This document shows positions 1 to 40,750 of a stretch of 40,750 nt of DNA, in pieces. The notes under the pieces are model-generated. The model had not been told where the DNA came from. It did not search any database and saw only the letters and a list, made by a program, of their open reading frames with translations. How positions within the stretch are numbered: position 1 is the first letter of the stretch; each line of letters starts with the position of its first letter. The position numbers and the translations under genes are program-made. The stretch spans positions 1 to 40,750 of the forward strand of contig JBEICT010000002.1 of assembly GCA_040383865.1 (NCBI GenBank). The letters run 5' to 3'. Source of the stretch: Flavobacteriales bacterium (GTDB taxonomy: Bacteria; Bacteroidota; Bacteroidia; Flavobacteriales_F; PHOS-HE28).

Positions 1-2611
1 AGGAACTGATGGCAACAACAGCAGTCGTGGTGAACGCAGCGCATCCGCCGGTAGCTGCTACCGTATAGGTCACCGTGTAGTTACCGGCAGTGCTCGAAGA
101 AGGCGTGATCGCGCCCGAGGAAGCATTGATCGAGAGACCAGCAGGGCTTGCCGTGTAGCTACCTCCTGCGGTTCCCGTGCGGTTCACGGACACAACACCG
201 GCCGTGGTGCAGAACGGCGAACCAGCGTAGGCGATGGTCGCGGCCGGTTGAGCAGCGATGGTGACACTTGCGGTCGTGCTGAACGCAGCGCAGCCACCGG
301 CAGCGGCCACCGTGTAAGTCACGGTGTAGGTGCCCGGAGTGCTGGTCGAGGGTGTGATGTTGCCGTTGAAGGTATTCAGCGTAAGACCTGCGGGTGAAGC
401 GCTATAGGAGCCCCCGGTGGTGCCGGTACGTGTAACGCTCACCGCAGCGACCGATACACAGAACGGAGATCCGGCGTATTGGATCGTGGCTGATGCGGCC
501 GTGCCCACGGATACGGTCAAGGACTGCTGCGCACTTCCACAACCGTTGCTCACTACGATCGTGTAGGAACCTGCAGCAGCAGAGGTCGCCGACGCGATGG
601 AAGGGTTCTGTGCGGTGGATGAGAATCCGTTGGGTCCGCTCCAGGCATAGGTCAGTGTCCCGGTCCCGGTGGCCGTAACACCCAGTTGCAGCGGCTGGCC
701 TGCGCACACAGCGCCTGCGCCAGAAACGCTGGAGATGACCGGTGCGGGAATAGGCGTGCCCGCACATTGACAGGCAGCCGTCCACACATCGTTCACCGTG
801 CAGGCATTGTTGTCGTTACAGGCCGTGCCAGGCATCGCGGTACCGCCGTTCACACCAAGGCAGTCCACTGTTGCACCGGCCGTGCTGGCACCAATGGCAC
901 CCAGCGACAGATCGTAGTAGCTACCACTGGCAGTGGTCTCCAGCTTCACGGCACGCACCATGTACTCGCGGCCCGTGATGAACGGGATGGCCGGGTTCAC
1001 ATAACCCGTACCAACAACTGGGGTAGTGGTCAGTCGTGTGATGGAGCCCGTGGTGGCGTCGAACTGATACAGGTGATATCCCGTCACGCTCTCGGCGGAG
1101 GCAGTCCAGCTGAACGATGCCACACCTGAAGCATTGGAGACAACGAGGTTGGCGGGAGGTGCCACCATCCTCATTCGCAGGCTGGGGTCGCCCATGAGCC
1201 CGAGGTGTGAGCGACCGATGCTGCCTTGCCAACCCTCAGTGAGCGGAGTGTAGAGGGCGGAGTTGTTCATGGTGACCAGCACACTGTATCCGATCGGATC
1301 GCCCATGCCCATGTGATGGAAGTACCATGCCGGGATACCCGCCCAGCAGTTGGTGAGCGCCTGGCCACTGGCCAAGGGGGCGCGCAGGAAATTATTTCGG
1401 TTGTCCCAATCACCATAGTAGCTGCCCATGGCCATGTTGAACACACCGCTCATCGAGGTCGTGGCATAGTTCTGCGTAGTACCAACGTTCGCGGCGCCAT
1501 TGAAGGTGAGCACGCCACCATCCACGGCCTGCGTTCCACCACCGGACGAGTAGGTCCAGAGGTAGCTCTGGTTGTTCACCAAGCTGTAGAACGGCGTACC
1601 GTTCTGGTTGGCATTGGTGATGTTGGCGGGTCCCACGAGCGGTGCCATGGAACGCCAGCCGCAGCCCGCGATGGGGTTGCCCACCCACTGCAGGTTATCG
1701 AACACGAGGCCTCGCTGCTGCGGGTTCCATTGCTTCACCTTGAAGTTATGGGCCTTGTTCAGGTAGTTGCGGACCAGCGTCACCTCCGATTGACCAAAGG
1801 CAGGCATATCGAAAAGGTCGACCCGTCCCACCTGTAGCTCCACCGTGCTTGGGAACGTTCCCTGGTCGAACTTGCCATCACCGGGAACATTGCGGTTCTC
1901 CACGCGCTGTGAGGCACTGTTGTTAACCGAAGCATCCGTCCATGTACCATCGATGTCACCGTAGTAGCCATCACAAGGCCATGCACCCGTGTGCTCGCTA
2001 TGGCCATCGGGGGCCACATTACCGGAGTAGGGAACAGGAACGTGACCAACGATGTAGATGGCCTTGACGTTGGTGGGATCACTGTTGTAATGCCCGGCTA
2101 CAATGCTCTTGATGTTGGCAGCGGTGGCCGTGCGGCTCACATCGCTGCGCAGTACGATCCAGCCATCGCTACGCAGATCGGTCATCAACTGTTGAAGTTC
2201 CGCGGTCAATTGGGGTGCAAGCGTATTGTCGACCAGCAGGATCAATTTGCCGCGTTGATCGACCGGGGCCACTTCAATGCCGGTGCTGATATATCCCTGA
2301 CCAGTAACCCCGTTCGAGACACGGACCACGCGGTACTCGTAATTGACACCGACCACCACGCTATTGTCCACGTACTGTGTTGCCGAAGCCGCAGGTGTGG
2401 CGATCGCGCTGCCCCAGGATGTCCCGGTCTTCAGCTTGCGAAAGATGGTGATCGAGGTGGTGCTCGCCATCGTCGGCCATGAAATGGTGATGGAGGCCGG
2501 TGTCGATTGAACGGACGCCGAAAGCTGCACAGCGGCTCTTTGTGACGCGGTCTGGCCGAGAACGGCAAGATGCGCCAACAGGGCGAACAGAACAAGGATG
2601 TTACGTACCAT
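1..2611 (-). CDS. Large secreted adhesin-like protein, N-terminal 870 codons only (C-terminus lies beyond the window start); paralog of the head of the 2807..8161 protein
   Basis: Absent from the ORF track because the frame stays open to the window edge. Hand translation of the minus strand from ATG (plus 2609-2611) gives 870 stop-free codons. It starts with signal peptide MVRNILVLFALLAHLAVLGQTA. Then IYIVGHVPVPYSGNVAPDGHSEH, NVPGDGKFDQ and VGRVDLFDMPAF run colinear with the head of the neighbouring giant protein. These are followed by one DCLGV..CNDNN..C.C unit (about 748-868), a W.GPNGF..QNP Ig-like module and two tandem ~80-aa Ig-like repeats. Confidence 0.85.
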   Translation of the reverse strand, partial: MVRNILVLFALLAHLAVLGQTASQRAAVQLSASVQSTPASITISWPTMASTTSITIFRKLKTGTSWGSAIATPAASATQYVDNSVVVGVNYEYRVVRVSNGVTGQGYISTGIEVAPVDQRGKLILLVDNTLAPQLTAELQQLMTDLRSDGWIVLRSDVSRTATAANIKSIVAGHYNSDPTNVKAIYIVGHVPVPYSGNVAPDGHSEHTGAWPCDGYYGDIDGTWTDASVNNSASQRVENRNVPGDGKFDQGTFPSTVELQVGRVDLFDMPAFGQSEVTLVRNYLNKAHNFKVKQWNPQQRGLVFDNLQWVGNPIAGCGWRSMAPLVGPANITNANQNGTPFYSLVNNQSYLWTYSSGGGTQAVDGGVLTFNGAANVGTTQNYATTSMSGVFNMAMGSYYGDWDNRNNFLRAPLASGQALTNCWAGIPAWYFHHMGMGDPIGYSVLVTMNNSALYTPLTEGWQGSIGRSHLGLMGDPSLRMRMVAPPANLVVSNASGVASFSWTASAESVTGYHLYQFDATTGSITRLTTTPVVGTGYVNPAIPFITGREYMVRAVKLETTASGSYYDLSLGAIGASTAGATVDCLGVNGGTAMPGTACNDNNACTVNDVWTAACQCAGTPIPAPVISSVSGAGAVCAGQPLQLGVTATGTGTLTYAWSGPNGFSSTAQNPSIASATSAAAGSYTIVVSNGCGSAQQSLTVSVGTAASATIQYAGSPFCVSVAAVSVTRTGTTGGSYSASPAGLTLNTFNGNITPSTSTPGTYTVTYTVAAAGGCAAFSTTASVTIAAQPAATIAYAGSPFCTTAGVVSVNRTGTAGGSYTASPAGLSINASSGAITPSSSTAGNYTVTYTVAATGGCAAFTTTAVVAISS
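2..490 (-). repeat. Two tandem ~240-250 bp coding repeats (Ig-like modules A.I.YAGSPFC...GGSY.ASPAGL.....G.ITPS.ST.G.YTVTYTVAA.GGCAAF.TTA)
   Basis: Hand alignment of minus-strand translation: unit 242-490 versus unit 2-241. Most positions are identical at protein level and the DNA is visibly similar (for example 20-100 versus 265-345). Confidence 0.8.
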
Positions 2612-2806
2612 GGCAGATGCGTGTTGGAGGACGATCGCCCTTCCATCGCGCTCCCTGCCTTTCAGCTGGTCCTAACGCAAGGCAGTTGCATTCGGGCCGG
2701 GACCTGCGATGAGCAGGCAGGCCCTTTTACCGCAGGAACAGCCGGAATGGTTACAACTCGGGTATGGCCACCCCATACCAACCCAATACCTCACAAGGAC
2801 CGTCAC

Positions 2807-5800
2807 CTACAAACGGACGACGCTTACGCGCGCGATCGAGCGTCCATCCACATCGATCAACGTGATGGAGTAGGTGCCTTGAGGCAGCCCGGACAGATCG
2901 ATCACCGGTGAATAGGCGCGACGATCGACCAACGCGCCACGTGGATCATGGATGGTGACCATACGAGCTTCCCGGATATCCGGCACCAAGCGCACCACGC
3001 CAGAGGACGGATTGGGAATGGCACGGACCTGCACGTCCAGCGAGCGGTCATGGATGCCCACATCATCGCAGGCGTTACCCACACCATCGTCATCATCATC
3101 CGCTTGGTCGGCATTGAACACCCATGGGCAGTTATCGCATGGGTCGCCCACCCCGTCGACGTCAAAATCACTTTGGGCCGTGTTGGGTACCGAAACGCAG
3201 TTGTCGTTACAGTCCAGCACCTGATCCCCATCCAGATCGGGGTTCGGGGTAATACCCGTTGTACCGCCGGCACATGTTCCACAGTCATCGATGAAGGCCG
3301 CGCCGTTGACAACACCAGCGCAATCCATGGGAAGACCGCTGCAGATGCATGAGCTGTTCCAGGTATCGTTCACGGTGTTCGCATTGCCATCATCGCAAGG
3401 TGTTCCTGGCAGGGCCAGGCCTCCGGGAACGCCTGCACAATCCAAGGGCTCACCAGCGCACTGGCAATTGCCCATCCACAGATCATTGCCAGTGGATGCG
3501 TTCCCATCGTCGCAGGGGGTTCCAGGCAGCGCCTGCCCCCCGGGCACACCTGCACAATCGATCACCTGACCCGCGCACGTGCAGGAGGCTGTCCATTGGT
3601 CGTTGTCGGTGGATGCATTGCTATCGTCACATGGCGTTCCAGGGAGAGCAGTGCCGCCCACGGCTCCGAGGCAGTCAATGGGTACGCCCGCACATACGCA
3701 ATCGGTGGTCCATTGATCATTGCCGGTACCGGGGTCGCCATCATTACATGCCGCACCCGGTAGAGCAGTGCCCCCTGACACACCCAGGCAATCGATCACT
3801 TGGCCCGCACAACCGCAGGTCAGTTCCCACAGGTCGTTCCCGGTCGCTGGATCGCCGTCGTCACAGGGTGTGCCCGGCAATGCTGCACCGCCGGGGACAC
3901 CCAGGCAATCCAAGGGAAGTCCGGCACAAATACAATTCGCCGTCCACTGGTCATTGCCCGTGGCGGCATTGCCGTCATCGCATGGCGCACCGGGCAAGGC
4001 CCCTCCGCCTGGCAGACCGACACAATCGATGGGAAGGCCGCTGCATATGCAATCCGAGCCCCAGGTATCATTCCCGGTGGACGCGTTGCCATCGTCGCAT
4101 GGTGAACCAGGCACTGCAGCACCGCCCGCCGCACCAGCACAATCAAGCGGCAGACCGGCGCAGGTGCAATCAACGCTCCATACATCGTTGCCGGTAGCGC
4201 TATTCCCGTCGTCGCAGGCAGTGCCCGGCAAGGCCGTCCCTCCGATCACACCCAGACAGTCCACGACCTCGCCCGAGCAGGCACAATCACTGCCCCAGAT
4301 ATCGTTCACGGTATTGGAAAGACCATCATCGCACGGTGAACCGGGCAAGGCAGCACCTCCGGGTACACCGATGCAATCTAACGGGAGGCCAACGCAGGTG
4401 CAGTCCGCCTGCCAGGTATCCGCACCGGTGGTGGGATCACCATCATTACAAGGCGAACCAGGCCATGATGCTCCGTCGGGCACACCAGCGCAATCCACAG
4501 GTACGCCGGCACATGCACAATCAACACCCCAACTGTCATTCCCAGTCTGGGGGTCACCATCATCACACGGAGCACCGGGTAATGCGGTTCCACCGGGAAC
4601 ACCGTCACAATCCAAGGGCAGGCCAATGCACGTGCAGGCCGCTGTCCACAGGTCATTTCCGGTCAAGGGGTCGCCATCATCGCAAGGCGTACCCGGCAAG
4701 GCACCGCCGAACTCAACCCCAAGGCAATCGTCATTGGTCGGCACTCCTTCGCAGCTACAATCCGACGTCCACACATCATTCACCGTGAGGGCGAGGCCAT
4801 CATCACAGGATGTGCCCACCAGTGCAGGCCCGCCGGGAATGCCCAGGCAATCCAGCGGGAGACCTGTACAAGAGCAATCCTGTTGGTATGTATCATTCCC
4901 GGTCAATGGGTCATTGTCATCACAGGGGCTTCCCGGCCCGGCCGACCCACCGGGAACTCCCGCACAATCGATCGGCTGGCCTGCACATGTACAATTGATC
5001 GTCCATTGGTCGTTCCCCGTGGTCGCATCGCCGTCATCGCATGGAGTGCCGGGCAACGCACCTCCACCGACCACACCGAGGCAATCCATGGGAGGTGCCG
5101 CATGGGTGATGCACAAACGCGCAGCACGGGCCTGGCTCTGGTCCCAGCTCCAGGCCGAGCGTCGGCCTTCACCCTCAATAAGCACCACCATGGCGTTGCC
5201 TGGCGACCATCCTGGCCTGTTCACCACTTCACCTATGGCGGTGGAAATATCGCTGGTACGTTGTGCCACTCCATTGGCATTGGTCACCGTCCAGGAAGGT
5301 GGCGCCCATGGCACGGACGATGTCGTGGCACGCGACGAAAGGTCGAAAGGCGCAAAGCCGAGGGGTTGCGCATTATCCGAGGCTTGCAACGCGACATTCA
5401 GGGAACTGGGCGATAAGTTCCCCGTACCCCTTGCCGTGAACTGAACATAGGCCTGAAGGATGGGGGCATCACGCGGCACCGCGATGTTACCGAACCGCAG
5501 CGCCACCACCTGGTTGCCTCGCCAGGGCGTCGGCTCACCATCGAACACCAGGTCCAGCGAACCGGTGTTGTTGTAAACGTTGCCGTTCTCCGCTTCCTCT
5601 CCATCGGGGTTGCCGCCCACGGAAGTCAGCGTGTAACAGGTGGAGGCGACCACACAGTCGTTATTACCGCCACAAACTCCGCACAGGTCCACCACGGCCC
5701 CACCGCCCGGAACACCGTTGCAATCAATGGGCAGGCCCACACATTGGCAGGAGTTGTTCCATGTATCGTTGCCTGTGTTCGGATCACCATCATTGCAAGG

Positions 5801-8161
5801 TGCTCCCGGCAATGCCGAACCGAAAGGGGTTCCCTGACAATCGACCGGTGTTCCCGCACATGAGCAATCCAAGCTCCAGGTATCGTTGATGGTAAGCGAG
5901 TTCCCGTCGCTGCATGGTGTGCCAGGCAGTGCTCCTCCACCCGCAACACCAAGGCAGTCAAAAGGGGCACCAACGCATTGGCAGCTGGTGTTCCACGTGT
6001 CGTTGCCCGTGTTGGCATTGCCATCATTGCATGGCGAGCCGGGCACCGCCGCCCCACCCGTAACGCCCAGGCAATCGACCAATTGGCCAGTGCAGGCACA
6101 ATTGGTACCGACCACATCATTGATCGTGTTCGGGTTACCGTCGTTACAGGCCGACCCTGGCTCCGGATTCCCACAACCGCATGCACCTGGTGCGGTCTTG
6201 TTCGGATCCGTTGGGCACCCATCCGCCACGTTGCATACACCATCCCCATCGGAGTCCGGCAAAGGCGTGAACACGCAGGACCCACCCGCACATCCATCCG
6301 AGGTACAAGGGTTGTTATCGTTGCACGGGAGCGGCACACCCACACATTGGCACGAGGCGTTCCACGTATCGTTCACCGTGCAGGCGTTGCCATCGTTGCA
6401 AGCCGTACCGGGTGCTGCCGGGCCGCTTGGTACACCCAGGCAATCCGTGGCCACAGGGGTGATCACGACCTGACCGAAGGCACCCAGGCTGAGATTGAAG
6501 TAACTGCCGCTGTACGAGACCTGTAATTTCAGGGCACGCACCATGTAGCGGACCGTGCCGGAAAGGCCGCTGGTGTTGTCCGTGAAGCTGGTGCCGGTCA
6601 CCGCTGTGCTCGTGCGTCGTTCCCAGGTCTGGGTCGCCGTGTTGAAGCGATAGACATGATAACCGGCCAGTCCTGCCTCAGGTGATGCGGTCCAGGTCAC
6701 CGTTGTGTTCTGGCCTGTAGGACTGGTGGCCTGCACGTTCGTAGCAGGGGCCACCACGTGCATGCGCAACGTGGGATCGCCGAGCAACGAAACGTGGATA
6801 CGACCTGCCTGCGGGTTGGCCGGCTCATAATGGCCGTTGCCATTGTTCTGGGTAAGCCTGGTGGAATAGCCGATGGTCTCCCCCAGCCCCATGTGGTGGA
6901 AGAACCAGTTCGGATAACCCGCCCAGAAATTGGCCAGGATGGTGCCTGAACCCAGGGCGGCACGGAGGAAGTTGTCCTGGAAATCCCAATCGCCGAAATA
7001 GCTACCCAGCAGTACCGTAAAGATGCCGCGTGTATAGGTCGATGCGAATTGCGCTGTGCTGCCGACCCCGTTGGCATTCGTCCACCATCCACCACCACAA
7101 CCGTAACTCCAGAGGTGGCTCTGTGTGGACATGGATGTGAAGTAGTCCCCGGCCAACACATTGTTCGGATGCACCAAAGGGCCGAAACCCCGCCAACCGT
7201 TCTGTGAGAACGCATCGGCCATGCCGGTGAAATTGTCATCGATCACAGCCCTATCCTGTGCGGTGATCTGCTTCACCTTCCACTGATGCAGCTTGGTCAG
7301 GTAATTGGCCGTCAAGGTGGTCTCGTCCTGGCTGAACGCCGGCATGTTGAAGAAATCAACGCGGCCTACCGCCAGTTCCACAGAGCTGGGGATCACCGAC
7401 TGATCGAACTTGCCGTCACCGGGCACATTGTGGTTCCTGGTCCATTGGGCCGTGGCACTGTTCACCGAATTATCGGTCCAGGTCCCGTTCATTTCGCCGT
7501 AGTACACATCGGCCACCCATGCACCGTAGTGCTCACCATGGCCATCGGGAGCCAGGTTGCCCGACATAGGCACGGGAACATGGCCAACGATGAATACCGA
7601 GTTCACCTTGGTGGGGTCGGCGTTGTACGCGTTCACTACCAACGCCTTCACACTGGTCACAGGCGCCGTTCGGCTGACGTCATGACGTATTACGCGCCAA
7701 CCGTCGCCTTCCAGATCGCTTTGCAGCTGCGCCAATTGGGTGGCAAGCGAGGTCGTGAACGTATTGTCCACCAACAGCACCATCTTGCCTCGGTCCTCCA
7801 CCATGTCCACTGCGATCCCGGCGTTCACATAACCTTGACCACTCCCCAGGTTCGAGGTGGTACGCACCACCTTGTACTCATAGGAAGTATTGACGCTGAC
7901 GGAATTGTCCACGAACTGAGCGGCCGTTGAGGTCGCCGTACCGATCGCTGTTCCCCAGCTCGTTCCGCCCTTCAACTTTCTGAAAATGGTGAACCCCGTC
8001 GTGTTGGCGTGCGGTGCCCAATTCAGGGTGATCCGCGCAGGGTTGGACTGCACGGTGGCCCAGAGCTGAACGGACCGGTTCTGGCCCAAGGTCTGTGCCA
8101 TGGCAAATGCCGCCAGCAGCCAGAACAGCAGTGTGGCAATGGGCCTTGAATGTTTAAGCAT
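2807..8161 (-). CDS. Giant secreted cysteine-rich repeat protein with T9SS (Por) C-terminal sorting domain
   Basis: The track ORF 2807..8167 starts at TTG; the first ATG (plus 8159-8161) gives signal peptide MLKHSRPIATLLFWLLAAFAMAQ. The head (about 6446-8161) is FN3-like + ~450-aa globular domain + FN3-like. Two blocks of DC.GV.GG.A.PG..CDDG...T.ND.W...C.C.G repeats follow. Asp-rich TSP3-like motifs sit at about 3041-3325 (DLDGDQVLDCNDNC, DVDGVGDPCDNC, DDDDDGVGNACD). The C-terminus IPNPSSGVVRL...IDLSGLPQGTYSITL...VSVVRL (about 2810-3040) fits the T9SS sorting-domain pattern. Confidence 0.9.
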   Translation of the reverse strand: MLKHSRPIATLLFWLLAAFAMAQTLGQNRSVQLWATVQSNPARITLNWAPHANTTGFTIFRKLKGGTSWGTAIGTATSTAAQFVDNSVSVNTSYEYKVVRTTSNLGSGQGYVNAGIAVDMVEDRGKMVLLVDNTFTTSLATQLAQLQSDLEGDGWRVIRHDVSRTAPVTSVKALVVNAYNADPTKVNSVFIVGHVPVPMSGNLAPDGHGEHYGAWVADVYYGEMNGTWTDNSVNSATAQWTRNHNVPGDGKFDQSVIPSSVELAVGRVDFFNMPAFSQDETTLTANYLTKLHQWKVKQITAQDRAVIDDNFTGMADAFSQNGWRGFGPLVHPNNVLAGDYFTSMSTQSHLWSYGCGGGWWTNANGVGSTAQFASTYTRGIFTVLLGSYFGDWDFQDNFLRAALGSGTILANFWAGYPNWFFHHMGLGETIGYSTRLTQNNGNGHYEPANPQAGRIHVSLLGDPTLRMHVVAPATNVQATSPTGQNTTVTWTASPEAGLAGYHVYRFNTATQTWERRTSTAVTGTSFTDNTSGLSGTVRYMVRALKLQVSYSGSYFNLSLGAFGQVVITPVATDCLGVPSGPAAPGTACNDGNACTVNDTWNASCQCVGVPLPCNDNNPCTSDGCAGGSCVFTPLPDSDGDGVCNVADGCPTDPNKTAPGACGCGNPEPGSACNDGNPNTINDVVGTNCACTGQLVDCLGVTGGAAVPGSPCNDGNANTGNDTWNTSCQCVGAPFDCLGVAGGGALPGTPCSDGNSLTINDTWSLDCSCAGTPVDCQGTPFGSALPGAPCNDGDPNTGNDTWNNSCQCVGLPIDCNGVPGGGAVVDLCGVCGGNNDCVVASTCYTLTSVGGNPDGEEAENGNVYNNTGSLDLVFDGEPTPWRGNQVVALRFGNIAVPRDAPILQAYVQFTARGTGNLSPSSLNVALQASDNAQPLGFAPFDLSSRATTSSVPWAPPSWTVTNANGVAQRTSDISTAIGEVVNRPGWSPGNAMVVLIEGEGRRSAWSWDQSQARAARLCITHAAPPMDCLGVVGGGALPGTPCDDGDATTGNDQWTINCTCAGQPIDCAGVPGGSAGPGSPCDDNDPLTGNDTYQQDCSCTGLPLDCLGIPGGPALVGTSCDDGLALTVNDVWTSDCSCEGVPTNDDCLGVEFGGALPGTPCDDGDPLTGNDLWTAACTCIGLPLDCDGVPGGTALPGAPCDDGDPQTGNDSWGVDCACAGVPVDCAGVPDGASWPGSPCNDGDPTTGADTWQADCTCVGLPLDCIGVPGGAALPGSPCDDGLSNTVNDIWGSDCACSGEVVDCLGVIGGTALPGTACDDGNSATGNDVWSVDCTCAGLPLDCAGAAGGAAVPGSPCDDGNASTGNDTWGSDCICSGLPIDCVGLPGGGALPGAPCDDGNAATGNDQWTANCICAGLPLDCLGVPGGAALPGTPCDDGDPATGNDLWELTCGCAGQVIDCLGVSGGTALPGAACNDGDPGTGNDQWTTDCVCAGVPIDCLGAVGGTALPGTPCDDSNASTDNDQWTASCTCAGQVIDCAGVPGGQALPGTPCDDGNASTGNDLWMGNCQCAGEPLDCAGVPGGLALPGTPCDDGNANTVNDTWNSSCICSGLPMDCAGVVNGAAFIDDCGTCAGGTTGITPNPDLDGDQVLDCNDNCVSVPNTAQSDFDVDGVGDPCDNCPWVFNADQADDDDDGVGNACDDVGIHDRSLDVQVRAIPNPSSGVVRLVPDIREARMVTIHDPRGALVDRRAYSPVIDLSGLPQGTYSITLIDVDGRSIARVSVVRL
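3326..5086 (-). repeat. 15 consecutive in-frame 117-bp units (39-aa four-Cys repeat; one unit is 41 aa)
   Basis: Counted by hand from the translation: 14 x 39 aa + 1 x 41 aa = 587 aa = 1761 nt, which matches the coordinates exactly. Cys sits at unit positions 2, 16, 32 and 34 throughout. Confidence 0.9.
5636..6445 (-). repeat. First block of the same four-Cys repeat (4 full units, an 83-aa variant segment, and a terminal DC.GV.GG.AVVD.CGVCGG variant)
   Basis: Hand count: 40 + 83 + 39 + 39 + 39 + 30 aa = 270 aa = 810 nt. The first unit starts at the GAT codon (plus 6443-6445). Confidence 0.8.
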
Positions 8162-8175
8162 GTGCAAAAGGATCG

Positions 8176-8183
8176 CAAATATA
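8176..8183 (-). promoter_or_regulatory. Candidate Bacteroidota-type -7 promoter box TATATTTG for the giant adhesin gene
   Basis: The minus strand reads GGGGGGGGGTTATATTTGCGATCCTTTTGCACATG. TATATTTG fits the TAnnTTTG consensus and ends 14 nt before the ATG. No convincing -33 TTTG was seen. Confidence 0.4.
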
Positions 8184-8184
8184 A

Positions 8185-8193
8185 CCCCCCCCC
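8185..8193. repeat. C9 (G9 on minus strand) homopolymer, running into the 12-nt palindrome CCCGCGCGCGGG (8191-8202)
   Basis: Read directly: ataa ccccccccc gcgcgcggg. It lies immediately upstream (minus-strand sense) of the candidate -7 box. Confidence 0.9.
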
Positions 8194-8453
8194 GCGCGCG
8201 GGAGACCGACCTGCTGGAACATGGGACGGCGACAGATCGTTCGATAAGAGCGACGTATTACCATTCATGATCGACCACCCTTTCTACGTGGTTACCTTCG
8301 CAACGGTTCCGATGAAGCAAACCTTCGACCGGACGATGGCGTAGAAATGGCGGTTGAATAGCCCGGAGCGTGTACGCACCCTCTCAGTTCCCGACCCGGA
8401 AAAGGTTGAAGAACAGGGATTTGGCTTTATGACCTGATCGACTAAAAAAGGAC

Positions 8454-11400
8454 ATGAACAAGGATCGGATGGGATCGATGAACCTATTGGAGCTGATCGC
8501 AGCTTCTTTCAAGCACAGACCTACCGCAACGGCCATTATCTCCGAGGAAAAAGTCCTCACTTATGCCAGGCTCCATGAACACATGGACCGGATGGCCAGC
8601 GTCTTGGCCAAGCATCTGGTGTCGTCCGGTAGTACGGTCGGTCTCTGCCTTGACCGCTCTCCCGAGCTCATCATTGCCGTGCTAGGCATTGTGAAGACCG
8701 GCTCTGCCTATGTGCCCATCGACCCCACGTACCCAGCCGAACGCATCGCAGGGATGCTAGAGGACGCCAAGCCGCCGGTGGTCATCACCAACAAGGTGAA
8801 CCAACACCTCTTCAATGGCACGCAGGCCAAAGTGATCCTCATCGAAGACATTGACCTGGACAACGGTCCGAACTTCGAAGGCGCCTGCCCCGCCACGGCG
8901 GAGGAGCTGCTCTACGTGCTCTTCACCAGCGGCAGCACCGGCCGACCCAAGGGCGTGGCCATGCACCATGCGCCGCTCACCAACCTGATCCAGTGGCAGC
9001 TGCGCACCAGCGTGTGCCGAGAGGCAGATCGCACGCTCCAATTCGCGCCCATCAGCTTCGATGTGAGCTTCCAGGAGATCTTCACCACGTTCGCCCAGGG
9101 CGGCACGCTGGTATTGATCACCGATGAGGACCGCCTGAACAGCACCCAGCTCCTGCGGAAGATCATTGCCCAGAAGATCAACCGGATCATCGTGCCCTTC
9201 GTGGCGCTGCAATACCTCGCGGAAGCGGTGGAGCGCACCGGCGAAGTGCCGTCCACGCTGAAGGAGGTCTTCACCAGCGGCGAGCAGCTGAAGATCACAC
9301 CTGCCATCGCAAACCTCTTTAAGCAACTCCCCGGCTGCCGCTTCTGCAACCAGTACGGACCCACCGAAGGGCACGTGGTGAGCGAGCTCGAGTTGAAAGG
9401 CGATCCGAGCACGTGGCCTGCCTTGCCCAACATCGGAAGCGCCATCGATCACGTGAAGCTTTACGTGCTCGATGAGCAAATGAAGCCGGTGCCGCAAGGT
9501 GAAGAAGGCGAACTCTACCTCGGTGGTGCCTGCGTGGCCAAGGGCTACATCGGTCGTGACGACCTCACTGCCGAGCGTTTCCTCGTGGATCCGTTCATTC
9601 CCGGTGGTCGGCTGTACAAGACCGGCGACCGCGCCGCGGAATTGTCCAACGGCGAGATCGACTACAAGGGCCGCATCGATGGCCAGGTGAAAGTGCGCGG
9701 ATACCGGATCGAGCTGGGCGAAGTGGAAGTGGCCATGGAGAAGCATCCCGCGGTGGAGCAAGCCGTGGCCAACGTGCGCGAAGACCGTCCAGGATTGAAG
9801 CGCCTGATCGGCTACTACGTCGCGAAAAGCGAACTGAGCACCAACGAGCTGCGCAAGCACCTCGCCTCCCTCCTGCCCGACTACATGCAGCCTTCCGCCT
9901 TTGTGGCCGTGAAGGAACTACCGCGCACGCCGAGCGGCAAGATCGATCGCAAGGCACTGCCTGCGCCGGATGTGAAACGACCAGACCTGGATGTGGCCTA
10001 CGCCGCTCCTTCGACCGGCGCTCAAAAGACCCTCGCCAATGTGTGGGCCGATCTGCTCGGCATCGACCGTGTGGGCATCGACGACAACTTCTTCGATCTA
10101 GGGGGCAACTCGCTACTGAGCATCCAAGCAGTGGCACAGTTGGAAGGCCACGGCCTGAAGCTGCCGATCGTGAAGCTCTATCAGCACCCGACCGTACGCG
10201 CTTGTGCCGCATACCTGGAAGGAGATGCAGGCGCCATCGCTCCATCGGAAATGGCCAAGGCTCGCAAGACCGCCACAGGTGGTTCCAAAAAGGGTGACGT
10301 CGCCATCATCGGCATGAGCGGTCGTTTCCCGGGTGCGGAGAATGTGGAGCAGCTGTGGAAGAACCTGCTCGACAAAAAGAACAGCATCAGCACATGGACC
10401 GCGGACGAGCTCGACCCGAGCATCCCTGCGGAGCTGCGCAACGACCCCGACTATGTGAAGGCCCGCGGTGTGATCACCGATGCGGACAAGTTCGACCATG
10501 CCTTCTTCGGCGTGAACCCGAAAGTGGCCGCGTTGATGGATCCGCAGCAACGCGTGTTCCTGGAAACGGCCTGGGCCGCCTTGGAGGATGCCGCGTACGA
10601 TCCCGCACAGTTCGCTGGGCTCATCGGTGTCTATGCCGGCATGGGCAACAACACCTACTTCACACGCAACGTCATCGGTCATCCTGAGCTGATCGAGCAG
10701 GTCGGCGACTTCGCGGTGATGACCGCCAACGAGAAGGACTACATCGCCACACGCCTCGCCTTCGAGTTCGACCTTCGTGGTCCGGCGTTAAGCATCCATA
10801 CCGCGTGCAGTACCTCGTTGGTGGCGATCGCACAAGCGTTCAAGGCGCTGTGCGATGGGGAATGCGACATGGCGCTGGCCGGTGGCATCGCGCTCACCGT
10901 TCCCTTCAACAGCGGCATCGTGTACAACGAAGGTGGCATGTACAGCCCCGACGGCAGCACGCGCACCTTCGACGCCAATGGTAAAGGCACGAGCTTCAGC
11001 GATGGTACAGGCATCATCGTACTGAAACGTCTCGAAGATGCCATCCGTGACAACGACCAGATCTACGCCACCATCAAAGGCGCCGCGCTGAACAACGACG
11101 GCAGCGACAAAGCGAGCTTCACCGCACCCAGCGTGCGTGGCCAGGCGGAGGTGATCGCCATGGCACAGGCCGATGCGGGTGTGAGCCCGAACGAGATCAC
11201 CTACGTGGAGACGCACGGCACCGCCACCCCGCTCGGTGATCCGATCGAGGTGGAGGCACTGACGCTCGCCTTCGGCGGCAAGACCAATGGCCACCACTGC
11301 GTGATCGGCTCCATCAAGAGCAACATCGGACACTTGACCCCGGCCGCTGGTGCAGCGGGAGTGATCAAGACCGCGCTCGCCCTTCGGGAGGAAGTGATCC

Positions 11401-14400
11401 CTTCCAACGTTGGTTTCGAAACGCCGAACCCGGCCATCGACTTCGCCAATTCACCTTTCCGCGTGGCGAACGAGAACATCGCTTGGCCGCGCACCGGAAC
11501 TCCGCGCATCGCAGGCGTTTCCTCCTTCGGTGTGGGCGGAACGAACGCGCATGTGATCCTCGGGGAGCCGCCAGTGGCCAAGGCTTCGAGCGCTTCACGT
11601 AGCAAACAGCTCTTCCTGCTCAGCGCGAAGAGCAAGACGAGCCTCGATGCCATGACGGACAACCTCCGCAACTGGCTCGCAACGCATCCGAAGTCGTCCC
11701 TTGCCGATGCGGCCTACACGCTGCAAGTCGGACGTCGACACTTCAAGCACCGCCGATTGATCGTGGGTGGAAGTCATGGCGAGATGATGGAAGCCATCGC
11801 CAACAAGGACGCCGCAGCGATCGGTACACGCGAGCTGCATGAGGCCGCACCTGGGGTGGTGTTCATGTTCCCCGGACAAGGTTCGCAGTACGTGAACATG
11901 GGTCGGGATCTCTGCGAGTGCGAACCCGTCTTCAAGCAACACTTCGATCAGTGCTGTGACCTGTTCAGCAAGGAATTCGGGACTTCACTGCGCGACATCA
12001 TCTTCCCGAAAGCAGGTGAAGAAGAGAAGGCCGCCGAACAACTGAAACAGACCATCTACACACAGGCCTCCTTGTTCACGATGCACTACAGCCTCGCCAA
12101 GCTGTGGATGCATTGGGGCATCACGCCGGACGCGATGATGGGCCACAGCATCGGTGAGTTCGCTGCCGCCTGCCTCGCCGGTGTGTTCTCCCTGGAGGAC
12201 GCCGTGAAACTGGTGGCCAACCGCGGCCGCATGATGCAGGACCTGCCCGGCGGCAGCATGCTCAGCGTGCGCGCGGCGGAAGCGGATGTGGTCAAGAAGT
12301 TGCCCGCCGGATGCAGCATCGCCGCGAACAACGGTCCGCAATTGTGCGTGGCCAGCGGTCCGCACGAGGCGATCGCGAAGCTGCAGGCCGAGTTGGAGAA
12401 GGACGGCATCACCTGCAAGCTGTTGGTGACCAGCCACGCCTTCCACAGCCCCATGATGGACGCCATCGTGGAGCCCTATCGCAAGTTGGTGGAAAGCGTG
12501 AAGCTGAGCGCGCCGCGCATCCCCATCGTGAGCACGGTGACCGCCGAATGGCTGAAGGACGACGAGGCCACTTCGCCGAAGTATTGGAGCGATCACCTGC
12601 GAGCCACCGTGCGTTTCGCGCAGGCCGTGAAATTCGCGTGGAGCGATGCTGACCGCGTGATGCTGGAAGTTGGTCCGCGTACCACCGCTACAACGCTGGC
12701 CCGCCAGCAGAGCACGGACAACAAGAAACAAGCAGCGGTGCCCTCGTTGGGCGATTCCGCAGGAAACGGCAATGAGCTGACGCAACTGCTGAAAGCCGTT
12801 GGTGGCCTGTGGCAGACCGGCGTGCTCATCGACTGGAGCAAGTTCTACGAGGCAGAGACGCGTCATCGCATCTCATTGCCCACTTACGCGTTCGAGCGCA
12901 TCCGTCACTGGGTGGATCCCGTGGCGATGGTGGCCGATGGTGGTCGAGCCGTGGCCAGCACAACGATCGAGGCCCCCGTACCGAACAGCGGCGATGCCCT
13001 TCTCACCCCCAAGGAAGCCCTCGTCGCGCAGATCAAGCAGCTGCTGGAAGAGAGCTCCGGTCTGGAACTGGCTGAGGTGAGCAATGAGGAGACCTTCCTG
13101 GAAATGGGCCTCGACTCGCTGTTCCTGACGCAGGTCGCGACCTCGCTCAGCAAGAAGTTCGGCGTGAAGATCTCGTTCCGTCAATTGAACGAAGAGCTGC
13201 CCAACCTGGACAAGCTGGCGGACCATATCCTGCCGCATTGGACCAACGCAGGGGCTGTTGCAAGTTCAGGCGCCAAGAGCGACACGGCTGCTGCATCCGC
13301 ACCTGCGATCAATGCCCTCGAGGACGCCCCGGAGCTCAAAAAGGTCTTCGGCGCCCAGGCACGGATCGTGAAGGAGAAGGTGGACGACATGACGCCGCAG
13401 CAACGTGCGTGGTTCGACGCCTTTTTAAAGCGCTACGTGGCCAAGACCGCCAAGAGCAAGGCCTTCACGCAGGAGAACCGCAAGCCAATGGCCGATCCGC
13501 GCGTGGTCACCGGTTTCAAGCCGCAAACGAAGGAACTCATCTACCAGGTCGTGGTGGACAAGAGCAGCGGTTGCCACCTGTGGGACATCGACGGCAACGA
13601 GTACGTGGACATCCTCAGCGGCTTCGGCAGCTCGATGTTCGGCTACATGCCCGATTTCATCAAGGAAGCCTGCCACAAGCAGATCGATACCAGCGTGGAG
13701 ATCGGACCGATGCACCCGCTCGCCGCTGAAGTGTCAAAGCTCTTGTGCGAACTCACCGGTGCCGAACGCGCTGCGGTCTGCAACACGGGGTCTGAGGCAG
13801 TTCTCGGCGCTATGCGGATGGCCCGCACGGTCACCGGCCGTAGCCTGATCATTTCCTTCAGTGGAAGCTACCACGGCATCAACGACGAGGTGATCATCCG
13901 CGGCAGCAAGAGCAAGAAAAGCTACCCTGGCGCGCCCGGCATCATGCCCGAGGCCGTGCAGAACATGCTGGTGCTCGACTACGGTACACCGGAAAGTCTC
14001 GAGATCATCAAGCAACGTTGCCATGAGGCCGCAGCGATCCTGGTGGAACCAGTGCAAAGCCGCCGCATGGAGTTCCGTCCGGTGGACTTCCTCCGCGAGG
14101 TGCGCCGCATCACGCAGGAGAACGGTACCGCGCTGATCTTCGATGAGGTGATCACCGGCTTCCGCACGCACCCCAACGGCACGCAGGCGCTCTTCGGCAT
14201 CCAGGCCGACATCGGCACCTATGGCAAGGTGATCGGTGGCGGCATGCCCGTAGGCGCCATGATCGGCAAGAGCGAATGGATGGACGCCCTCGACGGCGGC
14301 CACTGGCAGTACGGCGACGACAGCGTGCCGCCTGCCGGTGTCACCTACTTTGCCGGCACCTTCGTGCGACACCCGCTGACGCTGGCCGCCATGAAGGCCG

Positions 14401-14927
14401 CGCTGGTGTATATGAAGAACGAAGGCCCCGCCTTGCAGGAGCGCCTCAACACCACCACCGAGGACATGGTGGCGCGCGTGAACGGTCTCTTCGACCAGTA
14501 CCAGCTCCCCTACCGTTGGGTGAACTTCGGCAGCGCGTTCAAGACGAAGTATGACGAGAGCGTCAACTACACCGAGCTCTTCTTCATGCTGATGCGCTAC
14601 CACGGCGTGCATGTGCTGGATTTCCCGCACTTCATCACCACAGCGCATACAACTGCGGACATCGCGTTCATCATCAGCGCGGTGGAGAAGACCTGCAAGG
14701 AGCTGCGCGAAAGCGGCTTCATGCCGGAGCGCACCTACCCCATCCCCGTGGTGAACAGCGTGCTAGGCGGGCATGTGCGAAAGCTGAGCGAGCGTGTGAT
14801 CAGCGCGATGGAGCCACCGGTACCAGGCGCACGCATGGGACGCACGCCGAAAGGCGAGCCCGCATGGTTCGTGCCCGACCCGAATCGGCAGGGCAAATAC
14901 CTCATGGTTGAACTGGACGAGAACTGA
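8454..14927 (+). CDS. Hybrid NRPS-PKS, domain order A-T-KS-AT-ACP-aminotransferase (class III, PLP)
   Basis: A: LYVLFTSGSTGRPKGV, FDVSFQE, NQYGPTE, GRIDGQVKVRGYRIELGEVE, PSGKIDRKAL. T: FFDLGGNSLL (Ser codon 10110). KS: DVAIIGMSGRFPG, HTACSTSLVA (Cys codon 10806), ETHGTATPLGDP, KSNIGHL. AT: FMFPGQGSQY, GHSIGEF (Ser codon 12147), SHAFHS. ACP: LEMGLDSLF (Ser codon 13116). AmT: SGSEAVLGAMRMAR, FDEVITGFR, YGKVIGGGMPVGA (Lys codon 14226). There is no KR/DH/ER between AT and ACP. Alternative in-frame starts lie at 8469 and 8478. Confidence 0.93.
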   Translation: MNKDRMGSMNLLELIAASFKHRPTATAIISEEKVLTYARLHEHMDRMASVLAKHLVSSGSTVGLCLDRSPELIIAVLGIVKTGSAYVPIDPTYPAERIAGMLEDAKPPVVITNKVNQHLFNGTQAKVILIEDIDLDNGPNFEGACPATAEELLYVLFTSGSTGRPKGVAMHHAPLTNLIQWQLRTSVCREADRTLQFAPISFDVSFQEIFTTFAQGGTLVLITDEDRLNSTQLLRKIIAQKINRIIVPFVALQYLAEAVERTGEVPSTLKEVFTSGEQLKITPAIANLFKQLPGCRFCNQYGPTEGHVVSELELKGDPSTWPALPNIGSAIDHVKLYVLDEQMKPVPQGEEGELYLGGACVAKGYIGRDDLTAERFLVDPFIPGGRLYKTGDRAAELSNGEIDYKGRIDGQVKVRGYRIELGEVEVAMEKHPAVEQAVANVREDRPGLKRLIGYYVAKSELSTNELRKHLASLLPDYMQPSAFVAVKELPRTPSGKIDRKALPAPDVKRPDLDVAYAAPSTGAQKTLANVWADLLGIDRVGIDDNFFDLGGNSLLSIQAVAQLEGHGLKLPIVKLYQHPTVRACAAYLEGDAGAIAPSEMAKARKTATGGSKKGDVAIIGMSGRFPGAENVEQLWKNLLDKKNSISTWTADELDPSIPAELRNDPDYVKARGVITDADKFDHAFFGVNPKVAALMDPQQRVFLETAWAALEDAAYDPAQFAGLIGVYAGMGNNTYFTRNVIGHPELIEQVGDFAVMTANEKDYIATRLAFEFDLRGPALSIHTACSTSLVAIAQAFKALCDGECDMALAGGIALTVPFNSGIVYNEGGMYSPDGSTRTFDANGKGTSFSDGTGIIVLKRLEDAIRDNDQIYATIKGAALNNDGSDKASFTAPSVRGQAEVIAMAQADAGVSPNEITYVETHGTATPLGDPIEVEALTLAFGGKTNGHHCVIGSIKSNIGHLTPAAGAAGVIKTALALREEVIPSNVGFETPNPAIDFANSPFRVANENIAWPRTGTPRIAGVSSFGVGGTNAHVILGEPPVAKASSASRSKQLFLLSAKSKTSLDAMTDNLRNWLATHPKSSLADAAYTLQVGRRHFKHRRLIVGGSHGEMMEAIANKDAAAIGTRELHEAAPGVVFMFPGQGSQYVNMGRDLCECEPVFKQHFDQCCDLFSKEFGTSLRDIIFPKAGEEEKAAEQLKQTIYTQASLFTMHYSLAKLWMHWGITPDAMMGHSIGEFAAACLAGVFSLEDAVKLVANRGRMMQDLPGGSMLSVRAAEADVVKKLPAGCSIAANNGPQLCVASGPHEAIAKLQAELEKDGITCKLLVTSHAFHSPMMDAIVEPYRKLVESVKLSAPRIPIVSTVTAEWLKDDEATSPKYWSDHLRATVRFAQAVKFAWSDADRVMLEVGPRTTATTLARQQSTDNKKQAAVPSLGDSAGNGNELTQLLKAVGGLWQTGVLIDWSKFYEAETRHRISLPTYAFERIRHWVDPVAMVADGGRAVASTTIEAPVPNSGDALLTPKEALVAQIKQLLEESSGLELAEVSNEETFLEMGLDSLFLTQVATSLSKKFGVKISFRQLNEELPNLDKLADHILPHWTNAGAVASSGAKSDTAAASAPAINALEDAPELKKVFGAQARIVKEKVDDMTPQQRAWFDAFLKRYVAKTAKSKAFTQENRKPMADPRVVTGFKPQTKELIYQVVVDKSSGCHLWDIDGNEYVDILSGFGSSMFGYMPDFIKEACHKQIDTSVEIGPMHPLAAEVSKLLCELTGAERAAVCNTGSEAVLGAMRMARTVTGRSLIISFSGSYHGINDEVIIRGSKSKKSYPGAPGIMPEAVQNMLVLDYGTPESLEIIKQRCHEAAAILVEPVQSRRMEFRPVDFLREVRRITQENGTALIFDEVITGFRTHPNGTQALFGIQADIGTYGKVIGGGMPVGAMIGKSEWMDALDGGHWQYGDDSVPPAGVTYFAGTFVRHPLTLAAMKAALVYMKNEGPALQERLNTTTEDMVARVNGLFDQYQLPYRWVNFGSAFKTKYDESVNYTELFFMLMRYHGVHVLDFPHFITTAHTTADIAFIISAVEKTCKELRESGFMPERTYPIPVVNSVLGGHVRKLSERVISAMEPPVPGARMGRTPKGEPAWFVPDPNRQGKYLMVELDEN

Positions 14928-14936
14928 GCGAGCAGC

Positions 14937-17900
14937 ATGGAGAAGTTCATCCAAGAACCCCGATTCGTCGCTGTTGACTTCAACCCCTTCATCGGGCCAG
15001 CGATCGAGCGCACCATCCCCACTACGGAAGCACAGCGCGAGGTGCTCACCGCCTCCGAGATGGGCGTGGATGCCAGCTGCGCGTACAACGAGAGCGTATC
15101 CCTGGAACTGAAGGGAGCGCTCGACCAGACCGCACTGGAGCGCGCAATGCACGAACTGGTGAAACGACACGAAGCACTGCGCTCCACGCTCAATGCCAGC
15201 GGCACACGCATGCTGGTGACTGACGAAGTGCGCTTTCATCTGCCCGTCATCGACCTTTCCACGCATAACGAGGTCGAGCTCAGCAAGCAGCTCGATGCCA
15301 TCGCGAGGAAGGACATGACCACGCCCTTCGACCTGCGCCATGGGCCTCTGTTCCGTGCCCAGTTGATCAAGATCGCCAGCGATGCGCACCTGCTACGGCT
15401 ATGCGGCCACCACGTGGTGTGCGACGGCTGGAGCCTTGGCATCATGATGGCCGAGATCAGCGCGCTGTACAATGCATCGAAGAGCGGTGGCATGCCGAAG
15501 CTGCCGGAAGCAAGCACCTTCAGCGAGTACAGCGTCGCCACCATCGACTTCGCGAAAAGCCCCGACCACGCGGTGGTTGAACGTTACTGGCTTGACCTTT
15601 ACAAGGGACCCCTACCCCGCCTCGACCTCCCCACCGACCGTCCACGGCCGAAGCAGAAGACCTACAAGGGCAACCGCCTCGACCTACAGCTCACGCAGGA
15701 CCTGGTGCGCGGCCTGAAGGAAGTGGCCACGCGCAGTGGCGCCAGCTTCGTCACCACCTTGATGACCACCTTCGAGGTGCTACTGCACAAGCTCACCGGA
15801 GACAGCGACATCGTGGTGGGCCTGCCCGCCGCCGGCCAGAGCGATCTGGGCATGAAGCACCTGGTGGGGCATTGCGTGAACCTGCTCGCTCTTCGCAGCC
15901 GCATCGATGAGGAACAATCCTTCATCGAGCATCTGAAGGCACGTCGCACCGGTGTGCTCGATGCCTTCGACAACCAGAAGTACACCTTCGGAACGCTCCT
16001 TCGGAAGCTGAACGTGCCACGCGAGCCAGGCCGCATCCCGCTGTGCCCCGTGGTGTTCAACATCGACATGAACATGGACGATGGTGTGGGCTTCGATGGC
16101 CTTCAGCATCGCTTCATATCGAACCCACGAGCCTTTGAGAACTTCGAGCTGTTCCTCAACGCCACGGGCAACGAAGGGCACCTCACGCTGGAATGGAGCT
16201 ACAACACCGACCTATTCGAAGAGGCCACCGTACGCGGCTGGATGGATCAACTGATCGCGCTCATCCAACGCGTCATCGCTCATCCCAACGCACCCATTGT
16301 TGAACTCATCGGCGATGGGCCCTTGGGAGCGGAGAAGGTGTCGGTACCGACCGAATGGCAAGGGAAGGCCGTGACCTATCCAAAGAGCAAAGGCGTGAAC
16401 ACCTTGTTCGATGAGGTGGTGGCGCAATACCCCGACCGGACCGCTCTCGTGCAGCGAGACCAGCAGTTGACCTATGCCCAACTGCAGGAACGTGTCCTGG
16501 CACTGACCGCATTGCTCAAGGAGAACGGCGTAAAGCCGGGCGACCTGGTAGCGCTCTGCAGCGAACGGAATTTCCGATTGGTGGAAGCACAGCTGGCCAT
16601 CCTCCGTGCCGGTGCCGCCTTCGTGCCCATCGACCACACCTACCCGGCCGAAAGGATCCACTTGTTGTTCGAGGACACGCGCGCCGAACTGCTGCTCACC
16701 GAGAAGGCCCTTGAGAAAGTGCTGCCACCTCATGGGGCACGTGTGATCCTGTTGGACGGCAACGAGATCCCGAAGTCAAGGCTCGCTGACCATGTCCCCA
16801 TTGAAGGCCCGGAAACAGCGGCCTATATCATGTACACCAGCGGCAGCACGGGTAGGCCGAAAGGTGTCGTGGTACCGCACCGTGGCATCGTCAGGCTGGT
16901 GCGCGACCAGAACTACGCACCCTTCGGACCGGACGCGGTCATCACCCAACTGAGCAACGTATCCTTCGATGCCAGCACCTTCGAGCTCTGGGGTGCGTTG
17001 TTGAACGGTGGACGACTGGTATTGCAGCCGCAGTCGAAACCGACGTTGGCAGAAGTGACCGAGACCATCGAGCGTTACGGCGTGAACATCATGTTCATCA
17101 CCACCGGACTGTTCAACGTACTGGTGGATGAACACGTGGACCGTTTAAAGGGCTTAAAGTGTATTCTGACCGGCGGTGAAGTGATGAGCCTGCCGCACAT
17201 CCGCAAGGCACTGAGCGTGTTGGGCCCCGGCGTGTTGAACAACATCTACGGACCTACCGAGAACACCACGTTCAGTTGCTTCCATCCGATCAATTCGGCA
17301 GAGGACATTGGCAAGCAAGTACCCATCGGAAAGCCGATCAACAACACCTTCCTCTATGTCCTCGACGAGCAGCGCAAACCGGTCCCGGTCGGTGCGAAGG
17401 GCGAGCTTTACTGCGGTGGCGACGGCGTGGCATTGGGCTATTGGGAACGTCCCGACCTCAATGAAGAGCGCTTCCTGCACGACCCCTTCAGGGGTGGTGA
17501 CGCACGCATGTACCGGAGCGGTGACCTGGTGAAATGGCTGCCCAACGGCACGCTGGAGTTCCTGGGCCGTGCCGATGACCAGGTGAAGGTCCGTGGTTTC
17601 CGTATCGAGCTGGGCGAGATCGAGAACGCCATCAGTGCGTTCACCGGTGTGCGCGACCGGTTGGTCATGGTGCGCCGTGACATGCCCGGTGATCAGCAAC
17701 TGGTGGCCTACGTCGTTCCGGAAGGGTTCGACCCAACGACAGACCCTGCACAGAGCGAACACTTCCTGGACGGGGTGCGCCAGCATCTGGCATCGGCACT
17801 ACCCGCCTTCATGATGCCTTCGTTCTTCGTGGCCCTTTCATCGTTCCCACTGAACCCGAACGGCAAAGTGGACAAGAAGCTGCTTCCAAAGCCCGAGCTA

Positions 17901-18902
17901 CGCAGTGCCCACATGCGCGCCCAGTATGTTGCTCCGCGCAACACCGAGGAGGTCGGACTTGCCGAGATCTGGTCCAAGGCGCTCGGCGTGGCTGAGGTCG
18001 GCATCCATGATGATTTCTTCGACCTTGGCGGTCATTCCATCATGGGCATCCAGATGCTCGCCCACATCGAGCAGCGCTTCGAGAAGGCCCTGCCGTTGAA
18101 AGCCCTCTTCGAAGCACCCACCATCGCGCAGTTCGCTGCGTTGCTTCGTGGCGACACCACGGACAGGAATTGGAAGAACCTTTCGGCCATTCGGCCAGCA
18201 GGTTCGGGCATCCCCCTGTTCTGCGTACATGGCGATGAGGCCAGCCACTCCCTGCCCAAGTACCTCGACCCCGACACCCCGTTCTATGCCTTCTTCCACC
18301 AAGGTGAGGATGGCAAGGAGATCCGCTATACGTCCGTGGAATCGATCGCGAAGCACTTCATCTCTGAACTGAAGCAAGCACGGCCAGCGGGGCCTTACCT
18401 GCTCTGCGGATATTCGTTCGGTGGCATTGTGGCCTACGAAATGGCGCAGCAGCTTATCGCCATGGGCGACGAGGTGCCATTGGTGGTGGTTTTCGACACC
18501 TACGCACCGGCCATGCACGGCAAAGCGATCGAAAGCGACCTGAAGTTCTACGACCCACTGAAGAAGCGCATCATGCGTGGCCTGGTATCGCAGTATTTGC
18601 GCAATGGCGGCACGGTGCCCACACGTCTGCGGAACTTCCACATCATCGACACCTACGACCGAGCCGCGATGGCTTATGCTCCGAAGCCCTTCAAAGGCCG
18701 GTTGGCCGTGTTCAAGGCCGAACATTCGTGGGGGCCGAACGAGATGGGTTGGAACGAACTGGCCGCGAACGATGTCGATATACATGTGCTTCCCGGCGAC
18801 CACTACACCATGATCGAAGAGCCGCAGGTACAGGCCCTGGCCCGCGAACTTTCGGAATGCATCCGGAGCACCGTGGGGAAGGCTGAAACGGTTCACCACT
18901 GA
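14937..18902 (+). CDS. NRPS termination module, C-A-T-TE
   Basis: C: GHHVVCDGWS (His codon 15408). A: AAYIMYTSGSTGRPKGV, FDASTFE, NIYGPTE, GRADDQVKVRGFRIELGEIE, PNGKVDKKLL. T: FFDLGGHSIM (Ser codon 18036). TE: LFCVHGDE, GYSFGG (Ser codon 18414), LPGDHY. Starts 9 nt after the upstream stop. Confidence 0.93.
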   Translation: MEKFIQEPRFVAVDFNPFIGPAIERTIPTTEAQREVLTASEMGVDASCAYNESVSLELKGALDQTALERAMHELVKRHEALRSTLNASGTRMLVTDEVRFHLPVIDLSTHNEVELSKQLDAIARKDMTTPFDLRHGPLFRAQLIKIASDAHLLRLCGHHVVCDGWSLGIMMAEISALYNASKSGGMPKLPEASTFSEYSVATIDFAKSPDHAVVERYWLDLYKGPLPRLDLPTDRPRPKQKTYKGNRLDLQLTQDLVRGLKEVATRSGASFVTTLMTTFEVLLHKLTGDSDIVVGLPAAGQSDLGMKHLVGHCVNLLALRSRIDEEQSFIEHLKARRTGVLDAFDNQKYTFGTLLRKLNVPREPGRIPLCPVVFNIDMNMDDGVGFDGLQHRFISNPRAFENFELFLNATGNEGHLTLEWSYNTDLFEEATVRGWMDQLIALIQRVIAHPNAPIVELIGDGPLGAEKVSVPTEWQGKAVTYPKSKGVNTLFDEVVAQYPDRTALVQRDQQLTYAQLQERVLALTALLKENGVKPGDLVALCSERNFRLVEAQLAILRAGAAFVPIDHTYPAERIHLLFEDTRAELLLTEKALEKVLPPHGARVILLDGNEIPKSRLADHVPIEGPETAAYIMYTSGSTGRPKGVVVPHRGIVRLVRDQNYAPFGPDAVITQLSNVSFDASTFELWGALLNGGRLVLQPQSKPTLAEVTETIERYGVNIMFITTGLFNVLVDEHVDRLKGLKCILTGGEVMSLPHIRKALSVLGPGVLNNIYGPTENTTFSCFHPINSAEDIGKQVPIGKPINNTFLYVLDEQRKPVPVGAKGELYCGGDGVALGYWERPDLNEERFLHDPFRGGDARMYRSGDLVKWLPNGTLEFLGRADDQVKVRGFRIELGEIENAISAFTGVRDRLVMVRRDMPGDQQLVAYVVPEGFDPTTDPAQSEHFLDGVRQHLASALPAFMMPSFFVALSSFPLNPNGKVDKKLLPKPELRSAHMRAQYVAPRNTEEVGLAEIWSKALGVAEVGIHDDFFDLGGHSIMGIQMLAHIEQRFEKALPLKALFEAPTIAQFAALLRGDTTDRNWKNLSAIRPAGSGIPLFCVHGDEASHSLPKYLDPDTPFYAFFHQGEDGKEIRYTSVESIAKHFISELKQARPAGPYLLCGYSFGGIVAYEMAQQLIAMGDEVPLVVVFDTYAPAMHGKAIESDLKFYDPLKKRIMRGLVSQYLRNGGTVPTRLRNFHIIDTYDRAAMAYAPKPFKGRLAVFKAEHSWGPNEMGWNELAANDVDIHVLPGDHYTMIEEPQVQALARELSECIRSTVGKAETVHH

Positions 18903-18992
18903 AAGGTCCGACCATGATGGAACGGCGTTCAGCGAAGGCCATATCCCTTCCGTCGACACCAGGTTGACCGTTTCTGAACACCCGGATAGCTT

Positions 18993-19751
18993 GTGGCCCG
19001 ATCCATTCGAATGCCACACCGGACCAGACCCCGCTGGAAGAACCTCAGACCATTGCGTCCAGAGGGTACCGGCCCTGCGTTGGTCTGTGTGCATGGCGAT
19101 GAAGCGAACGAACTGCTTCCGAAACACCTGGACCATGAGCGTCCGTTCTACGCCTTCATTCATCAAGGAAAGGACCGCAAAAAGCTTCATCTCCAACAAG
19201 TGGAGGACATTGCGGCCCACTATCTCCAGGAGCTTTTGGCGGCCAGGCCGCACGGGGAATACGTTCTGTGCGGGTATTCCTTCGGGGGCATCATTGCCTT
19301 TGAAATGGCACAGCAACTGCGGTCCATGGGACGCGAAGTGCCGCTCTTGGCGCTTATCGATGCCTATGCGCCCGACCTCCATGTACAGGCATTGGAAAGT
19401 GACCATAGCTGGCGCTCGAACCTGAAGCATGGACTGATGCTGAAGGTAACGGCACCCTTCATCCGTTTGAACCGCCCCATGCCGGCCAAGCTCCATCACC
19501 ATCATATCATCGGCACTTACGACAAGGCCATCCGCTCCTATAAGCCACGGCCTTACGATGGTCAGGTGATGATCCTGAAGGCAAATGACGCCTGGGGACC
19601 CGATGACCTGGGTTGGACCATACACTCCAAACAACTACTGGACCTTCAGCAGGTACCAGGGGACCATTATTCCGTGATCAAGGAGCCGCACGTCGCCGAA
19701 CTGGCGTTCCACATCGAGGAACGCCTGGCTCGAATTGCGACCACCTGTTAG
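18993..19751 (+). CDS. Free-standing thioesterase (alpha/beta hydrolase), paralog of the TE domain of the preceding NRPS
   Basis: LVCVHGDE, CGYSFGGIIAFEMAQQL and VPGDHYSVIKEP run colinear with the upstream TE domain from RWKNL onward. The start is GTG at 18993 or ATG at 19011. Confidence 0.85.
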   Translation: MARSIRMPHRTRPRWKNLRPLRPEGTGPALVCVHGDEANELLPKHLDHERPFYAFIHQGKDRKKLHLQQVEDIAAHYLQELLAARPHGEYVLCGYSFGGIIAFEMAQQLRSMGREVPLLALIDAYAPDLHVQALESDHSWRSNLKHGLMLKVTAPFIRLNRPMPAKLHHHHIIGTYDKAIRSYKPRPYDGQVMILKANDAWGPDDLGWTIHSKQLLDLQQVPGDHYSVIKEPHVAELAFHIEERLARIATTC

Positions 19752-19771
19752 TTATCCTTACTTCGCAGCGC

Positions 19772-20527
19772 ATGGAAGGGCGGCGCTTGACCTTATACTG
19801 TAGTGATACCGAAGTTGCACGCTGGTCCTCCCCGGCAGCGGTCCATGCAAGCCCGGAACACGTGCAATTGTGGTTCGCCGAACTGAGCGACCACCTGGCC
19901 CAACTGGACCAACTGCGTGAACTGCTCGACAAGGAGGAGGTGGCCCGTGCGGAACGGTTCCGGTTCGAACATGACCGCCAGCGCTTCATCATTGGCCATG
20001 GACTTCTCCGGCAAGTGCTTGCACAGCGTTTGAACGCACGACCAAGTGATATCCGCTTCTCCAGGGGGGCTCATGGCAAACCGTACATCCCGGAGGCCGG
20101 GTTCCACTTCAATTTCAGCGACACCAAGGATGCCATCCTCATCGCCGTTTGCCATGGAGCCGAGTTGGGCGTGGATGTGGAGACCATGGCGCGCACCGTG
20201 GACCACATGGCCGTTGGCGAACACTATTTCACACCGGAAGAGGTGGCGGACATCCATGATACTTCAGACCCCAAGCGACGCTTCCTGGAACTTTGGACGC
20301 GAAAAGAAGCGGTGCTGAAGGCCAGCGGGGTGGGCATCATGGACGACCTGAAAGTGCTGCGTGTGAACACGCCTGAACAGATCGTGGAACCGGCCCATGA
20401 GCAGTTCCGGCGCATGGCCGCAGACCAATACCACCTCCGCACCTGGAGCCTGGGCTCCGACCACATCATCAGCCTGGCCACGTCAATATCAAGACCAGAG
20501 GTCGCATTCCATCCATTGTCCTATTGA
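19772..20527 (+). CDS. Sfp-type 4'-phosphopantetheinyl transferase
   Basis: GKPYI, FNFSDT, GVDVE, WTRKEAVLKA. The track ORF starts at 19613 and overlaps the TE gene; ATG 19772 (MEGRRLTLY) lies 20 nt after the TE stop. Confidence 0.85.
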   Translation: MEGRRLTLYCSDTEVARWSSPAAVHASPEHVQLWFAELSDHLAQLDQLRELLDKEEVARAERFRFEHDRQRFIIGHGLLRQVLAQRLNARPSDIRFSRGAHGKPYIPEAGFHFNFSDTKDAILIAVCHGAELGVDVETMARTVDHMAVGEHYFTPEEVADIHDTSDPKRRFLELWTRKEAVLKASGVGIMDDLKVLRVNTPEQIVEPAHEQFRRMAADQYHLRTWSLGSDHIISLATSISRPEVAFHPLSY

Positions 20528-21958
20528 TCACTCCTCCCCATCGCCCCAGAAGCGCGGGTGGAAATTGAGGAGATACAGGCGCTTGGTGGCACGCGTGACC
20601 GCGGTGTAAAGCCATCTCACATACTCCGTGTCGATCATCTCCTCGGTGACGTACCCCTGGTCCACGAACACGGTGTTCCACTGCCCACCCTGGGCCTTGT
20701 GCGCAGTGACCGCATAGCCGTATTTCACCTGCAGCGCGTTGGCATAAGGGTCCTCGCGCAACATGCGGTACAACTGCCCCTTCGACCTGGCAGGGAAGGT
20801 GGCCATGACCGACTGCTGCAACAACCGTTGCTGAGGACCGGGCAATGCGGGCGACGGTGCCGCCAATACATCGAGCATCACTTTCACCTCCAGTTCGCGC
20901 TCCTCCATGCCGTTCCACCAACGCGCGGTAATGTTGGCGAAGCGAAGACCGAAACGTTCCTCCACGCCATGGACGCGGTCCACGAGCATGGGCTCTCCGT
21001 TGGCGATAAGCTCGGCCTTACCATTGCGACCGGCCCAGAAATAGTTGTTCTTCACCACCATGATCCGGTCGCCCGAACATAGTTCCTCCTGGAACCCATG
21101 GATACGGGCCCGCACTTGCTGGCTGTACTCGAACGCCCGTTTGTTGCTGCGGCACACCAGGCACACCTCGTCGTCCCCGTCCTGGGCATAGGCCGTTTCC
21201 AAGGCGTCCTGCAGGTCGTAGCCATCCACCCGCAGCACATCCTTATACCCGCTCATGAACCGGGGCATGGGTTCCTCCTCCTGTAAGGTGGCCCGCAATG
21301 CCGTGGCGTTCACCAGAATACCCGATGCCTCGGCCTGGCGCACCACATCGGTGAGCTCCACCACACCGGCAGTAAGGCCCAAGGCCCGCAGGTCCTTGAC
21401 ATCCAGCGCGGGGCTATGGTCGGCACCCACGGGAGGCAACTGTGCGGGGTCCCCGATGAGCAGGAGCTTGCAATCCGGTGCGGAGAACACGTGCTCGAAG
21501 AGGTCGCGGAGCAGGTCCCTATCACCAAAGCCGCCCTCTCCCCCGCCGCTGCCGATCATCGACGCCTCGTCCACCACGAAGAGCGCACCGGCATCCTTAT
21601 TGGGGGCCAGTCCGGGACGGGCCCAACCATCGTCCTCATCGGCACTAACCCGATAGATGCGCCGGTGGATGGTGCTGGCCGAAGCCTGGGCGTATGCACC
21701 GAGCACTTTGGCGGCCCTGCCGGTGGGTGCCAGCAGTACCACCCGCCTGCGCTGCCGGGCAAGCACCCGCACCAAGGCCCCGACCACTGTGGTCTTCCCC
21801 GTTCCCGCATAACCCTTGAGGACCAGTGTGGCCTGTGGCCTGTCGGTGGCCAGCAGGCGGTTCAGGGCATCGGCGGCCCGGCGCTGGCCGTCGGTGGGCG
21901 GGTGACCCAGGGCCTCCAACAGCCGATCGGCAAGGCTTTCGACGGCGGGGGCGGACAT
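20528..21958 (-). CDS. RecD-like (superfamily 1) ATP-dependent DNA helicase
   Basis: Walker A GYAGTGKTTVV, Walker B FVVDEASMI, LLIGDPAQLPPV, YAVTAHKAQGGQWNTVFV. The track ORF extends to 22153 and would overlap the next gene, so ATG at 21956-21958 (MSAPAVESL) is preferred. Confidence 0.85.
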   Translation of the reverse strand: MSAPAVESLADRLLEALGHPPTDGQRRAADALNRLLATDRPQATLVLKGYAGTGKTTVVGALVRVLARQRRRVVLLAPTGRAAKVLGAYAQASASTIHRRIYRVSADEDDGWARPGLAPNKDAGALFVVDEASMIGSGGGEGGFGDRDLLRDLFEHVFSAPDCKLLLIGDPAQLPPVGADHSPALDVKDLRALGLTAGVVELTDVVRQAEASGILVNATALRATLQEEEPMPRFMSGYKDVLRVDGYDLQDALETAYAQDGDDEVCLVCRSNKRAFEYSQQVRARIHGFQEELCSGDRIMVVKNNYFWAGRNGKAELIANGEPMLVDRVHGVEERFGLRFANITARWWNGMEERELEVKVMLDVLAAPSPALPGPQQRLLQQSVMATFPARSKGQLYRMLREDPYANALQVKYGYAVTAHKAQGGQWNTVFVDQGYVTEEMIDTEYVRWLYTAVTRATKRLYLLNFHPRFWGDGEE

Positions 21959-22030
21959 GGATGGGAGCAGGGATCGGGGAACGGACGAGCGGAAGCAGGC
22001 AACGCCCTGATGAAGGGGTGAAATTACTCT

Positions 22031-22038
22031 TACTTTTG
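22031..22038 (+). promoter_or_regulatory. Candidate -7 box TACTTTTG
   Basis: Fits TAnnTTTG and ends 34 nt before ATG 22073. Confidence 0.35.
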
Positions 22039-22072
22039 GCCGCCTCGGAACACGACCGAGCACCCCAGAACG

Positions 22073-22825
22073 ATGAAGAACCTGATGAATTACATCTTCC
22101 CGCTGGCCTTGATCCTGATCGGTCTGATCCTGCTCGTAGTGGGCGGCATGCAAGGCCAGAACACCTGGGTGATGCTGGGTGCCGGACTGGCCCTGTTCGC
22201 CGGTGTGGTGGCACTACTTCTCCAAATGGGCGTCATCAGCCGCTCGGCCGGGCTCGCCATTGGCCTGCTATCCGCTGTGATCGCCGTGTTCGTGGGCTAC
22301 CGCAACTATCGCTCGATCGCCGAAGTGCTGGAGAACGAGGAGAAGCGCAAGAAGAACGACAGCCAGGTCATCCAGGCCTTGAAGGATATCCGCACGGCCG
22401 AGATCGGCTACCGCCAGGCCACCGGCGCCTTCACCGGCAACCTGGACGTGTTGCGCGACTTCGTGAAGAACGGCAGCATCCCCATGGTACGTTCCATCGG
22501 CCAGGTGCCCGATTCGCTGACCGAAAAGGACGCTCTTGCCTTGAAGATCATCGTGCGCGACACGATCATGGCACCGGCGCTGGACTCGTTGTTCCGCACC
22601 GCCAGTGCGATGGAAGGTCGCGTGTATCCCTTCGACCCGGAGAAACTGACGTTGGCCCCCACCTCAGGCAAGCCGTTCATCTTACGGAACGGTGCGATCA
22701 GTTCCAGTGGCCGCAACGTGCCCGTGTTCATTGCGAAGGACCCCCAGCCCTTCCCCGGCACGGACACGCTGATGGTGGGCAGCATGGAAAAGGCCTCCAC
22801 GGCGGGGAACTGGAAAGGGGAGTAA
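22073..22825 (+). CDS. Hypothetical membrane protein (three N-terminal hydrophobic helices)
   Basis: LALILIGLILLVVGG, VMLGAGLALFAGVVALLL and GLAIGLLSAVIAVFVGY, followed by a soluble domain. No motif recognised. Confidence 0.6.
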   Translation: MKNLMNYIFPLALILIGLILLVVGGMQGQNTWVMLGAGLALFAGVVALLLQMGVISRSAGLAIGLLSAVIAVFVGYRNYRSIAEVLENEEKRKKNDSQVIQALKDIRTAEIGYRQATGAFTGNLDVLRDFVKNGSIPMVRSIGQVPDSLTEKDALALKIIVRDTIMAPALDSLFRTASAMEGRVYPFDPEKLTLAPTSGKPFILRNGAISSSGRNVPVFIAKDPQPFPGTDTLMVGSMEKASTAGNWKGE

Positions 22826-22829
22826 TTCC

Positions 22830-23630
22830 ATGGAGCGCGGCAGTTTGTCCGCATCCCGGTACGATCCCGGGCGGCCCAAGGCCCATCACCTGAGCGTGTT
22901 GAGCGCATTAGGGGTCACGGCATGGGCCGTTCAAGGCATCGAGCGCGGTGATCTGCTTGCCCTGCATTGGTCCACGGGGGCTGATGTGCTGAACGATCCG
23001 GCGCTTCCCCTGCACCCGGTCAGTGTCTCCTTCATCACCCTTCCGGAATGGAGCACCATGGTGCCCGAAGGCGTGCTTGAACCCGGGACCGAGGCGACCC
23101 ACCTGGCCTTGGTGCATGGTGGCCTGCCGAGCGGGGCCATGCGCGATGAGCCCGTGCGTAGCCTGGGTGCCAAGTGCATTTATGTACACGACGATGTGAC
23201 CGAACGTGCCGTGCTGGAGCGCTTGCCCAGTGCCCGCGCGCTGCCGATGCAGGGCCTGATGGTGCGGGGCGCCATTGCCCGCTCGCATGAAGGACCCGTG
23301 GCATTGATACACCGCAGCACCGATCGTGTGGACGTGGCCATTGCCGACCATGGACGTGTGCTGTTGAGCAACACGTTCCCGGCGCGTACCGGACAGGACC
23401 TCCTTTACTTCACACTCCTGGCCTTGGAACAGTGCGGCCTTTCCCCCAAGGGGACCACGGTGTACATGAGCGGCACCCACCTCTCCGATGGCGAAAGGAA
23501 CCTCCTGGGCCGATTCCTGGACCGCATGCTTCCGGCCATGGACGACCTGCCGAATGACCTCGGTGCCACCGAGGTTGTAAAAGGTGACCGCTGGCTCGCC
23601 CTGCTGGAACAGTTCGCATGCGTATCGTAG
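22830..23630 (+). CDS. DUF3822-like protein
   Basis: Position directly upstream of, and overlapping, rsmD-coaD, as in many Bacteroidota. HLSVLSALGVTAWAV resembles the family N-terminal pattern. Assignment is from memory only. Confidence 0.5.
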   Translation: MERGSLSASRYDPGRPKAHHLSVLSALGVTAWAVQGIERGDLLALHWSTGADVLNDPALPLHPVSVSFITLPEWSTMVPEGVLEPGTEATHLALVHGGLPSGAMRDEPVRSLGAKCIYVHDDVTERAVLERLPSARALPMQGLMVRGAIARSHEGPVALIHRSTDRVDVAIADHGRVLLSNTFPARTGQDLLYFTLLALEQCGLSPKGTTVYMSGTHLSDGERNLLGRFLDRMLPAMDDLPNDLGATEVVKGDRWLALLEQFACVS

Positions 23631-24178
23631 GCGGCAAATACCGCAATCGCCGGCTGCATCCGCCGCGCGAGATCGCCGCAAGGCCCACCACCGATTTCGC
23701 GAAGGAAGGACTGTTCAATGTGCTGCAGCACAGCACCCCGCTGGAAGGCATACGGGTACTGGACCTCTTCGCCGGAACAGGAAACATCTCGCTCGAGTTC
23801 CTTTCGCGTGGTGCGGCCGATGTGGTCTCCGTGGACCAGGACCGCGTGCTCTTCCAGTTCATGCAGCGCATGGCCCGCGAACTGAACGAGACCCACTGGC
23901 GCATGGTGAAGCAGGACGTGTTCACCTTCCTGAACAGCCACCGCGGACGGTACGACATCGTATTCGCCGACCCCCCCTTCCACATGGAAGGCATTGAACG
24001 GATCCCTATCTTGGTGTTCAATGCCGGGCTGTTGGGCACGGACGGAACACTGATCGTGGAACACCAGGAGAAGCTGGACCTGAGCCACCTGCCCGGCTAC
24101 CAGCGTACCCGGTCCTACGGTCTGGTGCAGTTCAGCTTCTTCGCCCCACCGGCACCGGCCAGCCCCCCGAACCCATGA
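23618..24178 (+). CDS. rsmD: 16S rRNA (guanine966-N2)-methyltransferase
   Basis: MRIVGGKYRNRRL, RPTTDFAKEGLFNVL, LDLFAGTGNISLEFLSRGA, VFADPPF. Confidence 0.9.
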   Translation: MRIVGGKYRNRRLHPPREIAARPTTDFAKEGLFNVLQHSTPLEGIRVLDLFAGTGNISLEFLSRGAADVVSVDQDRVLFQFMQRMARELNETHWRMVKQDVFTFLNSHRGRYDIVFADPPFHMEGIERIPILVFNAGLLGTDGTLIVEHQEKLDLSHLPGYQRTRSYGLVQFSFFAPPAPASPPNP

Positions 24179-24639
24179 GCAGCCCCATCGCGGTATTCCC
24201 CGGCACCTTCGACCCGATCACCATCGGCCACGTGTCCATTGTGCAGCGTGCACTGCCCCTGTTCAGCAAGGTGATCGTGGGCATGGGCGTGAACACCACC
24301 AAGCAGACCATGTTCGACGTGGAGCAGCGCCTGGCGTGGATCAGGCACGCGTTCGCCGGTGATGCACGCGTGGAGGCCATGGCCTTCGAGGGCCTCACGG
24401 TGGACCTCTGCAAACGCATGGGCGCAGGCTTCATCCTCCGCGGACTGCGCAACAGCACCGACCATGGCTACGAGCGTAGCATCGCCCTGATGAACCGCCA
24501 ACTGGCCGGTGTGGAGACCATCTTCCTGCCATCGGCACCCGAACATGCGCACATCAGCAGCACCATTGTGCGCGAGCTGATCGCCAATAAGGCCGACGTT
24601 TCGGCGTTGGTCCCCATGGACCTACGCCCTGCACGCTGA
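24175..24639 (+). CDS. coaD: Phosphopantetheine adenylyltransferase
   Basis: IAVFPGTFDPITIGHVSIVQRA, ISSTIVRE. ATGA overlap with rsmD. Confidence 0.92.
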   Translation: MSSPIAVFPGTFDPITIGHVSIVQRALPLFSKVIVGMGVNTTKQTMFDVEQRLAWIRHAFAGDARVEAMAFEGLTVDLCKRMGAGFILRGLRNSTDHGYERSIALMNRQLAGVETIFLPSAPEHAHISSTIVRELIANKADVSALVPMDLRPAR

Positions 24640-26144
24640 TGAGGCGCTTTCTGCTGCTGACCCTGATCGTACTGCCCCTCGCGCTGTGCGCCGGCAACTT
24701 CACGATCACGTTGCAGGCACCCGCCTACAGCGGCCAGGTGGCGCGGCTTTATCGCTACGACGACCTTTTCACCTTACGCACGGTACGGATCGCGGAAATG
24801 CCGATCGGCGATGACGGCACCGCCACGCTGAACGCCGACCTCCAGGGCGTGACCAAAATGCAGTTGCGCATTGGTGATGTGAGCGGCGACCTGTTCGCGC
24901 GGCCCGGCACCACATTGAACATCCTGTTCCCCCTGCCCGCCACACGCACTGCGCGTAGCCTGGGCAAAACCACCCTCGTGGACCTCGAGTTCCGCGACCT
25001 GGATGCCCTGGATCTCAACGCGCTGGCCACCGACCTCAACGAGCGCGTGGACGCCTTCATTGCCGAGGACCTGGCCACCGACCAGGCCGCCGGCATGCAG
25101 GCCGTGGGCGTGCGCCGCAGCAGCGATGCACCGCCTGACACCGCAGCACCCGCTCGGCCCGCAACGCTCTTTGTAACCCCGGTGCTGAGCCAGGCCCGTG
25201 CGGACAGCTTCGAGCTGAAGCTGCGGCGCTTCTACGCCGAAGTGAAGGACCCGTGGTTCGCGCATTACCTGGACAACAGCATGGCCGGCCTGCACCAGGG
25301 CACGCACGTGAACGACAAGACCACCTACGAGCGCTGGATCAAGGGGCGGCCCATCCACTACGACGACCCCGAGCAAGTGCGTTTCCTGCGCAGCTTCTTC
25401 GCCGACCTGCTGCCCGCATACGTGGTGCGTTACCATGATGCAGCGTTGAACAAGGCGATGGCCGAACGCAACGCCGACAGCCTGAAGGCCATTTTCGCCA
25501 AGCACGACTTCCTAAAGGACAACGACCGCCTGTGCGAACTGGTGGCCATGGACCAGCTCTACCTGAACTTCCACGCCAAGTACCTGAGCAAAGGCGCCGT
25601 GAAAGAGATGCTGTCGACGTGGTCCACTTCATCGGCATACCCGGAGCACCGACGCATGGCCGCGAACATGTTGTGGGACCGCACCACCATGCTGCCCGGC
25701 AGTCGCATGCCAGCGATGCTGCTGGAGAACGAACGCGGCCAACGGGTAGACCTCGACAGCCTGCTGAACGGACCAGTGTGCCTGGTGATCACGGCCAGCT
25801 GGTGCACCTACTGCGAACTGGAGATGGCCGGACTGGAGCAACTGCAACAGACCTACAAGGACCACGTCCGCATCATCGCCATAAGCCTGGACAGCACGCT
25901 GGCCGCACTGCGCTCCTACCGCAAGGCCCACCCGGGGCAGGAGTTCCTCTGGTTGCACGCACAGGCCGAACAGCAATTGCGCGAGGACCTCCGCCTGCGC
26001 AGCCTGCCCACCTTTTACATGCTGAACGATGGCGTGCTGGCCCACTCGCCTGCGCCCTTGCCCAGCAAAGGCCTGGGGGCCTTGTTCCAACAGGTGAAAG
26101 CGGCCACCGAACGCGACGGCCGCATCAAGGTCTGGGACGATTAA
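24639..26144 (+). CDS. Secreted thioredoxin-fold (TlpA/redoxin-like) protein with long N-terminal domain
   Basis: Signal peptide MRRFLLLTLIVLPLALCAG. C-terminal VCLVITASWCTYCELEM (CxxC) in a thioredoxin-like context. Confidence 0.7.
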   Translation: MRRFLLLTLIVLPLALCAGNFTITLQAPAYSGQVARLYRYDDLFTLRTVRIAEMPIGDDGTATLNADLQGVTKMQLRIGDVSGDLFARPGTTLNILFPLPATRTARSLGKTTLVDLEFRDLDALDLNALATDLNERVDAFIAEDLATDQAAGMQAVGVRRSSDAPPDTAAPARPATLFVTPVLSQARADSFELKLRRFYAEVKDPWFAHYLDNSMAGLHQGTHVNDKTTYERWIKGRPIHYDDPEQVRFLRSFFADLLPAYVVRYHDAALNKAMAERNADSLKAIFAKHDFLKDNDRLCELVAMDQLYLNFHAKYLSKGAVKEMLSTWSTSSAYPEHRRMAANMLWDRTTMLPGSRMPAMLLENERGQRVDLDSLLNGPVCLVITASWCTYCELEMAGLEQLQQTYKDHVRIIAISLDSTLAALRSYRKAHPGQEFLWLHAQAEQQLREDLRLRSLPTFYMLNDGVLAHSPAPLPSKGLGALFQQVKAATERDGRIKVWDD

Positions 26145-26773
26145 CCGCCCTGCCTCGCCTCCCACGCCTGCACCACCGGCAACAGCGAGGGATAGGTATC
26201 CGCCTTCATCGCCTGCACCTCAGCCGTGGTCATCCAACGGACCTCCTCAATGTCCTCCTCGTGCTGCGGCACCAGCGCTTCTGCCGAAGAACCGCGCATC
26301 AGGTACCAGTCGGTGCGTTTCAGGTGCTGGTGCCCCTTGCGTTCGTAGGTGTGCCAGGTGCAGGGCAGTTCACCGGTAATGCGCAGCTCGTTCAGGCCGC
26401 ACTCTTCGTTCACTTCGCGCAGCGCTGCCTCCGGAATGCCTTCGCCGGGGTCCACTTTGCCCTTCGGAAGGTCCCAGGTGCCGAGGCGCCGGATCACCAA
26501 CAAACGGCCCTGTTCATCGGTAACGGCACCACCCGCCGCCTGCACGAAAAGGTAGTCCGCGCGAAAGGCGCCCCAGATGTCCTTGAGCGGTAGGCCGTGG
26601 ACGAAAAGTCCCTGGATGTCCGTTGTTTGCACGAAGGACCGTACGGCCTCCTGTAGTTCGGCCAGTGCATCGATACGCAGCAGCAGCCACTGGTCCGGCA
26701 GCGACGCATCGGGCGGCGCATCGGCGATCACCAACGGCCTGCCCTCCATGTAAACATCATACCTTCGTGCCAT
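26141..26773 (-). CDS. NUDIX hydrolase
   Basis: Nudix box GKVDPGEGIPEAALREVNEECGL. The start is ambiguous: 26836, 26773 or 26749. The longest start would overlap pyrE divergently. Confidence 0.8.
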   Translation of the reverse strand: MARRYDVYMEGRPLVIADAPPDASLPDQWLLLRIDALAELQEAVRSFVQTTDIQGLFVHGLPLKDIWGAFRADYLFVQAAGGAVTDEQGRLLVIRRLGTWDLPKGKVDPGEGIPEAALREVNEECGLNELRITGELPCTWHTYERKGHQHLKRTDWYLMRGSSAEALVPQHEEDIEEVRWMTTAEVQAMKADTYPSLLPVVQAWEARQGG

Positions 26774-27425
26774 GCCTTCCCAGCTCGATCCCGCGCTCAA
26801 AGTTGCTGAATTCCTCCTCCAGATCAAGGCCGTCAAACTTAGCCCGAAGAAGCCCTATACCTGGGCCTCCGGATGGAAAAGCCCGATCTACTGCGACAAT
26901 CGCAAGACCCTCTCCTACCCGGCGGTGCGCACCTTCATCCGCCAGCAGTTCGTGCATGTGATCAACAGTGAGTTCGGCCGGCCGGACATGATCGCCGGCG
27001 TGGCCACGGGCGGTATTGCGCACGGTGCACTGGTGGCGCACGACATGGGGCTCCCCTTCATCTACGTGCGCAGCGATGCCAAAGGCCATGGCCTGCAGAA
27101 CCAGGTGGAGGGCGACCTCACCGTGGGACGAAGTGTGGTGGTGGTGGAGGACCTGGTGAGCACCGGCAAGAGCAGCTTGAACGCCGTGCAGGCCCTGCGC
27201 GATGCGGGCTGCGAAGTGAAAGGCATGGTGAGCATCTTCACCTATGGCTTCGACGAGGCCGCCAAGGCCTTCGCCAAGGAAAAGGTGACGCTACGCTCGC
27301 TCACGAACTACAGCGTGCTGCTGGACCAGGCCCTGCGCAGCGACTACATCACCGAAAAGGACCTGTTGCCCTTGAACGAGTGGCGCAAGGACCCTGCGGG
27401 TTGGGGCGTGGCGAGCAAGGTGTGA
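26772..27425 (+). CDS. pyrE: Orotate phosphoribosyltransferase
   Basis: PYTWASGWKSPIYCDNR, VVVVEDLVSTGKSS (PRPP loop). Confidence 0.92.
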   Translation: MPSQLDPALKVAEFLLQIKAVKLSPKKPYTWASGWKSPIYCDNRKTLSYPAVRTFIRQQFVHVINSEFGRPDMIAGVATGGIAHGALVAHDMGLPFIYVRSDAKGHGLQNQVEGDLTVGRSVVVVEDLVSTGKSSLNAVQALRDAGCEVKGMVSIFTYGFDEAAKAFAKEKVTLRSLTNYSVLLDQALRSDYITEKDLLPLNEWRKDPAGWGVASKV

Positions 27426-27495
27426 ACGGACAGTGGGCCCTTCGACAGGCTCAGGGCAAGCATAGGAAAGTGGCTTGATACAGATCGCGTAACGC

Positions 27496-27897
27496 ATGAC
27501 CATCATCGAGAGCAAACAGGTGCAGATCGCCAAACCGGCGGCAGAGCTGTACACCTTCCTTCAGGACATGAACAACTTCCAGCAGCTGTTGCCGCAGGAC
27601 CGTATCAGCGAGTGGAAGAGCGACGGACGTTCCTGCTCCTTCAAGGTGCAGGGTGCGGCCACCATCGGCCTGGAACTGGTGGGCGGCGAGGCCCCCGGCC
27701 ATGTGGTGATGAAGGCCACCGACCGCAGTCCGTTCCCTTTTACGCTGGACGTGTTCCTGAAAGAGGAAGGGGGCGTGACCACGGCATGGCAGGAGTTCAA
27801 GGGCGACATCAACCCCTTCATCAAGATGATGGTGGAGAAGCCGCTGAAGAACCTGTTCGACCACATCGCCGACAAGATGAAGGCGGTGCATGGGTGA
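27496..27897 (+). CDS. SRPBCC/START-like small protein
   Basis: 133 aa, with an N-terminal IESKQVQIAKPAAELYTFLQDMNNFQQLLP pattern typical of the fold. Assignment is weak. Confidence 0.5.
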   Translation: MTIIESKQVQIAKPAAELYTFLQDMNNFQQLLPQDRISEWKSDGRSCSFKVQGAATIGLELVGGEAPGHVVMKATDRSPFPFTLDVFLKEEGGVTTAWQEFKGDINPFIKMMVEKPLKNLFDHIADKMKAVHG

Positions 27898-27901
27898 GGT
27901 G

Positions 27902-27981
27902 CATCTGCCCATGTGCGCATGTGTTCATGTGGTCATGTGCTCATTGGGTCATGTGCGCAGGTGAACAGGTGAGCATGGCCT
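27902..27981. repeat. About ten tandem octamers, consensus NCATGTGN
   Basis: Read in 8-nt register from 27902: gcatctgc ccatgtgc gcatgtgt tcatgtgg tcatgtgc tcattggg tcatgtgc gcaggtga acaggtga gcatggcc. Confidence 0.8.
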
Positions 27982-28031
27982 TGAACATTTGGCCGAACCA
28001 ACGGGTGCCGCTTTCAGTTCTGTAGATCACC

Positions 28032-29858
28032 ATGGCGAGCCGTAGGAACAAGACCCGCGACGACGACGCGAAACCAGCGAAGCTGACCAAGGCCACGCTG
28101 CGCAAGTTCTTCCGGCTGTTCCGCTACCTGCGTGCCTACCGGGTCACCTTTGGTGTGGGCATGCTGCTCCTGCTGGGGAACAGCCTGCTCAGCATGGTGT
28201 TCCCCGGCCTCATGGGCAAATTGGTGGATGCCACCAAGGGCGAACTGCCGCGCGATGCCGAGGCCCTGCTCGACCTCTCCAACATCGACTCCGTGGCGCT
28301 GTTGTTGTTGGGCGTGTTCGCCCTGCAGGCCCTGCTCGGCTTCGGGCGCATCTACCTCTTCTCCTACGTTACCGAGCACATGCTGGCCCGCTTGCGGCAG
28401 GACACCTACGAGCACCTGTTGAAGCTGCCCATGAGCTTCTTCGCTACCCGGCGTGTGGGCGAACTGAACAGCCGCATCAGTGCCGATGTGGCCCTGTTGC
28501 AGGACACCTTCACCACCACCCTGGCCGAACTGGTGCGCCAACTGGTGATCGTTACCGTAGGCCTGGTGCTGCTCACCGCGCTCTCACCTCAGCTCACCCT
28601 CACCATGCTCGCCAGCATCCCCGTGGTGGCCGTGGTGGCCGTGCTGTTCGGGCGCTTCATCCGCAGGCTGAGCAAGGAGGTGCAGGACCGCATTGCCGAC
28701 ACCAACGTGGTGGTGGACGAAACGCTGCAAGGCATCCAGAGCGTGAAGGCTTTTGCGAACGAAGCATGGGAGGCCATGCGCTACGGACGCAGTGTCACCG
28801 CCGCTCGCGGACTGGCCATGAAGGGCGCACGGTGGCGCGGCGCATTCGTCAGTTTCATCATCCTGTGCATGTTCGGGGCCATTGTGCTGGTGATCTGGCG
28901 CGGTGTGCACCTGAAGGAGGAAGGTGTGCTCAGCACCGGCGAACTCGTCACCTTTATCATGTACTCGGTGTTCATCGGGGCCAGCATCGGCAGCATACCG
29001 GAATACATCACCAACGTACTGAAGGCCGTGGGCGCCACCGAGCGACTGATGGACCTGCACGATGAGCCCGGTGAGGCCATCGACCTCGGCCCCAAGGGCG
29101 CGCCACTGCCCATCGAAGGGCGGATCGCGTTCCAGCACGTCTCGTTCCACTATGCCTCTCGGCCCGATATGCCCGTGCTGCGCGATGTGACGTTCACTGC
29201 CGAACCGGGGCAACGCATTGCGCTGGTGGGTCCCAGTGGCGCGGGCAAGAGCACCATCGCCTCCATTGTGCTGCGTTTCCACGACCCGGTGAACGGCACC
29301 GTGCTGATCGATGGGAAGGATGCCCGCGACTACCCGCTTACCGCACTACGCGACCGCATGGCCATTGTGCCGCAGGAAGTGCTGCTCTTCGGTGGCACCA
29401 TCCGCGAGAACATCGCCTACGGTAAGCCCAACGCCACCCAGCAGGAGGTGGAGGAGGCTGCGCGCAAGGCCAACGCGCACAGCTTCATCAGCAGCTTTCC
29501 GGAAGGATATGGCACCGTGGTGGGCGAACGTGGCGTGCAACTGAGCGGCGGCCAGCGACAGCGCATCGCCATTGCCCGCGCCGTGCTGAAGGACCCCGCG
29601 ATCCTGATCCTGGACGAGGCCACCAGCGCGCTGGACAGCGAGAGCGAACGCCTGGTACAGGAGGCGCTGGACCAATTGATGAAGGGCCGCACCAGTCTGG
29701 TGATCGCGCACCGCCTGAGCACCATCCGCGATGCCGACCGCATCCTGGTGCTGGACAAGGGCGTGGTGGTAGAGAGCGGCACGCATGAGGAGCTGATCGC
29801 CGATGGCGAGGGCTTGTACCATGGCTTGCATATCTTACAGCGATCCACCAACGCATGA
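28032..29858 (+). CDS. ABC transporter, fused permease/ATPase (MsbA/ABCB-like exporter)
   Basis: Six-helix N-terminal half. Walker A GPSGAGKSTIAS, signature LSGGQRQRIAIARA, Walker B ILILDEATSALD. Confidence 0.9.
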   Translation: MASRRNKTRDDDAKPAKLTKATLRKFFRLFRYLRAYRVTFGVGMLLLLGNSLLSMVFPGLMGKLVDATKGELPRDAEALLDLSNIDSVALLLLGVFALQALLGFGRIYLFSYVTEHMLARLRQDTYEHLLKLPMSFFATRRVGELNSRISADVALLQDTFTTTLAELVRQLVIVTVGLVLLTALSPQLTLTMLASIPVVAVVAVLFGRFIRRLSKEVQDRIADTNVVVDETLQGIQSVKAFANEAWEAMRYGRSVTAARGLAMKGARWRGAFVSFIILCMFGAIVLVIWRGVHLKEEGVLSTGELVTFIMYSVFIGASIGSIPEYITNVLKAVGATERLMDLHDEPGEAIDLGPKGAPLPIEGRIAFQHVSFHYASRPDMPVLRDVTFTAEPGQRIALVGPSGAGKSTIASIVLRFHDPVNGTVLIDGKDARDYPLTALRDRMAIVPQEVLLFGGTIRENIAYGKPNATQQEVEEAARKANAHSFISSFPEGYGTVVGERGVQLSGGQRQRIAIARAVLKDPAILILDEATSALDSESERLVQEALDQLMKGRTSLVIAHRLSTIRDADRILVLDKGVVVESGTHEELIADGEGLYHGLHILQRSTNA

Positions 29859-30400
29859 TGCCGAACACATCGATCCTTCGTGCTGCATTCTTCCTTGCGG
29901 CCTTGGTTTCCGTAGCGACCCTTATGGCCCAAACCCCGGGCATGGCGGCGTTCGGAACGGTGCGTGAACTGAATACGCGCGACTCCATCCCCTTCCCTAC
30001 GGTACTGGTAGAGGAAGTGGGTTCGAAGGAAGCACCCATGCCGATCGTGAGCACTGCGCGGGGCCGGTATGAGGTTACCATAACTGCACAGAAGACCTAC
30101 TTGATCCGTTATGGTGCACCGGGCAAGGTGATGAAGTCCGTGCAGTTGGAACTAAAGGGGCCTGGAGACGAGGATTGGGCCTATGGCTTTGGCATGAACA
30201 TCGACATCGCGCTTCTCGATAGTCTACCAGGTGTGGACTACAGCGTGCTGAGCGAGCCGTTCGGCATCGCACGGTTCAATGCCGAGACCAAGAACTATGA
30301 GTGGGACATCGAATACACGCGTTCCATGGCCGACCGTCAGAAGGCGCTGCTTGAGGCCTATCGCGAACGCTTGCAACAACAGCAAGGTAGCGGACGCTGA
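29855..30400 (+). CDS. Hypothetical secreted protein
   Basis: ATGA overlap with the ABC gene. Signal peptide MMPNTSILRAAFFLAALVSVATLMAQ. No motif recognised. Confidence 0.6.
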   Translation: MMPNTSILRAAFFLAALVSVATLMAQTPGMAAFGTVRELNTRDSIPFPTVLVEEVGSKEAPMPIVSTARGRYEVTITAQKTYLIRYGAPGKVMKSVQLELKGPGDEDWAYGFGMNIDIALLDSLPGVDYSVLSEPFGIARFNAETKNYEWDIEYTRSMADRQKALLEAYRERLQQQQGSGR

Positions 30401-30422
30401 GCCTGCTCGTTCATGCGAAGAG

Positions 30423-31034
30423 CTATAGCTCCACCTCCACCACCTTCTTCGTGGCGAAAAACTCATCCTCGAAGAATTCGCTGATCTCGTGCACCCGATA
30501 GCGCTGCTTGATAGGCAGTAGCTCATCGGCGAGTTCGCCGCCTTTCAGATAGTAGAGCCTGCCCTCGCCTTTGGGCACCAAGTGCCTGGTCATGCGCAGG
30601 AACTCGGGCAGGGTGGTGACGGCGCGGCTCACCATGAAGTCGTAGCGCTGCTTGTGGTCCTCGCTGCGCACTTGTTCGGCGGTGCAGTTGGTGAGGCCCA
30701 GGCCTTGGATGACGCCCTGCACGGCGGCGATCTTCTTGCCGATGCCATCGATGCCGTGGAAGGTGCAGTCGGGGAACATGATCGCCAAGGGCACCAAGGG
30801 GAAGCCGCCGCCGGTGCCCACGTCCACGATGCGCGTGCCTTTCTTGAACTGGACCACCTTGGCGATGCCCAACGAGTGCAGGATGTGCCGCTCGTAGAGG
30901 TGCTCGAAGTCCTTGCGGGAGATGAGGTTGACGCGCTCGTTCCATTCGGCATAGAGCGGGCCCAGGGCCGCGAAATGATCGCGATGCCTCCCAGTGATCT
31001 CCGGGAAGTACTTCTGGATGAGCTCCACTCCCAT
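30423..31034 (-). CDS. rsmG: 16S rRNA (guanine527-N7)-methyltransferase
   Basis: ELIQKYFPEIT, WNERVNLISRKD, HILHSL, VDVGTGGGFPLVPLAI. The track start 31070 is also possible. Confidence 0.88.
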   Translation of the reverse strand: MGVELIQKYFPEITGRHRDHFAALGPLYAEWNERVNLISRKDFEHLYERHILHSLGIAKVVQFKKGTRIVDVGTGGGFPLVPLAIMFPDCTFHGIDGIGKKIAAVQGVIQGLGLTNCTAEQVRSEDHKQRYDFMVSRAVTTLPEFLRMTRHLVPKGEGRLYYLKGGELADELLPIKQRYRVHEISEFFEDEFFATKKVVEVEL

Positions 31035-31076
31035 CGGTGCTATGCTTGATGCGTCATCAGGCATGGGCACATGGCA

Positions 31077-31685
31077 TTAGATATGGTCCTTGCGGTCCTC
31101 CATCAGGTTCAGCAGGAACTCACGGGCGCGGAACAACTGGGCCTTCACGGTGCCCAGGGGCAGGTCCAGTTCCTCGGCGATCTCCTCGTAGCTGTACTCC
31201 TTGTAGTAGCGCAGTTCCACCAAGGTGCGGTAGCGCGGCTTCAGCTTGTCCACCACTTCGCGCATGATGGCGTTCTTCTGCTCGCGGATGGCGATATCCT
31301 CCGGGTGGAGCGCATCGCTCTTGAGCTCGATCGTCATCTCATCGCCATCGTCGGTGCCAATGGGATTGTCGATGGAGAAGGTCTTTTTCTTCTGCTTGCG
31401 GATCCAGTCGATGCAGTTGTTCGACGCGATCTTGAACAGCCAGGTGCTGAACGCGTAGTTGGGCGTGTACTGCTTCAGCCGGTGGAAGGCCTTGCCGAAG
31501 GCCTCGATCGTCAGGTCCTCCGCATCGTCCTTGTTGTTGATCATCTTCAACAACATGAAGTAGATGGAGTCGCGGTAGCGGCTCATCAGTTCGGCGTAGG
31601 CCTTCTGATCGCCCTTGTCCACGGCACGGCGCACGAGCAGGTAGTCGTACTGTGCCTTTTCGCTGAGGTTCTCGTTCACTTCCAT
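31077..31685 (-). CDS. RNA polymerase sigma-70 family (ECF-type) sigma factor
   Basis: MEVNENLSEKAQYDYLL, DAEDLTIEAFGKAF (region 2), FSTWLFKIASNNCIDWIRKQ, YKEYSYEEIAEELDLPLGTVKAQLFRAR (region 4 HTH). The track ORF to 32000 is an over-extension into the upstream gene. Confidence 0.88.
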   Translation of the reverse strand: MEVNENLSEKAQYDYLLVRRAVDKGDQKAYAELMSRYRDSIYFMLLKMINNKDDAEDLTIEAFGKAFHRLKQYTPNYAFSTWLFKIASNNCIDWIRKQKKKTFSIDNPIGTDDGDEMTIELKSDALHPEDIAIREQKNAIMREVVDKLKPRYRTLVELRYYKEYSYEEIAEELDLPLGTVKAQLFRAREFLLNLMEDRKDHI

Positions 31686-32776
31686 CGCTTGGGCTTGACG
31701 AGGATCGTGCTGGTGTACAGCAGGGGATCCAAAAGTAGGAACAGCCATTCCAGGGGTAATGCTAACCAGGCCAGTACGCCGGCGTGCAGCTTGCGCATGG
31801 CCATGGTGGTGATCGGCAGCAGCACGGCCAGTTCCACGGCCAGGCCGATGGCGGCCTCGCGCCAATGGGCACGCACCAGCAGGTAGACCAGGGCCGCCCA
31901 GAACACCATGCGCGCCAAGGGCAGCAGCATCAGCAACACCTGGTGGCCGAAGCGGTAATGCACCGCGGTGGTGTAGTGGCGGCGCTTGCGGCGCACCCAT
32001 GCCAGCAGATCGGGCGATGGGCGGGTGGCCATGAACGAGCGCGGATCGGCCACCACGGCGGTGTTGCGGCCGCGCGCCACTTCGTTGATGAACAGGTCGT
32101 CGTCGCCGCTCATGAGGTTGCTGTGGCGGCGCGGCCCTTTCAGGTTGAAGAAGAGCTCGCTGGTGTAGCCCAGGTTGCGGCCCACGCCCATGTACGGCAT
32201 ACCCGCCATGGCGAAGCCCATGTACTGCATGGCCTTGCTCACCCCATCATACCGCTCCAGGATGTTGCCGAGCCCGGGCTGGTAGGCATAGGGGCTGTGG
32301 CCGATCACGATCTGGCGCCCGTTTCGGAAGCCGGCGGCCATGGTGCTGATCCAGTCCGGACCGGGGGGCACGCAATCGGCATCGGTCAGCAGCACATCGG
32401 GGTACTTGGCCGCGCGCAGGCCCACGCCGAGGGCGATCTTCTTGCCGTAGTTGAACTTCTCATCGGCCTGTATGTTCACCGGCCGCAGGCGCGGGTACTG
32501 GGGCTTCATCCACTGCAGGATCTCCCACGTATCGTCGTCGCTGCGGTCGTTCACCACCACCACTTCGTACTCCTTGTGGTCCTGGCGCATCAGCACGGGC
32601 AGCAGTTCCTCCAGGGTGCGGGCCTCGTTGCGGGCACAGATCACCACGCTGATGGGGCGCTCGCGATCGGGCTCCACCTGCGGCTTGCGGAAGGCCAGCC
32701 GGGCGAACATGGCCACGTGGTAGACCAGGAGCACGAACAAGGCTCCCACCATGACCTGAAATGCAATGCACCACAT
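31676..32776 (-). CDS. Membrane-bound family 2 glycosyltransferase
   Basis: ISVVICARNEARTLEELL, VVVVNDRSDDDT, LLTDADCVP, plus C-terminal TM helices. The stop overlaps the sigma start by 10 nt. Start taken at MWCIAFQV (32776); 32842 is also possible. Confidence 0.8.
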   Translation of the reverse strand: MWCIAFQVMVGALFVLLVYHVAMFARLAFRKPQVEPDRERPISVVICARNEARTLEELLPVLMRQDHKEYEVVVVNDRSDDDTWEILQWMKPQYPRLRPVNIQADEKFNYGKKIALGVGLRAAKYPDVLLTDADCVPPGPDWISTMAAGFRNGRQIVIGHSPYAYQPGLGNILERYDGVSKAMQYMGFAMAGMPYMGVGRNLGYTSELFFNLKGPRRHSNLMSGDDDLFINEVARGRNTAVVADPRSFMATRPSPDLLAWVRRKRRHYTTAVHYRFGHQVLLMLLPLARMVFWAALVYLLVRAHWREAAIGLAVELAVLLPITTMAMRKLHAGVLAWLALPLEWLFLLLDPLLYTSTILVKPKRWK

Positions 32777-32904
32777 ATACGAATGGAACGGGGACTCTAC
32801 TGCCCCATGGACGGCGAAGCTACCCGGCCGCCAAGCAGGCACCGGGCACTTGGCGGGTCAGTTATGAACAGAAGCGGCGTGGATGTCCGCCGGGGCTGCC
32901 CCGC

Positions 32905-32912
32905 CTACCTTT
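32905..32912 (+). promoter_or_regulatory. Candidate -7 box TACCTTTG for tgt
   Basis: Fits TAnnTTTG and ends 16 nt before ATG 32929. Confidence 0.35.
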
Positions 32913-32928
32913 GCCGCCCTGTAAACCC

Positions 32929-34059
32929 ATGGAATTCAAGCTGATCGGACACGACCCCGGCTCGCAGGCGCGGGCGGGCGAGCTCCATACCGACCACGGC
33001 GTGGTCCGCACCCCCGTGTTCATGCCCGTGGGCACGCTGGGCGCGGTGAAGGCCGTACACCCCCGCGAGCTGCGCAACGACCTGGACGCGCCGATCATGC
33101 TCAGCAACACCTACCACCTGTACCTGCGCCCCGGTGTGGACGTGCTGGAACATGCAGGCGGGCTGCACAAGTTCAACGGGTGGGACCGCCCCATCCTCAC
33201 CGACAGCGGTGGTTTCCAGGTCCACAGCCTCAGCGACATCCGCAAGATCACCGAAGAGGGCGTGAAGTTCCAGAGCCACATCGATGGCAGCCGCCACCTC
33301 TTCACCCCTGAGAGCGTGATGGACATCCAACGCAGCATCGGGGCGGATATCTGCATGGCCTTCGATGAGTGTACGCCCTGGCCGTGCGAATTGGCCTACG
33401 CCGAGAAGAGCATGCACATGACCCACCGCTGGCTGGACCGCTGCATCGCGCGCTTCAACAGCACCGAGCCGAAGTACGGCCACGAGCAGGCCCTCTTCCC
33501 CATTGTGCAAGGCAGCACCTTCCCCGAACTGCGCAAGCGGAGCAGCGAGTACATCGCCACCAAGGGCGCGGTGGGCAATGCCATCGGCGGCCTCAGCGTG
33601 GGCGAGCCCGAGGAGGAGATGTACGCCATGGCCGAGCTGTGCTGCGACATCCTTCCGAAGGACAAGCCCCGCTACCTGATGGGCGTGGGCACCCCTTGGA
33701 ACCTGCTGGAGAACATGGCGCGCGGCGTGGACATGTTCGATTGCGTGATGCCCACCCGCAACGGTCGCAACGGCATGCTCTTTACCCGCGAGGGCGTGTT
33801 GAACATCAAGAACCGTCAATGGGCCGACGACCACAGCCCCCTGGACCCCGGTGCGCACAGCTGGGTGGACACTGCCTACAGCCGCGCCTTTGTGCGCCAC
33901 CTGTTCCAGAGCAACGAGATGCTGGGCCAGCAGATCGCCAGCCTGCACAACCTGGGCTTCTACCTGGCGTTGATGAAGGAGGCCCGCGAACGCATCCTGG
34001 ACGGTAGCTTCACCACTTGGAAGAACGCGTTGTTGCCGAAATTGAAGGTGAGACTATGA
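32929..34059 (+). CDS. tgt: Queuine tRNA-ribosyltransferase
   Basis: MEFKLIGHD, RTPVFMPVGT, LTDSGGFQV, GGLSVGEP, DCVMPTRNGRNG. The track ORF from 32761 is an over-extension. Confidence 0.93.
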   Translation: MEFKLIGHDPGSQARAGELHTDHGVVRTPVFMPVGTLGAVKAVHPRELRNDLDAPIMLSNTYHLYLRPGVDVLEHAGGLHKFNGWDRPILTDSGGFQVHSLSDIRKITEEGVKFQSHIDGSRHLFTPESVMDIQRSIGADICMAFDECTPWPCELAYAEKSMHMTHRWLDRCIARFNSTEPKYGHEQALFPIVQGSTFPELRKRSSEYIATKGAVGNAIGGLSVGEPEEEMYAMAELCCDILPKDKPRYLMGVGTPWNLLENMARGVDMFDCVMPTRNGRNGMLFTREGVLNIKNRQWADDHSPLDPGAHSWVDTAYSRAFVRHLFQSNEMLGQQIASLHNLGFYLALMKEARERILDGSFTTWKNALLPKLKVRL

Positions 34060-34087
34060 GAGCGCTGCTGATCGTCCAAAGTCCCAT

Positions 34088-34131
34088 GTCCTATGCAGAA
34101 TGCACCACAGTTGGTGCATTCTGCATAGGAC
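34088..34131 (+). terminator. Perfect 20-bp stem / 4-nt loop hairpin downstream of tgt (candidate intrinsic terminator, no U-tract)
   Basis: gtcctatgcagaatgcacca cagt tggtgcattctgcataggac. The arms are exact reverse complements, verified base by base. Confidence 0.45.
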
Positions 34132-34163
34132 CTAAGACAACTGTCAACTGACAATTCCACCCC

Positions 34164-35243
34164 GTGTTCCGCACGCTCGATCGATACATCATCCGGCAGT
34201 TCCTCGGGACCTTCTTCTTCCTGCTGGTCATCATCATGATGATCGCGGTGGTGTTCGACATCAGCGAGAAGACCGAGGACTTCGCCAAGATGAAGGCCAC
34301 CACGGGCGAGATCGTGTGGGACTACTACCTCAACTTCATCATCTATTACAGCAACCTCTTCAGCGGGTTGTTCATCTTCCTGGCGGTGCTGCTCTTCACC
34401 AGCAGGCTGGCGCACCGCACCGAGATCGTGGCCATGCTCAGCAGCGGGGTCAGCTTTCCACGCATCATGTGGCCCTACTTCCTGGCCGCCACCATGCTCA
34501 CGGGCTTTTCGTTGGTGGTGAACCACAAGCTGCTGCCCGCGGCCAACAAGGTGCGCCTGGCCTTCGAGGAAACGCACATCCGCGCCACCTTCTTCGTGGC
34601 CGCGCGGAACATCCACCGCGAGATCGCGCCCGGCAGCATCGCCTACTTCGAATCGTTCGATGCCGAGCACCGCATGGGCCAGCGCTTCAGTCTGGAGCAA
34701 TGGGAGAACGGCGCCATGACCGCCAAGCTCACCAGCGACCGCGCCAGCTACGATACCCTTACCGGCCGCTGGACCATTCACGACTACGTGCTGCGCACCA
34801 TGCACGGCACCGAAGAGCGCGTTACCCATGGCCGCACACTGGATACCCTCATCAACCTGAAACCCTCGGACATGGGCCAGCGCTGGGAGACCAGCATGGC
34901 CATGGGTTGGCAGGAGCTGAACGACTACATCACCGCCAAGCAGGCCCAGGGTGATAGCGCCGTGGGGCCCTACCTCATCGAGAAACACCAGCGCACCGCT
35001 TACCCGTTCGCCACCTACGTGTTCACGCTCATCGGTGTGAGCATCGCCAGTCGCAAGGTGCGCGGCGGCACCGGCCTGCACCTGGCGCTGGGCGTGTTCC
35101 TGATCCTGCTCTACATCTTCGCCATGCGCCTGGCCACCGTGGCCGCCACCAATGCCGGGCTCAACCCCTTCCTGGCCGTGTGGATGCCCAATATCCTGTT
35201 CGCGGTGGTGGGGGTGTATATCTATCGCAATGCACCGAAGTAG
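34164..35243 (+). CDS. LptF/LptG family permease
   Basis: GTG start. FRTLDRYIIRQFLGTFFFLLVIIMMIAVVFD is the typical YjgP/YjgQ N-terminus, with a periplasmic domain between TM3 and TM4. Confidence 0.85.
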   Translation: MFRTLDRYIIRQFLGTFFFLLVIIMMIAVVFDISEKTEDFAKMKATTGEIVWDYYLNFIIYYSNLFSGLFIFLAVLLFTSRLAHRTEIVAMLSSGVSFPRIMWPYFLAATMLTGFSLVVNHKLLPAANKVRLAFEETHIRATFFVAARNIHREIAPGSIAYFESFDAEHRMGQRFSLEQWENGAMTAKLTSDRASYDTLTGRWTIHDYVLRTMHGTEERVTHGRTLDTLINLKPSDMGQRWETSMAMGWQELNDYITAKQAQGDSAVGPYLIEKHQRTAYPFATYVFTLIGVSIASRKVRGGTGLHLALGVFLILLYIFAMRLATVAATNAGLNPFLAVWMPNILFAVVGVYIYRNAPK

Positions 35244-35394
35244 GGAGGAGGATGGTGTGGGGGAATGATGTTATTGGGGAATCAGTGGTGTCCGGGGAAA
35301 CATTTGGAGATATCCGGAATGGCTCTTCCCTCAGCGCAAATTGAAGCGATCATCTACCAGGGGCTTGTTCTCCGGTACGCTGATCTGAACACCG

Positions 35395-35566
35395 GCTGCG
35401 ACCCCTCCGGTGTCGAACATGCGCGATTGCCGTAAACGCCCTTCGGGCTATATGCTGCGACCCCTCCGGGGTCGAAATGCCCGTTGATGTTGTGTTGACC
35501 CCGTAGGGGTCACAGCATGTTGAATGAGATCTGATAGCGTAGTGACGACCCCGGAGGGGTCGCAGC
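35395..35566. repeat. Cluster of four REP-like palindromic elements (two direct, two inverted), consensus GCTGCGACCCCTCCGGGGTCGAA
   Basis: Copies at 35395-35417 and 35454-35476 (forward), and at 35495-35516 and 35543-35566 (reverse). Each holds a 7-bp stem (C/T)GACCCC-NNN-GGGGTC(G/A); copy 1 has one stem mismatch. An extra GCCC-TTC-GGGC hairpin lies at 35437-35447. Confidence 0.8.
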
Positions 35567-35766
35567 CGCTGTTGTGCAAGATCTCCCCGGACACTATTGA
35601 TCGGAGAATGATCTAATGGGGAATGATCAATGTAGAATGAAGTATGTAACATGTGGAATAGCCCCATGGGTCATTGGGGAGAGGGTGGGCCAAGGTCCGC
35701 TGACGTGGGTTCCATCGTGTGAAGACCTGCTCAGGCATCCAAGTGTGAGGCGATCCTTTTATCGGC

Positions 35767-35799
35767 ATATTACGATACATGTCCATTTCATCGTAATAT
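35767..35799. promoter_or_regulatory. Candidate ArsR operator: perfect 10-bp inverted repeat ATATTACGAT-N13-ATCGTAATAT overlapping a near-consensus -7 box TAATATTG (35794-35801)
   Basis: Arms 35767-35776 and 35790-35799, verified base by base. A third half-site ATATTGCGAT lies at 35796-35805. The site sits 20-55 nt upstream of the arsR ATG. Confidence 0.5.
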
Positions 35800-35820
35800 T
35801 GCGATCTATTCGCACAGTCC

Positions 35821-36150
35821 ATGGGTGTTACCAAGACCGATCTCTTTACCGCGCAACAGAACCAGATGGCCACATGGGCCAAAGTGCTGGGGCATCCAGC
35901 GCGCATCGCCATCCTCCAGTACCTGCTGAAGCAGAACGCCTGCGTATGTGGCAGCCTGGTGGAGGAACTGGGGCTGGCGCAGGCCACCATCAGCCAGCAC
36001 CTGCGCGAGCTGAAGGACGCCGGGCTGATCACCGGCACCGTGGAAGGCACCAGCGTGTGCTACTGCATTGAACCCAAGGCCTGGGCCAAGGCACAGGCCG
36101 CTTTCGCGAAGCTCTTCGCCACCTACAAACCCATTGATAGCTGCTGTTGA
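35821..36150 (+). CDS. arsR: ArsR/SmtB family metalloregulator
   Basis: HPARIAILQYLL, NACVCGSLVEEL (CVC metalloid site), QATISQHLRELKDAGLI (wHTH). Confidence 0.9.
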   Translation: MGVTKTDLFTAQQNQMATWAKVLGHPARIAILQYLLKQNACVCGSLVEELGLAQATISQHLRELKDAGLITGTVEGTSVCYCIEPKAWAKAQAAFAKLFATYKPIDSCC

Positions 36151-36156
36151 ATCAAC

Positions 36157-36189
36157 GCGACTCCGGGTCAAGCCCGGAGTGACAAAGCC
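36157..36189. repeat. 33-nt element gcgactccgggtcaagcccggagtgacaaagcc (copy 1, intergenic, ends 1 nt before the arsM ATG)
   Basis: Contains the hairpin ACTCCGGG-TCAAG-CCCGGAGT. Identical to 37024-37056. Confidence 0.9.
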
Positions 36190-37116
36190 ATGAACACCGC
36201 ACAAGAAACCAAGGATATGGTCCGCGCCAAGTACGCGGAGATCGCCAAACAGGACAAAGGCACCAACGCCAGCAGCTGCTGCGGCGCCGGTGGCTGCAGC
36301 ACCGAAGTGGCCACCATCATGAGCGACGATTACAGCGCGCTCGACGGCTACAACCCCGACGCGGACCTCAGCCTGGGTTGTGGACTCCCAACGGAGTTCG
36401 CACAGATCAAGTCCGGCGACACCGTGCTCGACCTCGGCAGCGGTGCCGGCAACGACTGCTTCGTGGCCCGCCACGCCACCGGGCCGGACGGCCGCGTGAT
36501 CGGTGTTGACTTCACCCCCGAGATGATCGCCAAGGCGAAAGAGAACGCCCGCAAGCTGGACTACCAGAACGTGGAGTTCCGTAAGGGCGACATCGAAGCG
36601 CTGCCCCTCAGCGCCTGCATGGTGGATGTGGTGGTGAGCAACTGTGTGTTGAACCTGGTGCCCAACAAGCGCCAGGCCTTGAGCGAGGTACTGCGCGTGC
36701 TGAAGCCCGGAGGCCATTTCAGCATCAGCGATGTGGTGTTGGTGGGCCAACTGCCCGCACAACTGCAGGGCGCCGCGGAGATGTACGCCGGTTGCGTGAG
36801 CGGTGCACTGCAGCAGGATGAATACCTCAGCATCATCCGCGAACTGGGTTTCGAGGACATTACCGTCCAGAAGCGCAAGCCGATCATCATCCCCGATGAC
36901 ATCCTTTCCAACTACCTCAGCACCGACGAGATCACGGTGTTCAAGGCCAGTGGCACCGGCATCTTCAGCGTCACCGTGTTCGCGAAGAAGAGCACCGTGG
37001 ACTGCTGTGGTAGTGGCGGGGGTGCGACTCCGGGTCAAGCCCGGAGTGACAAAGCCGCGAACCCCGAAGGCGTGCATGCCCTGCCCGGTTGCGACCTGGG
37101 TTCGGGCTGCTGCTGA
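36190..37116 (+). CDS. arsM: Arsenite S-adenosylmethionine methyltransferase
   Basis: NASSCCGAGGCS, VLDLGSGAGNDCF (SAM motif I), VDVVVSNCVLNL, and a Cys-rich C-terminal tail DCCG...GCDLGSGCC. Confidence 0.88.
   Translation: MNTAQETKDMVRAKYAEIAKQDKGTNASSCCGAGGCSTEVATIMSDDYSALDGYNPDADLSLGCGLPTEFAQIKSGDTVLDLGSGAGNDCFVARHATGPDGRVIGVDFTPEMIAKAKENARKLDYQNVEFRKGDIEALPLSACMVDVVVSNCVLNLVPNKRQALSEVLRVLKPGGHFSISDVVLVGQLPAQLQGAAEMYAGCVSGALQQDEYLSIIRELGFEDITVQKRKPIIIPDDILSNYLSTDEITVFKASGTGIFSVTVFAKKSTVDCCGSGGGATPGQARSDKAANPEGVHALPGCDLGSGCC
37024..37056. repeat. 33-nt element, copy 2, inside arsM in frame (encodes ATPGQARSDKA, codons 279-289)
   Basis: Exact 33/33 match to 36157-36189. (37024-36190) is divisible by 3, so the element starts on a codon boundary. 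Confidence 0.9.
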
Positions 37117-37182
37117 ACCCAACACCACCTCATCATGCTCATCCCCACCCTGCTTCTGTCAATGCTCATCCCTGAGGCACCC

Positions 37183-37812
37183 ATGGAACGCACCCTGCAC
37201 CCCGACCTGCAACGCTACGTGAACGACCGTGTGCTGCCCGCCATGGCCGCCATCCCTGCGGAACGCAAGGAAAGCCTGGACCTCATCGCCGCATTCGTGA
37301 AGGAACGCAAGGCCGCCGGAGCTACCGCCGACCTCACCTTCATCTGCACGCACAACAGTCGGCGCAGTCACCTGAGCCAGCTGTGGGCGGCCACTGCGGC
37401 GTGGAGCTTCGCCCAGGACCATGTGCGCACTTTCAGCGGCGGCACCGAGGCCACGGCCTTCAACCCGCGCGCTGTGGCTGCGGTGGAACGCGCAGGCTTC
37501 CAGGTGGTGAGGCCCGAAGGGAAGAATCCGGTCTACGAAGTGTCCTTCGCGAAAGGCCAGGCCGCCGAACGCTGCTGGAGCAAGAAGTACGACGATGCCG
37601 CCAACCCCCAGAAGGATTTCTGCGCCGTGATGACCTGCTCGGAGGCCGACAAGAACTGCCCCATCGTGTTCGGTGCGCTCGACCGCATCAGCCTGCCCTA
37701 CAACGACCCAAAGGAGGCGGACAATACGCCAGAGGAATCCGCGCGCTACGATGAGCGCTGTCTGCAGATCGCGACAGAGCTGTGGTACGTGATGCAACAA
37801 GCTGCGCTTTGA
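37183..37812 (+). CDS. Low-molecular-weight phosphatase family protein (ArsC-like arsenate reductase of the LMW-PTP type)
   Basis: P-loop FICTHNSRRSH (CX5R-S) and position within the ars operon. The track start 37135 adds a hydrophobic extension; ATG 37183 (MERTLHPDL) is preferred. Confidence 0.75.
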   Translation: MERTLHPDLQRYVNDRVLPAMAAIPAERKESLDLIAAFVKERKAAGATADLTFICTHNSRRSHLSQLWAATAAWSFAQDHVRTFSGGTEATAFNPRAVAAVERAGFQVVRPEGKNPVYEVSFAKGQAAERCWSKKYDDAANPQKDFCAVMTCSEADKNCPIVFGALDRISLPYNDPKEADNTPEESARYDERCLQIATELWYVMQQAAL

Positions 37813-37825
37813 AATACATGGAACC

Positions 37826-37960
37826 GTGAATGAACGGGAATGAACATGAATAGCTGCCGGACCTCGGCCCCAACCTCGACGGCCATTACCGAACCTCAGC
37901 GTTCTGGCGGCAGTAGGTGCGAACCCGAATTTCATTCCCGTTCATTCCTGTCCATTCCCG
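37826..37960. repeat. Inverted arrays of tandem decamers (CGTGAATGAA CGGGAATGAA CATGAAT ... TTCATTCCCG TTCATTCCTG TCCATTCCCG) giving a perfect 17-bp inverted repeat
   Basis: gaatgaacgggaatgaa at 37828-37844 is the exact reverse complement of ttcattcccgttcattc at 37931-37947. An inner CTGCCG/CGGCAG pair lies at about 37853 and 37905. Confidence 0.8.
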
Positions 37961-37976
37961 GTTGAATTCAAGTACT

Positions 37977-39017
37977 ATGAGCGACTCCACCCCTACCATC
38001 GGATCCTTCGAGAAATACCTCACCGCCTGGGTGTTGCTTTGCATCGCCGTGGGCATTGCCATGGGCAAGGTCGCAGGCACCGGCATGCAGGTCATTGCCG
38101 ACCTGGAGATCAACACCGTGAACATCCCCGTGGCCATCCTCATCTGGCTGATGATCTACCCCATGATGGTGCAGGTGGACTTTGACAGCGTGCGCCGCAT
38201 CGGGCCACAGCTGAAAGGGCTCGGCCTCACCGTGGTGGTCAACTGGCTGATCAAGCCTTTCACCATGGCCTTCTTCGCGTGGGTGTTCTTCACCAAGCTC
38301 TACGCCGCCTGGATCACGCCCGAGCTGGCCAACGAGTACATCGCAGGTGCCATTCTCCTTGGTGCTGCGCCTTGTACGGCCATGGTCTTCGTATGGAGCT
38401 ACCTCAGCGGCGGCGATCCCAACTACACGCTGGTGCAGGTGAGCGTGAACGACCTGCTGTTGCTCCTGCTATTCATCCCCATCGTACAGCTACTGCTCGG
38501 CATCACCGGCATCGCCATCCCCTGGGGCGTGCTCAGCACGTCCGTGATCGTGTTCGTCGTCATTCCACTGGTGGCCGGCTACCTCACGCACCGGTGGCTG
38601 ATGCGCAGCAAGGGCGAGGCCTGGTTCAAGACACGCTTCCTGCCAGCACTGAAACCGCTCTCCATCACTGCGCTGCTGGCCACACTGGTGCTTCTCTTCG
38701 CCTTCCAGGGGGAAAAGATCCTGACCAACCCGTTGGATATCCTGCTGATCGCCATCCCGCTGTCGTTGCAGACCTACTTCATCTTCTTCCTCAGCTGGAA
38801 AGGAGGACGCTGGCTCGGACTCAACTACCGTACCTGCGCGCCCGCCAGCATGATCGGGGCCAGCAACTTCTTCGAACTGGCCGTGGCCGTGGCCATCGCC
38901 CTCTTCGGCCTGAACAGCGGTGCCGCGTTGGTCACCGTGGTGGGCGTGCTGATCGAAGTGCCGATCATGTTGCACCTGGTGCGGATCGCGAAGCGGTGGA
39001 AGTACGATGCCACGTAG
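37977..39017 (+). CDS. acr3: ACR3 family arsenite efflux transporter
   Basis: GSFEKYLTAWVLLCIAVGIAMGK, LGAAPCTAMVFVWS, about ten TM helices. The track ORF from 37917 is an over-extension; ATG 37977 (MSDSTPTIG) is preferred. Confidence 0.9.
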   Translation: MSDSTPTIGSFEKYLTAWVLLCIAVGIAMGKVAGTGMQVIADLEINTVNIPVAILIWLMIYPMMVQVDFDSVRRIGPQLKGLGLTVVVNWLIKPFTMAFFAWVFFTKLYAAWITPELANEYIAGAILLGAAPCTAMVFVWSYLSGGDPNYTLVQVSVNDLLLLLLFIPIVQLLLGITGIAIPWGVLSTSVIVFVVIPLVAGYLTHRWLMRSKGEAWFKTRFLPALKPLSITALLATLVLLFAFQGEKILTNPLDILLIAIPLSLQTYFIFFLSWKGGRWLGLNYRTCAPASMIGASNFFELAVAVAIALFGLNSGAALVTVVGVLIEVPIMLHLVRIAKRWKYDAT

Positions 39018-39032
39018 CACTATCTTAATGCC

Positions 39033-39485
39033 ATGGAACCCCGCACCACCTCCCTCCTCGCCCTCTTCACCGAAGGCCGCACCCGCTTCACCAAGGTGCT
39101 CGACACGCTCACCGCGGCCGACCTGCCGAAGAAGCTGGCCCCATCGCCCAACAGCGCCGGCTTCCTGGTCCGCCACATCGGCGACGTGGAGCTGCTCTTC
39201 GCCAAGAACGTGTTCGGTTTGCAAGGCGTGAACGTGCATGCCAGCACCGTGGCCAAGGGACACGATACCGGCGAGTGGACCGACCTGGACGCGCTGAAGG
39301 CCTACGTGCAGGAGAGCGCCGACACGCTGCGTCGCGCCATCGAGGCCACGCCAGAAACCGATTGGGACACGGTGATCGAGACCAAGGAGTTCGGGCGGAA
39401 GACCAAGGCCGAAGCACTGGGCCGCATCGTGACACATACGGCCTACCATGCCGGGCAGCTGGCCATGGTGGTGAATTACGGATAG
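39033..39485 (+). CDS. DinB family protein
   Basis: 150 aa with a helical-bundle pattern, LVRHIGDVELL and C-terminal HTAYHAGQLAMV (His motifs). Confidence 0.65.
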   Translation: MEPRTTSLLALFTEGRTRFTKVLDTLTAADLPKKLAPSPNSAGFLVRHIGDVELLFAKNVFGLQGVNVHASTVAKGHDTGEWTDLDALKAYVQESADTLRRAIEATPETDWDTVIETKEFGRKTKAEALGRIVTHTAYHAGQLAMVVNYG

Positions 39486-39505
39486 GGCCCACGTCCGGTG
39501 CGACC

Positions 39506-40273
39506 ATGGACGCCTCCTATCTCCTGATCCCCGCAGCCGCACTGGGCGCCTCGTTGGTCACCCTGATCAGCGGCTTCGGCCTGGGCACCTTGCTGCTGCC
39601 GGTCTTCGCGCTCTTCTTCCCGCTGGAGGTGGCGATCCTGCTCACCGCCGTGGTGCATCTGCTCAATAATCTCTTCAAACTGGGTCTTCTCTGGACCGAC
39701 ATCCATTGGCGCACCACCCTGCTCTTCGGCGTACCGGGTATTCTCGGCGCCTTCATCGGTGCCACGCTGATGCTCTCACTCGGCACACGCGCAACGCTCT
39801 ATGAAGGTGTATTCCATTCCGTGGACCCGTTGGACCTCGTCATCGCCGGGCTCATGCTCGTGTTCGGCCTCTTCGAGCTCTCCAAGACCCTGAACACCCT
39901 CTCGCTCCCGCCGAACTGGCTTGTGCCGGGTGGGTTCATCAGCGGCTTCTTCGGTGGACTGAGCGGCCACCAGGGCGCGCTGCGCAGCCTTTTCCTGCTC
40001 CGCAGCGGACTGGCCAAGGAAGCCTTCATTGCCAGCGGCGTGGCCATCGCCTGCCTCGTTGACCTCACCCGGCTGCCCACCTACCTCAGCGGTGGCACGC
40101 TGGCCGACATTCAGGAGCAATGGCCCCTGTTGATCGCTGCAACGCTCGCCGCATTTATCGGTGCGTGGTGGGGCCGCAAGCTCATCCCCAAGGTGACCAT
40201 GCGGGCTGTGCAGCTCACCGTCGGGCTCCTCATTCTCACCATCGCCATTTTCCTCTCCACCGGCATCATCTAA
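39506..40273 (+). CDS. TSUP (TauE/SafE) family membrane transporter
   Basis: MDASYLLIPAAALGASLVTLISGFGLGTLLLPVF, ISGFFGGLSGHQGALRS, about eight TM helices. The track ORF from 39275 overlaps the DinB gene. Confidence 0.75.
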   Translation: MDASYLLIPAAALGASLVTLISGFGLGTLLLPVFALFFPLEVAILLTAVVHLLNNLFKLGLLWTDIHWRTTLLFGVPGILGAFIGATLMLSLGTRATLYEGVFHSVDPLDLVIAGLMLVFGLFELSKTLNTLSLPPNWLVPGGFISGFFGGLSGHQGALRSLFLLRSGLAKEAFIASGVAIACLVDLTRLPTYLSGGTLADIQEQWPLLIAATLAAFIGAWWGRKLIPKVTMRAVQLTVGLLILTIAIFLSTGII

Positions 40274-40283
40274 GCCGCATGCC

Positions 40284-40750
40284 ATGAGCTCGTCGCTTGG
40301 GCGCAACAGCGCCGGACCACACCTCGGCCTGCGCGCCAACTGGAAGCAGTTCACCCTGCTCGTCATCGTCAACGCCTTCGTGGGCGGCATGGTGGGCATC
40401 GAACGCACGGTGCTGCCCGTGCTCGCTGAACTGGAGTTCGGCATCGCCTCGCACGCGGCAGCGCTCAGCTTCATCATGGCCTTCGGCATCAGCAAGGCGC
40501 TGGCCAACTACTTCACCGGAAGGCTGGCCTGGCGCTACGGACGCAAGGCACTGCTCGTGACCGGTTGGGTGCTCGCGTTGCCCGTGCCCTTCATGCTCAT
40601 CTACGCCGATGCGTGGGCCTGGGTGGTGGCGGCGAACATCCTGTTGGGCATCCACCAGGGCTTCGCGTGGAGCAGCACGGTGGTGATGAAGGTGGATCTG
40701 GTTGGCGAGAAGGACCGCGGCCTGGCCATGGGCCTCAATGAGTTCGCCGG
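40284..40750 (+). CDS. MFS transporter, N-terminal part only (runs off the window end)
   Basis: Absent from the ORF track because there is no stop in the window. Hand translation from ATG 40284 stays stop-free to the window end: MSSSLGRNSAGPHLGLRANWKQFTLLVIVNAFVGGMVGIERTVLPVLAE...FTGRLAWRYGRKALLV (MFS motif A-like)...VDLVGEKDRGLAMGLNEFA. Confidence 0.75.
   Translation, partial: MSSSLGRNSAGPHLGLRANWKQFTLLVIVNAFVGGMVGIERTVLPVLAELEFGIASHAAALSFIMAFGISKALANYFTGRLAWRYGRKALLVTGWVLALPVPFMLIYADAWAWVVAANILLGIHQGFAWSSTVVMKVDLVGEKDRGLAMGLNEFA

What the first reader, a model, noticed from the sequence alone, without database searches (positions are those of the whole stretch)
3326..6445. T9SS cargo built from about 19 copies of a 39-aa four-cysteine repeat
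Seen: 15 uninterrupted units lie in 3326-5086, and 4 full units plus partial or variant units lie in 5636-6445. The consensus is DC.GV.GG.A.PG..C(D/N)DG...T.ND.W...C.C.G, with Cys fixed at unit positions 2, 16, 32 and 34. That is about 80 Cys in the stalk, which implies two disulfides per unit. Each block ends in a variant DC.GV..G.A..D.CG.C.GG unit. The stalk is followed by TSP3-like Asp-rich motifs and a T9SS sorting domain. Inference: this would be a rigid disulfide-stapled stalk that displays the N-terminal head on the cell surface. The CDDGN core is distantly reminiscent of Myxococcus-type cysteine-rich repeats, but I cannot place the unit in a named family. The 117-bp period also makes the locus prone to copy-number change and assembly collapse.
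Basis: partly seen in the sequence, partly recalled or inferred. Interest (0 to 1): 0.7.

Follow-up and report, generated by a model that had tools for sequence, protein, structure and literature searches.

The report
Cysteine-rich repeat stalk in T9SS protein
A secreted protein of an uncultured Flavobacteriales bacterium carries 19 copies of an uncatalogued 39-residue, four-cysteine module that most likely forms a stiff spacer between a gingipain-like head and its secretion tag; this is a new sequence family but a familiar design.

Summary
The minus-strand gene 2807-8161 (1784 aa) holds 19 in-register 39-aa units (1+3 and 15) with 12 invariant columns, including Cys 2/16/32/34. Each block ends in a CGxCxGG cap, followed by TSP3 repeats and a T9SS type-A sorting domain.

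No Pfam or NCBIfam model covers the unit, yet a unit profile finds 2,462 protein clusters. The sampled ones are largely T9SS cargo with unrelated heads.

AlphaFold (pLDDT about 95) and an independent coupling analysis both show a beta-hairpin preceded by a loop, and a fixed interface between neighbouring units. The same head occurs in hundreds of genomes with no units. Orthologs differ by whole units (0-26 copies). This supports a spacer or stalk role, as proposed for the Cys-rich stalk of Myxococcus TraA.

- The array is interrupted by a carbohydrate-binding-module-like domain.
- The head has a gingipain fold but lacks the canonical Cys-His dyad.
- At DNA level the units are only 61% identical (longest shared word 15 nt), so assembly collapse is not a concern here.

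Disulfide pairing, rigidity and surface attachment remain inferred.

The parts
2807..8161 (-). Whole gene (1784 aa from ATG 8161; the mechanical ORF starts at TTG 8167; stop codon at 2807-2809)
   Evidence: length and N-terminus match homolog P0001
8093..8161 (-). Signal peptide MLKHSRPIATLLFWLLAAFAMAQ
   Evidence: read from the sequence; the same feature is in the homologs
7808..8092 (-). N-terminal Fn3-like domain of the head (aa 26-120)
   Evidence: AF2 model, pLDDT 92; Foldseek Fn3 matches, prob 1.0
6740..7807 (-). Gingipain (Peptidase_C25)-fold domain (aa 121-476), without the canonical Cys-His dyad
   Evidence: Foldseek top hit RgpB 1cvr, E 3e-12; Pfam PF01364 23.6 bits against cut-off 23; dyad test
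6446..6739 (-). Beta-sandwich (Ig/Fn3-like) domain that closes the head (aa 477-574)
   Evidence: AF2 all-beta segment; Fn3 matches
6329..6445 (-). Unit 1 (aa 575-613), with an extra Cys at unit position 22
6260..6328 (-). Dicty_CTDC-like Cys repeat (aa 614-636)
   Evidence: Pfam PF00526, E 6e-4 in the whole protein; 27.1 bits against cut-off 27 when scanned as a 69-aa piece
6077..6259 (-). TSP3-like DSDGDG motif followed by a half unit (aa 637-697)
   Evidence: sequence; the same variant unit is repeated in homologs such as P0104
5726..6076 (-). Units 2-4 (aa 698-814)
5636..5725 (-). Cap 1: DCNGVPGGGAVVDLCGVCGGNNDC...C844 (aa 815-844)
   Evidence: conserved in orthologs
5087..5635 (-). Inserted jelly-roll domain resembling carbohydrate-binding modules (aa 845-1027); the flanking Cys844 and Cys1019 are invariant
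   Evidence: AF2 pLDDT 92; Foldseek 8wab chondroitin-sulfate CBM E 4e-6, 7vbo alginate CBM; invariant Cys
3326..5086 (-). Units 5-19 (aa 1028-1614), 15 contiguous units
   Evidence: first three units of this block (aa 1028-1145) modelled at pLDDT about 93-96
3245..3325 (-). Cap 2: DCAGVVNGAAFIDDCGTCAGGTTG (aa 1615-1641)
3062..3244 (-). Thrombospondin type 3 (calcium-binding) repeats (aa 1642-1702)
   Evidence: PDB sequence match to COMP and TSP-2, E 1e-18; Pfam TSP_3 21 bits
2810..3016 (-). T9SS type-A C-terminal sorting domain (aa 1718-1786)
   Evidence: below threshold here; many homologs carry precomputed PF18962 hits; PNPxxG and GxY motifs and the terminal VVRL are visible
2..2611 (-). Tandem paralog, truncated by the window edge: same head (Ser at the Cys357 position), one unit, then Ig-like repeats
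   Evidence: the tandem pair is conserved in related genomes

Best explanation
The 39-residue unit is an uncurated, disulfide-rich beta-hairpin module. In tandem it builds an extended, fairly stiff spacer in cargo proteins of the Bacteroidota type IX secretion system. In this protein the Sec signal peptide takes the chain to the periplasm. There the four invariant Cys of each unit are expected to oxidise into two disulfides that tie the irregular N-terminal loop (positions 1-22) to the hairpin (positions 23-28 and 34-39). The open end of each hairpin (positions 24/37/39) packs against loop positions 6-7 of the next unit, so the 15-unit and 1+3-unit blocks behave as rods rather than beads on a string. 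The folded protein is then exported through the T9SS by its C-terminal type-A sorting domain. It is either anchored to the outer membrane or released. The array, the TSP3 calcium-binding repeats and an inserted carbohydrate-binding-module-like domain hold the N-terminal head (Fn3 + gingipain-fold domain + beta-sandwich) at a distance from the sorting domain and the cell surface. Copy number sets that distance. Shown here: the repeat, its conservation, the predicted hairpin, the inter-unit coupling, the distribution and the whole-unit copy-number changes. Inferred: disulfide formation and pairing, stiffness, surface anchoring, and what the head and mid-domain bind or cut.
For: Anatomy: 19 units with 12 invariant columns made of structural residue types (Cys, Gly, Asp, Thr), with Ala10, Pro12, Asn25 and Trp28 at least 90% conserved, while the other positions vary freely. 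Selection acts on the protein: codon positions 1/2/3 are 0.69/0.76/0.39 identical between units, against 0.28 expected from composition. Structure: AF2 of aa 776-1145 gives pLDDT 92 overall and 93-96 across unit boundaries, with one hairpin per unit. A direct-coupling analysis of 1,531 consecutive unit pairs, independent of AF2, recovers the hairpin (24-39, z about 9), an inter-unit interface (24/39/37 with 6/7 of the next unit, z 2.7-5.6) and packing of position 10 on Trp28 of the same unit. Spacer logic: the head family is found at 586 or more loci in species-representative genomes. In the 80 best loci, arrays of several units occur only in the closest relatives, mostly Flavobacteriales MAGs (with a few other Bacteroidota labels), while more distant loci, mostly about 660-760 aa, have none. 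Homologs with the same head carry 0-26 units. Orthologs differ by exact multiples of 39 aa: -117 in L002, +117 in P0014, +78 and +39 in P0003. Modularity: the unit profile hits 2,462 clusters at 50% identity (1,312 at E<=1e-10). Of 50 sampled, 28 have Por_Secre_tail, and the other domains include GEVED, PKD, HYR, DUF5122 and reprolysin. Two giants have CHU_C type-B sorting domains next to PorP/SprF genes. Precedent: Myxococcus TraA has a recognition head, a Cys-rich region with more than 70 Cys and at least 8 beta-hairpins described as a likely presentation stalk, and a sorting tag (PMC12045341; PMC6372800).
Against: Nothing here demonstrates disulfides, stiffness or surface attachment. The conserved acidic and polar residues (D18, T23, N25, D26) could form a ligand- or calcium-binding site, which would make the units more than passive spacers. 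The array is interrupted by a CBM-like domain, so part of it may serve to position that domain rather than the head. In unrelated proteins the arrays lie mid-protein (median midpoint 0.52 of length; last unit a median of about 220 aa from the C-terminus), not always directly before the sorting domain. The sorting domain of this particular protein scores below the curated cut-offs.
Confidence: 0.62

Rival explanations
1. The units are themselves multivalent binding modules, for example calcium-dependent binding to a polysaccharide, mineral or another cell surface. The protein would then be an adhesin whose avidity scales with copy number, not a head on a passive stalk.
For: Invariant or near-invariant D18, T23, N25, D26 and W28 are not obviously all structural. 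The units sit next to calcium-binding TSP3 repeats and around a CBM-like domain. They also occur in giant SprB-like proteins with HYR domains.
Against: About half of the unit positions vary freely, and the invariant columns are mainly Cys, Gly and Asp, which suggests a scaffold. The strongest couplings are intra-hairpin and unit-to-unit, as expected for a self-packing rod. The units are attached to many unrelated heads, which fits a generic spacer better than a specific ligand binder.
Confidence: 0.2
2. The unit is a degenerate EGF-like module in a different phase (starting near position 10 and ending at Cys2 of the next unit). The disulfides would then link neighbouring units as the first reader phased them, and the order EGF-like array then TSP3 repeats would mirror thrombospondin and COMP.
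For: The Cys spacing C16-x5-(C22)-x9-C32-x-C34-x7-C2' fits the EGF C2..C6 pattern. The predicted hairpin lies where the EGF major hairpin lies. Many profile hits cover only positions 10-38. A 6-Cys variant exists in homologs.
Against: No EGF-family Pfam model hits re-phased units at E<=10. A re-phased profile finds no EGF protein in the PDB, only a chance-level LRRNT motif at E 0.57. Coupling analysis ties loop position 10 to Trp28 of its own unit and places the next unit's loop at the open end of the hairpin, far from Cys32/34 at the tip.
Confidence: 0.1
3. The array, or its copy number, is an assembly artefact.
For: It is a tandem repeat with a 117-bp period. Relatives such as P0028 and P0093 do contain near-identical duplicated units.
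Against: Unit DNA identity is 49-74%, the longest shared exact word is 15 nt, and TRF finds nothing. The same 19-unit architecture is seen in P0001 (93% identity, 53 member sequences on 5 contigs) and in P0002 (76% identity), both 1784 aa. Units are positionally orthologous in 18 of 19 cases with P0001.
Confidence: 0.02

Closest known systems
Cysteine-rich repeat stalk of Myxococcus xanthus TraA
   Same: The same design logic: signal peptide, N-terminal functional head, long Cys-rich region built of beta-hairpins (more than 70 Cys) described as a likely presentation stalk, and a C-terminal sorting tag (PMC12045341, PMC6372800).
   Different: Different phylum and a different sorting system (MYXO-CTERM rather than a T9SS sorting domain). 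The head is PA14-like rather than gingipain-fold. It is a different repeat family: no NCBIfam (which from my own knowledge includes the TIGRFAM Myxococcus repeat model) or Pfam model matches the unit.
Dictyostelium CTDC repeat (Pfam PF00526)
   Same: The C.D.N.CT.D.C core resembles the second half of the unit. One true copy lies at aa 615-635 in this protein.
   Different: The 39-aa units do not match the model. They lack the central Cys (position 22 is Cys in a minority of units), have Trp28 and the C-x-C-x-G end, and carry a DCxGVxGGxA first half.
Gingipain RgpB and other T9SS cargo with a Peptidase_C25 domain
   Same: The head has the gingipain fold (Foldseek E 3e-12), just reaches the PF01364 threshold, is followed by a beta-sandwich domain, and the protein ends in a type-A sorting domain.
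   Different: RgpB Cys244 aligns with an invariant Ser389 and His211 with Gly359. The only nearby Cys (357) is Cys in 44, Ser in 20 and Gly in 1 of 65 relatives. Gingipains have no Cys-rich repeat array.
Thrombospondin/COMP type 3 repeats, and bacterial TSP3 repeats
   Same: Aa 1642-1702 align with COMP and TSP-2 type 3 repeats (E 1e-18). Small disulfide-rich modules precede them, as EGF-like repeats do in thrombospondins.
   Different: The 39-aa units are not TSP3 repeats and not detectably EGF-like by sequence. There is no thrombospondin C-terminal domain.

Membership tests
T9SS type-A cargo (Por_Secre_tail, PF18962 / TIGR04183) | C-terminal sorting domain of about 70-80 aa that matches the model above its curated threshold | tested here: inconclusive
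   This protein scores 17.9 bits against 27 and 15.6 against 23. Many homologs carry precomputed PF18962 hits, and the motifs PNPxxG, GxY and the terminal VVRL are visible.
T9SS type-A cargo (Por_Secre_tail, PF18962 / TIGR04183) | N-terminal Sec signal peptide | tested here: met
   MLKHSRPIATLLFWLLAAFAMAQ, read directly from the sequence and conserved in homologs. No dedicated predictor was run.
T9SS type-A cargo (Por_Secre_tail, PF18962 / TIGR04183) | Host encodes a T9SS, and secretion depends on the sorting domain | not testable with these tools
   Named relatives are Flavobacteriales/Bacteroidota MAGs. No T9SS component gene was identified among the window ORFs that were scanned.
Peptidase family C25 (gingipain) | Gingipain/caspase-like fold and a match to PF01364 | tested here: met
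   Foldseek 1cvr E 3e-12, prob 1.0. PF01364 23.6 bits against cut-off 23 for this head; 7 of the 11 head sequences scanned (this one included) match, best E 6e-9.
Peptidase family C25 (gingipain) | Catalytic His-Cys dyad (RgpB His211 / Cys244) | tested here: not met
   The RgpB sequence was verified against 4ief_B. A collinear but low-confidence hhalign alignment (E 0.03) puts Cys244 on the invariant Ser389 and His211 on Gly359. A pairwise alignment agrees within 2 residues. Position 357 is Cys in 44, Ser in 20 and Gly in 1 of 65.
Myxococcus cysteine-rich repeat (TIGR02232 / DUF4215) | Match of the unit to the family model | tested here: not met
   No hit for the whole protein at E<=1. No hit for one unit, three units or the cap at E<=10 in NCBIfam, nor for the re-phased unit, three-unit piece or cap in Pfam.
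Dicty_CTDC (PF00526) | Match of the unit to the family model | tested here: not met
   Only aa 615-635, which is not one of the 39-aa units, matches: E 6e-4 and 27.1 bits against 27. A single unit and a 3-unit piece give no hit at E<=10.
EGF-like domain superfamily | Match to EGF-family models or to solved EGF structures | tested here: not met
   No Pfam EGF hit at E<=10. A PDB profile search finds only an LRRNT motif at E 0.57. A fold-level comparison of a single unit was not possible.
Thrombospondin type 3 repeat | Asp-rich calcium-binding repeat with paired Cys, matching TSP3 models or structures | tested here: met
   Aa 1642-1702 match COMP 3fby at E 1e-18, with residue-level alignment over two or three repeats. 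Pfam TSP_3 scores 21 bits against 25.
Carbohydrate-binding module (mid-domain aa 845-1027) | Beta-jelly-roll fold similar to characterised CBMs; glycan binding | tested here: inconclusive
   The fold matches 8wab (E 4e-6, TM 0.64 normalised by the target) and 7vbo. There is no sequence-family hit, and binding cannot be tested here.

The most novel reading that the evidence does not exclude
The 39-aa unit defines a large, so far uncatalogued domain family, seen here mainly in T9SS cargo. It would be a disulfide- and possibly calcium-stabilised rod element whose copy number tunes how far enzymes and binding modules reach from the Bacteroidota cell surface. In this protein it would present a gingipain-fold head that has replaced the Cys-His dyad (invariant Ser at the Cys position, Cys/Ser two residues before the His position) and therefore has a different, unknown activity.
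Probability: 0.25. Interest if true: 0.55.

Novelty: new variant of a known kind. Interest (0 to 1): 0.38.

Why it matters
The unit appears in at least 2,462 protein clusters and has no curated family. Large parts of many giant Bacteroidota surface proteins, common in activated-sludge and freshwater metagenomes, are therefore currently annotated as nothing. Defining it as a domain would improve annotation of T9SS cargo. It would also give a natural ruler for how far surface enzymes are held from the cell. It could offer a compact, disulfide-stapled rod of tunable length for protein engineering. The head is separately interesting: it is a widespread gingipain-fold family (586 or more loci) that lacks the canonical catalytic dyad.

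Tried and rejected
- Tandem Repeats Finder on 1-10000 found nothing, because the repeat is too diverged at DNA level.
- Whole-protein Pfam and NCBIfam scans gave no model on the units. Permissive scans (E<=10) of single units, three units, caps and re-phased units gave nothing meaningful.
- The EGF-like re-phasing hypothesis is not supported by Pfam or PDB profile searches and is disfavoured by the coupling analysis.
- Foldseek with the repeat-plus-mid-domain model returned only matches to the mid-domain, so the unit is too small to be placed by fold.
- Disulfide pairing could not be read. Model coordinates are not exposed. Natural Cys-loss variants were uninformative, because the C32-less cases come from a distinct subfamily (mostly P0149) with Cys at position 28.
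- hhalign of the head against RgpB aligned only subdomain A at default settings, and the global mode failed. A subdomain-B-only local alignment worked, but with low confidence.
- A PDB sequence search with the head profile found nothing.
- Literature searches for a description of this repeat or of the 8wab CBM family found no direct match.
- No intrinsic terminator or sigma-70-type promoter lies between the two tandem paralogs. Bacteroidota promoters are not covered by that scan.
- There is no higher-order periodicity among the 15 units.
Full report
**1. What is there**

The finding lies in one minus-strand gene. The mechanical ORF is 2807..8167. The probable start is the ATG at 8161, which gives 1784 aa, the same length and N-terminus as the 93%-identical homolog P0001.

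A regular expression for the proposed consensus finds 19 units. One is at aa 575-613, three are at aa 698-814, and fifteen are contiguous at aa 1028-1614.

Aligned in register, 12 of 39 columns are invariant: D1, C2, G4, G8, G13, C16, D18, T23, D26, C32, C34 and G36. Four more (A10, P12, N25, W28) are at least 90% conserved. Both blocks end in a DCxGVxxGxAxxDxCGxCxGG cap.

After the second cap come TSP3 repeats at aa 1642-1702, which match COMP and thrombospondin-2 at E 1e-18. The C-terminal segment at aa 1718-1778 resembles the T9SS type-A sorting domain. It scores below threshold here, whereas many homologs carry precomputed PF18962 hits.

**2. The repeat is a protein repeat, not a DNA repeat**

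Tandem Repeats Finder reports nothing. Unit DNA identity averages 61% (range 49-74%), and the longest exact word shared by any two units is 15 nt.

Between units, codon positions 1, 2 and 3 are 0.69, 0.76 and 0.39 identical, against 0.28 expected from base composition. Even in codons for identical residues the third position is only 0.41 identical. The copies are therefore old and kept alike by selection on the protein.

No unit in this protein has a twin above 77% aa identity. Assembly collapse is not a realistic concern for this locus. The same 19-unit layout is seen in P0001 (93% identity; 53 member sequences on 5 contigs) and in P0002 (76% identity), both 1784 aa. Units are positionally orthologous with P0001 in 18 of 19 cases.

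**3. No named family, but a large one**

Pfam-A and NCBIfam give nothing on the units for the whole protein. They also give nothing for isolated units, three-unit pieces, caps or re-phased units at E<=10. The only curated Cys-repeat signal is Dicty_CTDC at aa 615-635, which is not one of the 39-aa units.

An exhaustive HMMER search with the 19-unit profile against 1.84 billion representative proteins finds 2,462 clusters at E<=1e-3 and 1,312 at E<=1e-10. Many hits match only profile positions about 10-38, so the second two-thirds of the unit also circulates on its own.

Of 50 diverse hit proteins, 28 carry Por_Secre_tail. Others carry GEVED, PKD, HYR, DUF5122 propeller, reprolysin or TSP3 domains. 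A half-unit protein has a Peptidase_M43 domain, and another has a CHU_C type-B sorting domain. Two giants (3438 and 4654 aa) are SprB-like, with CHU_C and adjacent PorP/SprF and OmpA-family genes. The hits that carry a name are all Flavobacteriales MAG proteins.

**4. Structure of the unit**

AlphaFold2 on aa 776-1145 (last unit of block 1, cap, mid-domain, first three units of block 2; 56-sequence alignment) gives mean pLDDT 92.3, with 93-96 across the units and their boundaries. Each unit shows an irregular N-terminal part and one beta-hairpin at unit positions 23-28 and 34-39.

As an independent check, I ran mean-field direct-coupling analysis on 1,531 distinct consecutive full-unit pairs (effective number 1,229) taken from all retrieved proteins:
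- The strongest coupling is 24-39 in both copies (z about 9), which is the hairpin.
- Next come inter-unit couplings: position 24 with position 7 of the next unit (z 5.6), 39 with next 6 (4.1), 24 with next 6 (3.5), and 37 with next 6/7 (2.7-2.8).
- Within a unit, position 10 couples with Trp28 (z 4.6 and 2.6) and position 3 with 10.

Neighbouring units therefore share a defined, co-evolving interface, and the N-terminal loop packs on its own hairpin. This supports a rod rather than beads on a string, and it favours disulfides within a unit (C2 and C16 with C32 and C34). The exact pairing remains unknown. Coordinates are not exposed, and natural Cys-loss variants were uninformative.

**5. Why a spacer**

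The constant element of the family is the head, not the array. A scan of species-representative genomes found 586 or more loci that encode the head. Among the 80 best loci, arrays of several units occur only in the closest relatives. These are mostly Flavobacteriales MAGs, with a few carrying other Bacteroidota labels. The more distant loci are labelled Saprospiraceae, Chitinophagales, Sphingobacteriaceae, Planctomycetota, Thermoanaerobaculia or Verrucomicrobiota. They encode shorter proteins, mostly about 660-760 aa, with no units.

Among 120 close homologs the unit count runs from 0 to 26. Orthologs differ by exact multiples of 39 aa: L002 lacks 117 aa, P0014 has 117 more, and P0003 has 78 and 39 more. 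Some relatives (P0028, P0093, P0104, P0040) hold 90-100% identical neighbouring units, which indicates recent tandem duplication. So the family does change copy number over evolutionary time, although this locus shows no recent event.

A generic, length-variable, self-packing module placed between a functional head and a sorting domain, and shared by many unrelated heads, is what a spacer looks like. The published parallel is Myxococcus TraA. Its Cys-rich region (more than 70 Cys, at least 8 beta-hairpins) is described as a likely presentation stalk between a PA14-like head and a MYXO-CTERM tag (PMC12045341; PMC6372800).

**6.

(a) *The array is interrupted.* Aa 845-1027 fold as a jelly roll (pLDDT above 90). 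The best structural matches are a chondroitin-sulfate-binding CBM (8wab, E 4e-6, TM 0.64 normalised by the target) and an alginate-binding CBM (7vbo). The domain is present in 0, 1 or 2 copies among homologs. The flanking Cys844 and Cys1019 are invariant and may close the insertion with a disulfide; that is an inference.

(b) *The head is Fn3-like + gingipain fold + beta-sandwich.* The AF2 model has pLDDT 92 and pTM 0.93. Foldseek's top hit is RgpB (1cvr) at E 3e-12. Scanned alone, the domain just passes Pfam Peptidase_C25 (23.6 bits against 23).

The catalytic dyad is not there. I verified RgpB's sequence against 4ief_B. A collinear subdomain-B alignment then places Cys244 on the invariant Ser389 and His211 on Gly359 (low confidence, E 0.03, but anchored by the shared Y-x-G-x-G, IF-x-V, GD[FW] and GDP[ST]L motifs). 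A plain pairwise alignment agrees within two residues. The only Cys in the head, Cys357, is Cys in 44, Ser in 20 and Gly in 1 of 65 relatives. The protein should therefore not be filed as a gingipain-type cysteine peptidase, and its activity is unknown.

(c) *The next gene downstream is a tandem paralog.* It starts at 2611, lies on the minus strand and runs off the window. It has the Ser variant of the head, one unit and then Ig-like repeats. A divergent NRPS/PKS gene followed by two unit-bearing genes is conserved in six related MAG loci with head-segment identity between 70% and 97%. In five of these the second gene also shows the head motif. The truncated contig L001 (98%) shows only the NRPS gene and the first gene.

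**7. Rivals**

- *Binding-module reading (units as multivalent, perhaps calcium-dependent adhesive elements).* It is not excluded. The conserved D18/T23/N25/D26 could be a metal or ligand site. I give it 0.2.
- *EGF-like re-phasing.* It was attractive because of the Cys spacing, but it failed sequence tests and fits the coupling data poorly. I give it 0.1.
- *Assembly artefact.* Effectively excluded.

**8. Verdict**

This is an uncurated but widespread disulfide-rich repeat family that serves, most likely, as a length-variable stalk in T9SS cargo. It is a new sequence family realising a known design, so interest is moderate.

Open points are the disulfide map, the mechanics of the rod, a possible calcium site, the ligand of the CBM-like insert, and what a gingipain fold without its dyad does.

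Noticed in passing
window 2-2611 (minus strand): Tandem paralog of the studied gene, truncated by the window edge. It has the same Fn3 + gingipain-fold head but Ser at the Cys357 position (WTYSSGGG), a single 4-Cys unit (E 2e-21 against the unit profile), then Ig-like/PKD-like repeats. It resembles P0093.
   Followed up: partly
window 6740-7807 (minus strand), aa 121-476: The head has a gingipain fold but no canonical catalytic dyad. RgpB Cys244 aligns with an invariant Ser389 and His211 with Gly359. Cys357 is Cys in 44, Ser in 20 and Gly in 1 of 65 relatives. D208-G-H210 is invariant and H213 is nearly invariant (64 of 65).
   Followed up: partly
window 8454-18899 (plus strand): A divergently transcribed hybrid NRPS-PKS-aminotransferase gene (2157 aa) is followed by an NRPS C-A-T-TE gene. 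An NRPS-like gene sits next to the head gene in all seven related MAG loci examined (L001-L005, L008, L010), and six of them also show a second unit-bearing gene downstream.
   Followed up: partly
window 3349-5444 (plus strand): Long antisense ORFs (for example 3720..5444, 574 aa, Pro/Ser/Gly-rich and itself periodic) overlap the repeat array. They look like shadow ORFs of a GC-rich repeat rather than genes; no evidence for them was sought.
   Followed up: no
window 8161-8167: The mechanical ORF starts at TTG 8167, but the ATG two codons downstream (8161) matches the length and N-terminus of homolog P0001 and is the likelier start.
   Followed up: partly
loci L020, L022, L047, L053, L057, L059 (labelled Planctomycetota) and L045, L051, L064 (labelled Thermoanaerobaculia): Head-family proteins in MAGs labelled as non-Bacteroidota have no units. 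They end in their own conserved C-terminal motifs (TSNG[VIL]xS[FIV][VI]xx[FY] in most of the Planctomycetota-labelled ones; [VL]DV[IV][VM]DV[ND]GWFE in the Thermoanaerobaculia-labelled ones), which may be different sorting or anchoring signals.
   Followed up: no
homolog P0098 (1777 aa): One relative carries three tandem copies of the whole head followed by a T9SS sorting domain, with no Cys-rich units at all.
   Followed up: no
homologs P0028, P0093, P0104, P0040: These relatives contain 90-100% identical neighbouring units, in places as multi-unit super-repeats. This indicates recent tandem duplication, so in those genomes copy number could be mis-assembled.
   Followed up: partly
window 20531-22213 (-), 24591-26141 (+), 28026-29855 (+), 32755-34056 (+), 39029-40270 (+): Other genes in the window: a RecD/PIF1-like helicase, a 517-aa protein with a C-terminal thioredoxin/TlpA-like domain, an ABC exporter, tRNA-guanine transglycosylase and a TauE-family exporter. 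No link to the finding was seen.
   Followed up: no

Follow-up and report, generated by a model that had tools for sequence, protein, structure and literature searches.

The four-gene operon at 8454-20527 of the window (the whole 40,750-nucleotide stretch of DNA analysed here) probably encodes a functional, self-sufficient NRPS-PKS-NRPS assembly line, built from two proteins, served by its own 4'-phosphopantetheinyl transferase (PPTase), primed with proline and aminating; we put the probability of this scheme as a whole at about 0.6. The most likely product, as predicted from the domains and their specificity codes, is 3-amino-3-(pyrrolidin-2-yl)propanoyl-Ile/Val, either linear or closed to a seven-membered lactam. 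Orphan NRPS-PKS clusters are common, and the bare finding of one more is unsurprising. The predicted product class here is a 3,4-diamino acid dipeptide, no characterised example of an amino-acid starter joined to a MycA-type aminating module was found as far as we tested, and the system, minimal and self-contained with its three or four genes, should express easily.

The initial annotation described four same-strand genes separated by 9, 90 and 20 nt, and the open reading frame list of the window places them on the plus strand at exactly those coordinates, in the order gene 1 to gene 4 and with no internal stop across the operon. Domains were assigned with Pfam and catalytic residues by reading motifs in the translations; the basis of each assignment is given in brackets.

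8168..8453, no strand: intergenic region of 286 bp between the divergent giant-protein gene and gene 1 (presumed promoter region)
8454..14927, plus: gene 1, hybrid NRPS-PKS, A-T-KS-AT-ACP-AmT with a C-terminal tail, 2157 aa (ORF, Pfam, motifs, homologues)
8508..9941, plus: A1, loading adenylation domain, code DVQIFSQVVK (Pfam, code)
10029..10217, plus: T1, carrier domain, Ser553 in GGNSL (Pfam, motifs)
10296..11417, plus: KS domain, Cys785-His921-His960 (Pfam, motifs)
11859..12749, plus: AT domain, GHSIGE with Ser1232, HAFH, malonyl-CoA type (Pfam, motifs)
13026..13253, plus: ACP, Ser1555 in GLDSL (Pfam, motifs)
13545..14729, plus: AmT, class III PLP aminotransferase domain, Lys1925 (Pfam; PDB 6KFM, E 7.4e-117)
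14730..14924, plus: C-terminal tail of gene 1, about 65 aa past the MycA-aligned region (homologue comparison)
14937..18902, plus: gene 2, NRPS termination module C-A-T-TE, 1321 aa (ORF, Pfam)
15006..16304, plus: C domain, HHVVCDG (Pfam, motifs)
16407..17867, plus: A2, adenylation domain, code DAFFLGITFK (Pfam, code)
17958..18146, plus: T2, carrier domain, Ser1034 (Pfam, motifs)
18213..18851, plus: in-line TE, Ser1160-Asp1187-His1289 (Pfam, solved-structure comparison, motifs)
18993..19751, plus: gene 3, free-standing TE, 252 aa (Pfam, motifs, homologues)
19772..20527, plus: gene 4, Sfp/HetI-type PPTase, 251 aa (Pfam, motifs, NCBIfam)

Pfam bore out the domain order proposed for all four genes. 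Gene 1 matched AMP-binding (8.9e-71), PP-binding twice, ketoacyl-synt (2.5e-67), Acyl_transf_1 (6.8e-54) and Aminotran_3 (3.1e-48), with no KR, DH, ER or MT domain found by Pfam between AT and ACP; gene 2 matched Condensation (9.6e-93), AMP-binding (8.9e-86), PP-binding and Thioesterase (5.2e-23); and gene 3 matched Thioesterase (2e-22). Gene 4, with ACPS and AASDHPPT_N matches and the motifs FNFSDT, GVDVE and WTRKEAVLK, is a two-domain Sfp-type PPTase, and its HetI-like NCBIfam match (5.1e-37) lies under the equivalog cutoff. The claim that the catalytic signatures are intact also held, as every residue looked at in genes 1 to 4, from both A domains to the PPTase, is present, including cores A3 to A10 of both A domains and the Ser96/Asp123/His225 triad of gene 3. 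Such a set of domains, in this order and with intact residues, is not attributable to chance. Gene 1 has an alternative start at Met9 (nt 8478), which is used in a 100%-identical protein (P0001); gene 3 starts with GTG at 18993, with an ATG at 19011 also possible; and the ATG of gene 4 at 19772 is internal to an ORF spanning 19613-20527.

The operon is flanked upstream by a giant repeat protein on the minus strand and downstream by housekeeping genes and a RecD-like helicase. Neither the operon, as first noted, nor its flanks within the window hold a gene for tailoring, regulation or export. An A-rich stretch precedes the ATG of gene 1, and no regulatory RNA or sigma-70 promoter is recognisable in 8168..8453; Rfam had no match anywhere in the window, which speaks against a riboswitch or other known RNA upstream of gene 1. 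Scans of 8000-20800 for sigma-70 promoters and intrinsic terminators, which are in any case uninformative for Bacteroidota, gave counts no higher than those in shuffled sequence. Three plus-strand ORFs (686-1129, 1226-1837 and 1991-2482) were rejected as cluster genes and are antisense artefacts, lying opposite a second giant-protein paralogue that extends past the window edge.

A loader of amino-acid type had been proposed from the sequence, and A1 does carry the equivalents of Asp235 and Lys517, so it belongs to the amino-acid-activating domains and is not a fatty acyl-AMP ligase (FAAL); together with its amino-acid-type code, this rules out a FAAL loader of the kind found in MycA. Both codes were read manually by comparison with a GrsA fragment, with spacing fixed from the core motifs, and substrates were assigned from published codes, not by a predictor. 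Read in this way, DVQIFSQVVK agrees with the proline code DVQ(L/F/Y)IAHVVK at six positions out of ten and differs conservatively at the remaining four. The surrounding core motifs FDVSFQEIF and NQYGPTEGHVV fit FDVSxQEIF and N(H/Q)YGPxExHVV, the motifs of proline-activating domains. The code is invariant in 120 of 120 close homologues and the same in every related Flavobacteriales locus except one (L060, 66-67% identical), which has DVLIFGQVVK. Many loaders in the wider A-T-KS-AT-ACP-AmT family have the canonical proline codes DVQFIAHVVK or DVQYIAHVVK, and the intermediate codes DVQFIAQVVK and DVQFFAQVVK bridge these to DVQIFSQVVK. We therefore narrow the original assignment and predict a proline-type loader.

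A1 nevertheless departs from the canonical proline code at four of ten positions, with I at 278 (for F/L/Y), F at 299 (for I), S at 301 (for A) and Q at 322 (for H), and the substrate may be another, or a modified, cyclic imino acid. One alternative keeps the same line and changes only its starter, to pipecolate, 4-hydroxy- or 4-methylproline, azetidine-2-carboxylate, thioproline or another small amino acid, with a related but different diamino dipeptide as the product. Position 299 ranges widely (I, F, M, N, Y, T and V) across the wider family. We think such a starter unlikely, given that neither the operon nor its conserved flanks hold a gene for a non-proteinogenic imino acid, that the motifs around the A1 code are those of proline-activating domains, and that relatives have codes intermediate to the canonical ones. 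The second adenylation domain is predicted to be Ile/Val-like. Its code varies among orthologues (DALWLGGTFK for Val, DILQLGMIWK for Gly, and others), and in relatives the second A domain is mostly of Val type, with Gly, Thr-like and other types also present.

The best solved relative of the AmT domain is the AMT domain of MycA (PDB 6KFM; E 7.4e-117, 394 bits, about 50% identity), to which it can be aligned from end to end; the best GSA aminomutase reaches E 1.6e-48 and 169 bits. The PLP lysine Lys1925 aligns in TYGKVIGGG here and TYGKIIGGG in MycA. By homology, AmT is thus a MycA-type in-line AMT, more like MycA than like the free GSA aminomutases, in keeping with the MycA/McyE logic of ACP-AmT-C-A-T that had been recognised from domain order. 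It directly follows the ACP of a non-reducing KS-AT-ACP module, and C-A-T lies on the next protein, past the 9-nt gap.

MycA and ItuA, of mycosubtilin and iturin biosynthesis in Bacillus, share the order KS-(AT)-ACP-AMT-C-A-T with this operon, and the logic is the same, in that the AMT turns an ACP-bound beta-ketoacyl chain into a beta-aminoacyl chain ahead of NRPS condensation. The two differ at both ends, as MycA is primed by a fatty acyl-AMP ligase with a long-chain fatty acid, compared with a Pro-like amino-acid-type A domain here, and feeds a cyclic lipopeptide line of seven residues, whereas this operon ends after one more residue; AmT and C are also on separate proteins here, unlike in MycA. 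Without a FAAL loader and with a single NRPS elongation module, the operon is not an iturin-family synthetase. McyE and NdaF of cyanobacteria, likened here by architecture, also place an in-line class III aminotransferase after a PKS module and before C-A-T, and the beta-amine installed there later closes the ring. Their upstream chain is a long methylated polyketide (Adda) made with C-methyltransferase and reductive domains, in contrast to the single unreduced extension predicted here, and their products are large macrocyclic hepta- or pentapeptides; the operon and its flanks hold no CM, KR or DH domains and no large multi-gene cluster, which sets it apart from the microcystin and nodularin synthetases.

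A third comparison concerns the starter. SwnK, of swainsonine biosynthesis, has an imino-acid-primed NRPS-PKS loader. Like the Pro-PKS modules of the detoxin/rimosamide class, which are also primed with an imino acid (PMC12828459), it resembles gene 1 in joining a cyclic imino acid to one malonyl unit in the order A-T-KS-AT-...-ACP. These lines reduce the beta-ketone with a KR, whereas the line here would transaminate it, so that the result would be a vicinal diamine and not an amino alcohol.

The proposed assembly builds on what could be observed directly (the domains and their order, the catalytic residues, homology to the MycA AMT, the codes, and the pattern of conservation and selection) and its steps, unless marked otherwise, follow from domain order and established domain chemistry. 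Gene 4 would convert the three carrier domains to their holo forms, A1 would load L-proline or a close cyclic imino acid onto T1, and AT would load malonyl-CoA on the ACP. Decarboxylative Claisen condensation by KS would give 3-oxo-3-(pyrrolidin-2-yl)propanoyl-S-ACP, whose beta-keto group should persist because no reductive domain is present. AmT would then transaminate this ketone, with glutamine as the donor by analogy to MycA, to a 3-amino-3-(pyrrolidin-2-yl)propanoyl thioester, a vicinal 3,4-diamine; given a proline-type loader, amination would yield a 3,4-diamino acid and not a beta-amino fatty acid. The C domain of gene 2 would join this diamine donor to Ile (or Val), loaded by A2 on T2. 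Release by TE hydrolysis would yield a linear pseudo-tripeptide (C13H25N3O3, [M+H]+ 272.197), and attack by the beta-amine would yield a 1,4-diazepane-2,5-dione (C13H23N3O2, [M+H]+ 254.186). With Val in place of Ile the linear and cyclic ions would be 258.181 and 240.171, and with Gly, as predicted for Pedobacter, 216.134 and about 198.124. In iturins and microcystins the AmT-installed beta-amine is the ring-closing nucleophile, and many TEs favour hydrolysis over closure of a seven-membered lactam. Lactam formation by the free pyrrolidine NH, gamma to the thioester, could also release a pyrrolizidinone from the ACP ahead of condensation.

Fused, single-protein versions with the order A-T-KS-AT-ACP-AmT-C-A-T-TE exist among relatives, which confirms that genes 1 and 2 act as one line. 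The C-terminal tail of gene 1 is kept in split, two-protein relatives and is not detected in fused ones, and we infer that it is a docking element for gene 2. The competing possibility is an early off-loading, in which the pyrrolidine nitrogen attacks the ACP thioester after transamination to give 1-aminopyrrolizidin-3-one ([M+H]+ 141.102), and gene 2, a TE or both acylate the 1-amino group to an N-aminoacyl-1-aminopyrrolizidine resembling loline or absouline. Inferred from established chemistry, closure of a five-membered lactam from a gamma-amino thioester should be very favourable, and, with no C domain ahead of the loader, the proline nitrogen is unprotected; the two TE paralogues would also suit such a route. 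Against this, the C domain of gene 2 is of ordinary elongation type, its nearest solved relatives being from TycC, bacitracin and teixobactin synthesis, with HHxxxDG intact; it precedes A2-T2 in canonical donor-acceptor geometry; the fused chains keep AmT-C-A-T-TE; and most relatives have one TE only. We regard off-loading before condensation as improbable and retain condensation of the diamine with Ile/Val on gene 2.

The free TE encoded by gene 3 had been counted as part of a four-gene operon. Its triad is intact. A counterpart occurs in only about seven related loci, from a few lineages, and most relatives lack it. Gene 3 is 48% identical over 233 aa to the in-line TE of gene 2, and its clade is sister to the in-line TEs in a tree. 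Among solved structures the in-line TE best matches the terminal TEs of AB3403, NocB and EntF (RifR reaches just 2e-4), and the best partial NCBIfam matches of gene 3 are the terminal TEs of Pks13 and EntF. These comparisons identify gene 3 as an old paralogue of the in-line TE and as an accessory, not a core part; as a paralogue of an in-line type I TE, it is not a classical editing TEII of the RifR/SrfD/GrsT type. It probably assists release or editing.

The related family comprises 206 loci among GTDB species representatives, and 79 related loci together with a DUF3822 gene confirm the Bacteroidota origin suggested at the outset. The operon occupies a fixed chromosomal position, with its genes almost unchanged, in more than 70 species-level MAGs of uncultured Flavobacteriales from wastewater and fresh water, and more than 50 loci share a fixed synteny with the neighbouring housekeeping genes. 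This synteny and the uniform base composition exclude a mobile island or an acquisition by recent horizontal transfer, and the dS of gene 1, similar to that of flanking genes, also counts against either; the comparisons indicate that the operon family is vertically inherited and not an isolated oddity. A dead or decaying cluster is likewise excluded, with no stops, all motifs intact and very low dN/dS. Purifying selection acts more strongly on gene 1 than on its housekeeping neighbours. The AmT domain has a dN of 0.009-0.015 at a dS of 0.5-0.8, and in the same genome pairs dN is 0.24-0.37 for RsmD and 0.15-0.22 for CoaD. Gene 2, by comparison, diverges, duplicates and swaps specificity among relatives, which suggests a conserved diamine core with a variable second residue.

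That gene 1 is more conserved than adjacent housekeeping genes points to an important physiological or ecological role and not to a dispensable antibiotic. The same constraint, with the fixed position and the lack of an exporter in the operon, would also suit a larger pathway belonging to core physiology, in which the dipeptide is an intermediate modified by enzymes encoded elsewhere, for example by acylation of its free amines or by attachment to a lipid or cell-surface molecule. We give this little credence, as the core set of gene 1, gene 2 and the PPTase recurs alone in three unrelated contexts (the Flavobacteriales lineage, Pedobacter cryoconitis and a Flavobacteriaceae MAG), which argues that the line is self-sufficient.

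As far as we tested, in the literature, among solved structures and in homologue look-ups, the operon stands as an orphan without a characterised homologue, in agreement with the first impression that it matched no characterised pathway. Twenty distant representatives that were looked up gave only uncharacterised proteins (Echinicola, Spirosoma and Pedobacter; Bacteriovoracaceae and Rhodocyclaceae MAGs). Literature searches for this domain order or for a proline-primed AMT module matched only a 2013 catalogue entry for Pedobacter heparinus, where the gene 1 architecture was listed, uncharacterised, as C6XWU5, 'A-CP-KS-AT-CP-PLP1', with the prediction 'Nrp-Mal-Gly' (PMC3870968), along with general remarks that NRPS/PKS clusters of Bacteroidota have no match in MIBiG. 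Gene 1 has the same architecture as C6XWU5 and other uncharacterised A-T-KS-AT-ACP-AmT proteins of Bacteroidota.

We tentatively suggest that the line makes an undescribed scaffold, a proline-derived vicinal diamine carrying a variable hydrophobic residue, with a core, lineage-defining function. This scaffold may close to a 1,4-diazepane-2,5-dione, or it may serve as a signal or, in the manner of bestatin, inhibit aminopeptidases by binding metal. If true, this would account for the tighter constraint on gene 1 than on its housekeeping neighbours and for the diversification of gene 2, in a host group of uncultured Flavobacteriales abundant in activated sludge and fresh water. Because P. cryoconitis, cultured and genetically tractable, carries an orthologous three-gene unit, the question is directly testable. 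Genetic tools have been described for this species (PMC12181424) in two strains other than the one carrying the unit (L078). In that unit gene 1 is 46-48% identical to the one here and is accompanied by gene 2 and the PPTase; the Pedobacter A1 code, DVQFIAQVVK, is closer to canonical proline than DVQIFSQVVK, and gene 2 has a Gly code where Ile/Val is read here. Relatives in general form a natural series in which the diversification of such lines can be studied, with the second A domain exchanged, gene 2 duplicated in tandem, an extra module added, and the free TE gained or lost.

The operon at 8454-20527 is real and was correctly read by the initial annotation. An ORF scan placed its four genes at the coordinates claimed there, with intergenic gaps of 9, 90, and 20 nt:

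8454-14927, plus strand: gene 1, hybrid NRPS-PKS, 2157 aa
14937-18902, plus strand: gene 2, NRPS module, 1321 aa
18993-19751, plus strand: gene 3, free thioesterase (TE), 252 aa
ATG at 19772 inside the 19613-20527 ORF, plus strand: gene 4, PPTase, 251 aa

Pfam bore out the proposed domain orders: AMP-binding, PP-binding, ketoacyl-synt, Acyl_transf_1, PP-binding, and Aminotran_3 in gene 1; Condensation, AMP-binding, PP-binding, and Thioesterase in gene 2; Thioesterase in gene 3; and ACPS plus AASDHPPT_N in gene 4. The catalytic signatures described as intact were indeed so, as motif inspection found every catalytic residue. These comprise complete core motifs in both adenylation domains (A1, the gene 1 loader, and A2, in gene 2), three carrier serines (553, 1555, and 1034), the KS triad Cys785/His921/His960, GHSIGE and a malonyl-type HAFH in the AT of gene 1, Lys1925 in its aminotransferase domain (AmT), HHVVCDG in the C domain of gene 2, a Ser-Asp-His triad in both the in-line TE of gene 2 and the free TE, and the PPTase motifs of gene 4.

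The AmT aligned over its full length with the aminotransferase domain of the mycosubtilin synthase MycA (6KFM; E 7.4e-117, ~50% identity), with the PLP lysines in register, and far more weakly with free glutamate-1-semialdehyde aminomutases (E 1.6e-48), and is therefore a MycA-type beta-ketoacyl-ACP aminotransferase. Together with the Pfam order, this match upholds the likening of the operon to MycA/ItuA and McyE/NdaF, with which it shares its ACP-AmT-C-A-T logic and parts. However, the operon lacks the fatty-acyl upstream chain of MycA/ItuA, the Adda-type chain of McyE/NdaF, and the multi-module peptide line found in both, and it therefore falls outside those families. Gene 2 has a C domain similar to ordinary elongation C domains (TycC, bacitracin, teixobactin) and an in-line TE similar to terminal type I TEs (AB3403, NocB, EntF); this TE matches the type II TE RifR at only 2e-4.

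When the ACP-AmT region was searched against 1.84 billion representatives, at least 47 of the best 150 clusters (50% identity) had the order A-T-KS-AT-ACP-AmT, an architecture that is thus widespread. Single-chain A-T-KS-AT-ACP-AmT-C-A-T-TE proteins also occur, for example in Spirosoma. A ~65-residue tail that follows the MycA-aligned region of gene 1 is kept in two-protein relatives but was not detected in fused ones, suggesting a docking element. The initial annotation could match the operon to no characterized pathway, and literature searches and the named relatives likewise yielded no characterized homolog and no characterized pathway with an amino-acid-primed AMT module. Pedobacter heparinus C6XWU5 was catalogued in 2013 as 'A-CP-KS-AT-CP-PLP1' with the prediction Nrp-Mal-Gly but no product (PMC3870968), and Bacteroidota surveys report NRPS/PKS clusters generally without MIBiG matches (PMC9248904, PMC12181424). 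The operon belongs to a large, uncharacterized family. Orphan clusters are common; this one is minimal, easy to test, and unusually conserved.

Specificity codes were read by hand from core motifs after correction of MAFFT gap placement, and substrates were assigned by comparison with published codes rather than by a predictor. A1 has the code DVQIFSQVVK and the motifs FDVSFQEIF and NQYGPTEGHVV, which we take to belong in the proline clade, where the canonical codes are DVQLIAHVVK and DVQFIAHVVK. Many loaders of the wider A-T-KS-AT-ACP-AmT family carry canonical proline codes, and intermediates bridge these to DVQIFSQVVK. Because A1 has the Asp and Lys residues for binding alpha-amino and carboxylate groups, it is not a fatty acyl-AMP ligase, in line with the amino-acid-type loader claimed earlier. 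The A1 code was invariant in 120/120 gene 1 homologs and in all Flavobacteriales loci but L060 (DVLIFGQVVK); a proline analog instead of Pro remains a rival starter. The A2 code, DAFFLGITFK, is Ile/Val-like.

With Pro or a close imino acid as starter, the three carriers would be primed by the PPTase, A1 would load its carrier T1, and malonyl extension by KS and AT would give a beta-keto-gamma-amino thioester on the ACP. AmT would then convert the ketone to an amine, yielding a 3,4-diamine, with Gln as the probable amine donor by analogy to MycA, whose AMT uses Gln (PMC3870968). The C domain of gene 2 would join this unit to Ile/Val on T2, the gene 2 carrier, and the TE would free the product, for which the computed [M+H]+ ions are 272.197 (linear Ile product) and 254.186 (lactam). 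Iturins and microcystins close their rings by attack of the AMT-installed amine; by analogy, the lactam form would be a 1,4-diazepane-2,5-dione. Early lactamization to 1-aminopyrrolizidin-3-one remains an alternative, as does an operon product that feeds into a larger pathway as an intermediate. The predicted product is an undescribed diamine-containing dipeptide.

Full-length gene 1 homologs formed >120 clusters (90% identity), 78-100% identical, and all named ones were 'Flavobacteriales bacterium' MAGs. A scan of GTDB species representatives gave 206 loci. The 79 retained were nearly all uncultured Flavobacteriales MAGs (66-94% identity), many of them belonging to activated-sludge or lake series. 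Across this lineage the order is fixed: giant repeat protein(s) (minus strand), gene 1, gene 2, (gene 3), gene 4, helicase (minus strand), DUF3822, RsmD, CoaD, and a thioredoxin-like protein. Members of this uncultured lineage carry the operon as a fixed trait. One MAG labelled Verrucomicrobiota (L050, contig JBDKKE010000300.1) has gene 2 and a gene 1 at 69% with the invariant A1 code, which reflects either horizontal transfer or the mis-binning of a Flavobacteriales contig. Full-length relatives at 47-50% also turned up in Pedobacter cryoconitis (L078), Larkinella bovis (L079), and a Flavobacteriaceae MAG (L075). Only gene 1, gene 2, and a PPTase gene make up the unit in L075 and Pedobacter, where its surroundings are unrelated; in L075, a divergent AI-2E family transporter gene (5761-6840, minus strand) adjoins gene 1 and is the only candidate exporter seen beside any family member. 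Larkinella (16506-22859) has a non-proline-like A1 code (DPEHIAKTIK), no PPTase gene detected adjoining gene 2, and a gene 2 homolog whose A domain contains a methyltransferase domain and whose downstream neighbor is a Cupin_8 (JmjC-like) gene, so that its product is probably methylated and perhaps hydroxylated.

Mean identity to the window was 90% for AmT (up to 99%), 88% for KS and AT, 80% for A1, 65% for C, 54% for A2, and 51% for TE. By the Nei-Gojobori method, AmT had dN of 0.009-0.015 at dS of 0.5-0.8, compared with dN of 0.24-0.37 for RsmD and 0.15-0.22 for CoaD in the same genome pairs at similar dS; these figures are rough because dS is near saturation, but their direction is clear. 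Purifying selection is stronger on gene 1 than on adjacent housekeeping genes, and recent transfer does not account for its conservation.

Gene 2 is plastic. Most loci have the A2 code DALWLGGTFK (Val), the window's subgroup has DAFFLGITF/YK, some loci have DAFLVGAVIK or DALFVGVILK, L013 and Pedobacter have DILQLGMIWK (Gly), and L075 has a Thr-like code. Three loci (L002 14983-23015, L057 10436-18453, and L063 10547-18545) place two tandem C-A-T-TE genes with different A codes (DALVMGGVMK-type and DALWLGGTFK) behind a single gene 1, which implies two alternative products from one putative diamine precursor; another (L016 16488-23558) has C-A-T and then C-A-T-TE, a three-module line. Gene 3 shares 48% identity with the in-line TE, occurs in only ~7 loci (the window, L003, L042, L046, L047, L068, L070), and is missing from L032, the closest fully covered relative. 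In a neighbor-joining tree (no bootstrap), the free TEs group separately as a sister clade to the in-line TEs, and their occurrence is sparse; gene 3 is therefore an old, mostly lost paralog of the in-line TE, and a classical TEII was rejected on the sister clade and the 48% identity.

No tailoring, regulatory, or export gene was found in the operon flanks. Base composition is even over the whole window, an Rfam search of it gave no match, and promoter and terminator scans gave counts not above shuffled sequence. Upstream of gene 1 lie the giant-protein genes:

2807-8167, minus strand: giant protein, 1786 aa
~689-2554, minus strand: second giant protein, a tandem paralog truncated by the left edge of the window

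Both combine a signal-peptide-like N-terminus with an ~560-aa N-domain, ~25 Cys-rich repeats of 39 aa in tandem (DCxGVPGGxAxPGTPCDDGNxxTGNDxWxxxCxCxG), and an Asp-rich stretch that is thrombospondin-type-3-like; neither scored above the cutoff of any Pfam or NCBIfam family. They adjoin gene 1 in all Flavobacteriales loci and are absent there in Pedobacter, Larkinella, and L075, so they are probably neighbors rather than pathway members. Plus-strand ORFs at 686-1129, 1226-1837, and 1991-2482 look conserved in relatives, yet are antisense readings of the gene for the second giant protein: a tblastn search with the giant protein matched the minus strand at 50% identity over 631 aa. Downstream, the opposite strand carries a RecD-like helicase gene, after which come DUF3822, RsmD, CoaD, the thioredoxin-like protein, and NUDIX. 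An ABC exporter-type gene (28032-29858, plus strand; ABC_membrane and ABC_tran, 608 aa) lies ~7.5 kb downstream amid housekeeping genes. Between helicase and DUF3822, a 250-aa ORF without a family match (22073-22825, plus strand) is kept at 53-64% in only some loci (L001, L003, L020, L024, L033, L039, L046, L071).

Follow-up and report, generated by a model that had tools for sequence, protein, structure and literature searches.

A probable proline-like starter and a predicted vicinal diamine in a compact NRPS-PKS-NRPS locus of Flavobacteriales

The locus described here raises the question of what an assembly line makes when an amino acid, loaded by an adenylation domain, is followed by a single non-reducing polyketide module that ends in an aminotransferase. 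The window, i.e. the whole stretch of DNA that was analysed, comprises 40,750 nt (assembly GCA_040383865.1, contig JBEICT010000002.1, positions 1 to 40,750, forward strand) and is recorded as originating from a Flavobacteriales bacterium (GTDB Flavobacteriales_F; PHOS-HE28), an uncultured organism with wastewater and freshwater as its habitat. In activated sludge, NRPS-PKS clusters have been noted to be carried mainly by its clade (PMC9765116). Within ≈ 12 kb, four genes encode a hybrid NRPS-PKS, an NRPS, a type II thioesterase and an Sfp-type phosphopantetheinyl transferase (PPTase), and a scan of the cluster proteins and the adjoining ORFs found no tailoring genes nearby. With a probability of roughly 0.6, as judged from sequence, the locus would represent a self-contained two-protein NRPS-PKS-NRPS line with a dedicated PPTase and an editing thioesterase, which extends a proline-like amino acid by malonate, aminates the beta-keto group and couples the unit to isoleucine or valine.

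Gene 1 (8454..14927, + strand; 2157 aa), defined by its ORF, translation, Pfam matches and homologues, encodes the hybrid series A-T-KS-AT-ACP-AmT; a start at M9 (position 8478) is a likely alternative and agrees with the 2149-aa database entry P0001. In Pfam, AMP-binding covers aa 19-365 (E 9e-71), PP-binding is matched twice, with one copy at aa 526-588, KS spans aa 615-988 (E 2.5e-67 and 1.8e-40), AT aa 1136-1432 (E 7e-54) and Aminotran_3 aa 1698-2057 (E 3e-48); the domain and motif matches in genes 1 and 2 lie far above the chance level. On the + strand, the loading adenylation domain A1 (8508..9968; Pfam, code alignment and pocket search) is followed by the peptidyl carrier domain T1 (10029..10217; Ser 552 in GGNSL), a KS domain with intact Cys-His-His (10296..11417; TACSTS, HGTA, NIGH), a malonyl-type AT domain (11859..12749) and an ACP (13041..13253; Ser 1554 in GLDSL), all four assigned by Pfam and motifs, and finally by the AmT domain (13464..14729; PDB search and motifs). 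The sequence-only reading of this DNA had expected an amino acid starter, a malonyl-type AT, an AT-ACP linker free of KR, DH and ER, a class III aminotransferase with its PLP lysine and a second-residue protein next in line, and all of these features were recovered. The A4 motif FDVSFQE with its Asp lies at aa 202-208, and the AT carries GHSIGE (aa 1230-1235) and SHAFHS (aa 1327-1332), the HAFH motif pointing to malonyl specificity according to established PKS knowledge (also in PMC11356792). A Pfam search of gene 1 returned no match to KR, DH or ER families, adh_short included, and the AT-ACP gap amounts to ≈ 95-100 aa (the AT ends at 1432, the ACP begins near 1530). The class III domain has YGKVIGGG at aa 1923-1930, and gene 2 begins 9 nt past the gene 1 stop, its A2 motif FDASTFE giving the D/A/F read earlier by hand.

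By its sequence, A1 is of the amino-acid type and not a fatty-acyl ligase: both D235 and K517 are present, and NRPS A domains head its PDB matches. Among A domains it falls within the proline clade. The codes of A1 and A2 were read by alignment to GrsA, whose sequence, read out at all ten signature positions, gives back the published code DAWTIAAICK. For A1 the code reads DVQIFSQVVK (position 278 being ambiguous, I or V) and is invariant across 62 loci. The canonical proline code is DVQ(L/F)IAHVVK; six of the ten positions match, with differences at 278, 299, 301 and 322, and among the codes extracted Ser 301 is confined to the window's clade. D-V-Q (235/236/239) and V-V (330/331) are common to A1 and proline domains, and the alignments of TycB1 and GrsB1 display the D-V-Q, I-T-A, H and V-V residues. 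The A1 pocket region found the proline domains GrsB1 (8p5o) and TycB1 (9bfd_B) as top matches (E 4e-30), the next-best ones following at 4e-26 and 2e-23. Homologous two-gene loci carry the codes DVQFIAHVVK (L075, whose pocket matches TycB1/GrsB1 at ≈ 1e-43 and the next domain at 7e-31) and DVQFIAQVVK (L078, from Pedobacter). Judged from the pocket, proline or a closely related cyclic compound is the most likely starter. The code departs from that of proline at four positions, and A1 could instead accept proline carrying a substituent, an analogue with another ring size, or a different substrate altogether. With proline as the starter, the 4-amino group would be the pyrrolidine nitrogen and the unit would remain a 3,4-diamino acid; the earlier prediction of such an acid therefore stands at the level of sequence, refined to a 3-amino-3-(pyrrolidin-2-yl)propanoyl unit, a vicinal diamine in which one of the nitrogens belongs to the ring.

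The AmT domain immediately follows the ACP in a KS-AT-ACP module devoid of a KR, with PLP Lys 1925 and Asp 1897 (the latter within FDEVITGFR) intact. Its closest solved relatives in the PDB are the AMT and ACP-AMT structures of MycA (6kfm/6kfu, E 1.5e-119), and the identity to the AMT of MycA, the mycosubtilin synthase, amounts to 47% over 419 aa, whereas the best glutamate-semialdehyde aminomutase (GSAM) reached only E 1.6e-48. These matches place AmT with MycA AMT specifically, rather than with stand-alone GSAM or class III enzymes of another kind. MycA AMT is the one aminotransferase domain for which amination of ACP-bound beta-ketothioesters has been demonstrated experimentally, with Gln as the donor (Aron et al. 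2005, summarised in PMC3870968).

Gene 2 (14937..18902, + strand; 1321 aa) was assigned as a C-A-T-TE NRPS from its ORF, Pfam matches, code and motifs, namely HHVVCDG in the C domain, FDASTFE in A2, GGHSI in the carrier and GYSFGG in the TE; the best matches of the C domain are ordinary elongation C domains. The A2 code DAFFLGITFK resembles published Ile/Val codes, and in sister genomes A2 mostly reads DALWLGGTFK, a Val-type code; the Ile/Val-like pocket suggests Ile or Val as the substrate. The release chemistry of the TE cannot be read from the sequence. Downstream follow the stand-alone type II thioesterase (18993..19751, + strand; Pfam Thioesterase, E 2e-22), syntenic in related loci, and the Sfp/HetI-type 4'-phosphopantetheinyl transferase (19613..20527, + strand; Pfam ACPS and AASDHPPT_N), which matches the NCBIfam HetI-like family at E 9e-37, under the curated cut-off. 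Its domain match starts at aa 97 of the listed ORF, and since this ORF overlaps the thioesterase gene, the true start probably lies downstream of the listed one.

In the proposed pathway, L-proline, or a cyclic imino acid closely resembling it, would be adenylated by A1 and loaded on T1; the AT would provide malonyl-ACP, with which the KS would condense the prolyl group to 3-oxo-3-(pyrrolidin-2-yl)propanoyl-S-ACP. Without a reductive domain, the beta-keto group would be converted to an amine by the PLP-dependent, MycA AMT-like AmT, probably with an amino acid such as Gln as the donor, to yield a vicinal 3,4-diamine, 3-amino-3-(pyrrolidin-2-yl)propanoyl-S-ACP. Through its C domain, gene 2 would join this diaminoacyl group to T2-bound Ile or Val, and the pseudo-dipeptide would be freed by the TE, via hydrolysis (predicted [M+H]+ 272.197 for Ile, 258.181 for Val) or via lactamisation through the beta-amine or the ring nitrogen (predicted [M+H]+ 254.186 or 240.171). 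The sequences establish the order of the domains, the integrity of the catalytic motifs, the family assignments and strong purifying selection, whereas which substrates are used, when the ACP-bound group is aminated, the stereochemistry, the product and the release mode we infer. As counterpoints, we know of no characterised precedent for a free prolyl starter being passed to a KS, the ring being oxidised beforehand or the nitrogen acylated in the known prolyl/KS cases, and gamma-amino thioesters can close to lactams on their own, a reaction that could draw intermediates off the line.

Full-length homologue clusters of gene 1 number more than 120 in Flavobacteriales MAGs, at 78-92% identity. 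An amino-acid A domain opens 71 of the 150 best AmT-bearing representatives of 50%-identity clusters, and about half of these 71 have a Pro-like code; amino-acid-primed modules were found in Bacteroidota, and Val-primed versions in Proteobacteria. Within the clade of the host the cluster keeps its synteny and gene 1 surpasses the neighbouring housekeeping genes in conservation; its 78-92% identity across the clade compares with 53-65% at third codon positions; gene 1 is under strong purifying selection, and the genes are functional. The core kept in distant loci consists of the two genes, plus the PPTase in Pedobacter and L075, and in Pedobacter, too, the PPTase lies downstream of gene 2; the homologue in the L078 locus of Pedobacter cryoconitis is 47-48% identical, with Gly as the second residue. 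No characterised product, and no metabolite or biochemical data, were found for any family member. A Pedobacter heparinus protein (C6XWU5) was catalogued in 2013 as A-CP-KS-AT-CP-PLP1 ('Nrp-Mal-Gly'), and C-A(Val)-PCP-KS-AT-ACP-AmT was predicted in silico for the cyanobacterium Pseudanabaena galeata (OA858_07105), both with no known product. The enzyme logic is known; its amino-acid-primed version seems to be without a described product. Since the module type is common in genomes, the 'unusual' which the sequence-only reading attached to an amino-acid-primed beta-amino module fits known chemistry and not sequence space.

The same line logic would apply if A1 loaded a non-cyclic or other alpha-amino acid. 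The product would then contain a 3,4-diamino acid with an open chain ('aminodeoxystatine' type), in keeping with the generic form of the sequence-only prediction. The four pocket positions off the proline code, with the polar residues Ser 301 and Gln 322, are consistent with this, as are the Val, Thr, Ser and other starter codes of the A-T-KS-AT-ACP-AmT type, by which starter switching does happen in the family; yet the A1 pocket is still nearest to GrsB1 and TycB1, shares D-V-Q and V-V with the proline domains and, among the 71 representatives, has as its nearest neighbours by A-domain identity exclusively Pro-like domains with DVQ...VVK codes, and such a starter is regarded as unlikely. Still less probable is an early exit, in which the pyrrolidine nitrogen attacks the ACP thioester to form a pyrrolizidinone, namely pyrrolizidine-1,3-dione if the attack precedes amination and 1-aminopyrrolizidin-3-one if it follows; gene 2 would then act on or alongside the heterocycle, with no linear extension. 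The argument for it is a purely chemical one, in that five-membered lactams form readily from gamma-amino thioesters, and the cluster encodes nothing that would protect the nitrogen, for instance a starter C domain or an acyltransferase. However, the order ACP-AmT-then-C is that of MycA, whose C domain takes the beta-aminoacyl group, several relatives have the whole line fused (A-T-KS-AT-ACP-AmT-C-A-T-TE), gene 2 is a full module with its HHxxxDG motif intact, and both genes have been conserved together from Flavobacteriales to Pedobacter and Larkinella.

An AmT domain that is inactive, or that acts on a free substrate, would result in a beta-keto or tetramate-type product. This appears highly improbable in view of the intact PLP Lys and Asp, the resemblance to MycA AMT over the entire domain, and the covalent placement between the ACP and the C-domain partner; furthermore, AmT and the ACP-AmT linker, with median identities across the clade of 90% and 92%, belong to the best-conserved parts of gene 1. 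The preferred reading remains the extension of a proline-like starter, followed by beta-amination.

If this preferred reading holds, a new assembly-line step would emerge, the beta-amination of an amino-acid-derived beta-ketothioester to 'aminodeoxystatine-like' vicinal diamines, units which to our knowledge are known solely as synthetic building blocks of protease inhibitors. A tentative extension, against which the odds currently stand, is that the cluster and its many relatives make undescribed small 'beta-amino statine-like' pseudo-dipeptides based on a vicinal diamine, here pyrrolidinyl-beta-alanine with Val, Ile or Leu, which in this abundant clade would be a core-genome metabolite with a physiological role. 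Such a role would account for the tighter conservation of the diamine-forming protein, relative to its housekeeping neighbours, alongside a drifting second residue, and the product may serve as a metal-binding diamine-carboxylate ligand or as a peptidase inhibitor. The core-genome status and the unusually strong conservation point to an ecological or physiological role. As the module type is widespread, one characterised member would annotate a large family, and with its own PPTase, ≈ 12 kb, four genes and no tailoring, the cluster offers itself as a practical target for heterologous expression.

Among the known systems, the prodigiosin proteins PigI/PigG/PigJ/PigH likewise bring carrier-loaded proline and malonyl-ACP together via a KS ahead of a PLP domain (PMC3870968); there, unlike in the present cluster, a prolyl-carrier dehydrogenase makes the pyrrole, and the PLP domain belongs to the oxoamine synthases (Aminotran_1_2). 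A prodigiosin-type system is ruled out by the Aminotran_3 domain and the missing dehydrogenase, since the scan of cluster proteins and neighbouring ORFs revealed neither an acyl-CoA-dehydrogenase-like domain nor an oxoamine-synthase PLP domain. By analogy only, BioF/BioA (KAPA to 7,8-diaminopelargonate) also employ a class III aminotransferase to turn an alpha-amino ketone into a vicinal diamine; they are free-standing, act on free acids with SAM as the amine donor, and involve no assembly line. Statine, dolaproine and detoxinine modules extend an aminoacyl or peptidyl thioester by one malonate, and detoxinine and dolaproine begin with proline. Theirs, however, contain a KR that leads to a beta-hydroxy group, whereas the module in the window has an AmT; a statine/detoxinine-type module was rejected, as gene 1 has no KR or adh_short match and an AT-ACP gap of only ≈ 95-100 aa. 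Similar in layout are McyE/NdaF (microcystin, nodularin), microginin synthetase and puwainaphycin, with KS-AT-ACP-AMT followed by an NRPS C domain, whose cyanobacterial AMT modules beta-aminate a polyketide or fatty chain (PMC11356792). Since these chains derive from polyketide, phenylacetate or fatty acid, no alpha-amino group stands beside the new amine. MycA and ItuA (mycosubtilin, iturin; …KS-ACP-AMT-C-A-T) share the class III GSAM-like AmT between the ACP of a non-reducing PKS module and a C domain, and the downstream C domain is found here in gene 2, which is predicted to accept a beta-aminoacyl thioester. In MycA, an acyl ligase introduces a long-chain fatty acid, which becomes a beta-amino fatty acid in a cyclic lipopeptide. 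The fatty-acid or polyketide starter (acyl ligase or FAAL) typical of the characterised members is absent here, and the line has an amino-acid starter, an AT in cis and a two-residue molecule as its predicted output. With its amino-acid A domain, it would be a variant, and not an ordinary member, of the MycA-type beta-amination modules, and by virtue of its starter its product would be a vicinal diamine. The same domain layout and predicted logic recur in Pedobacter heparinus C6XWU5 and Pseudanabaena galeata OA858_07105, the latter line beginning with a C domain, from which an N-acylated starter is to be expected.

The best-supported scheme for gene 1 (8454–14927, forward strand), a protein of the order A-T-KS-AT-ACP-AmT, is that of the earlier sequence-only reading, in which a vicinal 3,4-diamine would be formed, and its starter can now be specified: judged from the sequence, a proline-like starter, a MycA-type aminotransferase (AmT) and Ile or Val as the second residue make up the best-supported refinement. 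The 2157-aa protein shows Pfam matches in the order AMP-binding, PP-binding, ketoacyl-synt N and C, Acyl_transf_1, PP-binding and Aminotran_3 (E-values 1e-30 to 1e-71), with no KR, DH or ER match anywhere in gene 1, and the AT–ACP linker, described earlier as free of such domains, is indeed a gap of ~95–100 aa devoid of them. The motifs on which the scheme had been built were all recovered, namely FDVSFQE (A4) of the loading domain A1 (aa 202–208), the malonyl-type SHAFHS of the AT (aa 1327), YGKVIGGG with the PLP lysine in the AmT (aa 1923–1930), and FDASTFE (D/A/F) in A2, the adenylation domain of gene 2. The AT further carries GHSIGE at aa 1230, the KS its Cys-His-His residues, both carrier domains their serines, and the AmT its aspartate within FDEVITGFR; in gene 2, HHVVCDG of the C domain and GYSFGG of the TE are found.

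Gene 2 (14937–18902, forward strand; 1321 aa) begins 9 nt past the stop of gene 1 and has Condensation, AMP-binding, PP-binding and Thioesterase domains. A stand-alone (type II) thioesterase (18993–19751) and a Sfp/HetI-type phosphopantetheinyl transferase (PPTase; ORF 19613–20527) follow. The longest PPTase ORF overlaps the end of the thioesterase gene by ~140 nt (19613–19751); the true start is probably located further downstream, since the domain is matched from aa 97 onwards and the counterpart in Pedobacter is no longer than 240 aa. The biosynthetic locus is composed of these four genes (~12 kb), as the genes beyond them on the downstream side are all housekeeping or unrelated and the upstream side is occupied by a repeat protein on the opposite strand. 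The flanking genes code for a RecD-like helicase, DUF3822, RsmD, CoaD, a thioredoxin-like protein, NUDIX, PRTase, an ABC exporter ~9 kb away, GidB, Tgt and LptF/G, followed by an ars cluster; no tailoring, transport or regulatory genes of the cluster were found among the flanking ORFs scanned, and an Rfam search of the window (G+C ~61%) returned no riboswitch or other known RNA upstream.

The upstream repeat protein (2807–8167, reverse strand) is a cysteine-rich protein of 1786 aa, predicted to be secreted, with 18 copies of the motif PGxxC[DN]D[GNS], mostly at a 39-aa period; no repeats at the DNA level were reported for its gene by Tandem Repeats Finder. Its C-terminal ~80 aa resemble a Bacteroidota T9SS sorting domain, with no family model matched, and its homologues are syntenic yet only 42–69% identical. 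Four small ORFs (113–203 aa) at 686–2911 on the forward strand gave no Pfam match, nor did the two also scanned against NCBIfam match there; those at 1226–1837 and 1991–2482 are syntenic across the clade at 28–50% identity. A set of arsenic resistance genes lies at 36190–39017: an arsenite methyltransferase scored E 3e-106 against NCBIfam and an efflux transporter for arsenite, of the ACR3 type, E 9e-117, together with a weak ArsC-like match at 37135–37812.

The class III aminotransferase with its lysine, as recognized earlier, could be assigned more specifically. When aa 1671–2157 of gene 1 were searched against solved structures, the top two matches were the MycA aminotransferase domain of mycosubtilin synthase (6kfm) and an ACP–aminotransferase construct (6kfu), at E 1.5e-119 over 422 residues and with 47% identity, compared with only 1.6e-48 for the best free glutamate-1-semialdehyde aminomutase. 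MycA AMT is the functionally characterised member of this group, which moves the amine of Gln via PLP onto an ACP-bound β-ketothioester (PMC3870968, citing Aron et al. 2005). Thus, from these top matches and from the characterisation of MycA AMT, the domain is taken as a MycA-type β-ketoacyl-ACP aminotransferase.

Specificity codes of A1 and A2 were read from alignment to a GrsA sequence, whose own ten signature positions reproduce the published code DAWTIAAICK. The A1 code reads DVQIFSQVVK, in which the residue at position 278 changes if the alignment is shifted by one (I or V in the window, F or L in the homologue from the Flavobacteriaceae MAG L075). D235 and K517 mark A1 as an adenylation domain for amino acids rather than a fatty-acyl ligase, as the sequence-only reading had expected; its whole-domain PDB matches are all NRPS A domains. 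The 185-aa pocket region is best matched by GrsB1 (8p5o) and TycB1 (9bfd_B), both at E 4e-30, ahead of the next at 4e-26 and 2e-23; both are Pro-activating domains. The two-gene system as a whole also has more distant homologues, in L075 and in Pedobacter cryoconitis, with the codes DVQFIAHVVK and DVQFIAQVVK, respectively. The L075 pocket matches TycB1/GrsB1 at ~1e-43, all other matches trailing by twelve orders of magnitude, with D-V-Q, I-T-A, H and V-V identical in the alignment. Furthermore, when 71 representatives of the same architecture were compared, those with the A domain closest to A1 (44–51% identity) all had DVQ...VVK codes. The pocket matches, the codes of the two homologues and those of the nearest representatives place A1 with the proline domains, and proline or a close cyclic analogue is proposed as starter with moderate confidence. 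The code is invariant across 62 related Flavobacteriales loci and departs from the canonical Pro code at 278, 299, 301 and 322, Ser301 being seen only in the window clade among the codes extracted.

For A2, the code DAFFLGITFK was obtained, of the Ile/Val type by comparison with published codes. Across the same 62 loci, A2 carries DALWLGGTFK (Val-type) in 34, DAFLVGAVIK in six, DAFFLGITFK in four, and several others. A2 (16407–17867 and its equivalents) changes code between close genomes, the other codes being of aliphatic type. L075 has a Thr code, and Pedobacter and Larkinella a Gly code. In Larkinella bovis, the second protein (16506–21887 of its locus) has a methyltransferase insert in the Gly-type A domain, which, as an N-methyltransferase, would turn the residue into N-methylglycine; the loading code of this homologue is quite different (DPEHIAKI-K), so that its starter differs. 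The C domain of gene 2 finds its top PDB matches in TycC6, bacitracin synthase and teixobactin synthetases, i.e., ordinary elongation C domains, and the TE shows a broad likeness to thioesterases of NRPS and PKS systems; the PDB comparisons of both domains gave only generic similarity, with no signal to distinguish hydrolysis from cyclisation.

In the proposed pathway, a prolyl-like group would be placed on T1, the carrier of the loading module, and joined by the KS with malonyl-ACP to a γ-amino-β-ketoacyl-ACP, whose β-keto group the AmT would aminate to 3-amino-3-(pyrrolidin-2-yl)propanoyl-ACP. The predicted unit is a vicinal 3,4-diamine with the 4-nitrogen inside the ring; the C domain would join this unit to the Ile or Val carried by T2, and the TE would free the product. 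Other chemistries known from related assembly lines were weighed against this route. A fatty-acid (FAAL) starter, as in MycA, microginin or puwainaphycin, is ruled out by D235 and K517 and by the best alignment of A1 to NRPS A domains, and a statine-type output by the missing KR in gene 1. A prodigiosin-like Pro-KS-PLP route was likewise rejected, as the PLP family differs and no dehydrogenase occurs in the proteins scanned.

With each species represented by a single genome, a scan gave 79 loci, almost all from Flavobacteriales MAGs of activated sludge and freshwater, several of which look like Danish wastewater-plant MAGs by their isolate names. Throughout the clade the cluster keeps the same genomic neighbourhood. 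Identity to the window amounts to 78–92% for whole gene 1 and, for neighbours compared by tblastn, 67–85% for CoaD, 54–83% for RsmD and 61–77% for the helicase; values of 47–81% were obtained for whole gene 2, 41–52% for the type II thioesterase and 41–56% for the PPTase. Domain medians are 82 (A1), 88 (T1), 90 (KS), 91 (AT), 81 (ACP) and 90% (AmT) in gene 1, and 67 (C), 55 (A2), 57 (T2) and 53% (TE) in gene 2. Gene 1 is thus better kept than the syntenic CoaD and RsmD, and by a wide margin the best kept of the four cluster genes (L001–L077). Recent horizontal transfer as the cause of the high identity is ruled out by the third codon positions, examined for gene 1 only, which are just 53–65% identical where the protein is 79–91% identical. 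The conservation of gene 1 is therefore attributed to purifying selection, a strong argument that the putative diamine-forming protein, its AmT included, works and matters to the organisms that have it.

The sequence-only reading had regarded a β-amino module with an amino-acid starter as unusual; this stands insofar as no characterised product was found, and does not hold for genomes, where the module is common. The ACP–AmT part matched 2764 clusters (E ≤ 1e-30) among 1.84 billion 50%-identity cluster representatives. Among the best 150 of these, 71 start with an A domain, all with D235, and 46 match A-T-KS-AT-ACP-AmT exactly; in others the line is fused from end to end (A-T-KS-AT-ACP-AmT-C-A-T-TE) or further modules are present. 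Named Bacteroidota hosts are Spirosoma, Chitinophagaceae, Pedobacter and Spongiivirga, the source names, where given, being generic. About half of the 71 A-starting representatives have Pro-like codes; the remainder include about ten with Val codes, some with Thr or Ser, and several codes that could not be assigned. Val-type loading codes of the same protein occur in Proteobacteria (representatives P0141, P0149 and P0157; hosts Marilutibacter maris, Lautropia and Burkholderiaceae), and these versions should give open-chain 3,4-diamino-5-methylhexanoyl units. Beside the synthetase genes of two Pro-code relatives lie Fe/2OG-type hydroxylase genes (PhyH in L080, 22679–23476; two Cupin_8 in L081, 7053–9612), and the second NRPS of L081 has two modules, which suggests hydroxylated and longer product variants.

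The literature search, with most subscription journals outside its reach, yielded in-silico mentions only for products of amino-acid-primed AmT modules. A 2013 survey of assembly-line PLP domains listed Pedobacter heparinus C6XWU5 as A-CP-KS-AT-CP-PLP1, predicted 'Nrp-Mal-Gly', with no product, and β-amination of a Val-malonate unit was predicted in Pseudanabaena by genome mining in 2024, in silico only (PMC11356792). NRPS-PKS clusters in activated-sludge MAGs were mostly found in Flavobacteriales, none of the clusters in that study grouping with MIBiG entries (PMC9765116). The enzyme logic is of a known kind, that of AMT-containing hybrid modules, whose amino-acid-primed version, a variant for which no characterised representative was found, should give vicinal diamines; the context in which ACP and AmT are followed by a C domain is common to MycA and the AmT of the window.
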